From positions 1,024 to 65,023 of the forward strand of contig JAOABP010000006.1 of the NCBI GenBank assembly GCA_026418295.1: a stretch of 64,000 nt of DNA, in the 5' to 3' direction. Source of the stretch: a candidate division WOR-3 bacterium. GTDB lineage: Bacteria; Hydrothermota; Tepidihabitantia; Tepidihabitantales; Tepidihabitantaceae. Below the pieces are notes generated by a model that was not told where the DNA came from, did not search any database, and saw only the letters and a list, made by a program, of their open reading frames with translations. Below, in pieces: positions 1 to 64,000 of the stretch (positions within the stretch are counted from its first letter, which is position 1; each line of letters starts with the position of its first letter). The position numbers were made by a program, and so were the translations under genes.

Positions 1-108
1 TGGGACGGCACGGATAACTCTCACCGCAGTGTTGCCCCCGGAATATACTTTTACCGGATCCGTGATGGTCAGCGGGAACTGTGGGGGAAAATGGTGCTTA
101 CCCGCTGA
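1..108 (+). CDS. 3' end of a CDS cut by the window edge; T9SS-type (Por_Secre_tail / FlgD-Ig-like) C-terminal sorting domain
   Basis: Frame +1 is open from base 1 and reads WDGTDNSHRSVAPGIYFYRIRDGQRELWGKMVLTR*. The same W(D/N)G...G(V/I)Y(F)... pattern ends the ORFs at 44002, 47224, 54307 and 57098. Confidence 0.5.
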   Translation, partial: WDGTDNSHRSVAPGIYFYRIRDGQRELWGKMVLTR

Positions 109-129
109 AAGGAGCGGTGATTGTAAAAC

Positions 130-157
130 TTGACGGGACGGCGGAACAGGGTATATT
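130..157 (+). promoter_or_regulatory. candidate sigma70-type promoter for the tRNA cluster (TTGACG-16 nt-TATATT)
   Basis: Hexamers at 130-135 and 152-157. tRNA-Thr starts 15 nt downstream of the -10. Confidence 0.4.
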
Positions 158-171
158 ATTAAATTGGAATT

Positions 172-244
172 GCCGACATAGCTCAGCCGGTAGAGCAGAG
201 GTTTTGTAAACCTCAGGTCGGGGGTTCGACTCCCTCTGTCGGCT
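172..244 (+). tRNA. tRNA-Thr (anticodon UGU)
   Basis: Cloverleaf read by eye. Acceptor GCCGACA/TGTCGGC, anticodon arm GAGGT-TTTGTAA-ACCTC, T-loop GGTTCGACTCC. No encoded CCA. Confidence 0.9.
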
Positions 245-253
245 GAAAGAGAT

Positions 254-336
254 GGACGGGTTCCCGAGTGGTTAAAGGGGGCAGACTGTAAATCTGCTGG
301 CGAACGCCTACGGAGGTTCGAATCCTTCCCCGTCCA
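254..336 (+). tRNA. tRNA-Tyr (anticodon GUA), type II with long variable arm
   Basis: Acceptor GGACGGG/CCCGTCC, anticodon arm GCAGA-CTGTAAA-TCTGC, long variable arm, T-loop GGTTCGAATCC. Confidence 0.9.
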
Positions 337-355
337 TTTACATTTTTGAACCCGT

Positions 356-426
356 GCGGGCGTGGTGTAATGGTAGCACAACAGCCTTCCAAGCTGTTTG
401 CGTGGGTTCGACTCCCATCGCCCGCT
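356..426 (+). tRNA. tRNA-Gly (anticodon UCC)
   Basis: Acceptor GCGGGCG/CGCCCGC, anticodon arm ACAGC-CTTCCAA-GCTGT, T-loop GGTTCGACTCC. Confidence 0.9.
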
Positions 427-455
427 GAGCGGAAAGATTTTATTGCAAGAAATTG

Positions 456-483
456 TTGACAAGAAATAAGTTATAATTATAAT
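456..483 (+). promoter_or_regulatory. consensus sigma70-type promoter (TTGACA-16 nt-TATAAT) ahead of tRNA-Thr(GGU)/tuf
   Basis: TTGACA at 456-461 and TATAAT at 478-483. The tRNA starts 13 nt after the -10. Confidence 0.55.
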
Positions 484-495
484 TAATGAACTTTT

Positions 496-568
496 GCCCA
501 TGTAGCTCAGTCGGCAGAGCACTTCCTTGGTAAGGAAGAGGTCGCCGGTTCAATTCCGGCCGTGGGCT
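496..568 (+). tRNA. tRNA-Thr (anticodon GGU)
   Basis: Acceptor GCCCATG/CGTGGGC (one G-U pair), anticodon arm CTTCC-TTGGTAA-GGAAG, T-loop GGTTCAATTCC. Confidence 0.9.
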
Positions 569-640
569 GAATAATCAGTTAAAGCGGTTTGTGTCTGAGT
601 GAGAGAAAAATGAGGTTTTGAATACAAGGAGGAAAGGACC

Positions 641-1843
641 ATGGCTAAGGCAAAGTTTGAACGGAAGAAACCGCATGTCAATGTCGGGACGATCGGTCAT
701 GTGGACCACGGAAAAACGACCCTGACATCGGCGATTACCAAGGTACTCTCGACTAAGGGGCTGGCGACCTATACAACCTATGATCAGGTGGCAAAAGCCA
801 GCGAAGCCCACGGCCGGCGGGATGAGACGAAGATTCTGACAATCGCAGTTTCTCATGTGGAGTATGAGAGTGAAAAGAGACATTACGCCCATATCGACTG
901 TCCGGGCCACGCTGATTACATCAAGAACATGATCACCGGCGCCGCCCAGATGGACGGGGCGATTCTGGTGGTTTCGGCAGCAGACGGTCCGATGCCCCAG
1001 ACAACCGAGCACATTCTGCTGGCACGGCAGGTTAATGTGCCGGCGGTCGTGGTCTATCTGAATAAAGTGGATCTGGTTGATGATCCGGATCTGATTGAGC
1101 TGGTTTCTGAAGAAATCAAGGATATTCTGAATAAATACGGATTTCCCGGAGACAAGACACCGATTATCAAGGGCAGTGCACTGAAGGCACTGCAGGAGGA
1201 TTCCGGACCGAATGTGGACTCAATCTGGGAGCTGATCAAGGCGCTGGATGATTTCATTCCTGAGCCGGTCCGGGACATCGACAAGCCGTTCCTGATGCCG
1301 ATCGAGGACATTTTCTCAATCACCGGACGCGGTACGGTAGTTACCGGCAGAGTGGAACGGGGAATCCTCAAGCCCGGCAGTGAAGTGGAAATCATCGGCT
1401 TTGGCAAGCATGATAAGGTGGTAGTTACCAGTATTGAGATGTTCCGCAAGGTTCTGGATGATGCGCGGGCTGGTGATAATGTCGGTCTCCTGCTGCGGGG
1501 TGTGAGCAAGGAGGAAGTGGAACGGGGTATGGTTGTGGCAGCACCCGGTTCGATCAAGCCCTACAAGAAATTCAAAGCCGAGGTTTATGTCCTGACCAAG
1601 GAGGAAGGTGGCAGACATACACCGTTCTTCCCCGGTTACCGGCCGCAGTTTTATATCCGCACGACCGATGTCACCGGTACGGTTCAGCTGCCCCCGGGTG
1701 TGGAGATGGTTATGCCTGGTGACCACGTGACGATGGAGATTGAACTGATTACTCCCGTTGCTCTGGAGCAGAATTCCAAATTCGCAATTCGCGAGGGTGG
1801 CCGGACAGTGGGTGCAGGAACGGTAGTCGAGATTATTGAGTAA
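641..1843 (+). CDS. tuf: elongation factor Tu
   Basis: 400 aa. [10 protein letters not shown]-loop, DCPGHADY and NKVD motifs. AAGGAGGA SD upstream. Sits after thr-tyr-gly-thr tRNAs as in the E. coli tufB operon. Confidence 0.98.
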
Positions 1844-1845
1844 AG

Positions 1846-1992
1846 ATGCGTATATTTGTTACCCTGGCTTGTGCAGAGTGCAAGAGTCGGAATTATCATA
1901 CGGATAAGAATAAGAAGAAAACTCAGCGGATGGAATTGAAGAAATTCTGTCCCAGCTGTAAAAAACATACAGTTCACAAGGAGGTTAAATAG
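1846..1992 (+). CDS. rpmG: 50S ribosomal protein L33 (below the ORF-track length cutoff)
   Basis: Hand translation gives [48 protein letters not shown] (48 aa). It has the two CxxC zinc-knuckle pairs typical of L33 and the conserved position between tuf and secE. Confidence 0.9.
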
Positions 1993-2063
1993 GCCAGTAG
2001 CTCTAACGGTAGAGCGGCGGACTCCAAATCCGTAGGTTGGGGGTTCAAATCCCTCCTGGCCTG
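1991..2063 (+). tRNA. tRNA-Trp (anticodon CCA)
   Basis: Acceptor AGGCCAG/CTGGCCT, anticodon arm GCGGA-CTCCAAA-TCCGT, T-loop GGTTCAAATCC. The first 2 nt overlap the rpmG TAG stop. Confidence 0.9.
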
Positions 2064-2071
2064 TAACGAAA

Positions 2072-2263
2072 ATGAGTATCTGGAAGAAAATCCAAGAGTA
2101 CATTAAGGATGTAATCAGTGAGCTGAAAAAAGTCAGCTGGGTCAAACCCCGGGAGCTCTGGACTACAACCCTGGTGGTGATTGCTTTTTCCGCGGTGCTG
2201 GGCGGGTTCATCGGTTTGTGTGACTTTATTTTCTCCCGGCTGCTGGCGCTGATTCTGCGCTGA
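2072..2263 (+). CDS. secE: preprotein translocase subunit SecE
   Basis: 63 aa, with a basic N-terminus (ELKKVSW..P) followed by a single TM helix. Canonical position upstream of nusG. Confidence 0.85.
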   Translation: MSIWKKIQEYIKDVISELKKVSWVKPRELWTTTLVVIAFSAVLGGFIGLCDFIFSRLLALILR

Positions 2264-2282
2264 TAAAAATGGGAAAAGAGCG

Positions 2283-2807
2283 ATGAAGTTTTTTGTGGTC
2301 CATACTTACACCGGCAGGGAGAAAAAGGTGAAAGAGCTGCTGGAGAAGGCGATCAAGATGCAGGGTAAGGAGGAACTTTTCGGGCGGGTGATTCTGCCGG
2401 CAGAGAAGGTTGCCCGGGTGCGCAAGTCAAAGATTGTTACTGAAGAAAAGCGGTTGTATCCAGGATATATTGTCGTTGAAATGGAGCCGGTTGAGGAGGC
2501 GCTTAAGCTGGTAACGTCAATCCCCGGCGTCACACATATTCTCGGAACAAAACAGCGACCGCTGGCACTGTCGGAAGATGAGGTGACGGCAATCTGTGAA
2601 CAGATTGAGCAGGGTAAGGACCGGATTGAACCGGAGGCGCCGTTTGAGAAGGGGGAGACAGTAAAGGTAACGAAGGGGCCGTTTGCCGGGTTTACCGGAA
2701 CGGTGGAGGAGATTATCCCGGAACGGCGTCGGGTCAAGGTGATGGTTACTATTTTCGGACGCCCGACACCAATTGACCTCGATTTTCTCGAGGTCCAGCC
2801 AATTTAG
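2283..2807 (+). CDS. nusG: transcription termination/antitermination factor NusG
   Basis: 174 aa. NGN domain (FVVHTYTGREKKV) and KOW motif (GETVKVTKGPFAGFTGTVEEI). Confidence 0.95.
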   Translation: MKFFVVHTYTGREKKVKELLEKAIKMQGKEELFGRVILPAEKVARVRKSKIVTEEKRLYPGYIVVEMEPVEEALKLVTSIPGVTHILGTKQRPLALSEDEVTAICEQIEQGKDRIEPEAPFEKGETVKVTKGPFAGFTGTVEEIIPERRRVKVMVTIFGRPTPIDLDFLEVQPI

Positions 2808-2819
2808 GGAGGATTGATT

Positions 2820-3251
2820 ATGATGACGAAGAAAGTTCTCGCAGTAGTTAAATTACAGATTCCCGCAGGTCAGGCGACTGCAGCACCGCCAGTAGGTCCG
2901 GCACTGGGGCAGCACGGTGTGAATATTGCGGAATTTATCCGGGCGTTCAATGAGGCAACAAAGCGGGAGCCGCCAGGAATGCTGATTCCGGTGATTGTTA
3001 CGATTTATGCCGATCGGAAATTTACATTCGTGACCAAGAGTCCGCCGGCATCGGTGCTGTTGAAGCAGGCCGCCGGACTGGCAAAAGGTTCGGCCGAACC
3101 CAACCGGGTGAAGGTGGGGGTGGTCACCAGAAAGGCGATCCGTGAAATTGCGGAAAAGAAGATGAAGGACCTGAATGCCAGCAGTCTGGAGGCGGCAATA
3201 AAGATCATCGAAGGGACCGCCCGTTCGATGGGACTTACGGTGGAGGGTTAA
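2820..3251 (+). CDS. rplK: 50S ribosomal protein L11
   Basis: [26 protein letters not shown] motif. The ATG at 2820 lies 6 nt after GGGAGGA (2807-2813). The ORF-track TTG at 2814 would abut the SD. Confidence 0.95.
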
Positions 3252-3961
3252 TGAGACACAGTAAACGATATCGTCAACTGCGGGAGAAGGTCGACCGCTT
3301 GAAAAGTTATTCACTTGCTGAGGCAGTCCGGCTGGTAAAGGAGAATGCCAATGCCAAGTTTGATGAATCGGTAGAGGTGGCGGTCAGGCTGGGGATTGAT
3401 CCGAAAAAGCAGGAGCAGGCAGTTGCCGGGACAGTAACGCTTCCGCATGGCACCGGTAAAAAGGTGAGGGTACTTGCCTTTGTCAAGGGAGATAAGGTGG
3501 ATGAAGCCCGGGCCGCCGGGGCCGATTATGTGGGGTTTGAGGATCTGGTGGAGAAAATCAGTTCCGGCTGGACCGATTTTGATATCGCAGTGGCAACCCC
3601 GGACACCATGCCTGCGGTCGGAAAACTGGGCAAAATTTTAGGACCTAAGGGATTGATGCCCTCCCCGAAAACTCAGACCGTGACCTTTGATATCGGGAAT
3701 GCAATCCGTGCACTTAAGGCGGGAAGAATCAATTATCGGAATGACAAAACCGGAAATGTCCATGCGGTAGTCGGGAAGGTCTCATTTGCACCGGAACAGC
3801 TGATTGACAATATTCAAACCTTTGTCCGGGAACTGATGAAGAACAAACCCTCAACCGCCAAGGGGCAGTTTATCCGCAAAGTGGTTATTTCCTCGACTAT
3901 GGGGGTGGGGATCAGAGTTGACACCAAGGAATTCAGTGAAGCTGTGAAACGCGAGGTTTAA
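3251..3961 (+). CDS. rplA: 50S ribosomal protein L1
   Basis: 236 aa with L1 hallmarks ([26 protein letters not shown]). TAATG overlap with rplK. Confidence 0.95.
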
Positions 3962-3962
3962 A

Positions 3963-4496
3963 ATGCCCAAGGAAGAAAAGGTTAAATTTATTGAAGACTT
4001 GCAGTCAAAAATCAAGTCAGCGACTGCACTCTATTTTCTCGACTTCAGCGGACTGCCAGCGAATGACTTTAATGAATTCCGGCGCAGCGCCCGGGAGCAG
4101 AATATGACGGTGAAGGTGGTCAAGAATCAGCTTGCACTGAGGGCGCTGAAGGCATCGGGTGTTCCCGACGGGATTGCTCAAGTCCTTCGTGGTCCGACAT
4201 CCATGATCTTTGCAGTTGACGATCCAATTGCGCCCGCACGTTTTCTGAAGGATGTTGGTAAACGGATACCCAATATCAGGTTCAAGGGTGCCTATCTGGA
4301 AAATACACTATACACCGCCGAGCAGTTCGACCTCTTGGCGAATCTGCCGACCAAGCAGGACCTGCGCGCCGAACTGGTGGGCGTACTTGCCGGACCCATA
4401 TCAGGACTTGCGGGAGTACTGGAGGGGATGCTGGCAGAGCTGGTTTGGGTGCTTGAGCAGCTGGAGCAGAAAAAGAGCACCGTGTCCGGGAGTTAA
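3963..4496 (+). CDS. rplJ: 50S ribosomal protein L10
   Basis: 177 aa, positioned between rplA and rplL, L10-like throughout. Confidence 0.93.
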   Translation: MPKEEKVKFIEDLQSKIKSATALYFLDFSGLPANDFNEFRRSAREQNMTVKVVKNQLALRALKASGVPDGIAQVLRGPTSMIFAVDDPIAPARFLKDVGKRIPNIRFKGAYLENTLYTAEQFDLLANLPTKQDLRAELVGVLAGPISGLAGVLEGMLAELVWVLEQLEQKKSTVSGS

Positions 4497-4581
4497 TTAT
4501 GCCGTACCGGAATATTGATCTAAGATTGCTGCTTCTAAGCAAAATGGCTGAAAAATTTCTAAATTAATTAAGGAGGAAAAA

Positions 4582-4977
4582 ATGTCTGAGGATAAAGTTC
4601 AGCAGTTAATTGCCACGATTGAAGGGCTGACCGTGACCGAACTGGCAGCACTGGTAAAGGAGCTGAAGGAGAAATTCGGGGTGACAGCTCCGGCATTTGT
4701 TGCCGGGGTGGCAGCTCCTCAAGCTGCAGCCGGTGGTGCAGCGCCGGATACCAAGGCAGAGGAAAAGACCGAGTTCACCGTTACCCTGGTTTCGGTCGGC
4801 GACAAGAAGATTCAGGTGCTTAAGGAGCTGCGGGCGCTGACTCAGCTGGGTTTGAAGGAGGCAAAGGATATCATTGAGAAGACGCCAAGTGTTATTAAGG
4901 AGAATGTCAGTCGGGAGGAGGCAGAGCGCCTGAAGGCGAAGCTGGAAGAAGTCGGTGCCAAGGTGGAAATTAAGTAA
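4582..4977 (+). CDS. rplL: 50S ribosomal protein L7/L12
   Basis: 131 aa. Ala-rich hinge, and a C-terminal domain reading [24 protein letters not shown]...[24 protein letters not shown]. Confidence 0.96.
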
Positions 4978-5067
4978 GATCTCATTGGTCCGCGGTTGTG
5001 CAGCAGAGGAACCAGCAGTTGAGCGGTTTATTTAGCCGGGGTGGAGCGTAAACAGGAAAGAGAGTAA

Positions 5068-8000
5068 ATGAGTATAAAACAGAAGAACTTTGCAAAGAGT
5101 CGGACGGTCCTTGAAATTCCCAATCTGCTTTCGCTCCAGTGGGAGTCGTTTGCCGAGTTTACCCAGTTCAATGTTGCACCGGAACAACGCAGGGTGCAGG
5201 GGCTGGAGGCGGTGTTCCGGGAGATGTTTCCGGTTGTTGATGAACACAAGAACTTCCGTCTTGAGTATGTGCGCTACGAATTTGGTGAGCCCCGCTATTC
5301 TCCCGAAGAGGCGATTGCCCGGGGAACTACTTATGCCCTGCCACTCAAGGTGATCTTCCGTCTGGTCAGAACCGGTTGGAAAAAAGATAAATTGCGGGAT
5401 ACCGACACTGCTGAACAGGAAGTGAAAGATGTAATCGAGCAGGAGGTATATTTCTGTGAGCTCCCCTGGATGACGGTAAACGGCTCATTCATTATTAACG
5501 GGGTTGAAAGAGTAGTCGTAAGTCAGCTGCATCGTTCCCCCGGGGTCTATTTCTCAGAGGAAGATGAAGAGTTGTCGGCGCTGCTGGTTCCATTGCGGGG
5601 AGCCTGGTTTGAACTGGTAGTAGATAAGAATCAGACGCTGATGGTGGTTCTTGATCGTAAGAAACGGGTATCTGCCGGGACATTCCTTCAAGCCCTGGGA
5701 TATACCCATGCGGATGTGCTCAGAAGGCTGTTCAAAGTAGAACGACGGAAACTGCAGCTGGGTGATGTGCTTGCTGAAGATATTAAAGTAGATGATGCAG
5801 ATGTTACCGAGACAAAACGGGAGCCGGTAGTTCTGGCAAGAGCGGCAGAGCGCATTACCGAAGGTCTTTATGAATATCTCACTGCAAAGGGGATCGAGGA
5901 AGCAGAAGTAGTCGTTCCCGGTCAGCCCGGTATCGATATTATCGTAAATACACTTGAGACCGATAAGGCCAGTTCCAAGGATGATGCGGTAAAAAGGATA
6001 TATCTGCGCTTGCGTAACATCGTGCCGCATTCACTGGAAGTTGCGGAAAATATGATTGCGGCGATGCTGTTTGATCCGCGGCGATTTGACCTGGGCCGGG
6101 TCGGGCGTCTCAAGCTGAATCAGCGGCTCTGGCTCAAGACCAGTCCGAATCAGACCGCGCTTGATATCAATGATATCTTTTCGATTATTGATCGAATCCT
6201 GCGAATCGCGGCAGAAGCACAACTGGCAGTACTCAGGATCGAATGCAGAGATAAACATGATGTGGATACGATTGTCAATTTATTGACCGAGAGTGGCGCT
6301 GCTCCTGATAAATACGAGTTTTTCGATCGGAACCGCATGGTGGAACTGTGGTTCAAATCGGAGGATTCGGGAAAATTGGCGCGCGAAATTTTACATCGGG
6401 CAGGCTACCGATCAGATTCGCAGACGTTCCGATACGGACTGGATGATGTTGATCATCTGGGCAGCAGACGGGTAAGAAGAGTCGGGGAACTTCTGGAGAA
6501 TCAGTTCCGGCTCGCCCTGACCCAGCTTGCTCAAAATGTCCGGGAAAGGGCAGCGTTTGTTGACGATGGGCAACTGGTACCTCAGGAGTTGGTGAATACT
6601 CGGGTAGTTGCCAATGCGGTCATGCAGTTTTTTACCCAGAGCCAGCTGTGTCAGTTTATGGAGCAGACCAATCCGCTTGCTGAATTGACGCATAAGCGGC
6701 GGGTTTCGACTCTTGGTCCGGGAGGATTAACCAAGGAGACGGCGGGCTTTGAAGTCCGCGATGTGCATTATTCTCATTACGGCCGGCTCTGTCCGATTGA
6801 AACTCCCGAAGGTCCGAATATCGGTCTAATTGCCACGGTTGCCACTTATGCCCGTATCGATCCCTACGGATTTATCAGTACTCCTTACTGGCAGGTGAAG
6901 GATGGCAGGGTGATCATGGGGAAGGGAAAGGAGGTTTACTTAACGCCTGATGAGGAGGACCGTTATACTATTGCCCAGGCGACTTCTGAGCTCCTTCCCG
7001 ATGGCAGTTTTGCCAAATCGGAGGTTATCTGTCGTCGACGGGGCGATGTGGTGGTAGTGCCGGTGGAAGAAGTTGATTTTATGGATGTTTCTCCGAAGCA
7101 GCTGTTTGCTCCTTCAACAGTTATGATTCCGTTTCTCGAGCATGATGATGCTGACCGGGCATTAATGGGCGCTAACATGCAGCGGCAGGCGGTTCCGCTC
7201 CTTGTGCCTCAGAAACCACTGGTGGCTACCGGCGTTGAAGAGAAATTTGCGACTGAATCGGGTGCAGTAGTTATTGCTCAGGAGGATGGAATTGTTACAA
7301 AAGTTGATGCCAAGCGGATCATTGTCCGTACTGAAAAGGGGCTGGTAGAACACCGGTTGACAAAATACCGGAAATCCAATCAGTATACCTGTCTGAACCA
7401 GCGGCCGGTAGTCCGGGTTGGGGATGAGGTGAAAAAAGGAGATCTGCTTGCTGACGGACCGGCAACAGATGAGGGACAGCTGGCACTGGGGAGAAATGTG
7501 CTGGTGGCATTTGTTCCCTGGCGGGGATATAATTACGAAGATGCAATTATTGTTTCCGAAGATTTATTAAAAGAAGATGCGTTTACCTCCATTCAGATTC
7601 TGGAGTTTGAAATCCAGGCCCGGGAGACGCGATTAGGCCCGGAGCAGATTACTCGTGATATTCCCGGGGCAACTGAAGATGAGCTGAGGAATCTGGATGA
7701 ATTTGGAATTGTGCGGATCGGAGCTGAGGTGGGACCTGGTGATATTCTTGTGGGCAGGATTACCCCCAAGGGGGAAACTGAATACACTCCAGAAGAACGG
7801 CTTTTGAGAGCGATTTTCGGAGAGAAGGCAGCAAATGTAAAGGATACATCATTACGGGTGGAACCCGGTGTTTTTGGGACAGTCATTGATCGGCGAATTC
7901 TCTCCCGGAAACTAAATGACCGGCTTTCCCGCCGGCTGGAAAAGGAACGGGTGAATGAGGCAGAAAATCGGTATGAGGTGAAGAAGGAGTTTTTCCGCCA

Positions 8001-9078
8001 GCGGCGCGATGAAAAGTTGCGGGCATTACTTAAAGGGCACAAGGCGGCAGCCAATGCCCGGACGAGCAAGGGGAAGATTGTTCATAAAGCCGGGCTGGTA
8101 ATGGATGATGAGTTCCTTAATTCGGAAGAATTTTCCAATGTTGTTAACTTTGAGCAGTTGCTGGTCAATCCCAGATTACAGGATGAAATACGGCAGGTAC
8201 TGAAGGAATATGATGAGGCGCTGACCAAGGCTCAGACGGAAAAGAGAAATGAGGAGGAACGGGCAACACGTGGCGATGAACTGCCTCATGGCGTATTGCA
8301 GTCCGTGACGATTTTTATCGCTCAGAAGCGGCGACTGGCGGTTGGGGACAAATTCGCCGGGCGGCATGGTAACAAGGGTGTGGTTTCCAAAATTCTGCCG
8401 GTTGAAGATATGCCTTATGTGGCCGTTAATCCTCAAGAGGCGGAGAGCAATACGATCAAAGAAATGCGGGGATTACCAGTTGATATGGTTCTGAATCCGC
8501 TGGGTGTGCCATCGCGGATGAACTTGGGGCAGGTTTTGGAGGCACATCTGGGCTGGGCGGCACGGGTTCTGGGGTATCAGGCGGTGTGTCCGGTTTTTGA
8601 AAGTGCAACCCCCGAGGAAATCAAAGAGGAGCTCAAGAGGGCCGGGTTGCCGGCAGACGGTAAGATTGTCCTCTACGATGGACGAACCGGAGAGCCATTC
8701 AAGGGAAAGGTTACGGTAGGTGTAATGTACATGATGAAGCTGATTCATATGGTGGATGATAAAATCCATGCCCGCTCAACCGGTAAGTATTCATTAATTA
8801 CTCAGCAGCCTCTGGGAGGTAAGGCGCAATTTGGCGGACAGCGTTTTGGTGAGATGGAAGTATGGGCCCTCGAAGCTTATGGTGCAGCGCATGCGTTACA
8901 GGAGATGCTGACGATCAAGTCTGATGATGTGGAGGGAAGAAGTGCACTTTATGAGGCACTGATCCGGGGTAAGAACCCGCCGCGTCCCAAGGCACCAGCT
9001 TCATTTGCGGTTCTGATTAAGGAGTTGCAGGGGTTGGGGTTGGAACTGGTTCCGGAAAGGGAAAAGAAAATACAGTAA
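5068..9078 (+). CDS. rpoB: DNA-directed RNA polymerase beta subunit
   Basis: 1336 aa. DDVDHLGSRRVR, GRHGNKGVVSKI and NPLGVPSRMN motifs, with lineage-specific insertions (see findings). Confidence 0.98.
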   Translation: MSIKQKNFAKSRTVLEIPNLLSLQWESFAEFTQFNVAPEQRRVQGLEAVFREMFPVVDEHKNFRLEYVRYEFGEPRYSPEEAIARGTTYALPLKVIFRLVRTGWKKDKLRDTDTAEQEVKDVIEQEVYFCELPWMTVNGSFIINGVERVVVSQLHRSPGVYFSEEDEELSALLVPLRGAWFELVVDKNQTLMVVLDRKKRVSAGTFLQALGYTHADVLRRLFKVERRKLQLGDVLAEDIKVDDADVTETKREPVVLARAAERITEGLYEYLTAKGIEEAEVVVPGQPGIDIIVNTLETDKASSKDDAVKRIYLRLRNIVPHSLEVAENMIAAMLFDPRRFDLGRVGRLKLNQRLWLKTSPNQTALDINDIFSIIDRILRIAAEAQLAVLRIECRDKHDVDTIVNLLTESGAAPDKYEFFDRNRMVELWFKSEDSGKLAREILHRAGYRSDSQTFRYGLDDVDHLGSRRVRRVGELLENQFRLALTQLAQNVRERAAFVDDGQLVPQELVNTRVVANAVMQFFTQSQLCQFMEQTNPLAELTHKRRVSTLGPGGLTKETAGFEVRDVHYSHYGRLCPIETPEGPNIGLIATVATYARIDPYGFISTPYWQVKDGRVIMGKGKEVYLTPDEEDRYTIAQATSELLPDGSFAKSEVICRRRGDVVVVPVEEVDFMDVSPKQLFAPSTVMIPFLEHDDADRALMGANMQRQAVPLLVPQKPLVATGVEEKFATESGAVVIAQEDGIVTKVDAKRIIVRTEKGLVEHRLTKYRKSNQYTCLNQRPVVRVGDEVKKGDLLADGPATDEGQLALGRNVLVAFVPWRGYNYEDAIIVSEDLLKEDAFTSIQILEFEIQARETRLGPEQITRDIPGATEDELRNLDEFGIVRIGAEVGPGDILVGRITPKGETEYTPEERLLRAIFGEKAANVKDTSLRVEPGVFGTVIDRRILSRKLNDRLSRRLEKERVNEAENRYEVKKEFFRQRRDEKLRALLKGHKAAANARTSKGKIVHKAGLVMDDEFLNSEEFSNVVNFEQLLVNPRLQDEIRQVLKEYDEALTKAQTEKRNEEERATRGDELPHGVLQSVTIFIAQKRRLAVGDKFAGRHGNKGVVSKILPVEDMPYVAVNPQEAESNTIKEMRGLPVDMVLNPLGVPSRMNLGQVLEAHLGWAARVLGYQAVCPVFESATPEEIKEELKRAGLPADGKIVLYDGRTGEPFKGKVTVGVMYMMKLIHMVDDKIHARSTGKYSLITQQPLGGKAQFGGQRFGEMEVWALEAYGAAHALQEMLTIKSDDVEGRSALYEALIRGKNPPRPKAPASFAVLIKELQGLGLELVPEREKKIQ

Positions 9079-9108
9079 TGCGGAAAATTTTTGAGGTGAG
9101 GAGGTCGG

Positions 9109-12100
9109 ATGAGCAGTGAGAGAGAATTCGTATATGATTTTGATTCGCTTCGATTAAGACTTGCGTCACCAGAAACAATAAGGAGCTGGTCGAGTGGTGA
9201 AGTAATTAAACCGGAAACGATTAATTATCGTACTCAGAAGCCGGAGAAGGATGGTTTGTTCTGCGAGCGGATCTTTGGACCCGTAAAAGATTATGAATGT
9301 AACTGCGGTAAGTACAAGCGGGTTAGGTACAAAGGTATTGTCTGTGATCGATGCGGGGTGGAGGTAACGCTTTCCTCGGTGCGGCGCCATCGTATGGGAC
9401 ATATCGAGCTGGCGGTGCCGGTCGCCCATACACTCTTTTACCAGGTGCCGCCATCGAAGATAGGATTAATACTGGACTTGACGATTAATCAGGTAGAGAC
9501 CATTCTTAATTATGAAGTCTACATCGTCATTCAGCCCGGTGCTTCCCCTTTCAAAAAAATGGATCTCTTAGATGAAGAGCAGTATCGGGAGGCACTCGAA
9601 AGAAGGTACGACGGATTTGAAGCTGATACCGGTGCAGTTGCGCTTAAAAAGCTGCTTGCTCTGATTGAGCTTGATGATTTAGCAGCTGACTTGAGGGCAA
9701 GAATAAAGCACGAGACTTCGCGGCGGTTCAGCCTGCTGCGCCGTCTGCGGGTAGTGGAGGCATTTCGCAATTCGGGAGCCAGACCGGAGTGGATGATTCT
9801 GGATGTTCTTCCAGTGATTCCCCCAGACCTGCGACCACTGGTACCACTGGAGGGGGGGCGTTATGCGACTTCAGATTTGAATGATCTCTATAAGCGGGTC
9901 ATAGTGCGTAACAACCGTCTGAAACATCTCATGTCCATTCGGACTCCTGAGATTATTCTCAAGAATGAAAAGCGGATGCTCCAGGATGCGGTTGATGCGC
10001 TATTTCTGAATGAATCGCGTCCCAAACCGGTGAGGGGTAAAGCCGGGCGTCCCTTGAAATCACTCTGTGAAGCATTGCGGGGTAAGCAGGGGAGATTCCG
10101 GCGCAACCTGCTCGGTAAGAGGGTTGATTACTCAGGGAGATCGGTAATTGTGGTTGACCCGACTTTAAAGTTGCATCAATGCAGTCTTCCCAAGGAGATG
10201 GCACTGGAGCTCTTCAAACCGATGATCCTGAGACGACTGGAAGAACGTAAACTTGCCGACAGTGAACGGGGTGCCAAACTGATGTATCGCCAGGAGGCAC
10301 CGGAAGTATGGGAAGTGCTTGAGGAAGTTACAAAGGACCATCCCGTGCTGCTGAATCGGGCACCTACACTGCATCGTGTTTCAATCGAGGCCTTCTATCC
10401 AGTTTTATCTGAACATCGAGCAATTGGAATCCATCCCCTGGTTTGTCCGCCGTTTAATGCTGATTTTGATGGTGATACGATGTCTGTGCATGTTCCTGTG
10501 ACTCCTGAAGGGATTCTGGAAGCGGCGGTTCTGATGTTGGCTCCGCATAATATTCTGTCCCCGGCACACGGAAAACCATTGATGGTTCCATCGCAGGATA
10601 TTGTTGCCGGGATATACTATATTACTAAAACAAAACCCGGAGAACCCAAACCTGCTGGTTCATTTGATGATTTTCATACCGTACGTTCGGCGTTTGATCT
10701 TAACGAATTTGATCTCCATGAATGGATTAATTTTCGATATCAAGGGAAGCTTATTCTGACGACGGTGGGCCGTGTGCTGTTTAATGCCGTTCTGCCCGAA
10801 GGGCTTCGATTTGTAAATGATACCGTTCCCAAGGAAAAACTCGTCGGGCTGATCGACCGGTGTGCACGGACACTGGGGCTTGATGTTACTGTAAAACTTC
10901 TGGATGATCTGAAGGATCTGGGTTTTGAGATGGCAACTAAATCCGGATTGTCGATCGGCATGGATGATGTTGTGGTGCCCAAGGAAAAGCAGAAGATACT
11001 GGAACGCAGTGACGAAGAAGTAAGGAAGGTCCAGAAGGCGTATGATCGGGGGCTGATGACTGAATCAGAAAAATACAACAAGATTGTTAACATCTGGACA
11101 CTAGCGACTGCGGAGGTTGAGGAAGCACTGATGGAGAGATTGCGTCAAGATCAGGATGGTTTTAACCCGGTCTTTATGCTGATTGATTCCGGGGCGCGCG
11201 GTTCCCGGACCCAGGCAGCGCAGCTGGGCGGGATGCGAGGGTTGATGGCCAAGCCCCAGAGAAGAACCGTAGGAGAGGAAGTTATTGAAACGCCGATCAA
11301 AAGTTCTTTCCGCGAAGGGCTCTCAGTGTGGGAATACTTCATTTCCACCCATGGGGCACGCAAGGGATTGACCGACACCGCACTAAAGACCGCGGAAGCG
11401 GGATATCTCACCCGCAGACTGGTTGATGTGGCCCAGGATGTGGTTATTACAATGGAGGATTGCGGGACGATTGTCGGTCAAGAGGTCACAGCGTTGCGTG
11501 AGGGAACTGATATTATTGAGCCGCTGAATGAGCGGATTGCCGGTCGTTTTGCGCTGGATGATATCGTGAATCCGGTGACCAAGGAGGTAATTGTCCGGGC
11601 CGGTGAGGAAATTACCGATCAGGCAGCCGAGGAAATCGAAAATTGCGGTATTGAAATGGTAAGGGTGCGTTCCGTTCTAACCTGTGAGGCTCCCAATGGT
11701 TTGTGTGTGAAGTGTTATGGTCGCAATATGGCAACAGGGAGAATCGTTGAAATCGGCGAGGCAGTTGGCATTGTGGCAGCGCAGTCGATCGGTGAACCCG
11801 GGACACAGTTAACGCTGAAGACTTTCCATGTTGGTGGTGTAGCCGCACGGGTTGCTGAACAGACAAAGGCATTTGCACGTTTCGCGGGAAAAATCAAATT
11901 TGAGAATCTGACTGTCAGCAGACGCAGCGATGGGGAATCGACAACTTTGGCGCAGGGGAAGATAATGTTACTGTCAGCGGAGCGTCAGATCCCATACAGT
12001 GTGCCGGCGGGGGCGCTGATTCGAGTGGAAGATGGACAGGAAGTTAAGGAAGGTGATGTTTTGTTTGAATGGGAGCCCTATTCCATTTCGCTCCTTGCCC

Positions 12101-13122
12101 AAGTTAAAGGAAAGATAAAATTCAGAGATATCGAAGTAGGGAGAACACTCAGGGAAGATATAGATGAACAGACCGATCGAATGCAGAGGATAATTATCGA
12201 AGACCGGTTGCGGAAACTGCACCCGATGATCGAGATTGTGGATGAACGGGGCAAGGTGGCAGATCGATGTCCGCTCCCGGCCGGGTCTTATTTAATGGTT
12301 GAAGAGGGGCAGAGTGTGATGCCAGGTGATGTGCTGGCGAGGCTCGTCCGGGAGATGGCGCGGACCCGGGATATTACCGGCGGTCTCCCCAAAGTAGCGG
12401 AGCTGTTCGAGGCAAAGAGAGTTAAATCGCCAGCGGTAATTTCTGAAATCGACGGGACGGTTGAGGTTGGGGAACCCAAGGAAGGTAAGCGGCTGGTTAG
12501 AGTGGTTTCGGATGGCGGGGCAGTGAAGGAGTATGAGATACCTTACGGAAAATATCTCCTCGTCCAGACGGGAGATCGAGTTAAAGCCGGGGACAAGTTA
12601 TGTGAAGGTTCAGTTGATCCTCATGATGTGCTTAAAGTAAAGGGGTGGCTTGCCGTGCAGGAGTTTTTGACTAACCAGATTCAGGCGGTTTACCGGTTGC
12701 AGAAGGTAAAAATTAACGACAAGCATATTTCGATAATAGTACGGCAGATGTTACGCAAAGTGCGAATTGAAGACGCCGGAGATTCCAACTTTATTGAGGG
12801 GGAAATCGTCGAGCGGCGTCGCGTACTGGAAGAGAATGAAAGGTTGCTGGCTGAAGGTTTGCGACCGGCAAGCTACCAACCGATTTTGCTCGGAATTACC
12901 CGAGCCGCGCTTCTAACGGAGAGTTTCCTCTCGGCAGCCTCATTTCAGGAGACAACACGCGTGCTTTCAGAAGCTGCAATTCAGGGACGGGAAGATAAGC
13001 TCCGTGGGTTAAAAGAAAATGTAATAGTCGGGCGATTGATTCCTGCCGGGACCGGTTTCCGCGAGTTCAGCCGGATTAAACTGGTGACAGCAGAAGAAAA
13101 ACAGCAAGAGGAGGCGGCTTAA
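9109..13122 (+). CDS. rpoC: DNA-directed RNA polymerase beta' subunit
   Basis: 1337 aa. Zn-finger CNCGKY..C..CGV, and NADFDGD catalytic loop. Confidence 0.98.
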   Translation: MSSEREFVYDFDSLRLRLASPETIRSWSSGEVIKPETINYRTQKPEKDGLFCERIFGPVKDYECNCGKYKRVRYKGIVCDRCGVEVTLSSVRRHRMGHIELAVPVAHTLFYQVPPSKIGLILDLTINQVETILNYEVYIVIQPGASPFKKMDLLDEEQYREALERRYDGFEADTGAVALKKLLALIELDDLAADLRARIKHETSRRFSLLRRLRVVEAFRNSGARPEWMILDVLPVIPPDLRPLVPLEGGRYATSDLNDLYKRVIVRNNRLKHLMSIRTPEIILKNEKRMLQDAVDALFLNESRPKPVRGKAGRPLKSLCEALRGKQGRFRRNLLGKRVDYSGRSVIVVDPTLKLHQCSLPKEMALELFKPMILRRLEERKLADSERGAKLMYRQEAPEVWEVLEEVTKDHPVLLNRAPTLHRVSIEAFYPVLSEHRAIGIHPLVCPPFNADFDGDTMSVHVPVTPEGILEAAVLMLAPHNILSPAHGKPLMVPSQDIVAGIYYITKTKPGEPKPAGSFDDFHTVRSAFDLNEFDLHEWINFRYQGKLILTTVGRVLFNAVLPEGLRFVNDTVPKEKLVGLIDRCARTLGLDVTVKLLDDLKDLGFEMATKSGLSIGMDDVVVPKEKQKILERSDEEVRKVQKAYDRGLMTESEKYNKIVNIWTLATAEVEEALMERLRQDQDGFNPVFMLIDSGARGSRTQAAQLGGMRGLMAKPQRRTVGEEVIETPIKSSFREGLSVWEYFISTHGARKGLTDTALKTAEAGYLTRRLVDVAQDVVITMEDCGTIVGQEVTALREGTDIIEPLNERIAGRFALDDIVNPVTKEVIVRAGEEITDQAAEEIENCGIEMVRVRSVLTCEAPNGLCVKCYGRNMATGRIVEIGEAVGIVAAQSIGEPGTQLTLKTFHVGGVAARVAEQTKAFARFAGKIKFENLTVSRRSDGESTTLAQGKIMLLSAERQIPYSVPAGALIRVEDGQEVKEGDVLFEWEPYSISLLAQVKGKIKFRDIEVGRTLREDIDEQTDRMQRIIIEDRLRKLHPMIEIVDERGKVADRCPLPAGSYLMVEEGQSVMPGDVLARLVREMARTRDITGGLPKVAELFEAKRVKSPAVISEIDGTVEVGEPKEGKRLVRVVSDGGAVKEYEIPYGKYLLVQTGDRVKAGDKLCEGSVDPHDVLKVKGWLAVQEFLTNQIQAVYRLQKVKINDKHISIIVRQMLRKVRIEDAGDSNFIEGEIVERRRVLEENERLLAEGLRPASYQPILLGITRAALLTESFLSAASFQETTRVLSEAAIQGREDKLRGLKENVIVGRLIPAGTGFREFSRIKLVTAEEKQQEEAA

Positions 13123-13138
13123 GCAGATATGGTGTGGC

Positions 13139-13167
13139 TTGTAATTGAGATTATTTTGGTGTATAAT
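13139..13167 (+). promoter_or_regulatory. candidate internal promoter for rpsL-rpsG (TTGTAA-17 nt-TATAAT)
   Basis: Hexamers at 13139-13144 and 13162-13167, in the 62-nt rpoC-rpsL spacer. Confidence 0.4.
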
Positions 13168-13184
13168 CCTATAAAGGAGACAAT

Positions 13185-13568
13185 ATGCCGACGATTAATC
13201 AGTTGGTAAGAAAACCGCGTAAGAAAGTTAGGGCGAAATCGAAGACCCCGGCACTGCTGGGTAATCCTCAGAAGCGGGGGGTATGTACGCGTGTGTACAC
13301 AACGACCCCCAAGAAGCCGAATTCGGCATTGCGTAAGGTCTGCAAGGTGCGTCTTACTTCGGGATATGAGGTGACTGCTTACATCCCCGGTGAAGGACAT
13401 AATCTGCAGGAACATTCAATCGTTCTTGTCCGGGGGGGGCGTGTAAAAGATTTACCTGGTGTTCGTTATCATGTAGTTCGAGGAGTTTATGATTGCAGTG
13501 GGGTGGAAGGAAGAAAGCAGGCACGCAGTCAATACGGTGTAAAGCGGCCCAAGCAATCTGCAGGATAA
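13185..13568 (+). CDS. rpsL: 30S ribosomal protein S12
   Basis: [14 protein letters not shown]... and [11 protein letters not shown] motifs. Confidence 0.97.
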
Positions 13569-13578
13569 AGGGAGAAAT

Positions 13579-14049
13579 ATGGCAAGGAGAGGTAAATACA
13601 AAGTTCATACTGTAGCTCCTGACCCGAAGTATAATTCGGTACTGGTTGCTAAATTTATCAATAAATTAATGTGGGACGGCAAGAAGACGGTTGCGCAAAA
13701 GATATTTTATGAGGCGCTTGCTCTGGCAGAAAAGAAAGCCGGGGAGGACGGTTATTCGATTTTCCAAAAGGCAATTAACAATGTAAAGCCGGTACTTGAA
13801 GTCAGACCCCGTCGAGTCGGAGGGGCTACTTATCAGATTCCAATGGAAGTCTCGCCGCGGCGCAGGGATGCTCTAGCAATTAAATGGTTAGTAGAAGCAG
13901 CTCGTGCCCGTGGAGAGTATACTATGATTGAACGGCTGGCAAATGAATTGATTGATGCAAGTAAAAAACAGGGCGCAGCATTTAAGAAAAAGGAAGATAC
14001 TCACAAGATGGCGGAAGCCAACCGAGCGTTTGCTCATTATCGCTGGTGA
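13579..14049 (+). CDS. rpsG: 30S ribosomal protein S7
   Basis: 156 aa. MARRGK...DPKYNS..., and ends ...NRAFAHYRW. Confidence 0.97.
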
Positions 14050-14076
14050 CTTGGAATTGAATAAAATAACAGGGTT

Positions 14077-15825
14077 TTAACAGGATAAATCAGATAGATT
14101 GTTGTTCCCGGCTGTTCTCAAGTCTAAAAGTTTCAATTGAACTCTGTTGTTACAGTTGAATGTGCCGTTTGCAAGAGTATAACAGATATCAAGATACCCC
14201 GGCTGACCGATGCGAAGATTGAGTATGTCTCTGCTCCGGTTCCAAGCTATTACCGATACAACAGTGTTACCAGAGCGCACTTTGAATTTGAGGTGGTCTT
14301 TATTTTTGCCGATACGCTGAGGATAACCTACGATTTCCAACCCGGTTGATGCAAATACAGGTTCAGGATTGTCCGGCCCGAATGGCTGGAGCTGAGCAAG
14401 ATGCTGAAGCAATTCAGGAGTAATATCATCGAGATTGGCGATGGCATCGATTTTCAAGGTCGGCTGAAAGGTTGACTCCGGCAGCAGGGAAGCGTACTGA
14501 TTTATTGCATTCTCGAATAACGGGATCAGGTCGCGTTTTATTTTAATTCCCGCAGCATAGCAATGTCCCCCGAAACTAATGAGGTGATCCTTGGTCTTTT
14601 CCAGTGCTTCGTAGAGGTTGAAACCAGAAATTGACCGTCCAGAGCCTTTACCGATCTCCCCATTAAGGGAAATCAGAATGCAGGGACGCCAAAATTCTTC
14701 CGTCAGTTTGGAGGCGACAATTCCAATTACTCCTTCGTTCCACCCAGGTCGGGCAAGCACCAGTACCCTCTGTTCTTGTTTTGCTCCATCGATAATGAGG
14801 CGTCGAGCTTCGGTAAAAATAATATCCTCGAGCCGTTGACGAACGCGGTTGAACTCCTCAAGTTGATATGCCAGATTAATGGCAGTGTCGTCATCTTCAG
14901 TCAGAAGAAGCTCGAGAGCAAGTTGCGCGTGACTTACCCGCCCGGCTGCATTGATACGCGGAGCAATGACGAATGCAATGTCACGGGTGGAAAGTTTTCG
15001 AGAGTAAAGGCGGCTGGTTGTAAGTAGTGCCTTTATTCCCGGGCGGTTAGTTTTACTTAACGCAAGAAGTCCAAGGCGGGCGATAATTCGGTTTTCTCCC
15101 ACAAGCGGGACTACATCAGCGATAGTTGCCATTCCGACCAAGTCAAGTAATGCGATTAATTCTTCTTTAGGAGATTTTAAAGAAGCCAGCAGCTGCCATG
15201 CCAGTTTAAAGGCAACACCAGCACCGGAGAGTTCTCGAAATGGATAGTCGGAACCTTGGCGTTTTGGATTTACAAAAGCAAGAGCGGGGAGAGAGGCTGT
15301 ATTTGGTTCATGATGGTCGGTGACGATCACATCAATGCCGGCATCCCGTGCTAGTTGGAGATTTTCAATATCAGATGAGCCGCAGTCAGTAGTGATGATT
15401 AACTTGATGCCATGTCTGATTGCGTGTTCAATTCCGGCCCGAGAAATACCATACCCTTCATTCTGACGGTGTGGCAGGTAGTATGTAACCACCCCGCCCA
15501 ATTTTTTTAAGGTGGAAACGAGAATTGCTGTGCCGCAAATACCATCGACGTCATAATCACCATAGACCAGTATCGCTTCTTGATTTTCGATCGCTGAGAT
15601 AATTCGCTCAGTAGCGAGGTTGATATCGGGCAGAGTATCAGGACGATGTAAACGTGCTGCCGAAGGGTTGATGAATTCTCTGCATTCCTCAGCAGTTCGG
15701 CAACCGCGATGGTAAAGCAGCTGAATAATTATTGGGGGAAGGTTGGTAGTCCGGACGAGTTCCTTAATCTTTTCTTCTTCAGTTACAGGCAGCTGCCATT
15801 GATGGTTCGGGAAAATTGCAGACAC
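14077..15825 (-). CDS. recJ: single-stranded-DNA-specific exonuclease RecJ
   Basis: 582 aa. DHH-family motifs (VYGDYDVDG, VTDHHEP) plus a DHHA1-like GGHCYAAG. GTG start. Confidence 0.9.
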   Translation of the reverse strand: MSAIFPNHQWQLPVTEEEKIKELVRTTNLPPIIIQLLYHRGCRTAEECREFINPSAARLHRPDTLPDINLATERIISAIENQEAILVYGDYDVDGICGTAILVSTLKKLGGVVTYYLPHRQNEGYGISRAGIEHAIRHGIKLIITTDCGSSDIENLQLARDAGIDVIVTDHHEPNTASLPALAFVNPKRQGSDYPFRELSGAGVAFKLAWQLLASLKSPKEELIALLDLVGMATIADVVPLVGENRIIARLGLLALSKTNRPGIKALLTTSRLYSRKLSTRDIAFVIAPRINAAGRVSHAQLALELLLTEDDDTAINLAYQLEEFNRVRQRLEDIIFTEARRLIIDGAKQEQRVLVLARPGWNEGVIGIVASKLTEEFWRPCILISLNGEIGKGSGRSISGFNLYEALEKTKDHLISFGGHCYAAGIKIKRDLIPLFENAINQYASLLPESTFQPTLKIDAIANLDDITPELLQHLAQLQPFGPDNPEPVFASTGLEIVGYPQRIGKNKDHLKFKVRSGNTVVSVIAWNRSRDILNLRIGQPGYLDICYTLANGTFNCNNRVQLKLLDLRTAGNNNLSDLSC

Positions 15826-15877
15826 GGTATGTTTATAGCGAGATGATGTCGGAAGTCAAACGAATTGCAAATCGCAA

Positions 15878-17686
15878 TCAACGAATTTCATGCTTAATAT
15901 AATAAAGTGCTGAACGGGCAGCTTCGTGATCGGGATCGAGTTGCAAACTTAGGGTCAGGTATTTCTGAGCGTTAACCAGATCACCTATGCTAACATAAAC
16001 AAGCCCGGTTAAGTAAAATGCTTCCGGGTTAAGTGGGTTGATTTGTATTGCAGATTGATAATGGCGAAGTGCACTGATAAAGTCACGGCGAGCGACGGCA
16101 ATCCGCGCAGCAGCGAGATGAAGTATTTCCCGGGCTTCCGGAGAAGATCTTTGTAATTGCTCAAACTCGTGTTCAGCATCAGCTATCCGGCGCATTCCGG
16201 CATAAAGTTCGATCAGACTGTAACGGGCTGAGTAGTTGTTCGGGTCATATTGCAGTGCTTTATTAAGAGCTTGAAGGGCAGGCATTGCACGTTTCTGTTC
16301 TAAGTAGATGTTTCCCAGTTGAGTCCAAGCCTGAGCAGAATAATGGTGGCGGTTCACCGGTATCAGATTACTTACTAGGTAAACTGCAAGACTGATTGCG
16401 AGCCACCGAATTCCGACTGGTACACGTCGGTCTCTGTAAAAATGGTAGAGTTTGAGAAAGGCATAACTGGTAAATGGAAGGAATAACGGAATAGTTGGTG
16501 CGCGAAGCCGGGATAAAACATAAAACACGAGTGCGGAGATGAAATATCCACCTATGAAGACGTACAGAAGCCAGCGTTGCCGCCACTGTCTTCCAGCAAG
16601 GATGATACCGGGTATTCCAAGGGCTATGATTATGCTCCAGTTCAACCGGGCGAATTTAAGCACACGCGAAAACGGTAATACCGTCTCAAAGTAATAGTTA
16701 TTTGGCACTTCATAATTACAAAAGAATAATAGCAGTTTGCGCCATAAAAGCTTCAGGAATTTTCCCGGAGAGGATGTGATGAATCTTAATCCTTGCTTGA
16801 ACCACCATGACGATGCCTGTGACCAGGAGACTTCCTGTCCGTTTACAGTTTTAGCAATTTGTTTCAAGCGCTGGTGAGAAAAACCGAACCCAAGGTTCAT
16901 ATCCTTGACCGGCTGCCAGGTGCCATCGGCTTCTGGATTGTTACCGAAATAGAAATTAATGCCTGAATGGGCAGTGAACACTACCGGGTCACGGGCAACC
17001 AGATAGTTGCGTAACGGTACGAGACCAATAACCAAGATGCTTGCAACCGCAAATGAAATTGCAGAATTAACATGCACTTTGTGAAATTTAACAATACCCC
17101 AGATGAGAAGTGGTAAAAGAGCAAGTAGTTCCGGGCGGCAGATAACCAGCAGGCCGAAGCTAATTCCAGCCAGCAGGGCATGCCACCAGCGGTTCATTTT
17201 TAAGAGCAACAAGATGGTCAAGAGCGTAAAAAAAACGGTTATTTCCACATAAAGCAGTGTACCAGTGTAGAAAATCAGAACACCGCATAATGCGAATCCC
17301 AGACCTGCAATAACTGCAGTTTTAAGATTGAACAGTCGCTCGGTAGTTTTCATCAGCATAAAGCAGGAGATTACTGCCAACAGGGTCTGAAATATCTGAA
17401 CTGGGATAACTTGGGGACCGAAAAGGCGATAGATAGCCGCTAGTAAGTAGGGGTAAAGTGGACGCAGAAAGAATACTTCCGTTCCCCAGAGATTACCCTT
17501 TATAATTTCCAACGCCCAGCGATGGTAAAACCAGGAATCAACTACTTGTGGCGTTAGGGATGAGAAAGGATGATGCCGCATTTCCAGAACAAACCACAGT
17601 CGGATCAATAATGTAGCTGACAGGGGAAGCAGAACCGATAAATTTTTTTTTGATTTATTAAGCAATGGGGTGTGTTTTTCCCTCAT
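15878..17686 (-). CDS. GT-C fold (GT39/ArnT-PMT_2-like) membrane glycosyltransferase with C-terminal TPR repeats
   Basis: 602 aa. About 11 predicted TM helices, followed by 4-5 TPR-like repeats (AWTQLGNIYLEQKR..ALQALNKALQYDPNN...). Confidence 0.65.
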   Translation of the reverse strand: MREKHTPLLNKSKKNLSVLLPLSATLLIRLWFVLEMRHHPFSSLTPQVVDSWFYHRWALEIIKGNLWGTEVFFLRPLYPYLLAAIYRLFGPQVIPVQIFQTLLAVISCFMLMKTTERLFNLKTAVIAGLGFALCGVLIFYTGTLLYVEITVFFTLLTILLLLKMNRWWHALLAGISFGLLVICRPELLALLPLLIWGIVKFHKVHVNSAISFAVASILVIGLVPLRNYLVARDPVVFTAHSGINFYFGNNPEADGTWQPVKDMNLGFGFSHQRLKQIAKTVNGQEVSWSQASSWWFKQGLRFITSSPGKFLKLLWRKLLLFFCNYEVPNNYYFETVLPFSRVLKFARLNWSIIIALGIPGIILAGRQWRQRWLLYVFIGGYFISALVFYVLSRLRAPTIPLFLPFTSYAFLKLYHFYRDRRVPVGIRWLAISLAVYLVSNLIPVNRHHYSAQAWTQLGNIYLEQKRAMPALQALNKALQYDPNNYSARYSLIELYAGMRRIADAEHEFEQLQRSSPEAREILHLAAARIAVARRDFISALRHYQSAIQINPLNPEAFYLTGLVYVSIGDLVNAQKYLTLSLQLDPDHEAARSALYYIKHEIR

Positions 17687-17704
17687 CAGTCCTGCAGTAC
17701 TACA

Positions 17705-19630
17705 TTATGGAGCAAAGGGCAGTTGGATAAGAAGAATGATTGTGGCGATGAGTAGGGTAATAACTGTAATGACAATTCCAGTACCAATCCACTGGCCGAA
17801 ATTGATCGACCGCCCGGTATACTTTTCATACGCACCTATTGCCACCAAATTGGCACTGGAGCCGATCATGGTCAGATTGCCCCCGTAGCATCCTCCAATT
17901 AAAAGACTCCACCAGAGAATTTTGCTATGAGGCAGGCCGATTTGTACCAGCGTTTTAACAATCGGAACAAGTGCAGCAACAATCGGCATATTATCAACGA
18001 AGCCTGAAGTTATGCCGGAAAACCAGAGAAGAAGTATGAGGCTCGAGCCTGTCAGCCCAGATTGTCCAAGCCATTGAGTAAAAGGCAATTTTTGGGCAAT
18101 CCGTAACAAAAAGTACCCCAGCTTTGTAGTGACACCGGTGTGTTCTAAACAGGCGGCATTGGCAAAAAGAAACATAAAAAAGAGGATGGTCCACCAATCA
18201 ATACCGCGTTCAATCAGCATTTTCCCCCGTTCCTGCATGACGAATATGACGAAGGCAAGAGCAGCGATCGGGGTAGCAACAAGCACAGTTCCCTCCTTAA
18301 GATTTAGCCAGTGTTCAAGTCGGGCATGAAGGATAATGAATATTATTACAGCAACAAATACAATCCAGCCGAGTCGCAGTTCTGATGGTTTGACTTGGAG
18401 AGTGTCGCTGATTTTCATCTGTTGCTGTGCAGGAAGATGTCGGCGGAAGAGTGATAAACAGATGATTATGGTAACGGCACACGCTACCAGCGATACCGGA
18501 GTTGCCCAGCGCAGAAAGTCTTCAAACGTCAATCCACCAGCGAAGGCTATATAAACACCGATTGGATTGCCAACAAGTGTTAGCGCTGACCCTACGTTGG
18601 TAGCAAAGACCAATGCTAACAGGTAAGGGAAGGGGGAAGTTCGGTTCTGACGGGCAAGTTCCAATGCTAACCCAAAGGTCACAAGAATTCCGGATACTTC
18701 TCCCGCAAAACCAGAGAGGATAGTGGAAAAAAGCATTAGAACAGCGAGCATCAGTCCTGAAGAGTTACCTATTCGTCGAGCAACAGCTGTGACAATTATC
18801 CGGAAGAAACCGATGTTTTCCAGCCATTTGATTAAAGCCATCATCGCCATAATGAAGATTACCGTAGGTATGGACATATATTCTACAGCAAGTTCGACAT
18901 TCATTACCTTAAGAAATAACAGCAGCGCAATGCTCATTGCCGCCAACGCCACTCGAAATCGCCAGAAGAACAAAGTTCCGAGAATCATTCCTACGAAGAT
19001 AGCTGTTGTCAATGACTGACGGGAAACCCACGGTTCAGAATTAAATTTGAGTAATCCCAATTTTTCATATACTCCCGTAGCCGGTAGCTCCAAAACGGGG
19101 AAGAATGCTCGGCCAAGAAAATAAGTCCCCAGGATCGCCAGCAGCAGGAATAATAATGTCCGGTAGCGCTGGAATATGCCCGGTTTTACTTCAGCAGTCA
19201 AAAAACGGAAAATTTCTTCGGGATTCCGGGCTTTAAGTATCTGTCGACGGCGATGGTAATCGTGAAATACACGGGCAATTTCCCCAAGAAGCTGGAGATA
19301 TTCATTGCGGTGCTGCTCAGTGGCAATGACAATGAATATAAGTTGCACCGGTTTAGTGTCTTCCGCGTTCCACTTGATTCCCTTGCGTACCCGGATAAAG
19401 ATGGCTAGTGGTGCCGGGAGTGCTTCAGGTATAATGGCATGGGGGATGGCAACTCCGTCGCCCAGACTGGTGGAACCGGATTGCTCTCGGATAACAAGGT
19501 GACGCACAATCTGCTCGGACACAGAATTCAGTGGGACGATCCGGCTGGCAGCAATTTTAAAGACGGTTTCCGGGGAATCTGCTTCTTCTAAGTCAATTAC
19601 GAACTCCGGTCGAAAATATTTCTGAAGCAT
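17705..19630 (-). CDS. PTS EIIA type-2 (EIIA-Ntr-like) domain fused to an ion-transporter-superfamily (SLC13 / ArsB-NhaD-like) permease
   Basis: 641 aa. The N-terminal ~150 aa carry the GDGVAIPHA histidine motif. The remainder is polytopic and includes FATNVGSALTLVGNPIGVYIAFAGG. Confidence 0.75.
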   Translation of the reverse strand: MLQKYFRPEFVIDLEEADSPETVFKIAASRIVPLNSVSEQIVRHLVIREQSGSTSLGDGVAIPHAIIPEALPAPLAIFIRVRKGIKWNAEDTKPVQLIFIVIATEQHRNEYLQLLGEIARVFHDYHRRRQILKARNPEEIFRFLTAEVKPGIFQRYRTLLFLLLAILGTYFLGRAFFPVLELPATGVYEKLGLLKFNSEPWVSRQSLTTAIFVGMILGTLFFWRFRVALAAMSIALLLFLKVMNVELAVEYMSIPTVIFIMAMMALIKWLENIGFFRIIVTAVARRIGNSSGLMLAVLMLFSTILSGFAGEVSGILVTFGLALELARQNRTSPFPYLLALVFATNVGSALTLVGNPIGVYIAFAGGLTFEDFLRWATPVSLVACAVTIIICLSLFRRHLPAQQQMKISDTLQVKPSELRLGWIVFVAVIIFIILHARLEHWLNLKEGTVLVATPIAALAFVIFVMQERGKMLIERGIDWWTILFFMFLFANAACLEHTGVTTKLGYFLLRIAQKLPFTQWLGQSGLTGSSLILLLWFSGITSGFVDNMPIVAALVPIVKTLVQIGLPHSKILWWSLLIGGCYGGNLTMIGSSANLVAIGAYEKYTGRSINFGQWIGTGIVITVITLLIATIILLIQLPFAP

Positions 19631-19640
19631 CGATGAAGAA

Positions 19641-20054
19641 TTACGAGTTGTTTATCAATAAAATGGGGCAGGGTAAATTGGGGAGCAGTTCTTCTGGTAG
19701 ATGGTAATCATGGTCAGCGAGAATGCTGACGGGTAGAATTATCAGATCACAATGCGTACTATTGGCAAGAAACTGCAGATTATCGAGGGTCGTCAGATGA
19801 GCGATTACCGATGCTCGAATACCGGATTGTTTGAGTTCTTCTTCCACCCAGTAAATACTGCGCCAGCACTGTCGTTCGTAGTTTTCAGCCCGGACCGCTT
19901 GGCGGGTTGCACCTTCAGTTCGAGGTGGTGGACATCCGTCAAGAGGACTGAGTCCGGAAACAAGCACTGTGCTGTTATGCCGGCGTGCAAAGTTCATGAC
20001 AATTTCCTTTTCTTCCTGCTTTTCACTTATTATGTAGAGGATACGGTCGAACAT
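19641..20054 (-). CDS. universal-stress-protein (USP)-like protein
   Basis: 137 aa. Shows the USP pattern (RILYIIS...; CDLIILPVS...CPILLIN). I could not see the ATP-binding G-x2-G-x9-G(S/T) motif. Confidence 0.45.
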   Translation of the reverse strand: MFDRILYIISEKQEEKEIVMNFARRHNSTVLVSGLSPLDGCPPPRTEGATRQAVRAENYERQCWRSIYWVEEELKQSGIRASVIAHLTTLDNLQFLANSTHCDLIILPVSILADHDYHLPEELLPNLPCPILLINNS

Positions 20055-20066
20055 ATTTTCTCCTTT

Positions 20067-22007
20067 TTAGGGTGCCAGATTTATTTGGCAAAAGATGGCA
20101 ATGGAAGAAATAATGAGAGTAACAGCTGTTATGATTATACCGAATTTGAACCACTCCCGAAAGCGGATATGGCGACCGCTGGCCCGTTCAAAGGCTCCTA
20201 CTGCGACGAGATTGGCGGTTGAGCCGATGACGGTCAGATTTCCCCCGAAACATCCTCCGAAGAGCAGTGCCCACCATAGAATTGAGGCATGGGGAAGTCC
20301 GATGCGAATAAGGTCTTTGACTACTGGAGCAAGTGCAGCTACAATTGGGAGATTGTCGACGAATCCTGATAAAATACCGGATATCCAGAGAAAGGAAAGA
20401 GCAGCAGGCAAAGTGAGACTGCAGTTGTTGGTTCCGGCGATTTTTTCGGCAAAATTTAAGAGCAGGTAACCTAACTTTGTTGTGACTCCGGTATATTCAA
20501 GACAGGCAGCGTTAGCAAATAAAAACATGAAAAAAAGCAACGTCCACCAATCAATGCCACGTTCAACCAGTACTCTGCCTTTTTCTTGTTCATAAAAGAC
20601 AATGAAACCCGTAACTGCCAATGCACTTGCGACCAGGGCAGTACCGTCACTTAATCCAAGCCAAACCTCAAATCTTCGGTGTAATGCTATCAGGATGATA
20701 ATAATGAAGAAAGTGATTAAACCGACCCGTAGTTTGATCGGGTCAATATTACCGGCGGTCTTTTCGAGTTGCTGCACATCAAGGTGATATCGAGTATTGA
20801 AAAAATGTCGTCGGTACAGAATCAAGCATAGCAGAGCGACGATGATAGCAGTAATAGCTGAAACCGGGGTTGCCCAGCGCAGAAAGTCTTCGAATGATAA
20901 GCCGCCCGCAAAGGCAATGTATACTCCGATCGGATTGCCGACAAGTGTAAGAGCAGAACCAACATTAGTAGCAAATACCAAGGATAGTAAAAAGGGCACG
21001 AGGGGGGCTTTTGTTCGACGTGATACTTCCAGCGCGAGACCAAAGGTTACCAGAATGGCTGAGACTTCATCAGCAAATCCCCCCAGAATAACCGAGAATG
21101 CCATAAGCAGTAGAAGTAAAAGCCAGGGGATACCTTTTACCTGCTCGATTGCCTTCAATACAATAAATCGGAACACGCCGATATTCTGCAGCCAGCGGAC
21201 AATTACCATCATCGACATGATAAAAAGGATGGTAGGGATGGACATAAATTTTACAGTGTGCTCCAAATCCATTACCCCGGCAATTAGTAATGTGCCTAAT
21301 GCTGCTGCAGCGATAGCGACCCGGAAACGCCAGAAAAGCAGTGTTCCAATTACCATGGCGAGGAAGAGAGTGATTGTCAATTGTTGCCGTAAGATCCATT
21401 CCGGTTCATTAAAACGTAAGTAACCCAGTTCCTGATAGATACCAGCAGCTGGTAGAGAAATATGCGAAAGAATACTTCCTGCTCCGATGAATATCAGTGC
21501 AACCAATCCGAAAAATAAGATGAGCCGACGATTGCGCTTAAGAAAATTCTGATGAGGCGGAGTGGCAATGATGCGCGCAGCCGATGCCGCATTCTGTGCT
21601 GTGAGTGCAGCCGTGCGTAATTGCGGGGTATTCAGACTGCGGGCAATCTCGGCCAAGAGGGAAAGATAAAGGTTTCGTTCTTTTTCTGGAGCCACTAAAC
21701 AAACTATCAGTTTTACCGGTTCATTGTCGATTGAATTCCAAGGGACCGGGTGTTTAAGGCGTACTATGAGAGCGGCTGGCTGATTTATGTTATCCCCGAT
21801 GAAATGCGGTAGTGCGATACCATAACCGACACCGGTCGAACCGAGTTTTTCCCTTTCCCGGAGCTGATTGACTAAAAATGTTTCATCCGTGGCTACTCCA
21901 GCACTTACAAGTTGACGGGCAATGAGATGAAAAATTTCATCTTGGGTTAATATTTCATTAATATCCAACGACCGATCGCTAAGAATAAACTTTTTGGGAT
22001 CAATCAT
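20067..22007 (-). CDS. paralogue of 17705-19630: EIIA type-2 domain fused to SLC13/ArsB-NhaD-like permease
   Basis: 646 aa. GYGIALPHF histidine motif. Long identical stretches with the neighbour (FATNVGSALTLVGNPIGVYIAFAGGL.FEDFLRWATPVS; GIDWWT.LFFMFLFANAACLE.TGVTTKLGY). Confidence 0.75.
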   Translation of the reverse strand: MIDPKKFILSDRSLDINEILTQDEIFHLIARQLVSAGVATDETFLVNQLREREKLGSTGVGYGIALPHFIGDNINQPAALIVRLKHPVPWNSIDNEPVKLIVCLVAPEKERNLYLSLLAEIARSLNTPQLRTAALTAQNAASAARIIATPPHQNFLKRNRRLILFFGLVALIFIGAGSILSHISLPAAGIYQELGYLRFNEPEWILRQQLTITLFLAMVIGTLLFWRFRVAIAAAALGTLLIAGVMDLEHTVKFMSIPTILFIMSMMVIVRWLQNIGVFRFIVLKAIEQVKGIPWLLLLLLMAFSVILGGFADEVSAILVTFGLALEVSRRTKAPLVPFLLSLVFATNVGSALTLVGNPIGVYIAFAGGLSFEDFLRWATPVSAITAIIVALLCLILYRRHFFNTRYHLDVQQLEKTAGNIDPIKLRVGLITFFIIIILIALHRRFEVWLGLSDGTALVASALAVTGFIVFYEQEKGRVLVERGIDWWTLLFFMFLFANAACLEYTGVTTKLGYLLLNFAEKIAGTNNCSLTLPAALSFLWISGILSGFVDNLPIVAALAPVVKDLIRIGLPHASILWWALLFGGCFGGNLTVIGSTANLVAVGAFERASGRHIRFREWFKFGIIITAVTLIISSIAIFCQINLAP

Positions 22008-22082
22008 TAATTCGCTTCCTGATTATGAATTTCAAGATAAACCAAATTTTTGCGAAGTCAAAATGTCCCCCTTTGAGTCTGT

Positions 22083-22652
22083 TCAGTGGAGTTCTATGAA
22101 CTTCGGTTTTGCAAACAACACCTGCCCAACATCGGTGTCAATGCCACCTTGTATTATAACATCAACCTCCTGCCCAACGGCATTCCCTCCATTTTCGACG
22201 ACGACTTTAATTCCCCCCTCAAGATAACCGATGCCTTCATTCCGTTCTTTCCCTCTTTTGGAAATTTTTACTCTCAAGGTCGTACCGGGCAGATAAGCTG
22301 GACGGAAAAGCTCAAAAAGCTCAGCAGTAGTGATTACCTGAAAGCCGTTTGCGGCATGTTTTAGTTCTGATCGGATTGTTATGAGGGTCGCGTGGTACTT
22401 CCGGGCAATGTTCATTAACTCATCTGTCGACTTGAACGGGAGAATTTTTAACTTAAGCGTAGGGATGCGTTTCAGTTGTTCGATGTGTTCTTTTGCTCTT
22501 TGCAGTGAATATTCGGATTCGTCCGGTTGTATGCCGGGTTGGGGTAGAAGAAGTCTACCTGTCAGCAGTCCCAGTTGCAGAAACTTCACGACTCTGGGGT
22601 CTGCAAGAGTATCGGAATCAATAATAAAGGTTTTGGTTTTTCGAAACAACAT
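22083..22652 (-). CDS. PIN/TRAM domain protein (YacL-like, without membrane anchor)
   Basis: N-terminal PIN-like segment (FIIDSDTLADPRVVKF...) and C-terminal TRAM-like segment (TTLRVKISKRGKERNEGIGYLEGGIKVVV). The ATG at 22652 lies 5 nt after GGAGG, and the ORF-track TTG at 22664 overlaps that SD. Lies next to radA as in Firmicutes. Confidence 0.65.
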   Translation of the reverse strand: MLFRKTKTFIIDSDTLADPRVVKFLQLGLLTGRLLLPQPGIQPDESEYSLQRAKEHIEQLKRIPTLKLKILPFKSTDELMNIARKYHATLITIRSELKHAANGFQVITTAELFELFRPAYLPGTTLRVKISKRGKERNEGIGYLEGGIKVVVENGGNAVGQEVDVIIQGGIDTDVGQVLFAKPKFIELH

Positions 22653-22682
22653 GAAAACCTCCAAATTTTTAATATTTAAAGT

Positions 22683-24041
22683 TCATTTTTTCACTCCCAA
22701 GTATTTAAGAGCGGAGTTGATTGTTTCTACCGGGACAAGTTCGATATTCGATTTTTTAAATTTTGTCAAATTCGGAGGCAACAGTGCGCGTTTAAACCCC
22801 AGTCTTTGTGCTTCATTTAATCGTGCTTCGATCCGGCTGACAGTTCTGATTTCTCCTGCCAGCCCAACTTCGCCGATGACTACTGTATCCTCCGGCAGAG
22901 GTGTATTGCGTATTGCCGATGCCAATGTGCAGATGACACCCAAATCGACAGCCGGTTCAGTCAGTTTCAAGCCTCCGGCAACATTGAGAAAAATATCACG
23001 ATTTCCTGTGCTGATACCGGCGCGCCGTTCGAGTATTCCCAAGAGAAGCGAGAGTCGACGCAGGTCAAAACCCGTCGCTATCCGCTGAGGTAACGGAAAA
23101 GGTGTGGGGGCAGCCAAAGCCTGAATTTCGACTAATAGAGGCCTTGTCCCTTCGAGTGTTGCCACTACAACCGAACCGGAAACATTGCGACGCCGATCAG
23201 AAAGAAAAAGTTCCGACGGATTGGAAACTTCCTTCAGACCAATATCGGTCATTTCAAAGACTCCGATTTCGTTCGTGGGACCATAGCGATTTTTGACTGT
23301 GCGGATGATACGGTAGTTGTAGGTTGTTTCCCCTTCAAAATAAAGCACCGTGTCTACCATATGTTCTAGTGTTTTCGGTCCAGCAATTACGCCGAATTTA
23401 GTAACATGACCGATAATGAAAGTGGTGATACACTGTGTTTTAGCCAGTTTTAATAATTCAGCGGTACAATCACGAACCTGGGCAACACTTCCTGGTGTAC
23501 TGGGAAGTGCTGGGTTTGTCAATGTTTGGATTGAATCAATAACCAGTATTCTGGGATTTACCTGATTAACACCGTGGACAACATCCTCCAGTGATATCGT
23601 ACAAAGGACGAATATATCAAGTAGTGATGAATTAAGGCGTTCAGCCCGCAGACGAACCTGTTCAGCTGATTCTTCTCCCGTGACATATAACACTGGAATT
23701 TTATTCCGGGCGAGATTTCTGCAAACTTGCAAAAGCAGCGTTGATTTACCGATACCGGGTTCACCTCCGAGTAGCAGCAGGGATCCTGGTACAATCCCTC
23801 CGCCCAGCACACGATCCAATTCATCAATTCCGGTTTTTAACCGCTGGACCGGAGTCAGAGACAGTTCTGCCAGCCTTTTGGGAGACGTATAGGTGTCTGT
23901 TGAGCGTTTTGAGCTCGATAATTTTTTAGGGATAACTTCCTCTTCGGTGAGAGTATTCCAAGATTCGCAGTTGGGGCAACGACCCAGCCAGCGGGGTGAT
24001 TCGTAACCGCAGTTCTGGCATACAAAATGAACCTTTCTCAT
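22683..24041 (-). CDS. radA: DNA repair protein RadA/Sms
   Basis: 452 aa. N-terminal C4 zinc finger (CQNCGY..CPNC), Walker A GGEPGIGKST, KNRYGPTNE motif, and a Lon-like C-terminus. Confidence 0.95.
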   Translation of the reverse strand: MRKVHFVCQNCGYESPRWLGRCPNCESWNTLTEEEVIPKKLSSSKRSTDTYTSPKRLAELSLTPVQRLKTGIDELDRVLGGGIVPGSLLLLGGEPGIGKSTLLLQVCRNLARNKIPVLYVTGEESAEQVRLRAERLNSSLLDIFVLCTISLEDVVHGVNQVNPRILVIDSIQTLTNPALPSTPGSVAQVRDCTAELLKLAKTQCITTFIIGHVTKFGVIAGPKTLEHMVDTVLYFEGETTYNYRIIRTVKNRYGPTNEIGVFEMTDIGLKEVSNPSELFLSDRRRNVSGSVVVATLEGTRPLLVEIQALAAPTPFPLPQRIATGFDLRRLSLLLGILERRAGISTGNRDIFLNVAGGLKLTEPAVDLGVICTLASAIRNTPLPEDTVVIGEVGLAGEIRTVSRIEARLNEAQRLGFKRALLPPNLTKFKKSNIELVPVETINSALKYLGVKK

Positions 24042-25463
24042 TTAACTTTCTGATTCCGCTTCGTTGTCTTCGGGCAGGGTTGAGTAATTATACCTTGATT
24101 CAATATTTTCAAATCGCATAAACTGGTATAGATAGACCAGTTTAATACTTCGGGTGGGACCATTGCGATGCTTGGCAATGATTAAATCAGTATCTTTTTT
24201 CTGTTCCTCAGAAAGTGCGTCCCAGTTTTTTTTATTATATTCGGCATCCCGGTACAGGAAAATAACAACATCCGCATCCTGTTCTAATGCACCCGATTCA
24301 CGAAGGTCGGACAATAACGGTTTTTTGTCTTCTCGTCGATCTGGTGCCCGTGACAGTTGAGAAAGTGCGATTACAGGAATATTGAGTTCTTTCGCCATTG
24401 CTTTCAGTGCACGGGAGATTTCTGTAATTTCCTGCTGGCGGCTGTATTCGCGGCGTCCCCCGCTATGAGGTTCCATCAATTGCAAATAGTCGATGATTAT
24501 CAACCCGAGATCAGGGTGATCCCCTTTGAGGCGCCGGGCACGGGCACGAATTTCTAAAGCGTTTAATGCTGCAGAATCATCGATATAAAGTTTTGCTTCC
24601 GACAGCCGTCCAACAGCAGCTGCAATCCGGGCATATTCGGGATTGTTGAGCATTCCCCGGCGCAGTTGATTGATTGTAACCCGCGCCTCGGCACAAATCA
24701 GGCGTTGGATAAGACTGTCGGTTGACATCTCGAGACTGAAGATTGCAACCGGCACCGGCTTCTTTACCCGGGTCGTAGTATTGACAGCAATATTAAGCGC
24801 AAAGGCAGTTTTCCCCATTCCCGGACGTCCGGCAATGATAATGAAATCCCCGGGCTGAAAACCACTGGTAAGATCATCGAGTTCCAGAAAACCTGTTTCC
24901 ACTCCAGTGATATGCTGTTTTCTAGTTCTAGCTTGTTCTATCCGGTCCATTTCCTGAAGGAGTCGTTCACGCACAAGCGTAAATCCGCGGCGCTCGCCTG
25001 CCTGACGCAGCTGAAATATCTTGCTCTCGGCCTTTTCCAGTAGTTCTTCGGCTGAAAACTCTTCATTGTAGGCGTCCTGAACGATTTCAGTAGCAGTCTG
25101 AATTAATTGTCGTTGTAACGCCTTTTCCAGTACCAGCTGGGCGTGTTCTTCGCAATTAGCTGAGGTCAATACCGTGTCCTGCAGTGCTGAGAGAAACGGT
25201 TGACCTCCGATACTGTCAAGTTCCTTCATGCGCCGCAGCTCATCGGCAACCGTAATGATGTCATAGGGTTTTTTGGCTTCAAAAAGATTCAACATCGCTT
25301 CATAAACGCGCCGATGAGCGAGGGAGTAAAAGTGATCTGGCTTTAGAAATTGCATCACCCGAGGCAATGCTTCCTGATCAATTAGAATGGCGCCAAGAAC
25401 CGCAGCCTCCGCTTCAAGCGCTTGGGGTGGTTTTTTTTCTCCTCTTTCAGAGCGGGTGGACAT
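24042..25463 (-). CDS. dnaB: replicative DNA helicase DnaB
   Basis: 473 aa. PQALEAEAAVLGAIL, Walker A GRPGMGKTAF, and IIAKHRNGPT. Confidence 0.95.
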   Translation of the reverse strand: MSTRSERGEKKPPQALEAEAAVLGAILIDQEALPRVMQFLKPDHFYSLAHRRVYEAMLNLFEAKKPYDIITVADELRRMKELDSIGGQPFLSALQDTVLTSANCEEHAQLVLEKALQRQLIQTATEIVQDAYNEEFSAEELLEKAESKIFQLRQAGERRGFTLVRERLLQEMDRIEQARTRKQHITGVETGFLELDDLTSGFQPGDFIIIAGRPGMGKTAFALNIAVNTTTRVKKPVPVAIFSLEMSTDSLIQRLICAEARVTINQLRRGMLNNPEYARIAAAVGRLSEAKLYIDDSAALNALEIRARARRLKGDHPDLGLIIIDYLQLMEPHSGGRREYSRQQEITEISRALKAMAKELNIPVIALSQLSRAPDRREDKKPLLSDLRESGALEQDADVVIFLYRDAEYNKKNWDALSEEQKKDTDLIIAKHRNGPTRSIKLVYLYQFMRFENIESRYNYSTLPEDNEAESES

Positions 25464-26679
25464 GATTAGTGTTACCCTTTTTGTTGCTGCGATAAATTGT
25501 TCCGACTATTTTTACAAGCTCCCGGGCAAAATCTGTTTTGCTCATTTCCTGGAGACGGCGGGTTTTGCCTGAACGGTAGATAATGACTGGACGAATAGTG
25601 GAGGAGCCGGCAGTCTTTACCGGATTGGCAACGATTAACTCCGGCTGTTTTTCCCGGAGTTTTTTATGCGCCATTTTCACTGAATCGTCCTGAGAAAATG
25701 CCACGGTGAACGGTCGATATTTTGCTGAGCTTACGATTTTGAGTATGTCTGGGGTCCGTCTGAATGCGACCGTCAGATTTGGTGCGTGAAGTTTAGCGCG
25801 TGCTGTTTTCACTGGCTGATAATCTGCCACTGCAGCACACATGACAAGAATATCAGTTTCCGGCAACCTATTTTCAACTGCAGTTGCCATCTCAGCAGTG
25901 GTCCGGACCCGGATGGCATCTGGAGGTAGCTGGACGGTTACTTCCCCAGCAATGAGTTTCACCGTGCTTCCGGCAGCTTTGAATGCCTTGGCAATTTCAA
26001 GTCCCATTATTCCAGAAGAGCGGTTGGTAATAACGCGTACCGGATCCAAGGGTTCTTCAGTTCTGCCGGTAGTTACTAGAACACGAACACCTGTAAAATC
26101 TGGTAATTGGGTTAAACAGGCACAGCATGTTTCAAGAATTAATTCCGGTGATGCCATTCTTCCAGTACCGACCATTCCACAAGCCAATTCGCCAGTTTCG
26201 GGATTGATAAAGCGATAACCAAACGCAGCAAGTCGCCGGATATTTTCCTGGACGATCGGATTTAACCACATATTGGAGTTCATCGCCGGTGCAATAAGAA
26301 CTCTACCGGAACTCACCTTTTCGGATGGTATTGCAAGCAGAATCGTGGAGAGCAGGTCATCCGCAATACCATGAGCAAGTTTGCCGATGATATTAGCAGT
26401 TGCCGGTGCAATTACTGTCAGGTCTGGTTGCACAGCAAGGTCGATGTGATGGATAGAATCATGGGGTATTCGATATTTTGGAAAGAGGTCCAGCCCTACT
26501 TCCCGCCCGCTTAAAGCGCGAAAGGAGTCTATACCGGTTAGTTTGGCAGCGGAGCGGGTGAGAACGACGGTTACATTCCAGCCTTTTTTACGGAATAAAC
26601 GAAGCAGTTCAAGTGATTTGTAGGCAGCAATACTTCCAGTAACTCCCAGCAGTATTTCAACAGGTTTTGCCAACACCAC
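25447..26679 (-). CDS. coaBC: bifunctional phosphopantothenoylcysteine decarboxylase / phosphopantothenate-cysteine ligase
   Basis: 410 aa. Flavoprotein N-domain (GVTGSIAAYK, PAMN..MW) plus a CoaB C-domain (ITNRSSG.MG). Confidence 0.9.
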   Translation of the reverse strand: MVLAKPVEILLGVTGSIAAYKSLELLRLFRKKGWNVTVVLTRSAAKLTGIDSFRALSGREVGLDLFPKYRIPHDSIHHIDLAVQPDLTVIAPATANIIGKLAHGIADDLLSTILLAIPSEKVSSGRVLIAPAMNSNMWLNPIVQENIRRLAAFGYRFINPETGELACGMVGTGRMASPELILETCCACLTQLPDFTGVRVLVTTGRTEEPLDPVRVITNRSSGIMGLEIAKAFKAAGSTVKLIAGEVTVQLPPDAIRVRTTAEMATAVENRLPETDILVMCAAVADYQPVKTARAKLHAPNLTVAFRRTPDILKIVSSAKYRPFTVAFSQDDSVKMAHKKLREKQPELIVANPVKTAGSSTIRPVIIYRSGKTRRLQEMSKTDFARELVKIVGTIYRSNKKGNTNHVHPL

Positions 26680-26704
26680 CTCCGGAGTGAAGACCGTGAG
26701 TTAT

Positions 26705-27034
26705 TTATGAACGCGTGCGGCTGGTCCCGGGTTTGCTGCCGGATTCGATTTTGGTGATGCCAGTTTCGGATGGTGTGCTCAAATCGGTTTTTCTGGTCTC
26801 GGTTGCGAGTCGATTGGCATTCAGCGCCTCGAGCTCTGCCTCGGTAAGTGGGGCGTATTTTAATTCACCCCGCAACAAGCGATGGAGAGCATATTCGTAC
26901 GGATTGGTGGGTAATTGTATTTCGTCCCGGCTGATTGCATCGATCAGTCGGCGCGTTTCCAGCGCAGCAATGTTTAAAGCCAGATATTTGTTTGGATACA
27001 CATGCCACAGCTGTTCAATTGACACAAACTTCAT
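26705..27034 (-). CDS. rpoZ: RNA polymerase omega subunit (with Ser/Thr-rich C-terminal tail)
   Basis: 109 aa. Has NKYLALNIAALETRRL, matching the omega N.Y.l...a..RAr pattern. Conserved gmk-rpoZ-coaBC order. ATGA-type overlap with gmk. Confidence 0.65.
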   Translation of the reverse strand: MKFVSIEQLWHVYPNKYLALNIAALETRRLIDAISRDEIQLPTNPYEYALHRLLRGELKYAPLTEAELEALNANRLATETRKTDLSTPSETGITKIESGSKPGTSRTRS

Positions 27035-27645
27035 TCAATCCTCCTTTTCTTATGGTGAATTTTACGGCCGGTCCGGAGCCGTTCACTGCGAATAATTCCC
27101 AAGACGTCCCGGATCGCCTTTTCCAGTTTATCATTAATTACAAGATAGTCAAATTCATGAATACAGGCCAGTTCTTTCTCTAACGCCTCTCGACGCTGTT
27201 GTAATTCTTCATCCTTTTCGGTTCCCCGGCGGGCAAGTCGGCGTTGCAGTTCTTTTATGCTCGGGGGAAGAATGAAGATGCTAACCGTTCCGGGCAATTT
27301 CTGCTTGCAGGAGCGCATGCCCTGAATATCCAGATCGGCAATAACATCCTTACCGGTACGGAAAGCTTTAATTACCGGTGTTTTGGGTGTTCCGTAAAGA
27401 TGGTTGTAAACCTCGGCATATTCCAGCAGTTCGTTCCGGAGGATCATTTGTCGGAATTGTGTTTCCGATACAAACAGGTAACTTTTCCCATTGATTTCTC
27501 CTTTCCGGGGAGGACGAGTAGTTGCGGAAACAGAATAGAAAATTTTTTTATCCCGTTTGACAATTTCTCGGCAGATTGTAGTCTTCCCCGCACCTGATGG
27601 TGAGGAGAGGACGATCATGAAAGGTTGGTGAGTTCTATTCCACAT
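27031..27645 (-). CDS. gmk: guanylate kinase
   Basis: P-loop SSPSGAGKTT and SATTRPPRKGE. Start placed at the ATG at 27645 (11-nt overlap with the yicC stop). The ORF-track start at 27690 would add 15 aa inside yicC. Confidence 0.88.
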   Translation of the reverse strand: MWNRTHQPFMIVLSSPSGAGKTTICREIVKRDKKIFYSVSATTRPPRKGEINGKSYLFVSETQFRQMILRNELLEYAEVYNHLYGTPKTPVIKAFRTGKDVIADLDIQGMRSCKQKLPGTVSIFILPPSIKELQRRLARRGTEKDEELQQRREALEKELACIHEFDYLVINDKLEKAIRDVLGIIRSERLRTGRKIHHKKRRIE

Positions 27646-28510
27646 TCCGCACCTGTTCCTTGAGTTTTTCAATTTCGCCTTTAATTTCAATTGCCCGCCG
27701 CGAGATTACTACATCCCGAGCTTTGGCAGCGAGCGTGTCGGTTTCGCGGAGCATCTCCTGAGCAATGAAATCAAGTTTTTTCCCTGAAGTGCTGCTGCTT
27801 CTCAGCGCCCGAAGAAACATACTGCAATGGCTTCGAAGACGGACACATTCTTCATGAATATCAAGCCGCTCAGTGATATAAGCGACTTCTTCCAGAATCC
27901 GCTTGGAATTTGCCTGGATATTCAAGTTAGCCAGCTGTTCAATCAAATTCTCGCGTCGCTCAGCAACCCGTTTGGGAACTCTTTCCCGGATGTAATGAAG
28001 CGCCCGGCGGATTTTATTTATGCGCCGGCGCAGATCTTTTACTAATGCGGTTCCCTCGGCTTCTCTCATACGAATCAGCTGGCGAATCGCTTCGCCAATA
28101 ATTTTCCGGCTCGCACGCCAGAGGCGGTTCTGTCCAGGGGGGACTTTGCTGGTTGTAATAACGCCCGGGAGCGTCAGCAATGCGTTTAAATCAACTTCTC
28201 CCGATAAATTAAACCGCCGTTTCAGTTGCCGGATAAGTGTTAAGTACCTTTTTGCCGCTTCCCAGTCGATTTTGATACAAGTGGCAGTACTGGGTTCGTC
28301 GATTGTCAACTGAAGTTGAACATAACCGCGTCGGATTTTTCTTCGGACAATTTCGTAAATGTCCCGTTCATAGCTGACAAGTTGAGGGGGCAGTTTTGAC
28401 ACCAATTCAAAGTATTTATGATTTACTGAGCGGATATCAACGGCGATTCGGGTTCCGGATTCAGCTACAACTCCTTCTGCCCGACCAACGCCGGTCATGC
28501 TTCTAATCAT
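27635..28510 (-). CDS. yicC: YicC-family stress-induced protein
   Basis: 291 aa. N-terminal MIRSMTGVGRAEG, and a C-terminal DUF1732-like E.LRE.DT...K motif. Confidence 0.85.
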   Translation of the reverse strand: MIRSMTGVGRAEGVVAESGTRIAVDIRSVNHKYFELVSKLPPQLVSYERDIYEIVRRKIRRGYVQLQLTIDEPSTATCIKIDWEAAKRYLTLIRQLKRRFNLSGEVDLNALLTLPGVITTSKVPPGQNRLWRASRKIIGEAIRQLIRMREAEGTALVKDLRRRINKIRRALHYIRERVPKRVAERRENLIEQLANLNIQANSKRILEEVAYITERLDIHEECVRLRSHCSMFLRALRSSSTSGKKLDFIAQEMLRETDTLAAKARDVVISRRAIEIKGEIEKLKEQVRNVE

Positions 28511-28947
28511 TGTTCCTCCAACAGAATGGTAACCGGTCCGCTGTTAATTAGATCCACATCCATACGAGCGCCGAATTTACCGGTCTGGACTGTGATGCCG
28601 AGATAGCGCAATTCATCGACAAATCGTTGATAAAGAGATTCAGCACGTGATGGTTCGCAGGCCTGAGAAAATGACGGCCTAAGTCCATGTTGGGTATCGG
28701 CATACAAAGTGAATTGCGAAACGACCAGAGCTGAGCCAGTGACATCCAGAAGGGAACGGTTCATTTTCCCCTGTTCATCGTCAAAGATTCGCAACCGGGC
28801 AATCTTGGATGCCAGCTTTCTGCAGGTTGTTTCATCATCCAGTTTTCCAATGCCGATAAATATTAACAGTCCCAATCCGATTTCGCCGATGGTATTGCCA
28901 TCAACAATTACCTGCGCCCGGCTCACGCGCTGTAACAATGCTCTCAT
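28507..28947 (-). CDS. dtd: D-aminoacyl-tRNA deacylase
   Basis: 146 aa. MRALLQRVSRA...GLL.F.GIG...SQFTLYAD...G.RPSF. Confidence 0.9.
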   Translation of the reverse strand: MRALLQRVSRAQVIVDGNTIGEIGLGLLIFIGIGKLDDETTCRKLASKIARLRIFDDEQGKMNRSLLDVTGSALVVSQFTLYADTQHGLRPSFSQACEPSRAESLYQRFVDELRYLGITVQTGKFGARMDVDLINSGPVTILLEEQ

Positions 28948-29579
28948 CGTTTTACTGTTCTAAGTATTGCTGCCAGTTTTCTGATTGCTTTACCAGTATA
29001 CTCAGCCTTGGAAGCGGTGATGATGTTCTTGTCCTGAACGATGTCAGCAAAATAGTGGCGGGCACCATTTTGTTTCAGAATTCCGATGGAATAGAAGTCA
29101 GGATATACAGTGGCTTGCCGGCCTTTTAATAAGCCCGCCTTCGCCAGTATAAGTGGTGCCAGTTCTATGGCAACAATAATGCGTCCGGTATTGGCAAACT
29201 CCCGACATTGCTGCCAGATCGTACTGTCATTCCAATATGGCGCAATTCCAGAACCGTTGATCAGTACTAACGCAGAAAACTTATCAGGTTTAATTTCACT
29301 TATCAGTCGCTGCGGTTTGATTATCAGCCCATCAATACCTTGCGCAGCAGTTGTTTCGGTAGATATGAGGAGCAGGGGTATTTCATATTTTTCCAAGAGC
29401 CGTATTGTTGTGTTTAATTCATCATCACGAAACAGATTCGAGGGAACAAAAATAGCGACAGTTTCTGATTCTGTTGGGTTCAATCCCACAGAACCGTTGC
29501 CGCTTCCCGACAGCGCTAACAAGATGCTCGTCAATGACAACAGATAGTACACGTAATTATTAAAATAGCCTTTTAACAA
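28944..29579 (-). CDS. DJ-1/PfpI-fold protein with N-terminal signal-like segment; nucleophile Cys replaced by Glu
   Basis: 211 aa. ALVLINGSG...GRIIVAIELAPLILAKAGLLKGRQATVYP aligns to the DJ-1/PfpI nucleophile elbow (..AAIC.GP..L..AGLL.G...T). The start is uncertain: TTG at 29579, or GTG at 29552. Confidence 0.55.
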   Translation of the reverse strand: MLKGYFNNYVYYLLSLTSILLALSGSGNGSVGLNPTESETVAIFVPSNLFRDDELNTTIRLLEKYEIPLLLISTETTAAQGIDGLIIKPQRLISEIKPDKFSALVLINGSGIAPYWNDSTIWQQCREFANTGRIIVAIELAPLILAKAGLLKGRQATVYPDFYSIGILKQNGARHYFADIVQDKNIITASKAEYTGKAIRKLAAILRTVKR

Positions 29580-29589
29580 TTGATGTCAA
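29562..29589 (-). promoter_or_regulatory. candidate promoter (TTGACA-16 nt-TATTTT) ahead of the DJ-1-like/dtd/yicC/gmk gene string
   Basis: The minus-strand -35 is at 29584-29589 and the -10 at 29562-29567. The GTG at 29552 lies 9 nt downstream of the -10. Confidence 0.3.
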
Positions 29590-29623
29590 GAAAATGCGGT
29601 CTTGTCTTTTGTAAGTAGTTGAT

Positions 29624-30334
29624 TTAACTGTTGTTAGACAAGAGACTCCATGGTTCTGGGTTTTGTGTTTTGTCGGTGCCGAATGAAAGAACTAATTTAT
29701 GTTGGGTGTAAAGGTTTTGCAGATGCCGGTTTTCCTTTCCCGGAAGGCAGAAATGACCGGGGAGAAATTCGTGGAATCCCTGGTGTGTCAGTTTGGACCG
29801 GGTGGCCGGGTGTGGGGGGAGAATGTAGATGTGGTCCGGGGAGAGAGACAATAACTGGTGAAGAAGGTTTTCGGAGGGTTGCTCATTGGGGTCAGACTGG
29901 TATTCAAACCCCACAGAATTAAAGCCGGCGTCTCGTAAGATCATAAAATCCTCTTTGGGAATCGATGAACTGTTTATTCTGATAGTGAGTTGATCAAAGC
30001 CAGACTCGCGCAGAATTTTCGCTTTGTCGGGATGGACAGTTCTGGGGAGTATGAGCATCGTCTGTTCCAGAGGGGTTATGGTCAAGGAGTCATACAGGGC
30101 TTGTAGGATGCGGTAAAGTTGATCAAGGGTAAGTAAAGACGGTCCACAACCGCCGAAGAAAATTGTAGTAAAGGTTACTTCGCGATAGCGACGGGCGCAT
30201 GATTTGATATCATTGACCAGTTGCGCCACCAACCTTTCCGCCTTTTCAAATGTATAAGGTTCGGGTTTTATTCTGAACCGGAGGTCAATTTTCTCTCCGA
30301 GGGGGATGATAATATTTATTCCGTTATTCTCCAC
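29624..30334 (-). CDS. HemN/HemW-like radical-SAM-fold protein lacking the CxxxCxxC cluster motif
   Basis: 236 aa. TTIFFGGCGPSLLT, DQLTIRINS and LRDAGFNSVGFEY mirror HemW motifs (yfGGGTPs.l, nRiSlGvQs, aGf.niniDl). No Cys triad is present, and only 9 nt separate it from the lepB stop. Confidence 0.5.
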   Translation of the reverse strand: MENNGINIIIPLGEKIDLRFRIKPEPYTFEKAERLVAQLVNDIKSCARRYREVTFTTIFFGGCGPSLLTLDQLYRILQALYDSLTITPLEQTMLILPRTVHPDKAKILRESGFDQLTIRINSSSIPKEDFMILRDAGFNSVGFEYQSDPNEQPSENLLHQLLSLSPDHIYILPPHPATRSKLTHQGFHEFLPGHFCLPGKENRHLQNLYTQHKLVLSFGTDKTQNPEPWSLLSNNS

Positions 30335-30343
30335 AAGATGTTT

Positions 30344-31168
30344 TTACCGGACGAGTCTGCCGATGCGATTGAATCGTATCGCCCATGGCGAGAGGATGAT
30401 ACGGGCGATATTGGGCGCGGCACCGGAGGAGAAATAGAGAATCAGTGGTTTCCCACGGATATAACGAAGCGCCAATGGTCCCCAAAATCTCGAATCTTCG
30501 GAGTTGTCGCGATTGTCCCCCATTGCAAAGATATGCCCCGGTGGGACAACGACTGGACCGAAGTTGTCCCGAACATAGGGGGAGAGTTCTGAGCGATAAA
30601 AGCTGCGGTTAAGCCACAGACGCTGAAACTCCGATTTCATTTGTTCGGGCAGAGGAGGCAGAGTATAAGGGAACTTGTGAACTGCATAAGGCGAAACTTC
30701 CCTTCTTCCGTTAATATATAGTTCCTTATCTCTGATTTCTACAGTATCACCTGCCACGGCTACGCAGCGCTTGATGAAATTACGAGGGACATACCAAGTA
30801 AAAAAATGGCGCTGGGTATCCCAGAATAACGGCAGGAGCGGAAGCCAAGAGGGAAATATCCGTCTGTATCTGCCAGGATTTGCGGAATCCTCAGGAACGT
30901 CACCGTCCAGAGGGAAACGGAATACGACAATGTCCCCCCGTTTGGGCTGGGAAAATCCAATCAATGTATGATCGGTAAAGGGAAGTTTAATTCCGTAGAC
31001 AAACTTGTTCACGAGCATAAAGTCACCAATGGCTATGGTATCTTCCATTGAGCCGGTCGGGACGAGAAATGCCTCAACGAGAAACGAACGGATGAGAAGA
31101 ACGGCAATAATTACCGGTACCCATTCCTGAAGGAATCGCTTGAGACCTTTACCGAGTTTCTTGGGCAT
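30344..31168 (-). CDS. lepB: signal peptidase I
   Basis: 274 aa. TM anchor, catalytic Ser box PTGSMEDT, K box (RCVAVAGDTVE) and GDNRDNSEDSRFWG. Confidence 0.9.
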   Translation of the reverse strand: MPKKLGKGLKRFLQEWVPVIIAVLLIRSFLVEAFLVPTGSMEDTIAIGDFMLVNKFVYGIKLPFTDHTLIGFSQPKRGDIVVFRFPLDGDVPEDSANPGRYRRIFPSWLPLLPLFWDTQRHFFTWYVPRNFIKRCVAVAGDTVEIRDKELYINGRREVSPYAVHKFPYTLPPLPEQMKSEFQRLWLNRSFYRSELSPYVRDNFGPVVVPPGHIFAMGDNRDNSEDSRFWGPLALRYIRGKPLILYFSSGAAPNIARIILSPWAIRFNRIGRLVR

Positions 31169-31214
31169 GAATTTTCAGTTTAGGGGTATTGGTGCATAAG
31201 TCAAGGAGATTGCT

Positions 31215-31895
31215 CTATTTCAGAAAGATGATTCCGAGCAACAATACGACGAGCAGTGCAGGGAGTAAATTCAGTACCTTTAACCGTTTGATTTCAAGAA
31301 GGTTAATTCCCAGCCCAATGAGAATGAGTCCGCCTACTGCCGTGAGTTCGTTCGTAATTGCCGGCGTGAGCAGCGTGGTGAGTCCACGGGCGAGCAAAGT
31401 GAGTCCTGTCTGATAAATAAACAGCGGCAGTGATGCAAACATTACTCCGATGCCTAAGCCGGCAGTGAGGGCGATGGCAGCAAAGCCATCAAGAAGGGAT
31501 TTGGCAAAAAATAGACTTGGTGTTTTACCCAGTCCTTCTTCAATGGCTCCCAAGACGGTCATTGACCCCATGCAGAAGATCAGAAAGGCGGTTACTAGAC
31601 CTTCGGTAAACCGTTCGGTACTGAGCCTGAGATGAGATTTCAGCCATTCACCCAAGCGGTTCAGTTGGTAATCAAGGTCAAACAGTTCTCCGAGAACGGA
31701 ACCTGAGACAATGGAGAAAATCATAATCAGGGTTTTCTCAGTACGAAGTGCCATTGAGAAGCCCAAAAACAGAGTAAAGATACCGATTGCCTGAAATGCC
31801 ACGCGCGTCAGGCGGGCAGGCATACGGGTATGAAATAACAGTCCCAGCAGACTGCCGGCGATCACCGCAATGGTATTAACGATAGTCCCCAGCAT
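31215..31895 (-). CDS. DUF554 (YqgA/YdfK-like) membrane protein
   Basis: 226 aa. MLGTIVNTIAVIAGSLLGLL N-terminus, and polytopic. Confidence 0.65.
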   Translation of the reverse strand: MLGTIVNTIAVIAGSLLGLLFHTRMPARLTRVAFQAIGIFTLFLGFSMALRTEKTLIMIFSIVSGSVLGELFDLDYQLNRLGEWLKSHLRLSTERFTEGLVTAFLIFCMGSMTVLGAIEEGLGKTPSLFFAKSLLDGFAAIALTAGLGIGVMFASLPLFIYQTGLTLLARGLTTLLTPAITNELTAVGGLILIGLGINLLEIKRLKVLNLLPALLVVLLLGIIFLK

Positions 31896-31968
31896 TCGTT
31901 AATATTACTATTTAACCCAGCATCGGCAAATTTTATCCACTGGCATATGGAACAGAGCTCAGCGGTGC

Positions 31969-31997
31969 TTGACTTTGTATCCAATATCCATTATAGT
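31969..31997 (+). promoter_or_regulatory. candidate promoter for acpP-fabF-etfB-coaE (TTGACT-17 nt-TATAGT)
   Basis: Hexamers at 31969-31974 and 31992-31997, in the 148-nt divergent intergenic region. Confidence 0.45.
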
Positions 31998-32043
31998 TTA
32001 GAAGTATTTCATTGGTAATTTTAAAGTCTAAGGAGGATATGGA

Positions 32044-32310
32044 ATGGCATTAATTGATGAAGTAAAGGCAATAATTGCTGAAAAGCTGCCGGATGCGGCA
32101 GGAAAACTGACCCCGGATGCCCGGTTCCAAGAAGATTTGGGAGCAGATTCGCTGGATATCGTGGAACTTGTGTTGGCATTCGAGGATAAATTCGGTATCA
32201 AGATACCTGATGAGGATTCCCAGCAACTGACTACCGTCGGTAAGGCGGTTGAATATTTGGAGAGGAAGCTGGCGGAGAAGAAGGCGGCTGAAGGCAGTCC
32301 GCAGGAATAG
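32044..32310 (+). CDS. acpP: acyl carrier protein
   Basis: 88 aa. DLGADSLDIVELV phosphopantetheine-attachment motif. AAGGAGGA SD. Short charged C-terminal extension. Confidence 0.92.
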   Translation: MALIDEVKAIIAEKLPDAAGKLTPDARFQEDLGADSLDIVELVLAFEDKFGIKIPDEDSQQLTTVGKAVEYLERKLAEKKAAEGSPQE

Positions 32311-32339
32311 TCTTCCCCGGAAATTGTAAGGGAACGGTA

Positions 32340-33581
32340 ATGACCAAGCGCAGAGTTGTAGTTACCGGTTTGGGTGCAGTTACCCCGCTTGGCAATGATG
32401 TGAAGACCTACTGGGAGAATCTCCTTGCTGGTGTGAGTGGCGTAAAAAGAATCAGTGCTTTTGATCCTTCAGATCTGGCAGTACAGATTGCTGGTGAAGT
32501 AAAGAATTTTAATCCGCTGGAGCGGCTGGATGCCAAGTTGGTGAAGCGAGCAGACCGGTTTACCCAGTTTGCTTTGTGGGCAGCAGTGGAGGCTCTGAAG
32601 GATGCAGGTATTGATTTAAATCATGAGGATTGTAATAGAGTCGGTGTTATTGTCGGATCCGGGATGGGGGGCATTGCAACTTGGGAGCAGCAGCATGAAA
32701 TTTTTATTACTCGTGGTCCGAGACCAGTTTCTCCGTTGTTGATTCCGATGATGATTCCGGATATGGCGTCCGGACAGATATCAATTGTCTACGGGTTAAG
32801 GGGACCGAATTACTGCTCGGTTTCAGCATGTGCCTCTGGTGCCCATGCTACCGGCGTTGCCTTTCGTCACATTCAGAATGGAGATGCGGATGTGATGATT
32901 ACCGGCGGGAGTGAGGCACCAATTACCAAGTTTACCATTGCTGCATTCGCCAATATGGGGGCGCTGTCCAAGCGTAATGATCAGCCCGAGAAGGCGTCAC
33001 GGCCGTTTGATCGTCAGCGGGACGGGTTTGTGATTGCTGAAGGGTGTGGAATTTACATCTTGGAGGAGCTGGAGCATGCGTTGAAGCGGGGGGCAAAAAT
33101 CTACTGTGAGCTGTCTGGTTACGGTGCCAGTGCTGATGGTTACCATATCACTGCTCCAGATCCAGAGGCTCTGGGCGCAGCACTGGCGATGAGGCGGGCG
33201 CTGGAGGATGCGGGATTGAAGCCCGAAGATATCGATTACATCAATGCCCATGGAACCTCGACCCCGTTAAATGATGCGGCCGAAGTGAAGGCCATCACTA
33301 TGGTATTTGGTGAGCATAGTCGGCAGCTGGCAGTGAATTCCACCAAGTCGATGATCGGTCATGGACTTGGGGCGGCTGGAGCAATGGAGTTTGTGGCAAC
33401 CGTGCTGTCAGTGAGCGAAGGTAAGCTGCACTGCACGGCAAATTTTGAGGAACCGGATGAGGGGGTTGAATTGGATTTTGTCAAAGAGGGATCAAGGGAG
33501 AGAAGGGTGCGTGCTGCTTTGTCAAATTCATTTGGATTCGGAGGTCATAACTGTTGTCTTTGTGTTAAGGCATGGGAGTAG
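32340..33581 (+). CDS. fabF: beta-ketoacyl-ACP synthase II
   Basis: 413 aa. Active-site ACASG, and HGTSTP / GHGLGAAG His motifs. Confidence 0.95.
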   Translation: MTKRRVVVTGLGAVTPLGNDVKTYWENLLAGVSGVKRISAFDPSDLAVQIAGEVKNFNPLERLDAKLVKRADRFTQFALWAAVEALKDAGIDLNHEDCNRVGVIVGSGMGGIATWEQQHEIFITRGPRPVSPLLIPMMIPDMASGQISIVYGLRGPNYCSVSACASGAHATGVAFRHIQNGDADVMITGGSEAPITKFTIAAFANMGALSKRNDQPEKASRPFDRQRDGFVIAEGCGIYILEELEHALKRGAKIYCELSGYGASADGYHITAPDPEALGAALAMRRALEDAGLKPEDIDYINAHGTSTPLNDAAEVKAITMVFGEHSRQLAVNSTKSMIGHGLGAAGAMEFVATVLSVSEGKLHCTANFEEPDEGVELDFVKEGSRERRVRAALSNSFGFGGHNCCLCVKAWE

Positions 33582-33584
33582 GGT

Positions 33585-34373
33585 ATGAATATAATCTGCT
33601 GTCTTAAACAGGTACCGTCGACCGAGACCAAGATTAGAATAAATCCCCAGACGGGGCTGGTGGATACAAATGAAGTTGAGTGGGTAATCAATCCGTATGA
33701 CGAGTATGCACTGGAGATGGCTTTGCGGATCCGGGAGACGCTCGGCAAAGGTAAAATTACCGTAATCAGCCTCGGGCCGGAAAGAGTGAAAATGGCGCTG
33801 CGCACTGCCCTGGCGATGGGGGTTGATGAGGCGGTTCAATTATGTGATAGCGAGTTTGAAGGACTGGACGGGCTGAGTATCGGACGAGTGCTGGCTGCGG
33901 CAGTAAAGAAACTGGGGTTTGATCTGGTTTTGACCGGCAAGCAGGCAATTGATGATGATCTTGCCTGGGTACCACAGTCAATCGCCCATTTTCTGAATAT
34001 TCCACATTGTGCAGTCGTGCCGGAGGTGGAACTTAACCGGGTGGACCAGGGAGAGCTTGTGTGCCATCGGGAGATTGAAGGAGCAACGGAGATTGTTGAA
34101 GTAAAACTCCCTTGTCTGGTAACGGTACAGAAGGGAAAGTTTCAGCCCCGGTATCCGACACTGAAGCTGATGATGGCAGCGAAAAAGAAGGAGATTCCGG
34201 TGTGGGACAGGAATACACTGGGAGTCGATCCTTCTCAGCTGACGCGGCGCGTGGAGTGTATCGGTCACCGGTTACCGCCCGAGCGCAAGCCCGGGAAGAT
34301 CCTTGAGGGGGATGTGAATCAGGTCGTGCCGGAGCTGGTGCGGTTGCTGCGTGATGAAGCAAAGGTTGTCTGA
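33585..34373 (+). CDS. etfB: electron transfer flavoprotein beta subunit (no adjacent alpha subunit)
   Basis: 262 aa. MNIICCLKQVP...NPYDEYALEMALR...GPE...DLVLTGKQAIDDD. Confidence 0.85.
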   Translation: MNIICCLKQVPSTETKIRINPQTGLVDTNEVEWVINPYDEYALEMALRIRETLGKGKITVISLGPERVKMALRTALAMGVDEAVQLCDSEFEGLDGLSIGRVLAAAVKKLGFDLVLTGKQAIDDDLAWVPQSIAHFLNIPHCAVVPEVELNRVDQGELVCHREIEGATEIVEVKLPCLVTVQKGKFQPRYPTLKLMMAAKKKEIPVWDRNTLGVDPSQLTRRVECIGHRLPPERKPGKILEGDVNQVVPELVRLLRDEAKVV

Positions 34374-35035
34374 TGTTTGACCGGCAACTCGCTCAGGAGC
34401 GGCTGCTGATCGGAATCGGCGGAAACTTAGGATCGGGTAAGACAACAGTTGCCAATGAACTCAGGCGTTACGGGGCAAAGGTGATTGATGCGGATAGCAT
34501 CGGCCGGAGTCTGCTGCGTAAGGGTACGGCGGAATATCAGAAACTGGTGCGCGCCTTTGGCCGGGAGATTCTGAAACGTTCAGGGGAAATTGACCGTAAG
34601 ACTTTGGCAAAAAAGGCATTTGCCTCGCCAGCAGCGCTGAAAAAGCTTAACGGAATCATGCATCCCCCGCTGCTGAAAAAAATCAAGGAAGAAATTGCGA
34701 ACTGTAGGGAGGGGCTGGTGGTGGTGGATGCAGCGCTCTTATTTGCTTGGAGATTGCACCGGCAGATGGATATTTCAATTCTGGTCACCGCACCGGATGA
34801 GCTGCGGCTTGCCCGATTGAAAAAGAGCGGTCTGAGCTTGGAAGACGCACGACAGCGCCTGAAAATGCAGGGTTCAGATACGAAATTCTGGGCCGAAGCT
34901 GATTTTGTGCTTGAGAACTGCGGTTCACTGGCAGAACTTAAACGGAAAATCCGGGCATTGTGGAATTATTTCTATTCCAACCGGCTGGAACGTCTGAAAG
35001 CGAAAAGAAACAGTTCTTTTGCTCACGGAGCCTGA
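34373..35035 (+). CDS. coaE: dephospho-CoA kinase
   Basis: 220 aa. P-loop GIGGNLGSGKTT, VIDADSIGR and MHPPL motifs. Start shares 1 nt with the etfB stop. Confidence 0.85.
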   Translation: MFDRQLAQERLLIGIGGNLGSGKTTVANELRRYGAKVIDADSIGRSLLRKGTAEYQKLVRAFGREILKRSGEIDRKTLAKKAFASPAALKKLNGIMHPPLLKKIKEEIANCREGLVVVDAALLFAWRLHRQMDISILVTAPDELRLARLKKSGLSLEDARQRLKMQGSDTKFWAEADFVLENCGSLAELKRKIRALWNYFYSNRLERLKAKRNSSFAHGA

Positions 35036-36092
35036 ACCGGTGAGGTGGAGTCAGGTTCCGCTGCGGGAATTGGAGCTTGAGGACCGACTAGTCCGGGCGG
35101 TAACCCCTTACATACTCGAGTTTCAAGAAGTGCACGAGATGGTGGTAGATTTTTTCAGGATTTATCAACAGCTGGTGAATCCGAAGGCGACTGGAGTCGG
35201 ACCTCCGGAACGGGAGGCTAATGCGGAGAGTTATTGCGTCTCCGGACCCCAGGGGGAAGTTGGACAGTTCCATGTAATCTATGATTTGGAGGAGACCCGG
35301 TTGGCAATTGAGCTACCGGCTGAGGAGGCAAGCAAGGTTTACCGGCTGTTGCGCGAGCAGAGGATTGTTGTTCCGGATCTGGAACTGGTTCGAAAAGTCA
35401 TGTCGGGTAACCTGGCAGAGACGGTGGCTGCGATCTTCTGGCAGGTAGGTGCCATAAAGGTAAGCCTCGGTGATCTGCGGCCGCTGTTTAAAGTGGACGA
35501 GAACCGGAATTACAGCCCAATTTACATTGATGTCAAGGGAATTTCCTACTATCCGGCGGTCTTGGATTTTGTATTGTCGGCAAGTGCCCTTTTAGTTCGT
35601 AATCTCAATTTTGATGTCATCTGCGGCATTGAAGCCGGCAGTATCGCACTCGCTGCGATACTGGCACAAAAACTGAATAAGCCGATGTTTTTTGCCCGGC
35701 GCCATCTGCGTTACCCGGAGGCGAGTCCGTTTGAGGGAGTGAAACAGCACGAGCTGTTCCGGAAACGTGTGCTGCTTGTGGACGATACTCTGGTGCATGG
35801 CTGGACCAAGACGCGGGTTGTGGAGGTAATTCGTCAGTGGGGTGCGCAGGTTGATGCCTGTTTTGTGATCTTTGACCGCCAGCAGGGTGGGGAGGAGGAG
35901 CTGGCGCATGCCGGGGTCAGGTTGTATTCGCTGACCAATCGGGAAGCGGCGCTGTCCGAAAAGATACCACGCGAGATCAGCTGTCTTACTGATGGGGAGT
36001 ATGTCGAGGTCTGCTCCTATTTTGCCGATCCCGGGGAGTGGCACCGGCGCCGGGGGTTGAATTTTACCCCAATAATGAAAAACTTGACATAG
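35019..36092 (+). CDS. PyrE-like type I phosphoribosyltransferase with ~125-aa N-terminal and ~35-aa C-terminal extensions
   Basis: 357 aa. The core IFWQVGAIKV...NYSPIYIDVKG...DVICGIEAGSIALAA...RVLLVDDTLVHGWT...VIFDRQQGG resembles orotate PRTase. TTG start, uncertain. Confidence 0.55.
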   Translation: MLTEPEPVRWSQVPLRELELEDRLVRAVTPYILEFQEVHEMVVDFFRIYQQLVNPKATGVGPPEREANAESYCVSGPQGEVGQFHVIYDLEETRLAIELPAEEASKVYRLLREQRIVVPDLELVRKVMSGNLAETVAAIFWQVGAIKVSLGDLRPLFKVDENRNYSPIYIDVKGISYYPAVLDFVLSASALLVRNLNFDVICGIEAGSIALAAILAQKLNKPMFFARRHLRYPEASPFEGVKQHELFRKRVLLVDDTLVHGWTKTRVVEVIRQWGAQVDACFVIFDRQQGGEEELAHAGVRLYSLTNREAALSEKIPREISCLTDGEYVEVCSYFADPGEWHRRRGLNFTPIMKNLT

Positions 36093-36112
36093 AATTTTCA
36101 CTTTATCACAAT
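36084..36112 (+). promoter_or_regulatory. weak candidate promoter (TTGACA-17 nt-CACAAT) for the zinc-ribbon/HNH-like gene
   Basis: TTGACA at 36084-36089 overlaps the end of the upstream CDS. The -10-like hexamer is at 36107-36112. AAGGAGG SD at about 36135. Confidence 0.3.
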
Positions 36113-36145
36113 TTATCCGAGGCTTAATTTCCCAAAGGAGGTAAG

Positions 36146-36994
36146 ATGCTGTGGCATTACCATTGTCCTGATTGCGGTCAGCCATTAGAGGTAGAGTGGG
36201 CGCGGCATAAGGAAGAAACAGTATGTCGGAAGTGCCGTTCGCGGCATTATCCTCCAACCCCGGATGAGGATCCGTTTGCCTACATTGCCGGCGCCAGGTG
36301 GCCGCCAGAACTGGAGCAGATTGTCATTGCCCATAAAGGGGCAGTATGCTCCGCACCCGGCTGTTTCCGGACCTATAATACACTGACGCTGAAGAAACCA
36401 ATTTCCAAAGGAGGCAGGATTTCGGTTGATAATCTGATACCGGTCTGCACGCACCACGCCCGTGATAAAGGAGAGCAGGATTATGAGGAGTGGATTCAGA
36501 ACTTGAGGGAACGGGAGTTGAATGAGCAGTTGGCAGCAGTTACACTGCCGATGGTTCAAGCGGAAACACCGCCTGCGGAGTCGGCTGAGACGGTTCCCCT
36601 TGCTGGTTATGTTCAACTGATTTCCCGGGAGAGCAATACCAGGCTGATGCCTTTACCTGAGAACCGGCCGGTGGTAATGGCGCCGTTTCTGCGTGGGGCA
36701 GTCCGACGTTTGGTATTTGACTACGAGTGGGAAGCAAGGGGCGGTGGCGAGGTGAAGGTCTATCTGGTTGCTTGGCCGAGAGGCGAAGAACCGCGTCTGG
36801 ATTTTCTTGAGAGCGAAGAGTTTGCGGGCCTGAAGGCGGTAAAGGAGCATTGGGCAGAACGGGATGCCCGCGGGGAGGGTTGTGTTACTCTGGAACTTCC
36901 TCCGGCACCAATGGGACGCTGGACAGCGGCGGTAGTGATGGAGGGAAATGGCGCGTTTGCAATTAAGGAGTTCGTGCTGGCAGGTTGTGATTAG
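36146..36994 (+). CDS. zinc-ribbon + degenerate HNH-like domain protein with unassigned C-terminal domain
   Basis: 282 aa. CPDC..(16)..CRKC ribbon. CSAPGC...LKKPISKGGRISVDNLIPVCTHHARDKG resembles the HNH core (DHI.P.S.GG...NL...C..C...K). The last ~140 aa are unrecognised. Confidence 0.45.
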   Translation: MLWHYHCPDCGQPLEVEWARHKEETVCRKCRSRHYPPTPDEDPFAYIAGARWPPELEQIVIAHKGAVCSAPGCFRTYNTLTLKKPISKGGRISVDNLIPVCTHHARDKGEQDYEEWIQNLRERELNEQLAAVTLPMVQAETPPAESAETVPLAGYVQLISRESNTRLMPLPENRPVVMAPFLRGAVRRLVFDYEWEARGGGEVKVYLVAWPRGEEPRLDFLESEEFAGLKAVKEHWAERDARGEGCVTLELPPAPMGRWTAAVVMEGNGAFAIKEFVLAGCD

Positions 36995-38244
36995 ACAGCA
37001 AGCAGGGGTTTAAGCCTAGAGATTAATTCAGGAGCCGGGAGTTCGATCTGTTCCCCGGTAGTCAGATTTTTGAGTCCATAGACGCCCCGTTTCAGTTCTT
37101 CCTCGCCGACAATGACAGCAAAAGCGGCGTCTGCAAGGTCGGCAAGATGCAGTTGACGTTTGAGTTTCGGGCTGTCAAAACTGAGCTGGGCAGGTATTCC
37201 GGCTTCGCGGAGACGGTCGGTAAGGTCGACCGCAGTCCGGAGTTCGTTTTCTGAGGTCCAGATGACAAATACCAGTTGCCGTCTGCCGGTCGGTACTTCC
37301 AGCTGAGGCATTGCGAGCATTGTTCGTTCAAGCCCGATTGCCAGTCCGCTCGCGGGAGTGGGGGGACCGCCAAGTTCTTCAATCAGGTAGTCGTAGCGTC
37401 CGCCGCCGCCCAAGCTGTTCTGGGCACCAAGTTTATCGGAAACAAACTCAAAGGTCGTGCGGTTGTAGTAGTCTAAGCCGCGCACCAGATGGTCGTCAAT
37501 CCTGTAGGGGAGCTGGCGGGCAGTGAGTTCATTGATGACAATGGTAAAGTGGGTCTGGCAGTCGGAGCAGAGATACTCCCGTGGGACCGGAGCCTTCTGG
37601 AGCATGGTCTGGCAGTGATCATTCTTGCAGTCGAGGACCCGCAGGGGATTTACTTCAATCCGCTGCTGACAGTCCGGGCACAGCGCCTCCCGGTTAAGAC
37701 GCAGAAAGGTAAGCAGTTTTTCACGATAATCCTGCCGGCAGGTGCGGCAGCCGATTGAGTTTACCATTACTGTGAGACCGGCGATATTCAGCCGGGAGAA
37801 GAAGCGGACACCGAAATGGATCAGTTCGGCATCGGTGCGGGCACTGGCTTCACCGAGTGCTTCAATGCCCAGCTGGTAGAACTCCCGGTATCTGCCTTTC
37901 TGAGGCCGGCTGTAGCGGAAACAGGGGGTGATATAATAAAGCCTGGCGGGAAGGACAAGACGGTTTTCCAGAACAGCACGAATTACTCCGGGCGTGCCTT
38001 CGGGTTTAAGGGTGAGGCTGCGCTGGGAACGGTCCTGAAATGAGTACATCTCCTTGATCACAATGTCGGAGCCGGTGCCCGAGGATTTGATGAACAGTTC
38101 AGTATGTTCGAACGTGGGAGTTACGATTTCCTGGAAGCCATAGATTACGGCAAGATCGCGGAATGTGTTTTCCACCAGCAGTTTCTGCTGGCTGACCGGT
38201 GGGATGAAGTCCTGAGTGCCTTTGGGGCGGGTATGACGGAGCAC
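36991..38244 (-). CDS. hisS: histidine-tRNA ligase
   Basis: 417 aa. Class II motifs (RPKGTQDF, FRYSRPQKGRYREF, GGGGRYD). Confidence 0.95.
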   Translation of the reverse strand: MLRHTRPKGTQDFIPPVSQQKLLVENTFRDLAVIYGFQEIVTPTFEHTELFIKSSGTGSDIVIKEMYSFQDRSQRSLTLKPEGTPGVIRAVLENRLVLPARLYYITPCFRYSRPQKGRYREFYQLGIEALGEASARTDAELIHFGVRFFSRLNIAGLTVMVNSIGCRTCRQDYREKLLTFLRLNREALCPDCQQRIEVNPLRVLDCKNDHCQTMLQKAPVPREYLCSDCQTHFTIVINELTARQLPYRIDDHLVRGLDYYNRTTFEFVSDKLGAQNSLGGGGRYDYLIEELGGPPTPASGLAIGLERTMLAMPQLEVPTGRRQLVFVIWTSENELRTAVDLTDRLREAGIPAQLSFDSPKLKRQLHLADLADAAFAVIVGEEELKRGVYGLKNLTTGEQIELPAPELISRLKPLLAV

Positions 38245-38246
38245 AG

Positions 38247-38603
38247 TTACTTCAAACGCGCAGAGAGTTCATATGAAACCAGACCGAGTCCCAGTCCGAT
38301 GAGGTTGGAGAGCAGATCGACCAGATTGTATTCTCTGCCAGTAGGGAGCAAGCGCTGAAGGTATTCGACACCCGCAGCAAGCGGCAGTGTGAGCAGGAGC
38401 GAAGTCCAAGGCATTGCCGCTTGGCCGAGAACGCCCATGACCGTAAACAGCGCAGTGTGAATAGTTTTGTCCAGGCCGCGCTGAATCAGTCGTGGCGGTC
38501 TGCCAGTGGGCAGCAGCAGGGCGATTACGGTGATGATAATCCAGAGGACGAAGAGAATTTTGGCGGGGCCGCGCTTAGCCACGGGTTTCCTCGCCGCGGA
38601 CAA
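38247..38603 (-). CDS. VanZ-like membrane protein
   Basis: 118 aa, 3-4 TM helices. DKTIH...F and VDLLSNLIGLGLG patterns. Confidence 0.55.
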   Translation of the reverse strand: MSAARKPVAKRGPAKILFVLWIIITVIALLLPTGRPPRLIQRGLDKTIHTALFTVMGVLGQAAMPWTSLLLTLPLAAGVEYLQRLLPTGREYNLVDLLSNLIGLGLGLVSYELSARLK

Positions 38604-39207
38604 TCTCCTTGATCCGCATTAACCGGGTGAGTTCTTGGCGTTCAGCTTCAGCCAGCCGGAAGGTGATCACCCGGACCGCATCTTCCAGAGCGGGGATAAG
38701 GACGAATTCGAGGGCGTTGACCCGGCGCCGGGTGCGTTCCAGTTCGGTTGCCAGAATTTCAACCGCCTTTTCCTTTTCGGCGAGGACGAGCAGGGAATCG
38801 AGCAGCTTTTCCATCCGGAGGAGGGCGATGTCCAGTTCGCCCGAGGTGGTGGCAAAGCCGTAGCAGCGGAGGGTGCCACTGACTTTCTTGGTGAAAACCG
38901 GCACACGGATGTTCATGATTGTCTGGGTGGAGACGGCAATTTCCACTTGGCGGGTCGGTTTCATTACCGCTTCCCGGAGAAACTCTCCGGGGTAGGAGTT
39001 GCGGGCAAGGGCGAAGCGGGTAAGGACGCTGCGTGTTTCTTCCTGTACCCGCTGGCGATGCTCCCGGATTTCCTCCACCAGTTTCAGCAGCCGTCGCATG
39101 AGTTCCTGTTGTTTGTCCTTCAGGAGTTTGTGGCCGCGCCGGGCAATTGCCAGCCGGCGGCGCAGACGCATCAACTCCATCCGGGTGGCGTTGACCGCGA
39201 GTCGCAT
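38575..39207 (-). CDS. ntpD: V-type (A/V) ATPase subunit D homologue, not next to any other V-ATPase gene
   Basis: 210 aa. N-terminal ATRMELMRLRRRLAIARRGHKLLKDKQQEL and C-terminal TRRRVNALEFVLIPAL match the conserved ends of V-ATPase D (PTRM.LL..+..L..A.+G..LLK.K.D.L ; RRVNALE.V.IP). Confidence 0.8.
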   Translation of the reverse strand: MRLAVNATRMELMRLRRRLAIARRGHKLLKDKQQELMRRLLKLVEEIREHRQRVQEETRSVLTRFALARNSYPGEFLREAVMKPTRQVEIAVSTQTIMNIRVPVFTKKVSGTLRCYGFATTSGELDIALLRMEKLLDSLLVLAEKEKAVEILATELERTRRRVNALEFVLIPALEDAVRVITFRLAEAERQELTRLMRIKEIVRGEETRG

Positions 39208-39214
39208 CAGGTGA

Positions 39215-39242
39215 ATTTTATAAAATCAGGTGGCAATGTCAA
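39215..39242 (-). promoter_or_regulatory. promoter TTGACA-16 nt-TAAAAT ending 7 nt before the ntpD ATG (leaderless-type layout)
   Basis: Minus-strand read: TTGACAttgccacctgattttaTAAAATtcacctgATG. No SD fits in the 7-nt gap. Confidence 0.45.
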
Positions 39243-39301
39243 AGTTCTGGCATACCGGTTTCTGATTAAGGAGTCAGATTGCTGAGGCGGCTCATGTGCT
39301 G

Positions 39302-40405
39302 TCAGTGTTTAGCCTGCCAGTCCAGTTGGATGAGCACAATATCTTTTGTTTGCCGGACCACATCGGCCGCAACCAGCAGTTTACCGTTGGTTGCAATTGA
39401 AACTCCCCTTGTCTGAGTACCGAGTTTTAACTGGCGTTCCCAGATTGAACTGGCATTGGGCAAATATTCAAATACCAGAAGCTGGTGAAGTTTAGGGCTG
39501 AGCAGAGTGCCACAGATGATAACTGTGCCGTCCGGGCTGATAGTGATGTCGCTGCCTTCAGCTTGGGCGTTTTCCCCATAGGCAACTTTACGCACTGCGC
39601 CACCATCAGCGGTGTATTCAAGAATTACGCAACGGGTGGAATCCCCAATCCGGGCAGTGCCGACCGTAATGATGTTGCCAAATTGATCAAGGGCGATATT
39701 TCCCGGTTCATCATTTCCGCCGGAGTCATAGCGCCGGGTCCAGAGCGTGTCTCCGTCGGGTTTCAGCCGCATAAGGAAGATATCCGGGCCGGAACAAAAT
39801 CTGCCGAGCACGGTCAGGTTACTTTGAGGGTCTGCCTTGATCTTCCAGCCTTCAGCCGGTTCAGCAAAAGGATAGACGCGGGTCCAGCGGGTGGTGCCAG
39901 AGGAATCTAGGACTGCGATAAACAGCTGGTTACCCTCTGCGGTACTGATGCCACCGGTAATTGCAATCCCGTCTTTCAACGGACAGATGCCGTTTGCCCA
40001 GGATGCTTTTGCTAATGACAGGCCTTTCTTCCACCGGGTTCTGCCATCATTCCCTACGCGGATCACGAGGCAGATTGTAGTATCATAGAGCCGGGTGTAC
40101 CCGCAGAGATAGAGGTTTTTTTGATGGTCAAGGACAGCATCCTTCAGGATATTGTAACTGCCCTCGGCAAAGTTCAGTTTCCTTTTTGACTTGCCATGCT
40201 GGTCAAGAAACTGGACAAGTCCCACCGACCTGCCCGTTGTCTCCCGTCCCTGATTTGCAACAACAATCAGATTTTCATCCGTAGTAAGCAGTTTAACGCA
40301 CCGCTCATCGGTTCCGGTGTCAATCCAGGTCTGCCAGACCACCGGCGGTCTTCCGCAGAGAGCAAAAATTAACATCCAAGGCAGTAACAGGACAAGGCGT
40401 TTCAT
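39302..40405 (-). CDS. secreted lipoprotein with beta-propeller-type repeats
   Basis: 367 aa. Signal peptide plus lipobox (IFALCG). Recurrent ...D..GN(I/L)...G(T/Y)... blades (LDQFGNIITVGT, ISPDGTVIICGT, DHQKNLYLCGYT). Confidence 0.5.
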   Translation of the reverse strand: MKRLVLLLPWMLIFALCGRPPVVWQTWIDTGTDERCVKLLTTDENLIVVANQGRETTGRSVGLVQFLDQHGKSKRKLNFAEGSYNILKDAVLDHQKNLYLCGYTRLYDTTICLVIRVGNDGRTRWKKGLSLAKASWANGICPLKDGIAITGGISTAEGNQLFIAVLDSSGTTRWTRVYPFAEPAEGWKIKADPQSNLTVLGRFCSGPDIFLMRLKPDGDTLWTRRYDSGGNDEPGNIALDQFGNIITVGTARIGDSTRCVILEYTADGGAVRKVAYGENAQAEGSDITISPDGTVIICGTLLSPKLHQLLVFEYLPNASSIWERQLKLGTQTRGVSIATNGKLLVAADVVRQTKDIVLIQLDWQAKH

Positions 40406-40647
40406 TTTTTTGACCTCCTTGCTGGTTAACAGATAACAATAGCCACGGATGCGAGGTCTGTCAACTCAGCCGTCCGCACGATGTTGCTGATTGATTCAGC
40501 AGCTACCTTACCAGTATAACGGTGAATGCATCCGGCAATAACCCAGGGCATGCCCCCACCCCAAAGTTTAGTGTTTTTAATGATTCTTACACTATATATA
40601 GAACAAAGGTAGGATGGGGTTTAAGTGTGGATAAGGAGTTGTTTGTT

Positions 40648-41391
40648 GTGTTACGGTTAGCAGATTTGACTTTTGAGCGCCGGGTTCATATACTATCGGC
40701 GATGAGATGGGCGGCATTTGTGGTAAGTTTTGCGGTCGGCATTTTACGGTTGAGTGCGCAGGAGCCCGAAGCTTGGCTGGTGCCGTTCGGGTGTGCATTT
40801 GAGCATGATATCCAGGAATTTAATCAGGTGTTTGTCCGGAATAATCTTCCTGAGTTCAGCAGGAGAATTTACGGCTGGGGCGTGGAACTGCGTTCACTTG
40901 CCGGAGGTAACATTCTTATTGGTCCGATGTATTTTCGGGTGCAGGAGCAGGTGAGAAATGACTCTTTCCAGCTGCGAACTGAAACTTGGAGTATTATGGG
41001 GGAAGCCGGTTTGAAACTGCCGATCTTTGGTTTTATGACGGTGACGCCGATGATCGGGTTGGGTGGTGTCCAGCCTGCTTTTCAGGTGAAGCAGTTAAAG
41101 GGCGATGTTGAGCTGGACAGTTTGCTCAAGGCACCGGGAAGAATGGCGAGTTTTTCTCCAGGGATCAAGCTTGCCGGGCTGGCGGCACTGGAAATAAGTC
41201 TGAATCTTCCGACCAAGGCCGGGAAATATGGTGTGGCGCTGAGGGGTGGGTATCTTTATTCGCCATTTGCATTAAGGTGGTGTCTGCCTGACGGGAGTGA
41301 GGTGCGCGGGGCACCAGATTCAAGGATTCGCGGGTTCTGGGTTTCAGCGGGGTTAACGCTCATTCCCGCGCCCGAGGTGGAGACCGAATGA
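40648..41391 (+). CDS. hypothetical exported protein, possibly a small outer-membrane beta-barrel
   Basis: GTG at 40648 lies 9 nt after AAGGAG. Signal-like MRWAAFVVSFAVGILRLSAQE, then alternating hydrophobic beta-strand pattern. The ORF-track start at 40522 has no SD. Confidence 0.4.
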   Translation: MLRLADLTFERRVHILSAMRWAAFVVSFAVGILRLSAQEPEAWLVPFGCAFEHDIQEFNQVFVRNNLPEFSRRIYGWGVELRSLAGGNILIGPMYFRVQEQVRNDSFQLRTETWSIMGEAGLKLPIFGFMTVTPMIGLGGVQPAFQVKQLKGDVELDSLLKAPGRMASFSPGIKLAGLAALEISLNLPTKAGKYGVALRGGYLYSPFALRWCLPDGSEVRGAPDSRIRGFWVSAGLTLIPAPEVETE

Positions 41392-42224
41392 GAAACCGGA
41401 CGGGTCTGCTTGCCGGTACCGGGCTACTGGCACTTCTTGCCTGTCTTTATACCTACAAGGCTGATGCTACCGATACATTTTCCCGGGCGGTTGAAAGTTT
41501 CCGGGAGGTAAATGTCGAGACTAAAAATGGTGCGGTAACAGTCAGTCCTGTTGCCGAGAGTGTTGCTCAGATTCAGATTCTCCGATATGCCTATGGCAAG
41601 GACCGGGAGGATGCGCAGCGTCGTCTGGAGCAGATTGCGGTTAGGGAGAGTGTTACCGGAGAGGAGTGGCATTTACGGGTGAATTTTCCGGCAAGTTCAG
41701 TTCCCCAGGGTGCAAATGTTACTGCCAGGCTTCCTGAAAATGCAGAAGTGAGTGTCACCACCAGCAATGGGAGAGTTTCCGTTGCCGGCATTAATGGAGG
41801 TGTAGCGGTGATTACGAGTAATGGGTCGGTGGAATTTACCGGCACCGGCGGGGACGGGTATATCTCGACGACCAATGCGGATGTGCATGTGCGGGTTCAT
41901 GAAGGGGGGATGACCGTTAATACATCCAATGGTGAAATTGAATGTGATCTGAGTGCGCTGCCGGCAGTCAAGAGTGTAAGTCTGAATACAAGTAACGGCA
42001 GGGTAGTGTTGAGTCTGCCACCGGATGTCTCCTGCCGGATCACTGCCAGCACCAGTAACGGCACAGTGGTGATTACCGGTTTTCGTGCGGAATACGAAGA
42101 GCAGAGTCAGATCCGGGTTCGGGCCAGGATCGGTTCGGGTGCCTCCAGTGTGACAGTTACTACTACCAATGGTGATATTTTGATTCAGAACCGGAGCCAC
42201 ACCGCCGGTGGTCTAATTTATTAG
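41388..42224 (+). CDS. DUF4097-like (putative adhesin / beta-helix) lipoprotein
   Basis: 278 aa. LLAC lipobox. Repeated (T/N)(T/S)SNG.(V/I) units ([57 protein letters not shown]). ATGA overlap with the upstream gene. Confidence 0.6.
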
Positions 42225-42237
42225 AAATGGAGGATAT

Positions 42238-42573
42238 ATGGCTGATAATCAGAATGTTTTGCACCTGACCGATAACAATTTTGAGACCGAAGTCTCCGGT
42301 TCAACCGTGCCGATGCTGGTTGATTTCTGGGCACCATGGTGTGGACCATGCCGGATGATTGCACCGGTGATCGACCGGCTGGCTGAAAAGTATGCCCCGA
42401 GATTGAAGGTGGGGAAGGTGAATGTTGATGAGAATCCCCAGACCGCCGGCAGGTTCGGCATCATGAGCATTCCGACGCTGGTGTTCTTCAAAGAAGGCAA
42501 GGAGGTTGACCGGATTATCGGGGCGTTGCCTGAAGCGGTGCTGAGTGCCAAAATTGAGGAACTGCTGCGATAA
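42238..42573 (+). CDS. trxA: thioredoxin
   Basis: 111 aa, with the [10 protein letters not shown] active site. Confidence 0.95.
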
Positions 42574-42589
42574 CCTCCGGTCTTATTAA

Positions 42590-44005
42590 TTGATATTCAG
42601 GGATAGCAGGCTGAAATCCGAGGCAGTTAACAGGCTGTTAGAGATTGTTTCTTCCGATCGGCTGATCACCGAGACCGAACGGCTGCTGGACTACAGCCAC
42701 GATGAAAGTCCGCACCCTCCATGTGTTCCGGTTGCGGTGGTCAAGCCGGTAAGCGTCGAGGAGGTTGTCCGGATTGTTCAATTTGCCCGCGAGGAGAGGT
42801 TACCGTTAACACCGCGCGGACTCGGTACCGGTCTCGCAGGTGGTTCGGTGCCGGTTCACGGCGGGCTGGTAATCAGTCTGGAGCTGATGAACCGGATTCT
42901 GGAGATTGATAACGTAAATCTCATGGTCCGGACCGAACCGGGAGTTGTTACTGCGAGGTTACAGGAGGCATGCGCTGCTTATGGTCTCTATTATCCTGTC
43001 GACCCGGCTTCGCTTGACGACTGTTCAATTGGCGGTAATGTGGTGACGAATGCCGGTGGCGCCCGGGCGTTCAAGTATGGTGTTACCGGTGACTATGTTA
43101 CCGGAGTTCAGGCGGTACTTGCCGATGGTTCGGTGATCAATTATGGCGGCAAGCTGCGCAAGAATGCCACCGGTTATGATCTGAACCGGCTGCTGGTCGG
43201 TTCGGAAGGAACTCTGGGAGTTGTGACTGAGATTACCTTCCGTCTTGTGCCCAAGCCGGCTCATCAGGTGGATCTGCTCATCCCCTGTCGAAGTATGACA
43301 CAGGCGGTGGAACTTGTAATCCGGCTGGTGCAGGAACGGCGACTGATGCCCGCGGTAGTGGAGTTTTTTGAGAAGAAGGGAACTGATGCCAGCATCAGGG
43401 TGCTGGGAGAAAATTTGCCATTTCCCGATGCGGCAGTTCAGGTACTGATTGAACTGGAAGGGAATGACCGGGAGGCGGTAGCGGAGGATGCATTAAAACT
43501 GGGAGAGATGGCGATGGCGCTGGGAACGGATGAACCGCTGGTTGCCGAAGATGCATCAAGCCAGGCACGGCTGTGGAAGACACGCCGTTCGCTGGCAAAG
43601 ACATTAAAACAGCTTTATCCAGAGGTAATTGCCGAGGATATTGTTGTCCCGGTCAGCCGGCTGGCGGAGACGGTTGAGTTTATCCGCCAGCTGGAATCCC
43701 GGTTTGGACTGATGATTGTGCCGTTCGGGCATATAGGCGACGGTAATATTCATACTGACTTCTGCCGGAATGAGTCTGACCGGGCGGGCTGGCAGGAGCG
43801 GGTGAACCGGGCGGTTGATGAACTGATTGATTTCGTGGTCCGGGCTGGCGGTCAGATAACCGCCGAGCACGGAATCGGTGCCCTGAAAAAGAGATTGATG
43901 AAGAAGGGACTGGGGGAGGCAGAGCTCAGGCTGATGCGTCATCTGAAGCAGACACTGGATCCGGATAATATTTTGAATCCGGGCAAGGTACTGCCTGATG
44001 ATTAG
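42590..44005 (+). CDS. FAD-linked oxidase (GlcD / D-lactate dehydrogenase family)
   Basis: 471 aa. FAD_binding_4-like region (PRGLGTGLAGGSVP, GGNV.TNAGG) and C-terminal HIGDGNIH...AEHGIG. Confidence 0.85.
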   Translation: MIFRDSRLKSEAVNRLLEIVSSDRLITETERLLDYSHDESPHPPCVPVAVVKPVSVEEVVRIVQFAREERLPLTPRGLGTGLAGGSVPVHGGLVISLELMNRILEIDNVNLMVRTEPGVVTARLQEACAAYGLYYPVDPASLDDCSIGGNVVTNAGGARAFKYGVTGDYVTGVQAVLADGSVINYGGKLRKNATGYDLNRLLVGSEGTLGVVTEITFRLVPKPAHQVDLLIPCRSMTQAVELVIRLVQERRLMPAVVEFFEKKGTDASIRVLGENLPFPDAAVQVLIELEGNDREAVAEDALKLGEMAMALGTDEPLVAEDASSQARLWKTRRSLAKTLKQLYPEVIAEDIVVPVSRLAETVEFIRQLESRFGLMIVPFGHIGDGNIHTDFCRNESDRAGWQERVNRAVDELIDFVVRAGGQITAEHGIGALKKRLMKKGLGEAELRLMRHLKQTLDPDNILNPGKVLPDD

Positions 44006-46143
44006 TAACGGAGGCGGACTTTGGCAATCCTGCCGGTTTTCCTGAAGTTTTTCCCCTGAACGACCACGATGTAGACACCATCGGCAACTTCCCGGTTCTG
44101 CTCGTTGGTGCCGTTCCACTGAATTTCCCGGGTTTGAACCCGGGAGAATTTTTTTACCAGAGTGCCGGAGAGGGTGTAGATGAAGACATCCGGTATCTCC
44201 TCCGGCGGAAAATCGAGGATTAACCGGCAGGGACCGGTAAAGGGTGCCGGCAGGGTATAGGGTTCTGCCCAGCTGGTGATTTTGACGGGGTAGTACTGGC
44301 TGACATAAGAGCGGTTGCCGAATGAGTCAATCGCAATCACCAGAAAGTAATAGCCTGAGGTGTCGCGGGCGAGGTTAAAGAGATAGGCGGTGGTATCACT
44401 AGTAGTCAATGCCCGGCGCAGACTGGCAAACCGCTCAATTCTGATGTCATCGATAAAGACACCAAGCCGGTTGATTTCGGCGTCAGTCTGATATCGGAAT
44501 CTCAGATAAAGTTGAGGAGCGGCGGGAAGAAGATAGCGTAATTCCTGCCATTTTTCGCCATCACCATAGATTGAGTCCAGCGGCTGCCAGGCGGTTCTGT
44601 CGCCAGAACATTCGACATAGCAGACATCCCGGTGGATATTGCCGGTCGAATCTTCGGTCTCCTGAGTGGAGTAGAATACATAGAATGAGAGCAGTCCTCC
44701 GTGTGGCAGAGGGAGCGGGTCTTTCAGTTCCAGTTGACAGTTCAGATTGCTGGCTGAGCCCGAGAAGAACGCCTGTGCCGGGGAGCGGAAGTAGCGGGTG
44801 GACAGACTCCAGCCGTTGCTTTCCCAGTTATTCAAACTGTCTCCATGGTCAAGGAGTATGATTTCCGGTTCAGTTACCTGATAAAGTTCATAAGTTAGCG
44901 ATACCAAATCCCAGCTTTTCCTCCACCAGAGCCGGATTTCCCCCCGTCTACCGGTTCGATGGCGGGTGATTTCCGGGGTCTCCGGTTTCACATCATCACA
45001 GCCGAAGTAGCTGTTGAGAAATCTCAGCCATGGTATGGAATCGGCAAAGGTCAGCCAGCGGTATTCGCTGGTTTTGGATTTAAAATCAAGATAGCCGGAA
45101 GGAAACCAGACGGCAACACCCCGGGCATTGGCCAGGCTGCCGGCAGTGGCGTTGGCGACAATCAGTGGATTGAGCGTTGAACGCAGGTATGTCAGACCGG
45201 TACCGGGTGCCAGTTCCCAGAAGTGAATAAAGTCAATCTGTTCGTCCCTGACAGAAGGTGGATGGACCGCATCGGTGGGGAAAGTCTGAACTCCGGTTCG
45301 TGCCAGCTGGTAGCCGGTGGCCTGCGGATTCAGGCTGTCCTGCAGGACCGGGCCCAAAATTTTCATCACCCGTTCGAGCTGGTGCAGGTCAAGGGCGGAA
45401 AGGCAGACATCCTCTCCCGGGAAGGAGCTGACATAGTCGGCACAGAATTCCGGGAGAAATTCCTCCGGGGTTGAGGTCGGTCGGGCGGTCAGACGTCCGA
45501 GAAAAAGATCGTAAGGGAAACCATCCCACTCAACCACCGCTTCGGATGCCAAGAGATAATCGGCAAACGGCATCAGTTCAGCTGCGATTTCAATTGACCC
45601 CATGAGACAGGCATCAAATCCGATGATGGTGAGTTTCCGGCCAAGGTGTTCAACGCCGCTTTTAATTGCCTTCCGGAGTTCACCTCCGGCAACACCCATC
45701 ATGTGGGCATGGGACTCGTCAATGAGTACCGCCCTTTGCGGTCCGTAACCGGCACGCCAGCCATTACCATGGTCCCAGAGAATCAGCAGGTAGTTCGAGG
45801 CAGGATAGTGTGTGCCGAGGAATTCGATGAACTCTGCCAGCACTGCGGTGTCTGCCATATCAACCTCCCCCAGGTCTGCAAGCAGATCCAGCACTGATTT
45901 CCGTACATAATAACGACGGCAACCCGGGTTGGTGTCCCGGGCAGCGTTGTCAACCTGAACGATGATATTGACCTCGCTGGTCGAACCTATTGTAAGCATT
46001 TCCCGGAGATCTTCATATGCCTGTTCACTCATGCCGTTGTCGGCACACATGTAGATACCGACAGTCCACTCGGTACCGTAGACAGGACACAGAAGTAAAA
46101 GCAGGGGGATGGTTAACCATCCCCCTGCCTGTCGGATCGCCAT
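44002..46143 (-). CDS. secreted C11 (clostripain-family) cysteine peptidase with MAM-like beta-sandwich and T9SS C-terminal sorting domain
   Basis: 713 aa. Signal peptide, catalytic-dyad contexts LILWDHGNGW (His) and IGFDACLMG (Cys), MAM-like ...LRFRYQTDAEINRLGVFIDDIRIE, and CTD ...IYTLSGTLVKKF...WNGTN...ADGVYIVVV. Confidence 0.8.
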   Translation of the reverse strand: MAIRQAGGWLTIPLLLLLCPVYGTEWTVGIYMCADNGMSEQAYEDLREMLTIGSTSEVNIIVQVDNAARDTNPGCRRYYVRKSVLDLLADLGEVDMADTAVLAEFIEFLGTHYPASNYLLILWDHGNGWRAGYGPQRAVLIDESHAHMMGVAGGELRKAIKSGVEHLGRKLTIIGFDACLMGSIEIAAELMPFADYLLASEAVVEWDGFPYDLFLGRLTARPTSTPEEFLPEFCADYVSSFPGEDVCLSALDLHQLERVMKILGPVLQDSLNPQATGYQLARTGVQTFPTDAVHPPSVRDEQIDFIHFWELAPGTGLTYLRSTLNPLIVANATAGSLANARGVAVWFPSGYLDFKSKTSEYRWLTFADSIPWLRFLNSYFGCDDVKPETPEITRHRTGRRGEIRLWWRKSWDLVSLTYELYQVTEPEIILLDHGDSLNNWESNGWSLSTRYFRSPAQAFFSGSASNLNCQLELKDPLPLPHGGLLSFYVFYSTQETEDSTGNIHRDVCYVECSGDRTAWQPLDSIYGDGEKWQELRYLLPAAPQLYLRFRYQTDAEINRLGVFIDDIRIERFASLRRALTTSDTTAYLFNLARDTSGYYFLVIAIDSFGNRSYVSQYYPVKITSWAEPYTLPAPFTGPCRLILDFPPEEIPDVFIYTLSGTLVKKFSRVQTREIQWNGTNEQNREVADGVYIVVVQGKNFRKTGRIAKVRLRY

Positions 46144-46158
46144 TGCGGCGATTGCGTT

Positions 46159-47211
46159 TTAGAATCCGACGGTCAGCATCAGCCGGTGTGCCGGCTTGAT
46201 GTACTGATAATATCGGAAGGAGTAGTCAAGACCGAGTTCCAGTCCTTCTGCCGGTTTTCCCTTGATGCCAACGCCGGCACACAGACCGGTGAGCATTCCC
46301 AGTTTCTGTTGATAGTTCTGGTCAACATTTAGAATATACCCGCCGCGCAGGAAGAGCATTTCTGAGAGTCCGTATTCGAGACCGAAGTTAACCGTTTCGT
46401 TGATATCGGACGGATGAACGATGTCAATTGCTGCTGTCAGCCGGTGCGGGCAGGTCTGAACCAGATCCATTGCCACACCGAACCGGAAAGCAGTGGGGAG
46501 AGGAGCGGGGGTGGTTTTGTAGGAGCCCTGAAGTTGACTCGGTCCGGAGTCAGGCCAGTAGAAGTTATAATCGAGATGCGGACCGGAAAATGACAGCTGA
46601 GTACCGAAGTTGGTAACTGCAGCACCAAGCCGGAGCGATTTGAAGCCGGTGTTATAGAACAGTCCGAGGTCGAGCCCGATTGCCGAGGCACCCATATCCC
46701 AGATGGTCTGCTGGACACCTTTGACCGTGAGGCCGAAGGAGAGCTTGTCAGTAATAATGCGGGCGTAGCTGATTCCAAAGGCGATGTCGTTGGCGCTGAT
46801 CGTAAGCCCGGTACCCTCATCTTCCCGGACCGGTGTCTTCGGGTCATCAACAGTCGTCTGTTCGATTTCTCCCATCGTCAGTGCGTTCGCCCAGATACCC
46901 ACAGTGCCGAAGTTGGTTACTGGCAGGACAACCGTTAGATAGTCATGGTTGAGGTCGGCAAACCAGTTGGCGTGATTTGCCTGTGCCTGGCGCTTGATGT
47001 GTGCCAGACCAGCGGGGTTGAACCAGGTAGCGGAAGCATCGTCCGCAAGTGCAGTAAAGGCATCGCCCATCCCGGAAGCCCGGCCGACACTGATTTTCAG
47101 AAAGTTAGCGCCGGTGGTTGCCACCTTGCTGAAGGCAGCCTGGGCAACCGAAAAGGCGCCTACCAATACAAACAGCAGGCTGATAATGCCGATTTTTAAT
47201 CCTGTTTTCAT
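46159..47211 (-). CDS. PorV/PorQ-family-like outer-membrane beta-barrel
   Basis: 350 aa. Signal peptide, then GANFLKISVGRASGMGDAFTALADDASATWFNPAGLA N-terminal signature. Ends in ...LTVGF (C-terminal Phe). GGGAGG SD. Confidence 0.6.
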   Translation of the reverse strand: MKTGLKIGIISLLFVLVGAFSVAQAAFSKVATTGANFLKISVGRASGMGDAFTALADDASATWFNPAGLAHIKRQAQANHANWFADLNHDYLTVVLPVTNFGTVGIWANALTMGEIEQTTVDDPKTPVREDEGTGLTISANDIAFGISYARIITDKLSFGLTVKGVQQTIWDMGASAIGLDLGLFYNTGFKSLRLGAAVTNFGTQLSFSGPHLDYNFYWPDSGPSQLQGSYKTTPAPLPTAFRFGVAMDLVQTCPHRLTAAIDIVHPSDINETVNFGLEYGLSEMLFLRGGYILNVDQNYQQKLGMLTGLCAGVGIKGKPAEGLELGLDYSFRYYQYIKPAHRLMLTVGF

Positions 47212-47223
47212 CTCTGCCTCCCT

Positions 47224-50106
47224 TTAATGGATGAACATGAACTTGCCCGTATATTCTCCAGCAGGGGACTCAACATGGAAGACGTAGACACCAGACGCGA
47301 TCAGCTGTCCGTAGTCATTGACCAGATCCCAGGTAGCGGTGCCACCTTCATCCAGCGGCTGTTTATTCGTATCACGGTGTTCAATCACCTTTACCAGGTC
47401 GCCGGAGGTGGTATAGATTCTGATCGTGCAGCGGTTGGGCAGATGAGTAAACTTGATCACCCGCTGGTCCGATGTTTTTTCCCAGCCGTTAAATACGATG
47501 TAGGGGTTGGGGACCACTTTGACCTGCAGTTTGCGTTTGGTGGTTGTGTCGGCATAACCGGTGGTGGAGACCAGCCGCAGGATATTGTAGAATGGAGCCG
47601 AACCTTCAGTCCGATGGCCGGTCAGAAGCCAGACATCACCATCCTGAATCGAGTTCAGCAGACTGCGCAGACTGTCGCCCGAGGGCTTCAATCCGAGGTA
47701 ACCGCCGCCGATGTAGATGTTGGCGATCGTGCCTTTCAGGGTGTCGGTTGGAGAGCGGAACAGCCGGTCAACAAAGCACCAGCCGTTGGCGTTCTGCGGT
47801 CCGGTACCGGCGGTGGTGAATTTAGAGAATGGAACTTCAATATTGCCGTTGGTAAGGTCATAGACCTGGGCAGTGAGATAGCCGTCCCGGTTCTTCCATT
47901 CAATCCGGTAGTCAGAACCTCTGAATGCCCAGTATGCCTGTGCCGGTACGCTGCCGACTTTCAGTGATTCCGCCGGATAACTGCCACTGAGCACACTCAC
48001 CGCATCAAAAGGTGTGGCAGGGATTTTCATGTTCATGACCATTTTCAGCCCGATACCGTTGATTACCGGCAGGTTGATTACCATCTTCTTTGCCGGCGAG
48101 GCGATTTCATAGACGAAGGATGTGGTGTCGACTACGAGTGAATCATTACGGCTGGTATTGACGACATAATAGGAGTATCTGGGTTTTGAGGTGGAACCGG
48201 ACCATTGAGGACCGAGGAACCGGATTTCGTAGACATCGCTATTAACCAAGAACGGAACCGCAACCGTGGTTGTGCAGGACAGCGCGCTGTTTAATGTGTC
48301 GCCTGCCACTTTGACGATTCGGGCTTCGGGGAAGATATAGTTAGGGGCATCCCAGCGGGGGACAGTGGAGAAGTTGGAGACAATTCCGGAGCGGAGAATC
48401 AGCGTATCCCAGGCGATCGGTTGACCCTGAGCATTGGTGTCGGTTGTAACATAATTCCAGTCGTAGGCGGTAACGCAATAGTAATAGGTGAAACCGTTGA
48501 TCACATTTTTATCCAGCAGTGTGTAGTAGATGCCGGAGTCGGTTGCCTTGATCCAGAGACTGTCGGGAAGTGTGGAGTCGCCCCCCGGAGGATAAGTGAA
48601 GGTGATGGAATCAGCCAGGTCGCACTGTCCGATAATTTGCCAGTTTGCACCATCGCGCGACTTGTAAATGATATAGCCTTGGAAGTCGTAACCGCGATAC
48701 ATCGGGTCATAACCCGGTTCCCCACGTCGGCTTGCTACCTTTTCCCAGTAGCGATCCGGAGTCCTTTCCGGCAGATCATCCCAGACGATCCGCACCTGTT
48801 TGTCCCCGGGAACCAGAATGATATTGGGAGCGACCGGAGGTCCGGGCAGGAGCCATCCTTGGTCAAAGATGAACTGGGCGGAGTTTGCTACCTTGGCAAG
48901 GTGAACCAGTGAGTCTTTGGGGCGATCTGCCCAGGGCTGGTTCGCTCCGCCAAATGGAGCACCGATTGCAGCAACAACGAGCCGTTCTACCTGTCCGGGG
49001 GCGAGGTTGAATGGACCGGAGCACATGATGAAGCGCTTGTCTGCAGGTGAGACATCAACTGAATCATATGCGGAGTAGACACCAGTGCGATAGTCGTAAC
49101 CGGCCATAGTCAGATACTGGGCAGGGTCAGTGACCGGGTCGATGTCAATCGTGAATTTCTTGAATGCGGTCATGCCCAGCGGTACTTTAATTGTGTCTCC
49201 TTCCGGAGTGATTGAGTCGCGTTTGGGGCTGTCGAGGAACTTGTAGGCAAAGACACCGGGTGTGCCCGCTTCCCAGGTTGTTCCCGGACTTTCGTTGTTG
49301 TCGTAGTCACCAGCATAACCGACATTGCGTACCCAGCCGGCGCCCGGGATGGAGTCGTAGAGAATGAAGCCAACCATGTCGTCAGTGGCGTTGCCGATGT
49401 CCGGATCCATGACCGCACCGATGAAGCACCTTTTGAGCGTGTCGGTTCCAGAGTTGCGGACATTGTAGATTATGAAGAAGATATCCTGATTGGAAGGGTA
49501 GTTCCAGGCATAGACCACCTGATAGACATCAATGTTCTGGGGCTTGCCCGGCGCGATGTGATTTTCCGGAGCACCGTCCGAGTAGACACACCACATGTCC
49601 TGTAGTGAGAATGCCTCATAAGGAATAAGCACGCTGTCCAGTTTCGGATCGCCAGTCTGCCAGCGGTCACGCGGATCCGGGGGCCAGTCGTTCGGATAGA
49701 CGAAGATCCGGTCTTCAGCAGCACCAGCTCCTTCAGGAGCATGGGCAACTGTGGTTGGCGTCATTTCCGTTCCACCGGAATTGGGGTTGTAGCCAAACGA
49801 GACGAGTGTGTCAATTTTTTCATCCGCACGGGGTTTTAATGAGCCGAACCACATACCAGCACCAAAGATGTAGCAGTTGTGGAGCGGCTGGGGCCAGGAA
49901 CCGCCCGCCTGACCGGTGCCGACCGTAACATCAATTCCGTAGCGGCCGTCGTTGTAGAACGGACACTTCCAGCGGTTGATGTTCAGCCATTTCATATCAT
50001 AGATCCGCTTGCCCGATTTCAGCGGGGTGGCGGATCTGGCAAGCACCGGTGTAAGAAGCGCCAGCAACAGCAGGCTGGCGATGGTTAAATTAAGCAGTTT
50101 CTTCAC
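47224..50106 (-). CDS. 960-aa secreted protein: unassigned conserved N-terminal domain + T9SS C-terminal sorting domain
   Basis: GTG at 50106 lies 4 nt after GGGAGGAAAG and directly after the upstream stop, whereas the ORF-track ATG at 50136 overlaps the upstream gene by 20 nt. Signal peptide present. CTD reads ...KVVPNPY...IRIYTTSGDLVKVI...WDLVNDYGQLIASGVYVFHV. Paralogue at 54307. Confidence 0.6.
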   Translation of the reverse strand: MKKLLNLTIASLLLLALLTPVLARSATPLKSGKRIYDMKWLNINRWKCPFYNDGRYGIDVTVGTGQAGGSWPQPLHNCYIFGAGMWFGSLKPRADEKIDTLVSFGYNPNSGGTEMTPTTVAHAPEGAGAAEDRIFVYPNDWPPDPRDRWQTGDPKLDSVLIPYEAFSLQDMWCVYSDGAPENHIAPGKPQNIDVYQVVYAWNYPSNQDIFFIIYNVRNSGTDTLKRCFIGAVMDPDIGNATDDMVGFILYDSIPGAGWVRNVGYAGDYDNNESPGTTWEAGTPGVFAYKFLDSPKRDSITPEGDTIKVPLGMTAFKKFTIDIDPVTDPAQYLTMAGYDYRTGVYSAYDSVDVSPADKRFIMCSGPFNLAPGQVERLVVAAIGAPFGGANQPWADRPKDSLVHLAKVANSAQFIFDQGWLLPGPPVAPNIILVPGDKQVRIVWDDLPERTPDRYWEKVASRRGEPGYDPMYRGYDFQGYIIYKSRDGANWQIIGQCDLADSITFTYPPGGDSTLPDSLWIKATDSGIYYTLLDKNVINGFTYYYCVTAYDWNYVTTDTNAQGQPIAWDTLILRSGIVSNFSTVPRWDAPNYIFPEARIVKVAGDTLNSALSCTTTVAVPFLVNSDVYEIRFLGPQWSGSTSKPRYSYYVVNTSRNDSLVVDTTSFVYEIASPAKKMVINLPVINGIGLKMVMNMKIPATPFDAVSVLSGSYPAESLKVGSVPAQAYWAFRGSDYRIEWKNRDGYLTAQVYDLTNGNIEVPFSKFTTAGTGPQNANGWCFVDRLFRSPTDTLKGTIANIYIGGGYLGLKPSGDSLRSLLNSIQDGDVWLLTGHRTEGSAPFYNILRLVSTTGYADTTTKRKLQVKVVPNPYIVFNGWEKTSDQRVIKFTHLPNRCTIRIYTTSGDLVKVIEHRDTNKQPLDEGGTATWDLVNDYGQLIASGVYVFHVESPAGEYTGKFMFIH

Positions 50107-50116
50107 CTTTCCTCCC

Positions 50117-52945
50117 TTAGAACGACAGGCTGACACCGAAGCGAATTTTGCGTGAGGGACCGAAATAGGTCGGTGCCTTCACATAATCCTCTCTTGCCCG
50201 CATATAGGACTGATACAGTTCCATCTGTGACAGGTAGCCATCATGATTGAAATCGCGTGCTGGATGATAGTAAAGGTCACCGAAGCGGATTCCCGGCGAG
50301 AACTCCTGAGGTGTGTAAACCCTGCCGTCATAATCAGGCTTGCCGGTGGCAGAGTAGACGCTGGTGACGACCCGGGCGTTGAGGAGGTTGGTGATGTCAC
50401 AGGAAAGCGCCAGGTTGAGACCGCCCAGTTTTATGTCCTTGCCGAAGCGCATATCAATAGTGAAACTTGACGGCATGCGTGCCGAATTATCCGGTCCGGT
50501 GCGGTTGCCGCGGATGTCGGTCGGGGTGTAGGGCAGTCCGGAACCGTAGTTTGCCACTGCTGAGGTGTTGAAGTCCCGCAGGGGGATGAAGATGAAGTCT
50601 GAAGGGAAGGAAAGTCCGATACTGCCGTGGAGCGAGTGGCGCTGGTCCTGATCAAGATAGTAGTCAACCTGGAGCGGTTTTTCACGCTGATACTGATCAG
50701 TTGCGGTAGAAGCGGTGCCCTTGGCAATCTGGAAGGTGTAGCCGAGCTGGGCGTTCCAGTAATTGGAAAGTGCCTTGGTCATCGTTGCCTCAAACCCCTG
50801 GATCCGGGCGTATTCAACATTGTAATACATCGTATAGGGCTGAGGCAGTGCGGAGACAACGCGGACACCGGAAAGGTCAAATACATCCTTGTAGAAGGCG
50901 GTGAGGTCAAAGGCAAAGACATCGGTCAGCTGGGCATCAAAACCGATTTCGTAGGCGATTGTTTTTTCCGCGCTCATATTCGGATTGCCGACGATAATGT
51001 TACCGCGGCCCCGGAGTTCAGCTGCCGGGCGTTCGGCATATTCATAAAGGTTGGCAAATACCGGGTTCTTGAAGAAATGGCCGTAAGAGAAGCGGAATTT
51101 GATGCGTTCGGTAATCGGATAGGAGATACCGAGCCGGGGTGAGAGCCGGAACTTCGGCGGGACTGGCAGGAAGCTGTCAGATATCTCCGGTGTGGAGCCG
51201 AGTGATTCTGGGAATGCCCGGACCCTCGCCTTCGCATCCAGATAGTCAAACCGGATACCGGCGCGCACTACGAGGTCTTCGAAATCAGCCCGGTCTTGAA
51301 CATAGGCGGCTGCCACGAGCGGTTTATAATTGTAGGCATCCCAGAAGGGGTTGGCATCCCAGGGGAGCGAGTTGTCATACATTGAAACTGAGTACTGGGT
51401 GATGTCAACGCCGGTTTTTACTTCATGGACCTTGGAAATCGTCCTGGTCAGGTCAAACTTGAACAGGGCGTGATTTGTCGCCCGGTAATGCCAGACCCGG
51501 TTGTCGCCCTCGGTCACGAACAGTCCTGGTACACCAAGTGGATAATCAAGCAGGGCATAAGCCTGCATGAAGTTTTTCTTCTGTGCCTTGTGGGCATAAA
51601 CTGTGTCGCCATTCGGCGCCAGCCAGTAGGAACGGTAGAGCTGAAGTACCGCTTCCTTTTTGCTCAATCCTTCCGGATTGTTGAATACCCAGTCTTCTGC
51701 CCGGAAGAAATACCGGTCCCAGATGCCGGTTTTGCGCAGAAATCCCCAGAAGCCGGTGGTGTCTGCTGCCTCAGCGTCGAAGTTGCGCACCGTCCGGATG
51801 AGCGAGGTCTGGAAGATGCCGAATTTTGCTTCGTATACGGTGGTCGGGGAGAGCATATGGTTCAGGGTGATGTTGGATTTGTAGCTGCGGACCCGGTTGG
51901 CATACATCGCCTGCAGATAATACTTGTAGGTGTTGGACCAGGTCTGCCACTGATAATTGGAGTGATAGCCATCGATCGTCAATTTCATACCTTCCCGTGT
52001 GAGGAAAAATTCCTTCGGGAACTGCAGGGTGAGTTTGCCTTCGGCCGCATATTCGCCCCGGGGGGCATCCACTTTGTAAAGGCAGTTCCGGTCGTCGTCA
52101 GTTTTGAAGTATTCAGTGGAAATGAAGTAGCGGAGCCGGTTCCAGAAGGTCGGACCGCCGATGGAAAATGTAACCCGGTTATAGCCGAAGTTCAAGTCGG
52201 GTTTTGGGAAAACCTCATCGGTGAGGTAACCGAACTTTCCCGAAGTGCGGTTACCACCTTCCTTCGTTACCGCCTTGATGATGCCGGACATTGCCGAGCC
52301 GTATTCAGCATCAAACCCGCCGGTCACCACCACTACCGATGCCAGTGCGTCGCTCGTCGGTTTGGGACTGGACCAGAGGGTGCCGACAACCGCATCCTGG
52401 GCGGCAACACCATCGACGAGATATGCGACATCGTCGTATCTGCCTCCACGGATATGGGTCCAGCCTCGACCCGCGGTCTGAGTTACACCTGCCTGCAGGC
52501 CGACCAGTTCGGAGAGCTGAACTACTGGCAGTCGCTTGAATTCTTCGTCCGTGATGACCCTTTCGACTGTAACCGTGCCCCGGTTCACCATCGGGCGCTC
52601 CGCCTTTACTTCCACTGTTCCGACTTCAATCGCCGTGGGTGTCAGCTGGAAATCAATCACCGTCACCTGATCCTGCACTACCAGCACATCGGTGACCGTC
52701 ATCTCATTGTAGGAGATATAGGAGGCACTCAGCTTGTATCGGCCCGGGGGGACATTGTTGATTTCATATTCACCGTTGGCGTCAGTTGCCGCGCCCAGTT
52801 CCGTTCCGACGACGATCACATTGGCACCGATTAATGGTTCCCGAGTCCGTTTGTCCATAACTTTTCCCCTGATTCTGCCGACCACACCGGCGAAGGCAGC
52901 CGGAACGGTCAGCAGGAGGATCAGGAAAAGCGTCAATTTCTTCAT
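50117..52945 (-). CDS. TonB-dependent receptor-type outer-membrane barrel with N-terminal carboxypeptidase-regulatory-like domain (SusC/RagA-like architecture)
   Basis: 942 aa. Signal peptide, GRIRGKVMDKRTREPLIGANVIVVGT..GAATDANGEYEINNVPPGRYKL domain, plug-like THIRGGRYDDVAYLVDGV, a long barrel, and terminal ...GVSLSF. Confidence 0.78.
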   Translation of the reverse strand: MKKLTLFLILLLTVPAAFAGVVGRIRGKVMDKRTREPLIGANVIVVGTELGAATDANGEYEINNVPPGRYKLSASYISYNEMTVTDVLVVQDQVTVIDFQLTPTAIEVGTVEVKAERPMVNRGTVTVERVITDEEFKRLPVVQLSELVGLQAGVTQTAGRGWTHIRGGRYDDVAYLVDGVAAQDAVVGTLWSSPKPTSDALASVVVVTGGFDAEYGSAMSGIIKAVTKEGGNRTSGKFGYLTDEVFPKPDLNFGYNRVTFSIGGPTFWNRLRYFISTEYFKTDDDRNCLYKVDAPRGEYAAEGKLTLQFPKEFFLTREGMKLTIDGYHSNYQWQTWSNTYKYYLQAMYANRVRSYKSNITLNHMLSPTTVYEAKFGIFQTSLIRTVRNFDAEAADTTGFWGFLRKTGIWDRYFFRAEDWVFNNPEGLSKKEAVLQLYRSYWLAPNGDTVYAHKAQKKNFMQAYALLDYPLGVPGLFVTEGDNRVWHYRATNHALFKFDLTRTISKVHEVKTGVDITQYSVSMYDNSLPWDANPFWDAYNYKPLVAAAYVQDRADFEDLVVRAGIRFDYLDAKARVRAFPESLGSTPEISDSFLPVPPKFRLSPRLGISYPITERIKFRFSYGHFFKNPVFANLYEYAERPAAELRGRGNIIVGNPNMSAEKTIAYEIGFDAQLTDVFAFDLTAFYKDVFDLSGVRVVSALPQPYTMYYNVEYARIQGFEATMTKALSNYWNAQLGYTFQIAKGTASTATDQYQREKPLQVDYYLDQDQRHSLHGSIGLSFPSDFIFIPLRDFNTSAVANYGSGLPYTPTDIRGNRTGPDNSARMPSSFTIDMRFGKDIKLGGLNLALSCDITNLLNARVVTSVYSATGKPDYDGRVYTPQEFSPGIRFGDLYYHPARDFNHDGYLSQMELYQSYMRAREDYVKAPTYFGPSRKIRFGVSLSF

Positions 52946-53985
52946 TGTCCGCCTCCTTTGACATTAATTGGAATTCCCCAGACGGTGGCGGTCAGTTCTC
53001 CACCCGCATCATAAAGCACGGGGAACGGAATCTGCTCAATATAGAGCCACTGTACTCCGGTCTGATTCAGCTTCAGCCGGCTGCCGGACCAGAGCCGGTA
53101 GCGGGTATTGTTGTAAAAGAGGAAATTCTGAGCATCGGTAACTGCGGTATAGAGCCCGGTTACCCAGACGCTGTCATTCACTGAGTAGGAAAGCAGTCCA
53201 TCCGGATATTCATAGAACCGCTGACAGCCGAAGTGCAGTGTGTCCGGACGCAGGAAGAAGGTGTCAACGCGAACGCCGTTGGTCAGATAGGCTTGAATAA
53301 AATAGGGCGCATCATCAGGGTTGGGAGCGTAGAACCTCGGACCGCCGGTAATCTTCCAGAAGCGCCACTGGCCATTTTCCTTCTTCAGAACGCAGCCATT
53401 GATGACGACACCATTGATCGGTTTCTCTACAATCATTGAGGTGTCGGTGAACAGCGTGTCATGAAATTTCAGCCGGATGGTCTCCGAAGGGGTGATGATG
53501 ATGGAATCGCGGAGAAAACGGGTATATTTGCGGGCGTGCAGTCTTAACAGCCCCGGAATAGTTTCTACGACGGTTACAGTTGCGGTGGTTTCTTTGGAAA
53601 CGGTATCAGCAACGGCGATGAATTTATAAGCCCATTTCCGGCCGGTGCTGTCAAACCAGTGCTGCATCGAGTCGCAGATGTAGCGCTGTTTGAATGCGTT
53701 GTCCTTGATCGCCTTTTTCAGAATCGAGTCCGAGATCAGCCAGTCAAAATACTGGAATCCGGTTTCATTAAAATTAACCGTAAGCAGATTCCGGTTTGCT
53801 TCGATCACCGCGGCGATTGCGGTGCTGTCGGCTGCGCTCGGCTGCCAGATCGCCGGTGGGGGCATGCGGCCGCAACCGGTGAGGGCAATTGTTATCAGCA
53901 GGAAACCGGCAGCCAGAAGAATCAGCCAGTTTCTTCCTGATGCCGGAGGCGCAGCCGGGTGGTTTTTACCAACTATGATCCGCAC
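52942..53985 (-). CDS. hypothetical lipoprotein, first gene of the envelope operon
   Basis: 347 aa. GTG start 6 nt after AAGGAGG. Lipobox ITIALTGC. No domain I recognise. ATGA overlap with the downstream barrel gene. Confidence 0.5.
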   Translation of the reverse strand: MRIIVGKNHPAAPPASGRNWLILLAAGFLLITIALTGCGRMPPPAIWQPSAADSTAIAAVIEANRNLLTVNFNETGFQYFDWLISDSILKKAIKDNAFKQRYICDSMQHWFDSTGRKWAYKFIAVADTVSKETTATVTVVETIPGLLRLHARKYTRFLRDSIIITPSETIRLKFHDTLFTDTSMIVEKPINGVVINGCVLKKENGQWRFWKITGGPRFYAPNPDDAPYFIQAYLTNGVRVDTFFLRPDTLHFGCQRFYEYPDGLLSYSVNDSVWVTGLYTAVTDAQNFLFYNNTRYRLWSGSRLKLNQTGVQWLYIEQIPFPVLYDAGGELTATVWGIPINVKGGGQ

Positions 53986-54085
53986 AGTCTGCCTCCTTTT
54001 ATTTTATTTTATTTTTTCCTGATTTATTAGTCTCGTTGTCTGTCCACATATGCGTTATACCGAAATTAAACTTCGGTTTTGCAGA

Positions 54086-54113
54086 ATATTAACAGAATAC
54101 ATAAACGTGTCAA
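54086..54113 (-). promoter_or_regulatory. candidate promoter (TTGACA-16 nt-TAATAT) for the 53985-44002 operon
   Basis: The minus-strand -35 is at 54108-54113 and the -10 at 54086-54091. This would give a ~95-nt leader ending in an (AAAAT)3 tract and the SD. Confidence 0.3.
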
Positions 54114-54251
54114 AAGGAATGACCCAGCCCTCGGCAGGTCCGAACTCGGATTGGTTATCAATTACCAAGTTATACTAAAATTAGCCAAAGACCGGTCTGT
54201 GTCAAGCAAATCAGGGGTTTGTGCCGATGATAGATAGAGCTTTTGGGCTGA

Positions 54252-54280
54252 TTGACAGAATCGATATTTACCCTTATAAT
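54252..54280 (+). promoter_or_regulatory. perfect-consensus sigma70-type promoter (TTGACA-17 nt-TATAAT) for the 54307 cargo gene
   Basis: TTGACA at 54252-54257 and TATAAT at 54275-54280. AAAGGAGG SD 7 nt before the ATG at 54307. Confidence 0.55.
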
Positions 54281-54306
54281 TTCCCGGGCAGCGAAAGGAG
54301 GTTTTT

Positions 54307-55692
54307 ATGAAAAGGCTGCTGTTTGTGGGAATCCTGCCGGCGCTTGTCTTTGGAATCTATGACATGAAGTGGTTTGATCTGAATAACTGGCGGTGTCCGT
54401 TCTACAATGATGGTCGCTGGGGAATTGATATTACAACTGGTTCTGGTGCGCCGGGTGGTTCCTGGCCCCAGCCGCTGAGGAATTTCTATATCTTCGGAGC
54501 CGGGACATGGATTGGCACGATTGTCGATAATGATACTCTTACTACCTGCGGGTATAATCCCAACTCGGGAGGTACGGAGATGTTTCCGGCACTGTGCCGT
54601 TACTGGCGGCAGACACCCATGGATTCTGCTGACCGGATTTATAAATATCCCGGGGACTGGCCGCCGCCGGCAGCCAGATTTCCGATGGCACCACAGCAGG
54701 TGCGTTCGGAAATGGACCTGTGGATGTGTTACGGCGATTCTGAGCCCAGTTGTCATATATCCCCGGGAAGGCCTTTGGGGGTGGATGTCTATCTTACCGT
54801 CTACGGATTCTCCGATTCATTTTCACGAGACATATTCATTCTGAAGTATGAACTTGCCAACGCCTCAGGCAGCCGTCGGGACGAAGTTTATTTCGGGCTG
54901 GTGGTTGATGCCGATATCGGGAATTATGCTGATGATATGGCCGGTTTGATTCTGAACAGGCGGTTTATTGTCGGTACCGATACCTTCTGGGTGAAGAACA
55001 CCGGTTTCTTCTATGATTATGATAATGTGGAGACCCGCAGTTCGGTGTGGGAATCAGGGACCCCAGGTGCCGTAGCCATCCGGCTGCTCCACGCTCCGGA
55101 CAATTTGAATCTGACCGTATTCAAGCGGTTTTCAATTGAGATTGACCCGGTGCGGGATCCTGAACAGTATCTGACCTTAAAGGGTTATAACTACCGGACC
55201 GGTGAATACGAACCTTATGACTCACTGGATCCGGCGCCAGGAGACAAACGGGCACTTTTGGCTGTTGGTCCGTTTAATCTGTTGGCGGATTCAGTGGCGA
55301 CCTTTTACTTTGCGGTAATCGCCTCACCCTACGGTGCTCCGGGGCAGGGTCCACAGGGTAGAGATACTACCGAACTGGCACTGCGGTGCTGGTGGGCGGA
55401 GCGGCTGCTTGCCAGAATTCTGGGCATTGAGGAGGCACAGGAGGTCAGATTTAAGCGAGGGTTGGCGGTTTATCCCAATCCCTGCCGGCTGGGAACTGTG
55501 ATGACCGTCAGTGGTGCTGATGGTGTCCGGATTTATGATCTTCAGGGCAGACTGGTGAAGGAGCTGAGCGGAAGTGATTTCCGCTGGGATGGAAGAGACA
55601 GTAGGGGCAGACTGGTGCCGGCTGGAGTTTATTTCTTCAGACCGGTTAATAATCAGGTGGAAGTTAGCAAGGTACTGCTGATTCCAGAGTAA
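54307..55692 (+). CDS. 461-aa secreted protein: same unassigned N-terminal domain as 47224-50106 + T9SS C-terminal sorting domain
   Basis: IYDMKWFDLNNWRCPFYNDGRWGIDITTGSGAPGGSWPQPLRNFYIFGAGTWIG aligns with the start of the 960-aa protein. CTD reads LAVYPNPC...VRIYDLQGRLVKEL...WDGRDSRGRLVPAGVYFF. Confidence 0.6.
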   Translation: MKRLLFVGILPALVFGIYDMKWFDLNNWRCPFYNDGRWGIDITTGSGAPGGSWPQPLRNFYIFGAGTWIGTIVDNDTLTTCGYNPNSGGTEMFPALCRYWRQTPMDSADRIYKYPGDWPPPAARFPMAPQQVRSEMDLWMCYGDSEPSCHISPGRPLGVDVYLTVYGFSDSFSRDIFILKYELANASGSRRDEVYFGLVVDADIGNYADDMAGLILNRRFIVGTDTFWVKNTGFFYDYDNVETRSSVWESGTPGAVAIRLLHAPDNLNLTVFKRFSIEIDPVRDPEQYLTLKGYNYRTGEYEPYDSLDPAPGDKRALLAVGPFNLLADSVATFYFAVIASPYGAPGQGPQGRDTTELALRCWWAERLLARILGIEEAQEVRFKRGLAVYPNPCRLGTVMTVSGADGVRIYDLQGRLVKELSGSDFRWDGRDSRGRLVPAGVYFFRPVNNQVEVSKVLLIPE

Positions 55693-55709
55693 CACGATTA
55701 CCCAATGTC

Positions 55710-57101
55710 TTATTGACGCCGCTCGAGATAAAAATCCTGCTGAATAAGTTGTCCCGGCGGTAAGTCAAGGGTACAGGACTGGGGAATGTAAGGTGCCGGC
55801 ACGCGAACTGATATTAGGTATCTGCCGCTCGGGAGATTCCTGATTGTATACATTCCGAGATCCGGGTCGGTCTCCTGCTCGCCATACACTGCACCTTTAT
55901 AGATTACAGTCCCAGACACAGGTTTTTTTGTTACCGCATCATAGATGGTGCCGGTAACCGTAGAGTAGCGCACCGGCTGGAGGGTGAGGACCGCCGACTG
56001 CTCGCGATCACCGATGATGAACATGGTATCGGTGCGCGTCTGGTAGTCTTTGCGGAAGGTGTGAATAATAAGGCGTCCGGGGGCAAGTCCGGTGATCAAC
56101 AGTTCCCCGGCCCGGTTGGTTTCACCGGTGAATTCCCGGACACCCTGAAGTTTGATACTGGCCCAGATCCGTTCACGGGTCAGGGCGTCAATTACCCGGA
56201 TACGCAGACTGCCATGACCGTAGCGCGGAAGGTTAAATCGAATGCCGAGTCGGTGAACTGTGCCCAGCTTACCGTAGCCTGAGAGCGAATAGTCAAGCGC
56301 AAGGTTTGTTAGATTGACACCGATGCCCATGGTCAGCCCGCTGAGCGCTCCGAGTTCATTGAGGTCCTGAGGTCCAGTCCGGTAGCCGGCACGCAGGCTC
56401 AGCTCAGTGATCGGCTGATACTCAATCCCCAGCCGGAGATGAAACTGCCGGTCACGGGGGTAAACGCCGTCAAGGAGTAGTCGTAATTTGCTGGCAGTCC
56501 AGGCAAGTCCGAGGACGAGCTCGGCAGGCAGAGTTTCCAGCTGGCTGTACTTCATTAAACCCAGATTGCGCACTGCCAGACCGGTTTTGAGGAACTCAAA
56601 AGGTTCGGCAGCGAAGCCGATATCCAGAGCAGTACCATAGCCGTAACCGGTATAAAGATTTTCATAACATCCCTTCAGTCCGGCACCGAGAAAATACCTT
56701 TCTGCGACCGGCACTCCGTAGCCGAGAGCAATGATACCGTTCCAGGCGGTAAAGGTGTCTCCGGGCTGGTTCTGTTCGTTCCAGAATTCGATCCCGGGCG
56801 TCGCGGAGTAGATCAGACTGAACCCGAAAACACCCCGCCCTGCGGGCAGGGCAAAATGCAGGAGTTCATCATTGGTGCCGTTATACCAGATCTGATGAGA
56901 CAAAGACAGGGCATAATCTCTGATTTTCCCCAGCCGGCCGCAGTTCCAGTAAAGGGCGGTGGCATCATCGACAGTTGCGGTCAGCGCATCCCCCAGCGCG
57001 GCACCGCGCGGACCCTCTGCCAGTCTGAGCAGGGGCAAGACCGAAGTTCCCGGTCCGGGATCGGTAAAGAGGGAGATAGCCACTAATAACAATATGCTCA
57101 T
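55710..57101 (-). CDS. PorV/PorQ-like barrel fused to two C-terminal carboxypeptidase-regulatory-like (Ig-fold) domains
   Basis: 463 aa. N-terminal LLRLAEGPRGAALGDALTATVDDATALYWNCGRLG signature. C-terminal GSLRIRVIDALTRERI... and VTGTIYDAVTKKPVSGTVIYKG...GMYTIRNLPSGRYLISV. Confidence 0.55.
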   Translation of the reverse strand: MSILLLVAISLFTDPGPGTSVLPLLRLAEGPRGAALGDALTATVDDATALYWNCGRLGKIRDYALSLSHQIWYNGTNDELLHFALPAGRGVFGFSLIYSATPGIEFWNEQNQPGDTFTAWNGIIALGYGVPVAERYFLGAGLKGCYENLYTGYGYGTALDIGFAAEPFEFLKTGLAVRNLGLMKYSQLETLPAELVLGLAWTASKLRLLLDGVYPRDRQFHLRLGIEYQPITELSLRAGYRTGPQDLNELGALSGLTMGIGVNLTNLALDYSLSGYGKLGTVHRLGIRFNLPRYGHGSLRIRVIDALTRERIWASIKLQGVREFTGETNRAGELLITGLAPGRLIIHTFRKDYQTRTDTMFIIGDREQSAVLTLQPVRYSTVTGTIYDAVTKKPVSGTVIYKGAVYGEQETDPDLGMYTIRNLPSGRYLISVRVPAPYIPQSCTLDLPPGQLIQQDFYLERRQ

Positions 57102-57874
57102 CGGCGGTTAATCACCAGCTTTTTCTTTATCCGGCTCACCCGTGCGCCCCGGTGCCATTCAAGGAGATAGTCATAGGTTCCGGAAGCAACTGGCTGATTG
57201 CGGTCATTCCGCGCGTTCCAGTCGATCTGATGGACACCGGCAGCAAGTGGTTCGTGCTGCAAAAGAGTGGCGATGCGTTCGCCGGTGCGATTGAAAATCA
57301 ACAGGCTGACTTCACCATTATCCGGAATGCCGATGACAAATGTTGTCCGGTTGTCAAGAGGGTTGGGAAAGTTGTGAATCAGTAATCCCGGGATAAGTCT
57401 GATATTCAACCGGGCACTGTCCCGGACCAGGCTGTCATTATCAAGGAATCCGGTGATGACCACTGCTGCGCTGTCCAGTTTGCCGGTGTCGCCGATCAAG
57501 TCAGTCGGGGCTTCAATCCGGAGTGTGAAATAGTGCGGTCTGTCCGGGGTGACAAACCCGAGTTCGGGGAAGCCGTCACGGTCCTCGTCTGTCAGGAGCA
57601 AGGCGTTTGCCGAATCGTATAACTGGCCGGTCCAGCCGGCGGGTAAAAAAGGCGGCAGAAACTCTACAATTGAACCGGAATCCGCCGACAGATTGACAAA
57701 GAACCGGTAATTCTTTTTTTCACCGGTTTGCAGCTGGTCGTTCTGATCCGGAGCAATTTCCAGCCGAATAAGCGGGCGACCGGTGATGTTCTGCCTGAGG
57801 TTCAGCTGCGATCGGCCAGGGGTCAATATGATAAGCAGAACCCCGAGCACGCTCCACCTGCCGCTGCGGCTCAC
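57098..57874 (-). CDS. 258-aa secreted protein with T9SS C-terminal sorting domain
   Basis: GTG start and signal-like N-terminus. CTD reads IHNFPNPLDNRTTFVIGIPDNGEVSLLIFNRTGERIATL...WNARNDRNQPVASGTYDYLL. ATGA overlap with the downstream gene. Confidence 0.55.
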   Translation of the reverse strand: MSRSGRWSVLGVLLIILTPGRSQLNLRQNITGRPLIRLEIAPDQNDQLQTGEKKNYRFFVNLSADSGSIVEFLPPFLPAGWTGQLYDSANALLLTDEDRDGFPELGFVTPDRPHYFTLRIEAPTDLIGDTGKLDSAAVVITGFLDNDSLVRDSARLNIRLIPGLLIHNFPNPLDNRTTFVIGIPDNGEVSLLIFNRTGERIATLLQHEPLAAGVHQIDWNARNDRNQPVASGTYDYLLEWHRGARVSRIKKKLVINRR

Positions 57875-57880
57875 AGTAAA

Positions 57881-57908
57881 ATTTTAGCAATGCAGCGATG
57901 ATTGTCAA
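57881..57908 (-). promoter_or_regulatory. promoter TTGACA-16 nt-TAAAAT ending 6 nt before the GTG at 57874 (leaderless-type layout)
   Basis: Minus-strand read: TTGACAatcatcgctgcattgcTAAAATtttactGTG. Confidence 0.4.
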
Positions 57909-57944
57909 AAAATTGGTTACCTGCTGATATATAACCGAGCGGGA

Positions 57945-59531
57945 TTAATCAGAATGTCGGTAATGTTTTTTTAATATCAGAACCCCAATCGGTTTGGCAA
58001 ACTCGGCAATTCCCTTCAGTTTGATTGGGAGATGGCGAAAAGGAGTGCTCCAGTTGTAATCAATCAATTCCATTTTCAAAGGGAAGAGGGCCTGCAGCCG
58101 CTCCCAGTCCTGCGGATAAAGGCTGTTCAGTCGCTGATAATAGTAGTACTTGAGCAGAATGGCACCGATTGTGCTGTCGGCGAGTACTCCGGAATGGAGA
58201 CGGTAAGTGCCGGGTTCAAACAGTTCCCGGACCTGAAGTTGCCTGCCGGCACGGTGTGCGAGGTATTCTACCAGCGTGGGGTGCGAGGTAGCAACGGTGG
58301 TGTTGGGTTCAATTTGTCTGATCGCTTCCTCAAATGAGGCGTGGGTGCCGCGGTTAAAGTAGAGAAAACAGCCGGAATAGAGATTGTCGATACAGAGCAG
58401 GGTCAGGAGGCATAACCCGGCGCGGCGCAGGGTCCGGCCGGTGTCGGCTGCCAGCACCGTCAGTCCGCCGTTAAAAAGTGCCAGCAGGGCAGTGGGGAGC
58501 AGATAATAGTCGAACTTCCGCGAGAAGAGGAAGAAAAATGGCAGATGAATGATCAGATAGATCAGTACCAGCCGGCTGAACGGGTTCTTGTCCTTTACCC
58601 CTTTTATGAGTGCAATCAGCAAAAGGATGGATACTGCCGGTACCAGGAGGATGAAAATCAGTATCTCCCAGGGGTAAAACAGGCGGGGGACGAGGTTGTA
58701 GCCCAGATTGGCGCCCAGGGCGATGAGGTTGCCGAGCAGGTCCAGTTGCAGCATATTGATGTCATAACCACGGCTTGCCAGGATTTCAAAGAGCAGATTC
58801 CGACCGGTGAAGATGCTGAGGATGAAAAGAAGCAGTGCCGGTGGTGCAAGTCCGAGCAGAAATTTCCCCAGCATCTGCCAGCGTGACTGATATGATGTGA
58901 GAATGAAGATCACCGCCACTGCGGTGGCGCCGAGCGCTGTCTCCTTGGTCCAGAGCCCGAGACCAAGTACCACTCCGGCGCCCAAGGCGTATCTGCCGTT
59001 GCCAATTTGGAGTTCGCGGAGCAGAAGGAAAAAACTCAGGGTGATGAAAAAAAGCATCAGGATTTCCACCTGGCCCAGCCGGCTGTAGAGGCGGAGGCTG
59101 AACAGGGGCAGGGTCAGAAGTAATGCCGGCAGTGCGGTTGCCGGCGGATAAAGAAGCCGGGCGGTGAGATACAGGACTGGCAGAATTGCCGCACCGGTGA
59201 GGGCGGAGATCAGCCGGACTGAGGTCAGCAGCTCCATTCCCAGTAACTGAAGCAGGGCAGACAGGTAGACAAAAAGCGGGGGAAAGAACATGATGTCACT
59301 GCTGATGGGTGTTCTGTTATCAATCAGCGAGCGGGCACAGCGGGCATAGTTGATTTCATCGGGGAGCGGGCTCCAGTAGTTCAGCCGGATGAGATTGGCG
59401 GTCAGTATCAGTGCGAAGAGGAGCAGGGCGAGCTGATAATCACGACGGGTAAGAGGGGGGGTGTTCGATTCAGCCACTGCTGGGAGTTGCCTTTTTCCGG
59501 TGCGGTATAAGGGAAATGGCACCGATCGCAA
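57945..59531 (-). CDS. GT-C fold (GT39/ArnT-PMT_2-like) membrane glycosyltransferase
   Basis: 528 aa, polytopic, with a first-loop DE motif (WSPLPDEINYA). The start is uncertain: TTG at 59531, or GTG at 59477 which would reduce the overlap with the upstream gene to 8 nt. Confidence 0.6.
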   Translation of the reverse strand: MRSVPFPLYRTGKRQLPAVAESNTPPLTRRDYQLALLLFALILTANLIRLNYWSPLPDEINYARCARSLIDNRTPISSDIMFFPPLFVYLSALLQLLGMELLTSVRLISALTGAAILPVLYLTARLLYPPATALPALLLTLPLFSLRLYSRLGQVEILMLFFITLSFFLLLRELQIGNGRYALGAGVVLGLGLWTKETALGATAVAVIFILTSYQSRWQMLGKFLLGLAPPALLLFILSIFTGRNLLFEILASRGYDINMLQLDLLGNLIALGANLGYNLVPRLFYPWEILIFILLVPAVSILLLIALIKGVKDKNPFSRLVLIYLIIHLPFFFLFSRKFDYYLLPTALLALFNGGLTVLAADTGRTLRRAGLCLLTLLCIDNLYSGCFLYFNRGTHASFEEAIRQIEPNTTVATSHPTLVEYLAHRAGRQLQVRELFEPGTYRLHSGVLADSTIGAILLKYYYYQRLNSLYPQDWERLQALFPLKMELIDYNWSTPFRHLPIKLKGIAEFAKPIGVLILKKHYRHSD

Positions 59532-61950
59532 TCAGAAACATGATGGAGATGAGGGTCAGAATGAGGCCCAGTCTGAAATAACGTGGAATGTGGGTAAGTT
59601 CAATCTGGTGCGTCCCGGGGGAAAGCGGGACAGCCCGCAGGGTATGGAATGCCGGAAGCAGAGTCCCGGAGTTGCCGTCAACCCGGACCTGCCAGTCAGG
59701 ATGGTAGTTTTCGCTTAAAATCAGCAGTCCGGGCTGGCTGAGCTGTGCCTGAAGGCGGATGATATTCGGATCGTAGAAGGTGATGGTGCAGCGGGCGGTG
59801 GTGTCGGGAGCGGTTAGCGGTGGCAGACCCGGATCGGTATAGAGGAGCGCGGTGTGCGCCGGATCAAATGCCGAATCCATCAGCCGGGCAAGCAGTTCCT
59901 CCCGGCTGTTTACCAGTTGATAATTGAAGACAATAAAAGCCCGGGGCAGACAGCGGAGGTTCTGGTAGATCGCATAGCGGGCACCGGTAAAGACCGGCTG
60001 GAACCAGGGCTGGCTGAAATAGGTCTTCAGCTGGCTGATAATCTGCCGGGTCTGGGCATCATAGCGGGACAGGTCTTCGGGCAGGTTGAGGGTGATCACA
60101 TACTTGACATTGAGCAGGTTCATGAAGTTGGGATTCAGGAGGTTGTTCGCCTGGAACATGACACTTTTGCCTGCACCGATGAAGTCCTGATAGCTCTGAA
60201 GCGGATTGGGCATCTGTCCGCCCGTGGAATGGATGTTATGGAGCCAGAGTTCGCCCTCATCGGAACGTTCGTAATTCAGGGGCAGGACCCGGAAGCAGGA
60301 GGAGTCACGACTCAGGAAGCGGACCACCTCATCCGGGGCAAAGTATTCCTGCGGTGGCGGCATGGCACGGATGTAGCCACGGCTGTTGTCCCAGAGCCGG
60401 AGTGCAATTCCGATGTCTATGGTCATTACAAGCGCAGTGAACAGGGAAAACAGCTGGGGCTGGAGCCGGTTCCGAGTAATCAGAACAACCAGTCCGGTGC
60501 CGATGAGCCAGACCAGAAGTGCCCAGACCAGTCCGGTGAGGAGTGCCGGATAGTTGGCTTCAAACTGGGCAAGCCGGGCGCCGGGGTTGAAGAGGGCGGT
60601 AACAGCGTTCCGACCGGCAAGGAAGAAGAGCAGTAGCAGGAGCAGAGCGGCGGCAGCATAAAGGAGCAGACGGAGGTCGTTTTTTCTTTCCGGGGAATGC
60701 TGGCGGTCAAGGAGCCGGTCAATTCCGAAGCCGGCAAGGACACAGATGGAAAAGCCGGCTAAAAAGAAGATCATGCCGGGACCGCGGAATTTGCTCAACC
60801 CGGGCAGGAGATGATAGGGCAGGCGATAAAAGGGGGTGTTGCCGCCCCATGCCATCAGCAGGGCGATGATGAAGGTGAAAAAGAAGAAGCGGGTACGGGC
60901 ATTTTTCCAGGTGCGGATCAGTCCGAGCAGGGCAAAGAGGAGTGGCAGGATACCCAGGTACTCGCTGTGCAGTTTGAACGGGTTTCTGCTCCAGTAGTTT
61001 TCCAGTCCACCCGAGAAGCGGGGGGTCAGCAGATCCAGAATCTCGGCAATCGGCATTGACCAGGAGGTTGCAAACTCATAACCCCGTTCCGCACCCCGGG
61101 CACCATAAGGCAGGTTGCCGTAGATCGGCAGATACTGGACCGCTGCCAAGCCGAAGGCAAAGAGCATGGTCAGCACAAAGTATCCGGCAAGGCGCAAACC
61201 AAGCCCGGTATTTTTCTCCTGACGGAGGGTGCGGATAAAGCAGAAAATAAACCAGGCAAGGAGGATCAAGCCCGTGTAATAGACCTTCTGAATGTGGCCC
61301 GAGAGCAGTTGCAGTCCGAGGGTCATGCCGGTGAGGGCAAACCAGATAAGCTGGCGCCGGTTGATGCCGCGGGTGATGAAAAAGAGCGCCAGCGGCATCA
61401 GTGAGGAGCCGATCAGTCTGCCGTCATGGCCGGCAAGGGCAAGGGTGAGCAGTGAGCCGGAGAACATATAGGCAACGCCGGCAAGAAAGGCGGCAAGGGT
61501 GTGCAGTTTCAGTTCCCTCAGAAACAGGTAGGTGCCGAGCCCGGCAATGAAGGTCTGGAGGAAGAAGGTCCAAGCCCAGACCACATGGACCGGCAGAAAG
61601 AGCCGCAGGAGCATCGTGGGATAGAACAGGTCACCAAAGAAGGCGGCGACCGTGGGCTGGCCGGAGAGAATCTGAGGCTGCCAGAAGGCGACAGTCAGAT
61701 GTTTGCGGATGTATTCTGCCATGAACTGGTGGGCGGCATAGCCACCACCGCCGATGAAGTCGGTGCCAAACATCATTACCGTGCCGAAGAGGAATCTGCC
61801 GAAAAAGACCAGCGGCAGAATAAAAAGGATGGCGAGCGCATAACGGTGCAGCCGGTTTTCCGGGACCGGCCCGGAGCGGCTCCGGTCCGCACCTCCTGCG
61901 GGCGTTTTTCCGGGCGGTGAAACTTTCTGCGGATGGTGCTTTTTTGCCAT
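59470..61950 (-). CDS. YfhO-family-like large membrane protein (GT-C type glycosyl/polymer transferase candidate)
   Basis: About 826 aa. The ATG at 61950 lies 7 nt after a GGAGG that overlaps the upstream stop, and the ORF-track start at 61983 overlaps the upstream gene. Many TM helices, a large C-terminal extracytoplasmic domain, and a final TM helix. Confidence 0.55.
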   Translation of the reverse strand: MAKKHHPQKVSPPGKTPAGGADRSRSGPVPENRLHRYALAILFILPLVFFGRFLFGTVMMFGTDFIGGGGYAAHQFMAEYIRKHLTVAFWQPQILSGQPTVAAFFGDLFYPTMLLRLFLPVHVVWAWTFFLQTFIAGLGTYLFLRELKLHTLAAFLAGVAYMFSGSLLTLALAGHDGRLIGSSLMPLALFFITRGINRRQLIWFALTGMTLGLQLLSGHIQKVYYTGLILLAWFIFCFIRTLRQEKNTGLGLRLAGYFVLTMLFAFGLAAVQYLPIYGNLPYGARGAERGYEFATSWSMPIAEILDLLTPRFSGGLENYWSRNPFKLHSEYLGILPLLFALLGLIRTWKNARTRFFFFTFIIALLMAWGGNTPFYRLPYHLLPGLSKFRGPGMIFFLAGFSICVLAGFGIDRLLDRQHSPERKNDLRLLLYAAAALLLLLLFFLAGRNAVTALFNPGARLAQFEANYPALLTGLVWALLVWLIGTGLVVLITRNRLQPQLFSLFTALVMTIDIGIALRLWDNSRGYIRAMPPPQEYFAPDEVVRFLSRDSSCFRVLPLNYERSDEGELWLHNIHSTGGQMPNPLQSYQDFIGAGKSVMFQANNLLNPNFMNLLNVKYVITLNLPEDLSRYDAQTRQIISQLKTYFSQPWFQPVFTGARYAIYQNLRCLPRAFIVFNYQLVNSREELLARLMDSAFDPAHTALLYTDPGLPPLTAPDTTARCTITFYDPNIIRLQAQLSQPGLLILSENYHPDWQVRVDGNSGTLLPAFHTLRAVPLSPGTHQIELTHIPRYFRLGLILTLISIMFLIAIGAISLIPHRKKATPSSG

Positions 61951-61954
61951 TTTA

Positions 61955-62923
61955 TTACCTCCGGAGTTTATCCGTTTTCTCATCCTTCAGTCTGCGGCTC
62001 AGAACCGGCAGACAGAGAAGCGCCATTGCCAGTTCGGCGGTGCTCATCCAGATTCTGGTGATCAACGCTGATATGATAGCAACTGTTTCCGGCATTACCA
62101 GTTTGAGTATGTAAGTATAGATGCCTTCACGGATGCCGAGTCCGGCCGGGGCAATCAGGATGACAAACCCCAGAATCCAGGAGATGGCGTATCCGCCCAG
62201 CAGAATCGGCAGCCGGGAAAGGGGCAGGGGATAAAAGGAATTGAAGAGCACAAAACAGCCCACACCCTGAACAAACCAGTCCAGGACATAGACGCCAAGA
62301 ATAAGCAGTAACCGGGGGTAGGAGATTCGGAGTTCAAAGAGGGGCTGCCGGAACAGCCGGAGCAGCGGTTTGAGGATGCGGTTGAGAATCGGGGGATAGG
62401 TGACCAGCAGAGTGAGAGGCGCAAGGAGGAATGAGTAATAAATGGTGCGGGGAACAACGGTGCGGGGCAGGAGCAGAATGGCAAAGGCGAACAGGAATAT
62501 CGCGGCGAGGAGAAGAAAGCCGGTTTCAATGACCACACTGGCGAGGCTTCGGGCTTCCGGAACGCCTTCCCGGCGGGCAAAGGACATTCTGCCGAGTGTG
62601 AACCAGACCTTGCCGGGTGCATATTTCCCCAGCTGAGTGACCGTGAGAATTGCGAGTGCCCGTCCGAACGGGAGCCGGGCGTCCAGACCGGCAAGGAGCA
62701 GCTGCCAGCCCCAGGCACCGAGCGGGAAATGAAACAGAAGCAGAATGAGATAGGAGAGAATCAGGAGTCCGGGCTGAAAGCGGATACGGTCAAATGGAAT
62801 CTGGTGCCAGTCGCGGATGAGCCGGCTGAGGAGAAAATAGAATGAGACGACGACGATGAGCGTGCCCAGCGTATATCGGAGCCAGTTGAGTCTTTTCTGC
62901 GGGCGGTCCGGGCCGGTGTTCAT
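61955..62923 (-). CDS. flippase-like (UPF0104 / LPG-synthase-TM family) membrane protein
   Basis: 322 aa, about 8 TM helices, LGKYAPGKVW motif. ATGA overlap with the upstream GT4 gene. Confidence 0.55.
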   Translation of the reverse strand: MNTGPDRPQKRLNWLRYTLGTLIVVVSFYFLLSRLIRDWHQIPFDRIRFQPGLLILSYLILLLFHFPLGAWGWQLLLAGLDARLPFGRALAILTVTQLGKYAPGKVWFTLGRMSFARREGVPEARSLASVVIETGFLLLAAIFLFAFAILLLPRTVVPRTIYYSFLLAPLTLLVTYPPILNRILKPLLRLFRQPLFELRISYPRLLLILGVYVLDWFVQGVGCFVLFNSFYPLPLSRLPILLGGYAISWILGFVILIAPAGLGIREGIYTYILKLVMPETVAIISALITRIWMSTAELAMALLCLPVLSRRLKDEKTDKLRR

Positions 62924-64000
62924 TTTCCCGAGCCGGCGGGCTTTAGCTGGTGATAAAGGTTGATCAGCCGGTCAATGATTGCAGGCCAGGAGTAGTTGCG
63001 CTGGATGTGTTCGTAACCGCCCTCTGCCAGGTTACGGGCAAGTCCGGGATTTTCCAGCAGGCGGGCAATTGCCCGGGCGAGCGCCTCCGGGTCCGCAGGC
63101 GGTACCGTCAGTCCGGTTTTGCCGTCAATTACCAGATCGGTGATCCCGCCCACTGCCGAGGCAACTACCGGTTTTTTACAGGTCATCGCCTCAATGAGCA
63201 CAACCCCCAGCCCTTCAGTGTCGCCCTTGGCATCAATTACCGCCGGCAGAACAAACAGGTCACAGCGGGCATACAGTTCCTCCAGCTGTGCCTGCGGTAC
63301 TGAGCCGTGAAACCGGACCGTCCCTTCCAGTCCGAGTTCGGCGGTCAGTTTCCGGAGGGCGGAAAGCTCCGGACCGGAGCCGACAATGTCAATGATCACC
63401 GGCAGTTTTTGCCGGAGGAGCGCTGCCGCCTGAATCAGATACCGGACTCCCTTGCGCTCCACCAGCCTGCCGACAAACAGAATATGTCTTTCACCGTTGA
63501 CACCGGGTTCAGACGAACGGGCCGGTTCGCCCACCGTGGCGCCGAACGGGATGATGTCCACCTGCCGGTTAAAGATCTCCTGGATCGCCCGGACCGTATG
63601 GGTGGAGTTGGCGGTTACCCGGTCTGCCCGGCTGATCGCCCAGCGCAGAAACGGACGCAGAATTCTGAACTTGTGCCGGACCGCCATCAGCTCTGCACCG
63701 TGAAAGCTGATCACAATCGGCGCACCGCAGGCCTTTGCCCCTGCCCAGCCGAAAAGAAAGTGGGGCAGGGGCCAGTGGACATGGATGATGTCAAATTTCT
63801 CCTTCCGGCAGAGCCGCCAGCAGGCGAGGGTGCCGAAGAAAAGATAAAAGACCGCCAGCAGTTTGTTTAAGATCCCCTTCTGTACCCGGTCAATTGCGGT
63901 CTCATCGTGAGTCAATTTTTCCCAGCGGGCGAAAAAGTAACGGAAACGTTTGACCGGTGTGCCGAAGATGATCTGGTCCCCCAGACCGGCATAGGCGGAG
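62920..64000 (-). CDS. GT4-family (GT-B) glycosyltransferase, 5' end beyond the window
   Basis: C-terminal EGLGVVLIEAMTCKKPVVASAVGGITDLVIDGKTG (E-x7-E region). My hand translation shows the frame stays open upstream of the ORF-track TTG at 63915 through base 64000 (...SAYAGLGDQIIFGTPVKRFRYFFARWEKLTHDE...). Confidence 0.8.
   Translation of the reverse strand, partial: SAYAGLGDQIIFGTPVKRFRYFFARWEKLTHDETAIDRVQKGILNKLLAVFYLFFGTLACWRLCRKEKFDIIHVHWPLPHFLFGWAGAKACGAPIVISFHGAELMAVRHKFRILRPFLRWAISRADRVTANSTHTVRAIQEIFNRQVDIIPFGATVGEPARSSEPGVNGERHILFVGRLVERKGVRYLIQAAALLRQKLPVIIDIVGSGPELSALRKLTAELGLEGTVRFHGSVPQAQLEELYARCDLFVLPAVIDAKGDTEGLGVVLIEAMTCKKPVVASAVGGITDLVIDGKTGLTVPPADPEALARAIARLLENPGLARNLAEGGYEHIQRNYSWPAIIDRLINLYHQLKPAGSGK

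Follow-up and report, generated by a model that had tools for sequence, protein, structure and literature searches.

A conserved five-gene operon of a WOR-3 bacterium combining a predicted secreted C11 peptidase with a candidate outer-membrane uptake cassette

In the window, that is, the whole stretch of 64,000 nucleotides analysed from a WOR-3 bacterium, ORF calling revealed five tightly packed minus-strand genes running from 53985 to 44002, here designated A to E (Table 1). All of these ORFs were found where the initial annotation of this DNA had placed them, and so were the short junctions that it described: genes A and B share a 4-nt ATGA overlap at 52942-52945, which AAAGGAGG precedes, and the following gaps measure 10, 12 and 15 nt. 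The 10-nt gap between B and C holds if C starts at the GTG at 50106, with GGGAGG upstream and a product of 960 aa; the alternative start at 50136 gives the longest ORF, of 970 aa. GGGAGG is present in the 12-nt C/D gap as well, the 15-nt D/E gap is without an SD, and AAGGAGG lies ahead of the GTG start of gene A.

Table 1. The operon and the features around it, in coordinates of the window
Feature	Position	Strand	Description
Gene A	52942..53985	-	Lipoprotein, 347 aa
Gene B	50117..52945	-	Predicted TonB-dependent transporter, 942 aa; CarboxypepD_reg-like domain, plug, barrel
Gene C	47224..50106	-	Secreted all-beta protein, 960 aa; start GTG 50106 after GGGAGG
Gene D	46159..47211	-	PorV/PorQ-family outer-membrane barrel, 350 aa
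Gene E	44002..46143	-	Predicted C11 (clostripain-family) cysteine peptidase, 713 aa; MAM-like domain; T9SS type A tail
Hairpin with 14-bp stem, core GGGGGATGG-TTAA-CCATCCCCC	46099..46130	-	13 nt into gene E, D/E junction
AT-rich divergent intergenic region	53986..54306		Promoter-like sites facing A-E (minus) and the short C paralogue (plus)
Short paralogue of C	54307..55692	+	461 aa; N-terminal supersandwich domain fused straight to a standard T9SS type A tail
Second PorV/PorQ-family barrel	55710..57101	-	463 aa; C-terminal CarboxypepD_reg-like domain fused
Small T9SS-type-tailed protein	57098..57874	-	258 aa; 4-nt overlap with the start of the second PorV/PorQ barrel gene

The AT-rich region upstream of gene A, which had likewise been noticed before, comprises 321 nt with a GC content of 37-42%, compared with about 54% in the genes. 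On the minus strand, a promoter-like site TTGACA-16-TAATAT, preceded by TG, is located at 54113-54086, and the plus-strand site at 54252-54280 agrees with the consensus at 12 of 12 positions. Operator-like repeats were also sought in this divergent promoter region, and just short two-copy matches, likely due to chance, were obtained. On the far side lies the short paralogue of C, which is 41% identical to residues 45-450 of C (E 6e-102) and whose tail marginally exceeds the cut-off of TIGR04183 (24.0 against 23). It is followed by a second barrel, which scores 123.7 bits on the PorV/PorQ family model NF033709 (cut-off 90), is 26% identical to D, and matches PF13620 with 30.9 bits at residues 381-459; its 258-aa partner matches FlgD_ig with 27 bits and the tail region of PorU, and has visible tail motifs. 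With a short C paralogue and another pair of tailed protein and PorV/PorQ barrel directly upstream (54307-57874), the five genes can hardly be called the self-contained module that they had been taken for. Envelope glycosylation genes are also found nearby, at 57945-63915. Among the window proteins that were scanned against Pfam and NCBIfam, which cover part of the ORFs of the 64-kb window, none matched a full-length T9SS core component such as the SprA/Sov translocon, GldK/L/M/N (PorK/L/M/N) or PorU. Of the relatives, flanks of 10 kb were covered.

Gene B matches CarbopepD_reg_2 of Pfam with 72.8 bits, Plug (PF07715) with 31.9 bits against a cut-off of 23.9, and TonB_dep_Rec_b-barrel (PF00593) with 100.6 bits against 27, so that the plug domain expected of the 942-aa protein is indeed there. 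The matches to the plug and to the 22-strand barrel domain show B as a predicted TonB-dependent transporter. Moreover, a TonB-box-like strand, GTVEVKAERP, follows the N-terminal domain and precedes the plug; as a sequence motif, the strand x-V-x-V-x-A-E-R is kept in B homologues from four phyla, and the plug motif IRGGR...VDG is conserved across phyla too. The earlier description of B as a SusC-like barrel stands as far as the plug, the barrel and the N-terminal CarboxypepD_reg domain are concerned, but it does not extend to membership of SusC/RagA, since the model TIGR04056 gives only 67.2 bits against a cut-off of 368.25 and its match is limited to residues 25-181. B thus lies outside the SusC/RagA family.

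The barrel encoded by gene D had been described as PorV-like, with FadL as the family to be told apart from it. D reaches 191 bits on NF033709 (cut-off 90), while FadL/Toluene_X stays below its cut-off with 18.6 bits; the family assignment is therefore retained. PorV proper it is not, as all equivalog models remain below their cut-offs, namely PorQ (NF033711, 82.5 against 220), PorV2 (NF052325, 76.1 against 325) and PorV (NF033710, 66.3 against 250). The sole sequence match of D in the PDB is the PorV of F. johnsoniae. On a profile made from D, barrels adjacent to C-family genes score at least 143 bits versus 71-91 for other paralogues, and D belongs to a separate PorV/PorQ subfamily that is tied to C and not to cargo generally.

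Gene C belongs to no family in Pfam at E <= 0.01, nor do four segments of it at E <= 10, and searches of NCBIfam and of PDB profiles were blank as well. Three parts can be distinguished in the protein: an N-terminal beta-supersandwich (about residues 40-430), Fn3/Ig-like domains, and an extended C-terminal CTD-like domain of about 110 aa. Foldseek against the PDB returned just weak matches of its AF2 model, to beta-sandwich domains like the non-catalytic N-domains of GH94 and GH116. C seems to be without a recognisable catalytic fold, which has to be read as weak negative evidence since the model is of moderate confidence (pLDDT 75, pTM 0.50). The family counts 1171 representatives at E <= 1e-30, currently annotated as hypothetical proteins of 1000-1300 aa. 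The N-domain holds many invariant Asp, Glu and His residues, is also found on its own in secreted proteins and lacks a Pfam family, and with these properties C might be a new kind of hydrolase or lyase at the transporter instead of a binding or lid protein, which would be compatible with the uptake model given below. We regard such an enzymatic C as distinctly unlikely, because its structural resemblance is limited to non-catalytic beta-supersandwich domains, and because the family accompanies glycan-type as well as protein-type loci, for which a generic capture or scaffold role fits better.

The tail of C merits separate consideration, since C had been taken for a T9SS cargo of 960 aa. A CTD-like tail is present, with the motifs PNPY, IRIY..G.LV and SGVY and a terminal beta-sandwich, but it is not the standard type A CTD: TIGR04183 gives no match at E <= 0.01, and PF18962 reaches 12.8 bits against a cut-off of 27. 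NCBI has named one KSB1 homologue of C as a type A sorting-domain protein, and a PF18962 hit is seen in one relative. The scores for this tail are bimodal, in that C-type tails reach at least 55 bits across phyla and every other tail in these loci stays at or below 23 bits. The tail of C is thus a divergent, extended relative of the T9SS type A CTD and forms a distinct subclass. Its conservation of 0.73, compared with 0.54 for the middle of the protein, equals that of the best part of C; the tail of E, too, is conserved to about the average degree of its own protein, so that tail conservation alone is suggestive of retention and no proof of it.

For gene E, the reading as a C11 protease with a MAM-like domain and a T9SS CTD is borne out by Peptidase_C11 (PF03415, 150.7 bits against 25.8), a weak InhA-like MAM match, and TIGR04183, whose cut-off of 23 is marginally exceeded with 24.3 bits. 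E could be aligned to solved C11 peptidases, and the alignment with 6n9j puts DHG and DAC on the catalytic residues; moreover, neither His125 nor Cys179 varies in any of the 31 orthologues. On this evidence, E is a C11 cysteine endopeptidase that is predicted to be catalytically intact and carries a tail for T9SS export. It shares the Pfam C11 domain and the His/Cys dyad with clostripain, PmC11 and fragipain, and differs from that family in about 370 extra residues, including the MAM-like beta domain and the T9SS tail; the clostripain equivalog model is failed with 54 bits against 550. The hairpin near the start of E, unique within the window, folds with a dG of -38.9 kcal/mol (z = -5.9), and it is kept in seven loci (L001, L002, L003, L005, L006, L008 and L009) despite sitting in signal-peptide codons.

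C11 peptidases can also serve as processing enzymes, and PorU is a clan-CD cysteine peptidase encoded beside porV. One may therefore ask whether E is a clan-CD, PorU-like sortase that processes tailed proteins such as C by cleaving or attaching them, in which case the locus would be a lineage-specific attachment complex, with analogues of PorU, PorV/Q and PorZ, adjacent to a transporter. PorU is such a peptidase and retains its tail (tail retention, PMC10202324), and C, its short paralogue and E show weak matches to the PorZ and PorU models in their tail regions. However, these matches are confined to the tails and fall far below the cut-offs (E on the PorU sortase model, 13.8 bits against 420; C on the PorZ model, 28.9 against 260), and Foldseek comparisons of C with PorZ and PorU (5m11, 6za2) gave probabilities of 0.25-0.54 with TM <= 0.10. 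In addition, several cassettes occur per genome, the conservation of E falls short of that of B, C and D, and no peptidase occupies the corresponding slot in the paralogous WOR-3 cassette or in any cassette outside WOR-3, so we consider a sortase role of E very unlikely. A related candidate, in which C, D and E are the PorZ, PorQ/V and PorU of WOR-3, was rejected as the main reading in view of the tail-only matches, the insignificant fold matches and the absence of the peptidase elsewhere.

Gene A has a lipobox L-x-G-C with an invariant C38 and no match to a Pfam or NCBIfam family, in agreement with its initial annotation as a 347-aa lipoprotein with no recognisable domain, and no lipoprotein export signal is recognisable in it. 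Its AF2 model (pLDDT 82) is mostly beta, with two very long hairpins, and Foldseek against the PDB found nothing at E < 0.02. SusD has an all-helical TPR-like fold, and A was rejected as a SusD analogue by fold, being mostly beta and having no significant structural match. As none of the five proteins matches a SusD model in Pfam either, the reported absence of a SusD-like gene is upheld. The homologues of A are hypothetical proteins, of which those named by taxon are all from WOR-3 or an unclassified 'bacterium', and in the paralogous cassettes L051 and L052 an A-family gene again lies ahead of B. In the cassettes of Ignavibacteriota and KSB1, the gene upstream of B encodes a protein of about 490 aa that is unrelated to A and has a weak PPIase-like match. 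Gene A thus appears to be restricted to WOR-3 as a lineage-specific accessory.

As regards conservation, 30 full-length WOR-3 loci share the order A-B-C-D-E, at identities down to 24-38%. Within the operon, conservation is highest in B, which averages 68% identity over the 30 loci, and the values for B, C and D within WOR-3 lie at 61-68%. A gene order kept in dozens of independent MAGs is more than the chance juxtaposition that had been raised as a doubt, and comparison of these loci indicates that A to E form one real, conserved operon of WOR-3. The association of B, C and D reaches further than this operon. Where a C-family gene has enough flank, D directly follows it in 68 of 74 cases and B directly ahead of it in 53 of 55, and the C-adjacent copies of B and D constitute high-scoring subfamilies of their own across phyla. 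In fact, the B-C-D core is also found in Ignavibacteriota, KSB1, Calditrichota and one Chlorobiaceae MAG.

Outside WOR-3, the core is situated within xylan- and arabinan-degrading clusters together with T9SS-tailed glycosidases and sugar regulators. In the loci whose context was compiled, which come from Ignavibacteriota, KSB1 and one MAG deposited as Sedimentisphaerales, the neighbours include GH10, GH43 and GH127 (each T9SS-tailed in at least one locus), GH115, GH67, GH51, GH3, GH2, a glucuronoyl esterase and tailed CBM proteins, along with regulators of the XylR/AraC, LacI or ROK type. The paralogous WOR-3 cassette consists of a TonB gene, an A-family lipoprotein, B-C-D, and a Big_7 and beta-helix protein in the place of E. 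A-B-C-D therefore has the look of an uptake module whose enzyme slot is exchangeable, a protease filling it here. Accordingly, of the proteolysis-plus-uptake module proposed for this locus, surface degradation and uptake fit the comparative context, but proteolysis does not seem to be intrinsic, as the enzyme slot varies; the protease would be a WOR-3 add-on. We found no published account of this arrangement in the full-text literature, of which our coverage is incomplete, and B-C-D is apparently an undescribed nutrient-uptake cassette in several phyla without a classic SusC/SusD system.

These surroundings also bear on whether B-C-D imports nutrients at all. It could be an envelope-building or surface-layer machine that exports or anchors a surface structure, a role to which the strong conservation of these three genes in WOR-3 and the neighbouring glycosylation genes (57945-63915) would be suited. 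On the other hand, CAZyme clusters enclose the cassette in four independent loci outside WOR-3 and sugar-responsive regulators lie beside it in others, a TonB gene adjoins the paralogous cassette, and B retains the TonB box and plug of an importer, all of which makes such a machine highly improbable. It should nevertheless be said that a conservation of 61-68% for B, C and D in WOR-3 is more typical of housekeeping genes than of a substrate-specific locus, and in this respect counts against the uptake reading.

Taking this context together, we think it somewhat better than an even chance that the operon is a protein or peptide utilisation locus of WOR-3 built on a conserved outer-membrane uptake cassette. 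E would be exported via the type IX pathway to the cell surface or the medium, where it would cut extracellular proteins. C would be exported likewise and keep its tail, by which D would hold it on the surface, as PorQ does with PorZ, and PorV with PorU, in Porphyromonas. The surface-held C would capture fragments at the mouth of B, and B would import them with TonB energy, so that C and D would replace the lipoprotein partners (SusD and surface glycan-binding proteins) of the Bacteroidota transporters. The contacts of C with D and with B are conjecture, and we infer the substrate only from the kind of enzyme that E is. For PorZ/PorQ and PorU/PorV, the published model has the CTD retained by a cognate PorV-like barrel (PMC10202324), and genetically linked cognate barrels have been demonstrated for type B cargo (PMC12618676).

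The role of D may be questioned, however. PorV shuttles type A cargo in Bacteroidota (PMC10994853; PMC12618676), PorV is the sole solved sequence relative of D, and D is flanked in the operon by two tailed proteins; it could then be a dedicated shuttle, as had been proposed initially, but a transient one that ferries C and E from the T9SS translocon to where they belong and is no permanent anchor, C being released or attached to a surface glycan. To our judgement a shuttle is unlikely, because D follows C even in cassettes with no other tailed gene alongside, is tied to the special tail subclass of C and not to tails of the E type, and scores best on the equivalog of PorQ and not of PorV, although all these scores are below the cut-offs. 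Furthermore, many other tailed proteins in the loci of Ignavibacteriota and KSB1 have no barrel of their own.

In a wider perspective, nearly all that is understood of polymer uptake through TonB-dependent transporters comes from the SusC/SusD systems of Bacteroidota. In sediments, hot springs and digesters, plant and protein polymers are degraded by sister phyla in which T9SS-tailed enzymes are many and SusD genes few or absent. It is conceivable, at somewhat less than an even chance, that B-C-D represents an unrecognised class of outer-membrane nutrient importers in the non-Bacteroidota FCB phyla, whose type IX-exported capture or lid partner is fixed by a retained tail on a dedicated PorV/PorQ barrel, and which, in replacement of SusD and glycan-binding proteins, serves glycans and proteins by a swap of enzymes. 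If this is true, the cassette would explain how secreted enzymes are coupled to import in the sister phyla, it could be used as an annotation marker for 'PUL-like' loci outside Bacteroidota, and the idea of cognate barrel and cargo in type IX secretion would extend to PorV-family barrels and nutrient uptake. For WOR-3, of which to our knowledge no member has been cultured, the gene content points to extracellular proteolysis and peptide import as a putative conserved trait.

Among known systems, the SusC/SusD PULs of Bacteroidota likewise encode a TonB-dependent transporter that begins with a CarboxypepD_reg-like domain, along with surface partners and secreted enzymes for degradation, and the non-WOR-3 cassettes resemble them also in lying in CAZyme clusters with regulators. 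Moreover, a T9SS-exported cysteine protease together with an outer-membrane peptide importer parallels the gingipains and RagAB of Porphyromonas gingivalis. The cassette differs from these systems in that it has no SusD homologue and its B fails the SusC/RagA model, in that its C is a Sec/T9SS-type protein with a sorting-like domain and not a lipoprotein, accompanied by a PorV/PorQ-family barrel of its own, and in its hosts, which are WOR-3, Ignavibacteriota, KSB1 and Calditrichota in place of Bacteroidota. Another comparison is offered by the non-SusC transporters of Bacteroides, whose conserved neighbouring genes encode non-SusD partners with a proposed location on the outer face (Price, Deutschbauer and Arkin, bioRxiv 10.1101/2023.03.17.533168). 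Lipoprotein A directly upstream of B fits that pattern, but A has neither a recognisable lipoprotein export signal nor a known fold, and the Bacteroides partners are all lipoproteins, with no report of a PorV-like barrel or CTD-bearing partner for any of them (bioRxiv 10.1101/2023.03.17.533168). Closest to the pair of C and D are the cognate pairs of the T9SS, such as PorZ-PorQ, PorU-PorV, and type B CTD proteins with PorP/SprF-like barrels, where a tailed protein is encoded beside a FadL/PorV-like barrel that is proposed to bind the retained tail and thereby keep the protein at the cell surface (PMC10202324, PMC12618676). A single general PorV is said to serve type A tails in Bacteroidota, whereas D matches just the broad PorV/PorQ model and the tail of C forms a separate, longer subclass; and unlike any of these pairs, C and D are joined here to a TonB-dependent transporter and to genes for substrate degradation.

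The five minus-strand genes, running from the lipoprotein gene A to the C11 peptidase gene E, lie where the initial annotation had placed them, and their junctions and, by HMM searches, their domain calls also agree with that reading. In fact A and B share a 4-nt ATGA overlap; B and C are separated by 10 nt if C starts at GTG 50106, which is preceded by GGGAGG and gives the 960 aa assigned before (the longest ORF has 970 aa); the C/D gap is 12 nt with GGGAGG, and the D/E gap is 15 nt without an SD. The AT-rich region 5' of the operon, likewise described earlier, spans 321 nt at 37-42% GC and bears promoter-like sites on both strands. The window holds tRNA genes and housekeeping genes (recJ, dnaB, lepB, fabF and hisS among others) and is ordinary chromosome. 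The nearest genome match is a WOR-3 MAG with a 97% identical protein C, and the C homologues with a taxon name are hypothetical proteins from candidate division WOR-3 or unclassified 'bacterium' MAGs.

A C-family profile scan with one genome per species gave 74 loci, whose six-frame ORFs were compared with the window proteins by BLAST. All five genes are present at full length, on one strand and in the order A-B-C-D-E, in 30 loci, and the order recurs in further truncated loci, with identity as low as 38% for C, 31% for E and 24% for A; mean identity to the window proteins is 68% for B, 65% for D, 61% for C, 50% for E and 44% for A. Where a C-family gene has at least 1.2 kb of downstream sequence, D directly follows it in 68 of 74 cases, and where its upstream flank is at least 3 kb, B precedes it in 53 of 55. 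Chance juxtaposition, an alternative raised at the outset, is excluded, and the parts of the operon and their linkage are direct observations. The B-C-D core without A or E is found in Ignavibacteriota, Calditrichota, one Chlorobiaceae MAG, unclassified MAGs and also KSB1. In two MAGs, CSMAG_2425 (loci L019, L045) and SRR22302361_concoct_155 (L031, L047, L058), E comes straight after C and D is absent, and on separate short contigs D lies between two C fragments. A real rearrangement, strain mixtures or misassembly may be the cause. Some WOR-3 paralogues of C also occur without B or D: the one in L053 is followed by tailed proteins (bearing a T9SS-type C-terminal domain) related to the short C paralogue of the window, and in L062 and L063 only short matches to the latter (16% coverage) lie a few kb away.

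Judged by profile scores, the C-adjacent copies of B and D are subfamilies of their own. On the WOR-3 D profile the C-adjacent barrels reach at least 143 bits, and about 250 bits even in other phyla, against 71-91 bits for other PorV/PorQ paralogues. Among the transporters, full-length C-adjacent copies of other phyla reach about 435-480 bits against 99 bits for an unlinked one. When a profile of C residues 860-970 was compared with all tails in 80 loci and the window, 78 C-family tails scored at least 55 bits, most of them above 80 and other phyla included, and all non-C tails (E, small tailed proteins and the 2856-aa protein of L064) scored at most 23 bits, matching the second half of the profile only. 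The last ~115 residues are also the strongest segment against the full C profile (70-107 bits) in homologues that HMMER reports in pieces, and among WOR-3 sequences its conservation equals that of the N-domain (0.73) and exceeds that of the middle of the protein (0.54). Because the C tail subclass is always followed by its own barrel subfamily, the two are suggested to form a cognate pair. Published models for such pairing are the PorZ tail retained on PorQ and PorU retained on PorV (PMC10202324), and type B cargo with its own PorP/SprF barrels (PMC12618676). The rival reading, proposed initially, is that D acts as a transient shuttle.

C has no Pfam family, in keeping with the unassigned domain reported for it, and belongs to an unnamed family of 1171 representatives (E up to 1e-30, library clustered at 50% identity). 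Its predicted structure is moderate (pLDDT 75, pTM 0.50): a modelled N-terminal beta-supersandwich, weakly like the non-catalytic N-domains of GH116 and GH94 enzymes, precedes Fn3/Ig-like domains and a terminal beta-sandwich. C could instead be a new enzyme; no recognisable catalytic fold is seen in this moderate-confidence model, which is weak negative evidence.

As for the other members, B has the CarboxypepD_reg-like N-domain, plug and barrel ascribed to it, with a TonB-box-like strand VEVKAERP and a plug motif IRGGR...VDG both kept across phyla; its SusC-like label has to be dropped, since the SusC/RagA model gives 67 bits against a cut-off of 368, which rules out membership. D scores 191 bits against 90 with the PorV/PorQ family model and only 18.6 bits with FadL. 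The lipoprotein A has a lipobox in which the cysteine is invariant; its predicted structure (pLDDT 82), largely beta and marked by two very long hairpins, found no match in the PDB, and a SusD-like identity is ruled out on these grounds. E, a C11 peptidase, ends in a T9SS type A tail that scores above threshold, though marginally; it aligns with solved C11 peptidases, and 31 orthologues keep both His125 and Cys179 without exception. The best explanation of the operon is a protein or peptide utilisation locus, in which secreted E would cleave proteins, the fragments would be captured by C, itself held by D, and B would import them; here we infer the route of export, the anchoring of C on D, the role of C in capture and the identity of the substrate. 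E might alternatively be a PorU-like processing enzyme.

The hairpin inside E lies 13 nt into this SD-less gene, folds with a dG of -38.9 kcal/mol (z = -5.9) and is conserved as DNA sequence in seven related loci despite poorly conserved signal-peptide codons there; it may set E expression relative to A-D. Many WOR-3 loci retain the GlcD-like neighbour of E (62-90% identity), and a functional link is not evident.

The module is not self-contained as had been supposed, for the locus continues directly upstream with three more genes. The first encodes a short C paralogue, and among the C-family representatives many proteins of similar length (~430-470 aa) align with the C profile solely over its N-domain part; the other two form a second pair of tailed protein plus PorV/PorQ barrel. 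The envelope glycosylation-type genes beyond them (PMT_2-like, YfhO-like, an LPG_synthase_TM-like protein and a GT4 glycosyltransferase) are possibly linked to surface attachment of tailed proteins.

Features in the window and in homologous loci
Feature	Location	Strand	Remarks
Stretch holding both EIIA-2/CitMHS fusions	14000-32000		GC 45-48% vs 50-58% in rest of window
Two paralogous PTS EIIA-2 domain + CitMHS transporter fusions	17705-19630; 20067-22007	-	~440 bases between
GlcD-like FAD-linked oxidase gene	42590-44005	+	convergent with E; 4-nt overlap at E stop codon
Hairpin inside E	46099-46130	-	perfect 14-bp stem, core GGGGGATGG-TTAA-CCATCCCCC
Short C paralogue	54307-55692		divergent from A-E, same promoter region; 41% identity over N-domain, standard type A tail
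Second PorV/PorQ-family barrel	55710-57101		fused to CarboxypepD_reg-like domain
Small tailed protein	57098-57874		its end overlaps start of second barrel gene by 4 nt
Envelope glycosylation-type genes	57945-63915	-	run after second pair
C paralogues without B or D	L053:9806-15767; L062:9968-13045; L063		WOR-3
~490-aa pre-transporter gene	L075:5306-6760; L078:5340-6815; L079:5454-6929; L065:257-1759		
Tailed ORF, ~2850 aa (2856 aa)	L064:13255-21822	-	T9SS-type tail; adjoins B-C-D triad; unclassified MAG

An envelope-assembly role for B-C-D is a rival to uptake. According to precomputed Pfam annotation, the cassettes on long contigs are placed within polysaccharide-degradation clusters. One Ignavibacteriota locus, for example, combines GH8, GH115 and a tailed GH10 with a tailed CBM4_9 protein, a glucuronoyl esterase and a SASA/GH2 protein; KSB1 loci contain GH97, GH67 and GH43 together with tailed GH10 and CBM9 proteins; another has tailed GH43, GH51, GH10 and a XylR/AraC-type regulator, and yet another GH3, GH2 and tailed GH127. 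LacI or ROK regulators adjoin other cassettes, with up to three transporters in tandem. In WOR-3 itself, loci L052 and L051, which share their MAGs with L016 and L037, carry a paralogous cassette that reads TonB, tailed protein, A-family lipoprotein and B-C-D, with a Big_7 plus right-handed beta-helix protein in the position of E. The WOR-3 unit is therefore A-B-C-D followed by an exchangeable enzyme, which is a protease in the window. In Ignavibacteriota and KSB1 the place of A before the transporter is taken by a conserved secreted protein of ~490 aa, unrelated to the WOR-3 lipoprotein (45-56% mutual identity, one copy with a weak PPIase (Rotamase_2) match), which may be a dedicated chaperone.

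No description of this arrangement was found in a full-text literature search, and it matters for work on type IX secretion, on uptake through TonB-dependent transporters and on how uncultured FCB phyla degrade polymers. In its working, the A-E system is likened to a SusC/SusD PUL and to gingipains plus RagAB; it differs from SusC/RagA in failing the defining test, and by the defining test it has no SusD partner. The 'alternative lids' reported earlier (bioRxiv 10.1101/2023.03.17.533168) are lipoproteins, and the notion would here be widened to cover a tailed protein that comes with a barrel of its own.
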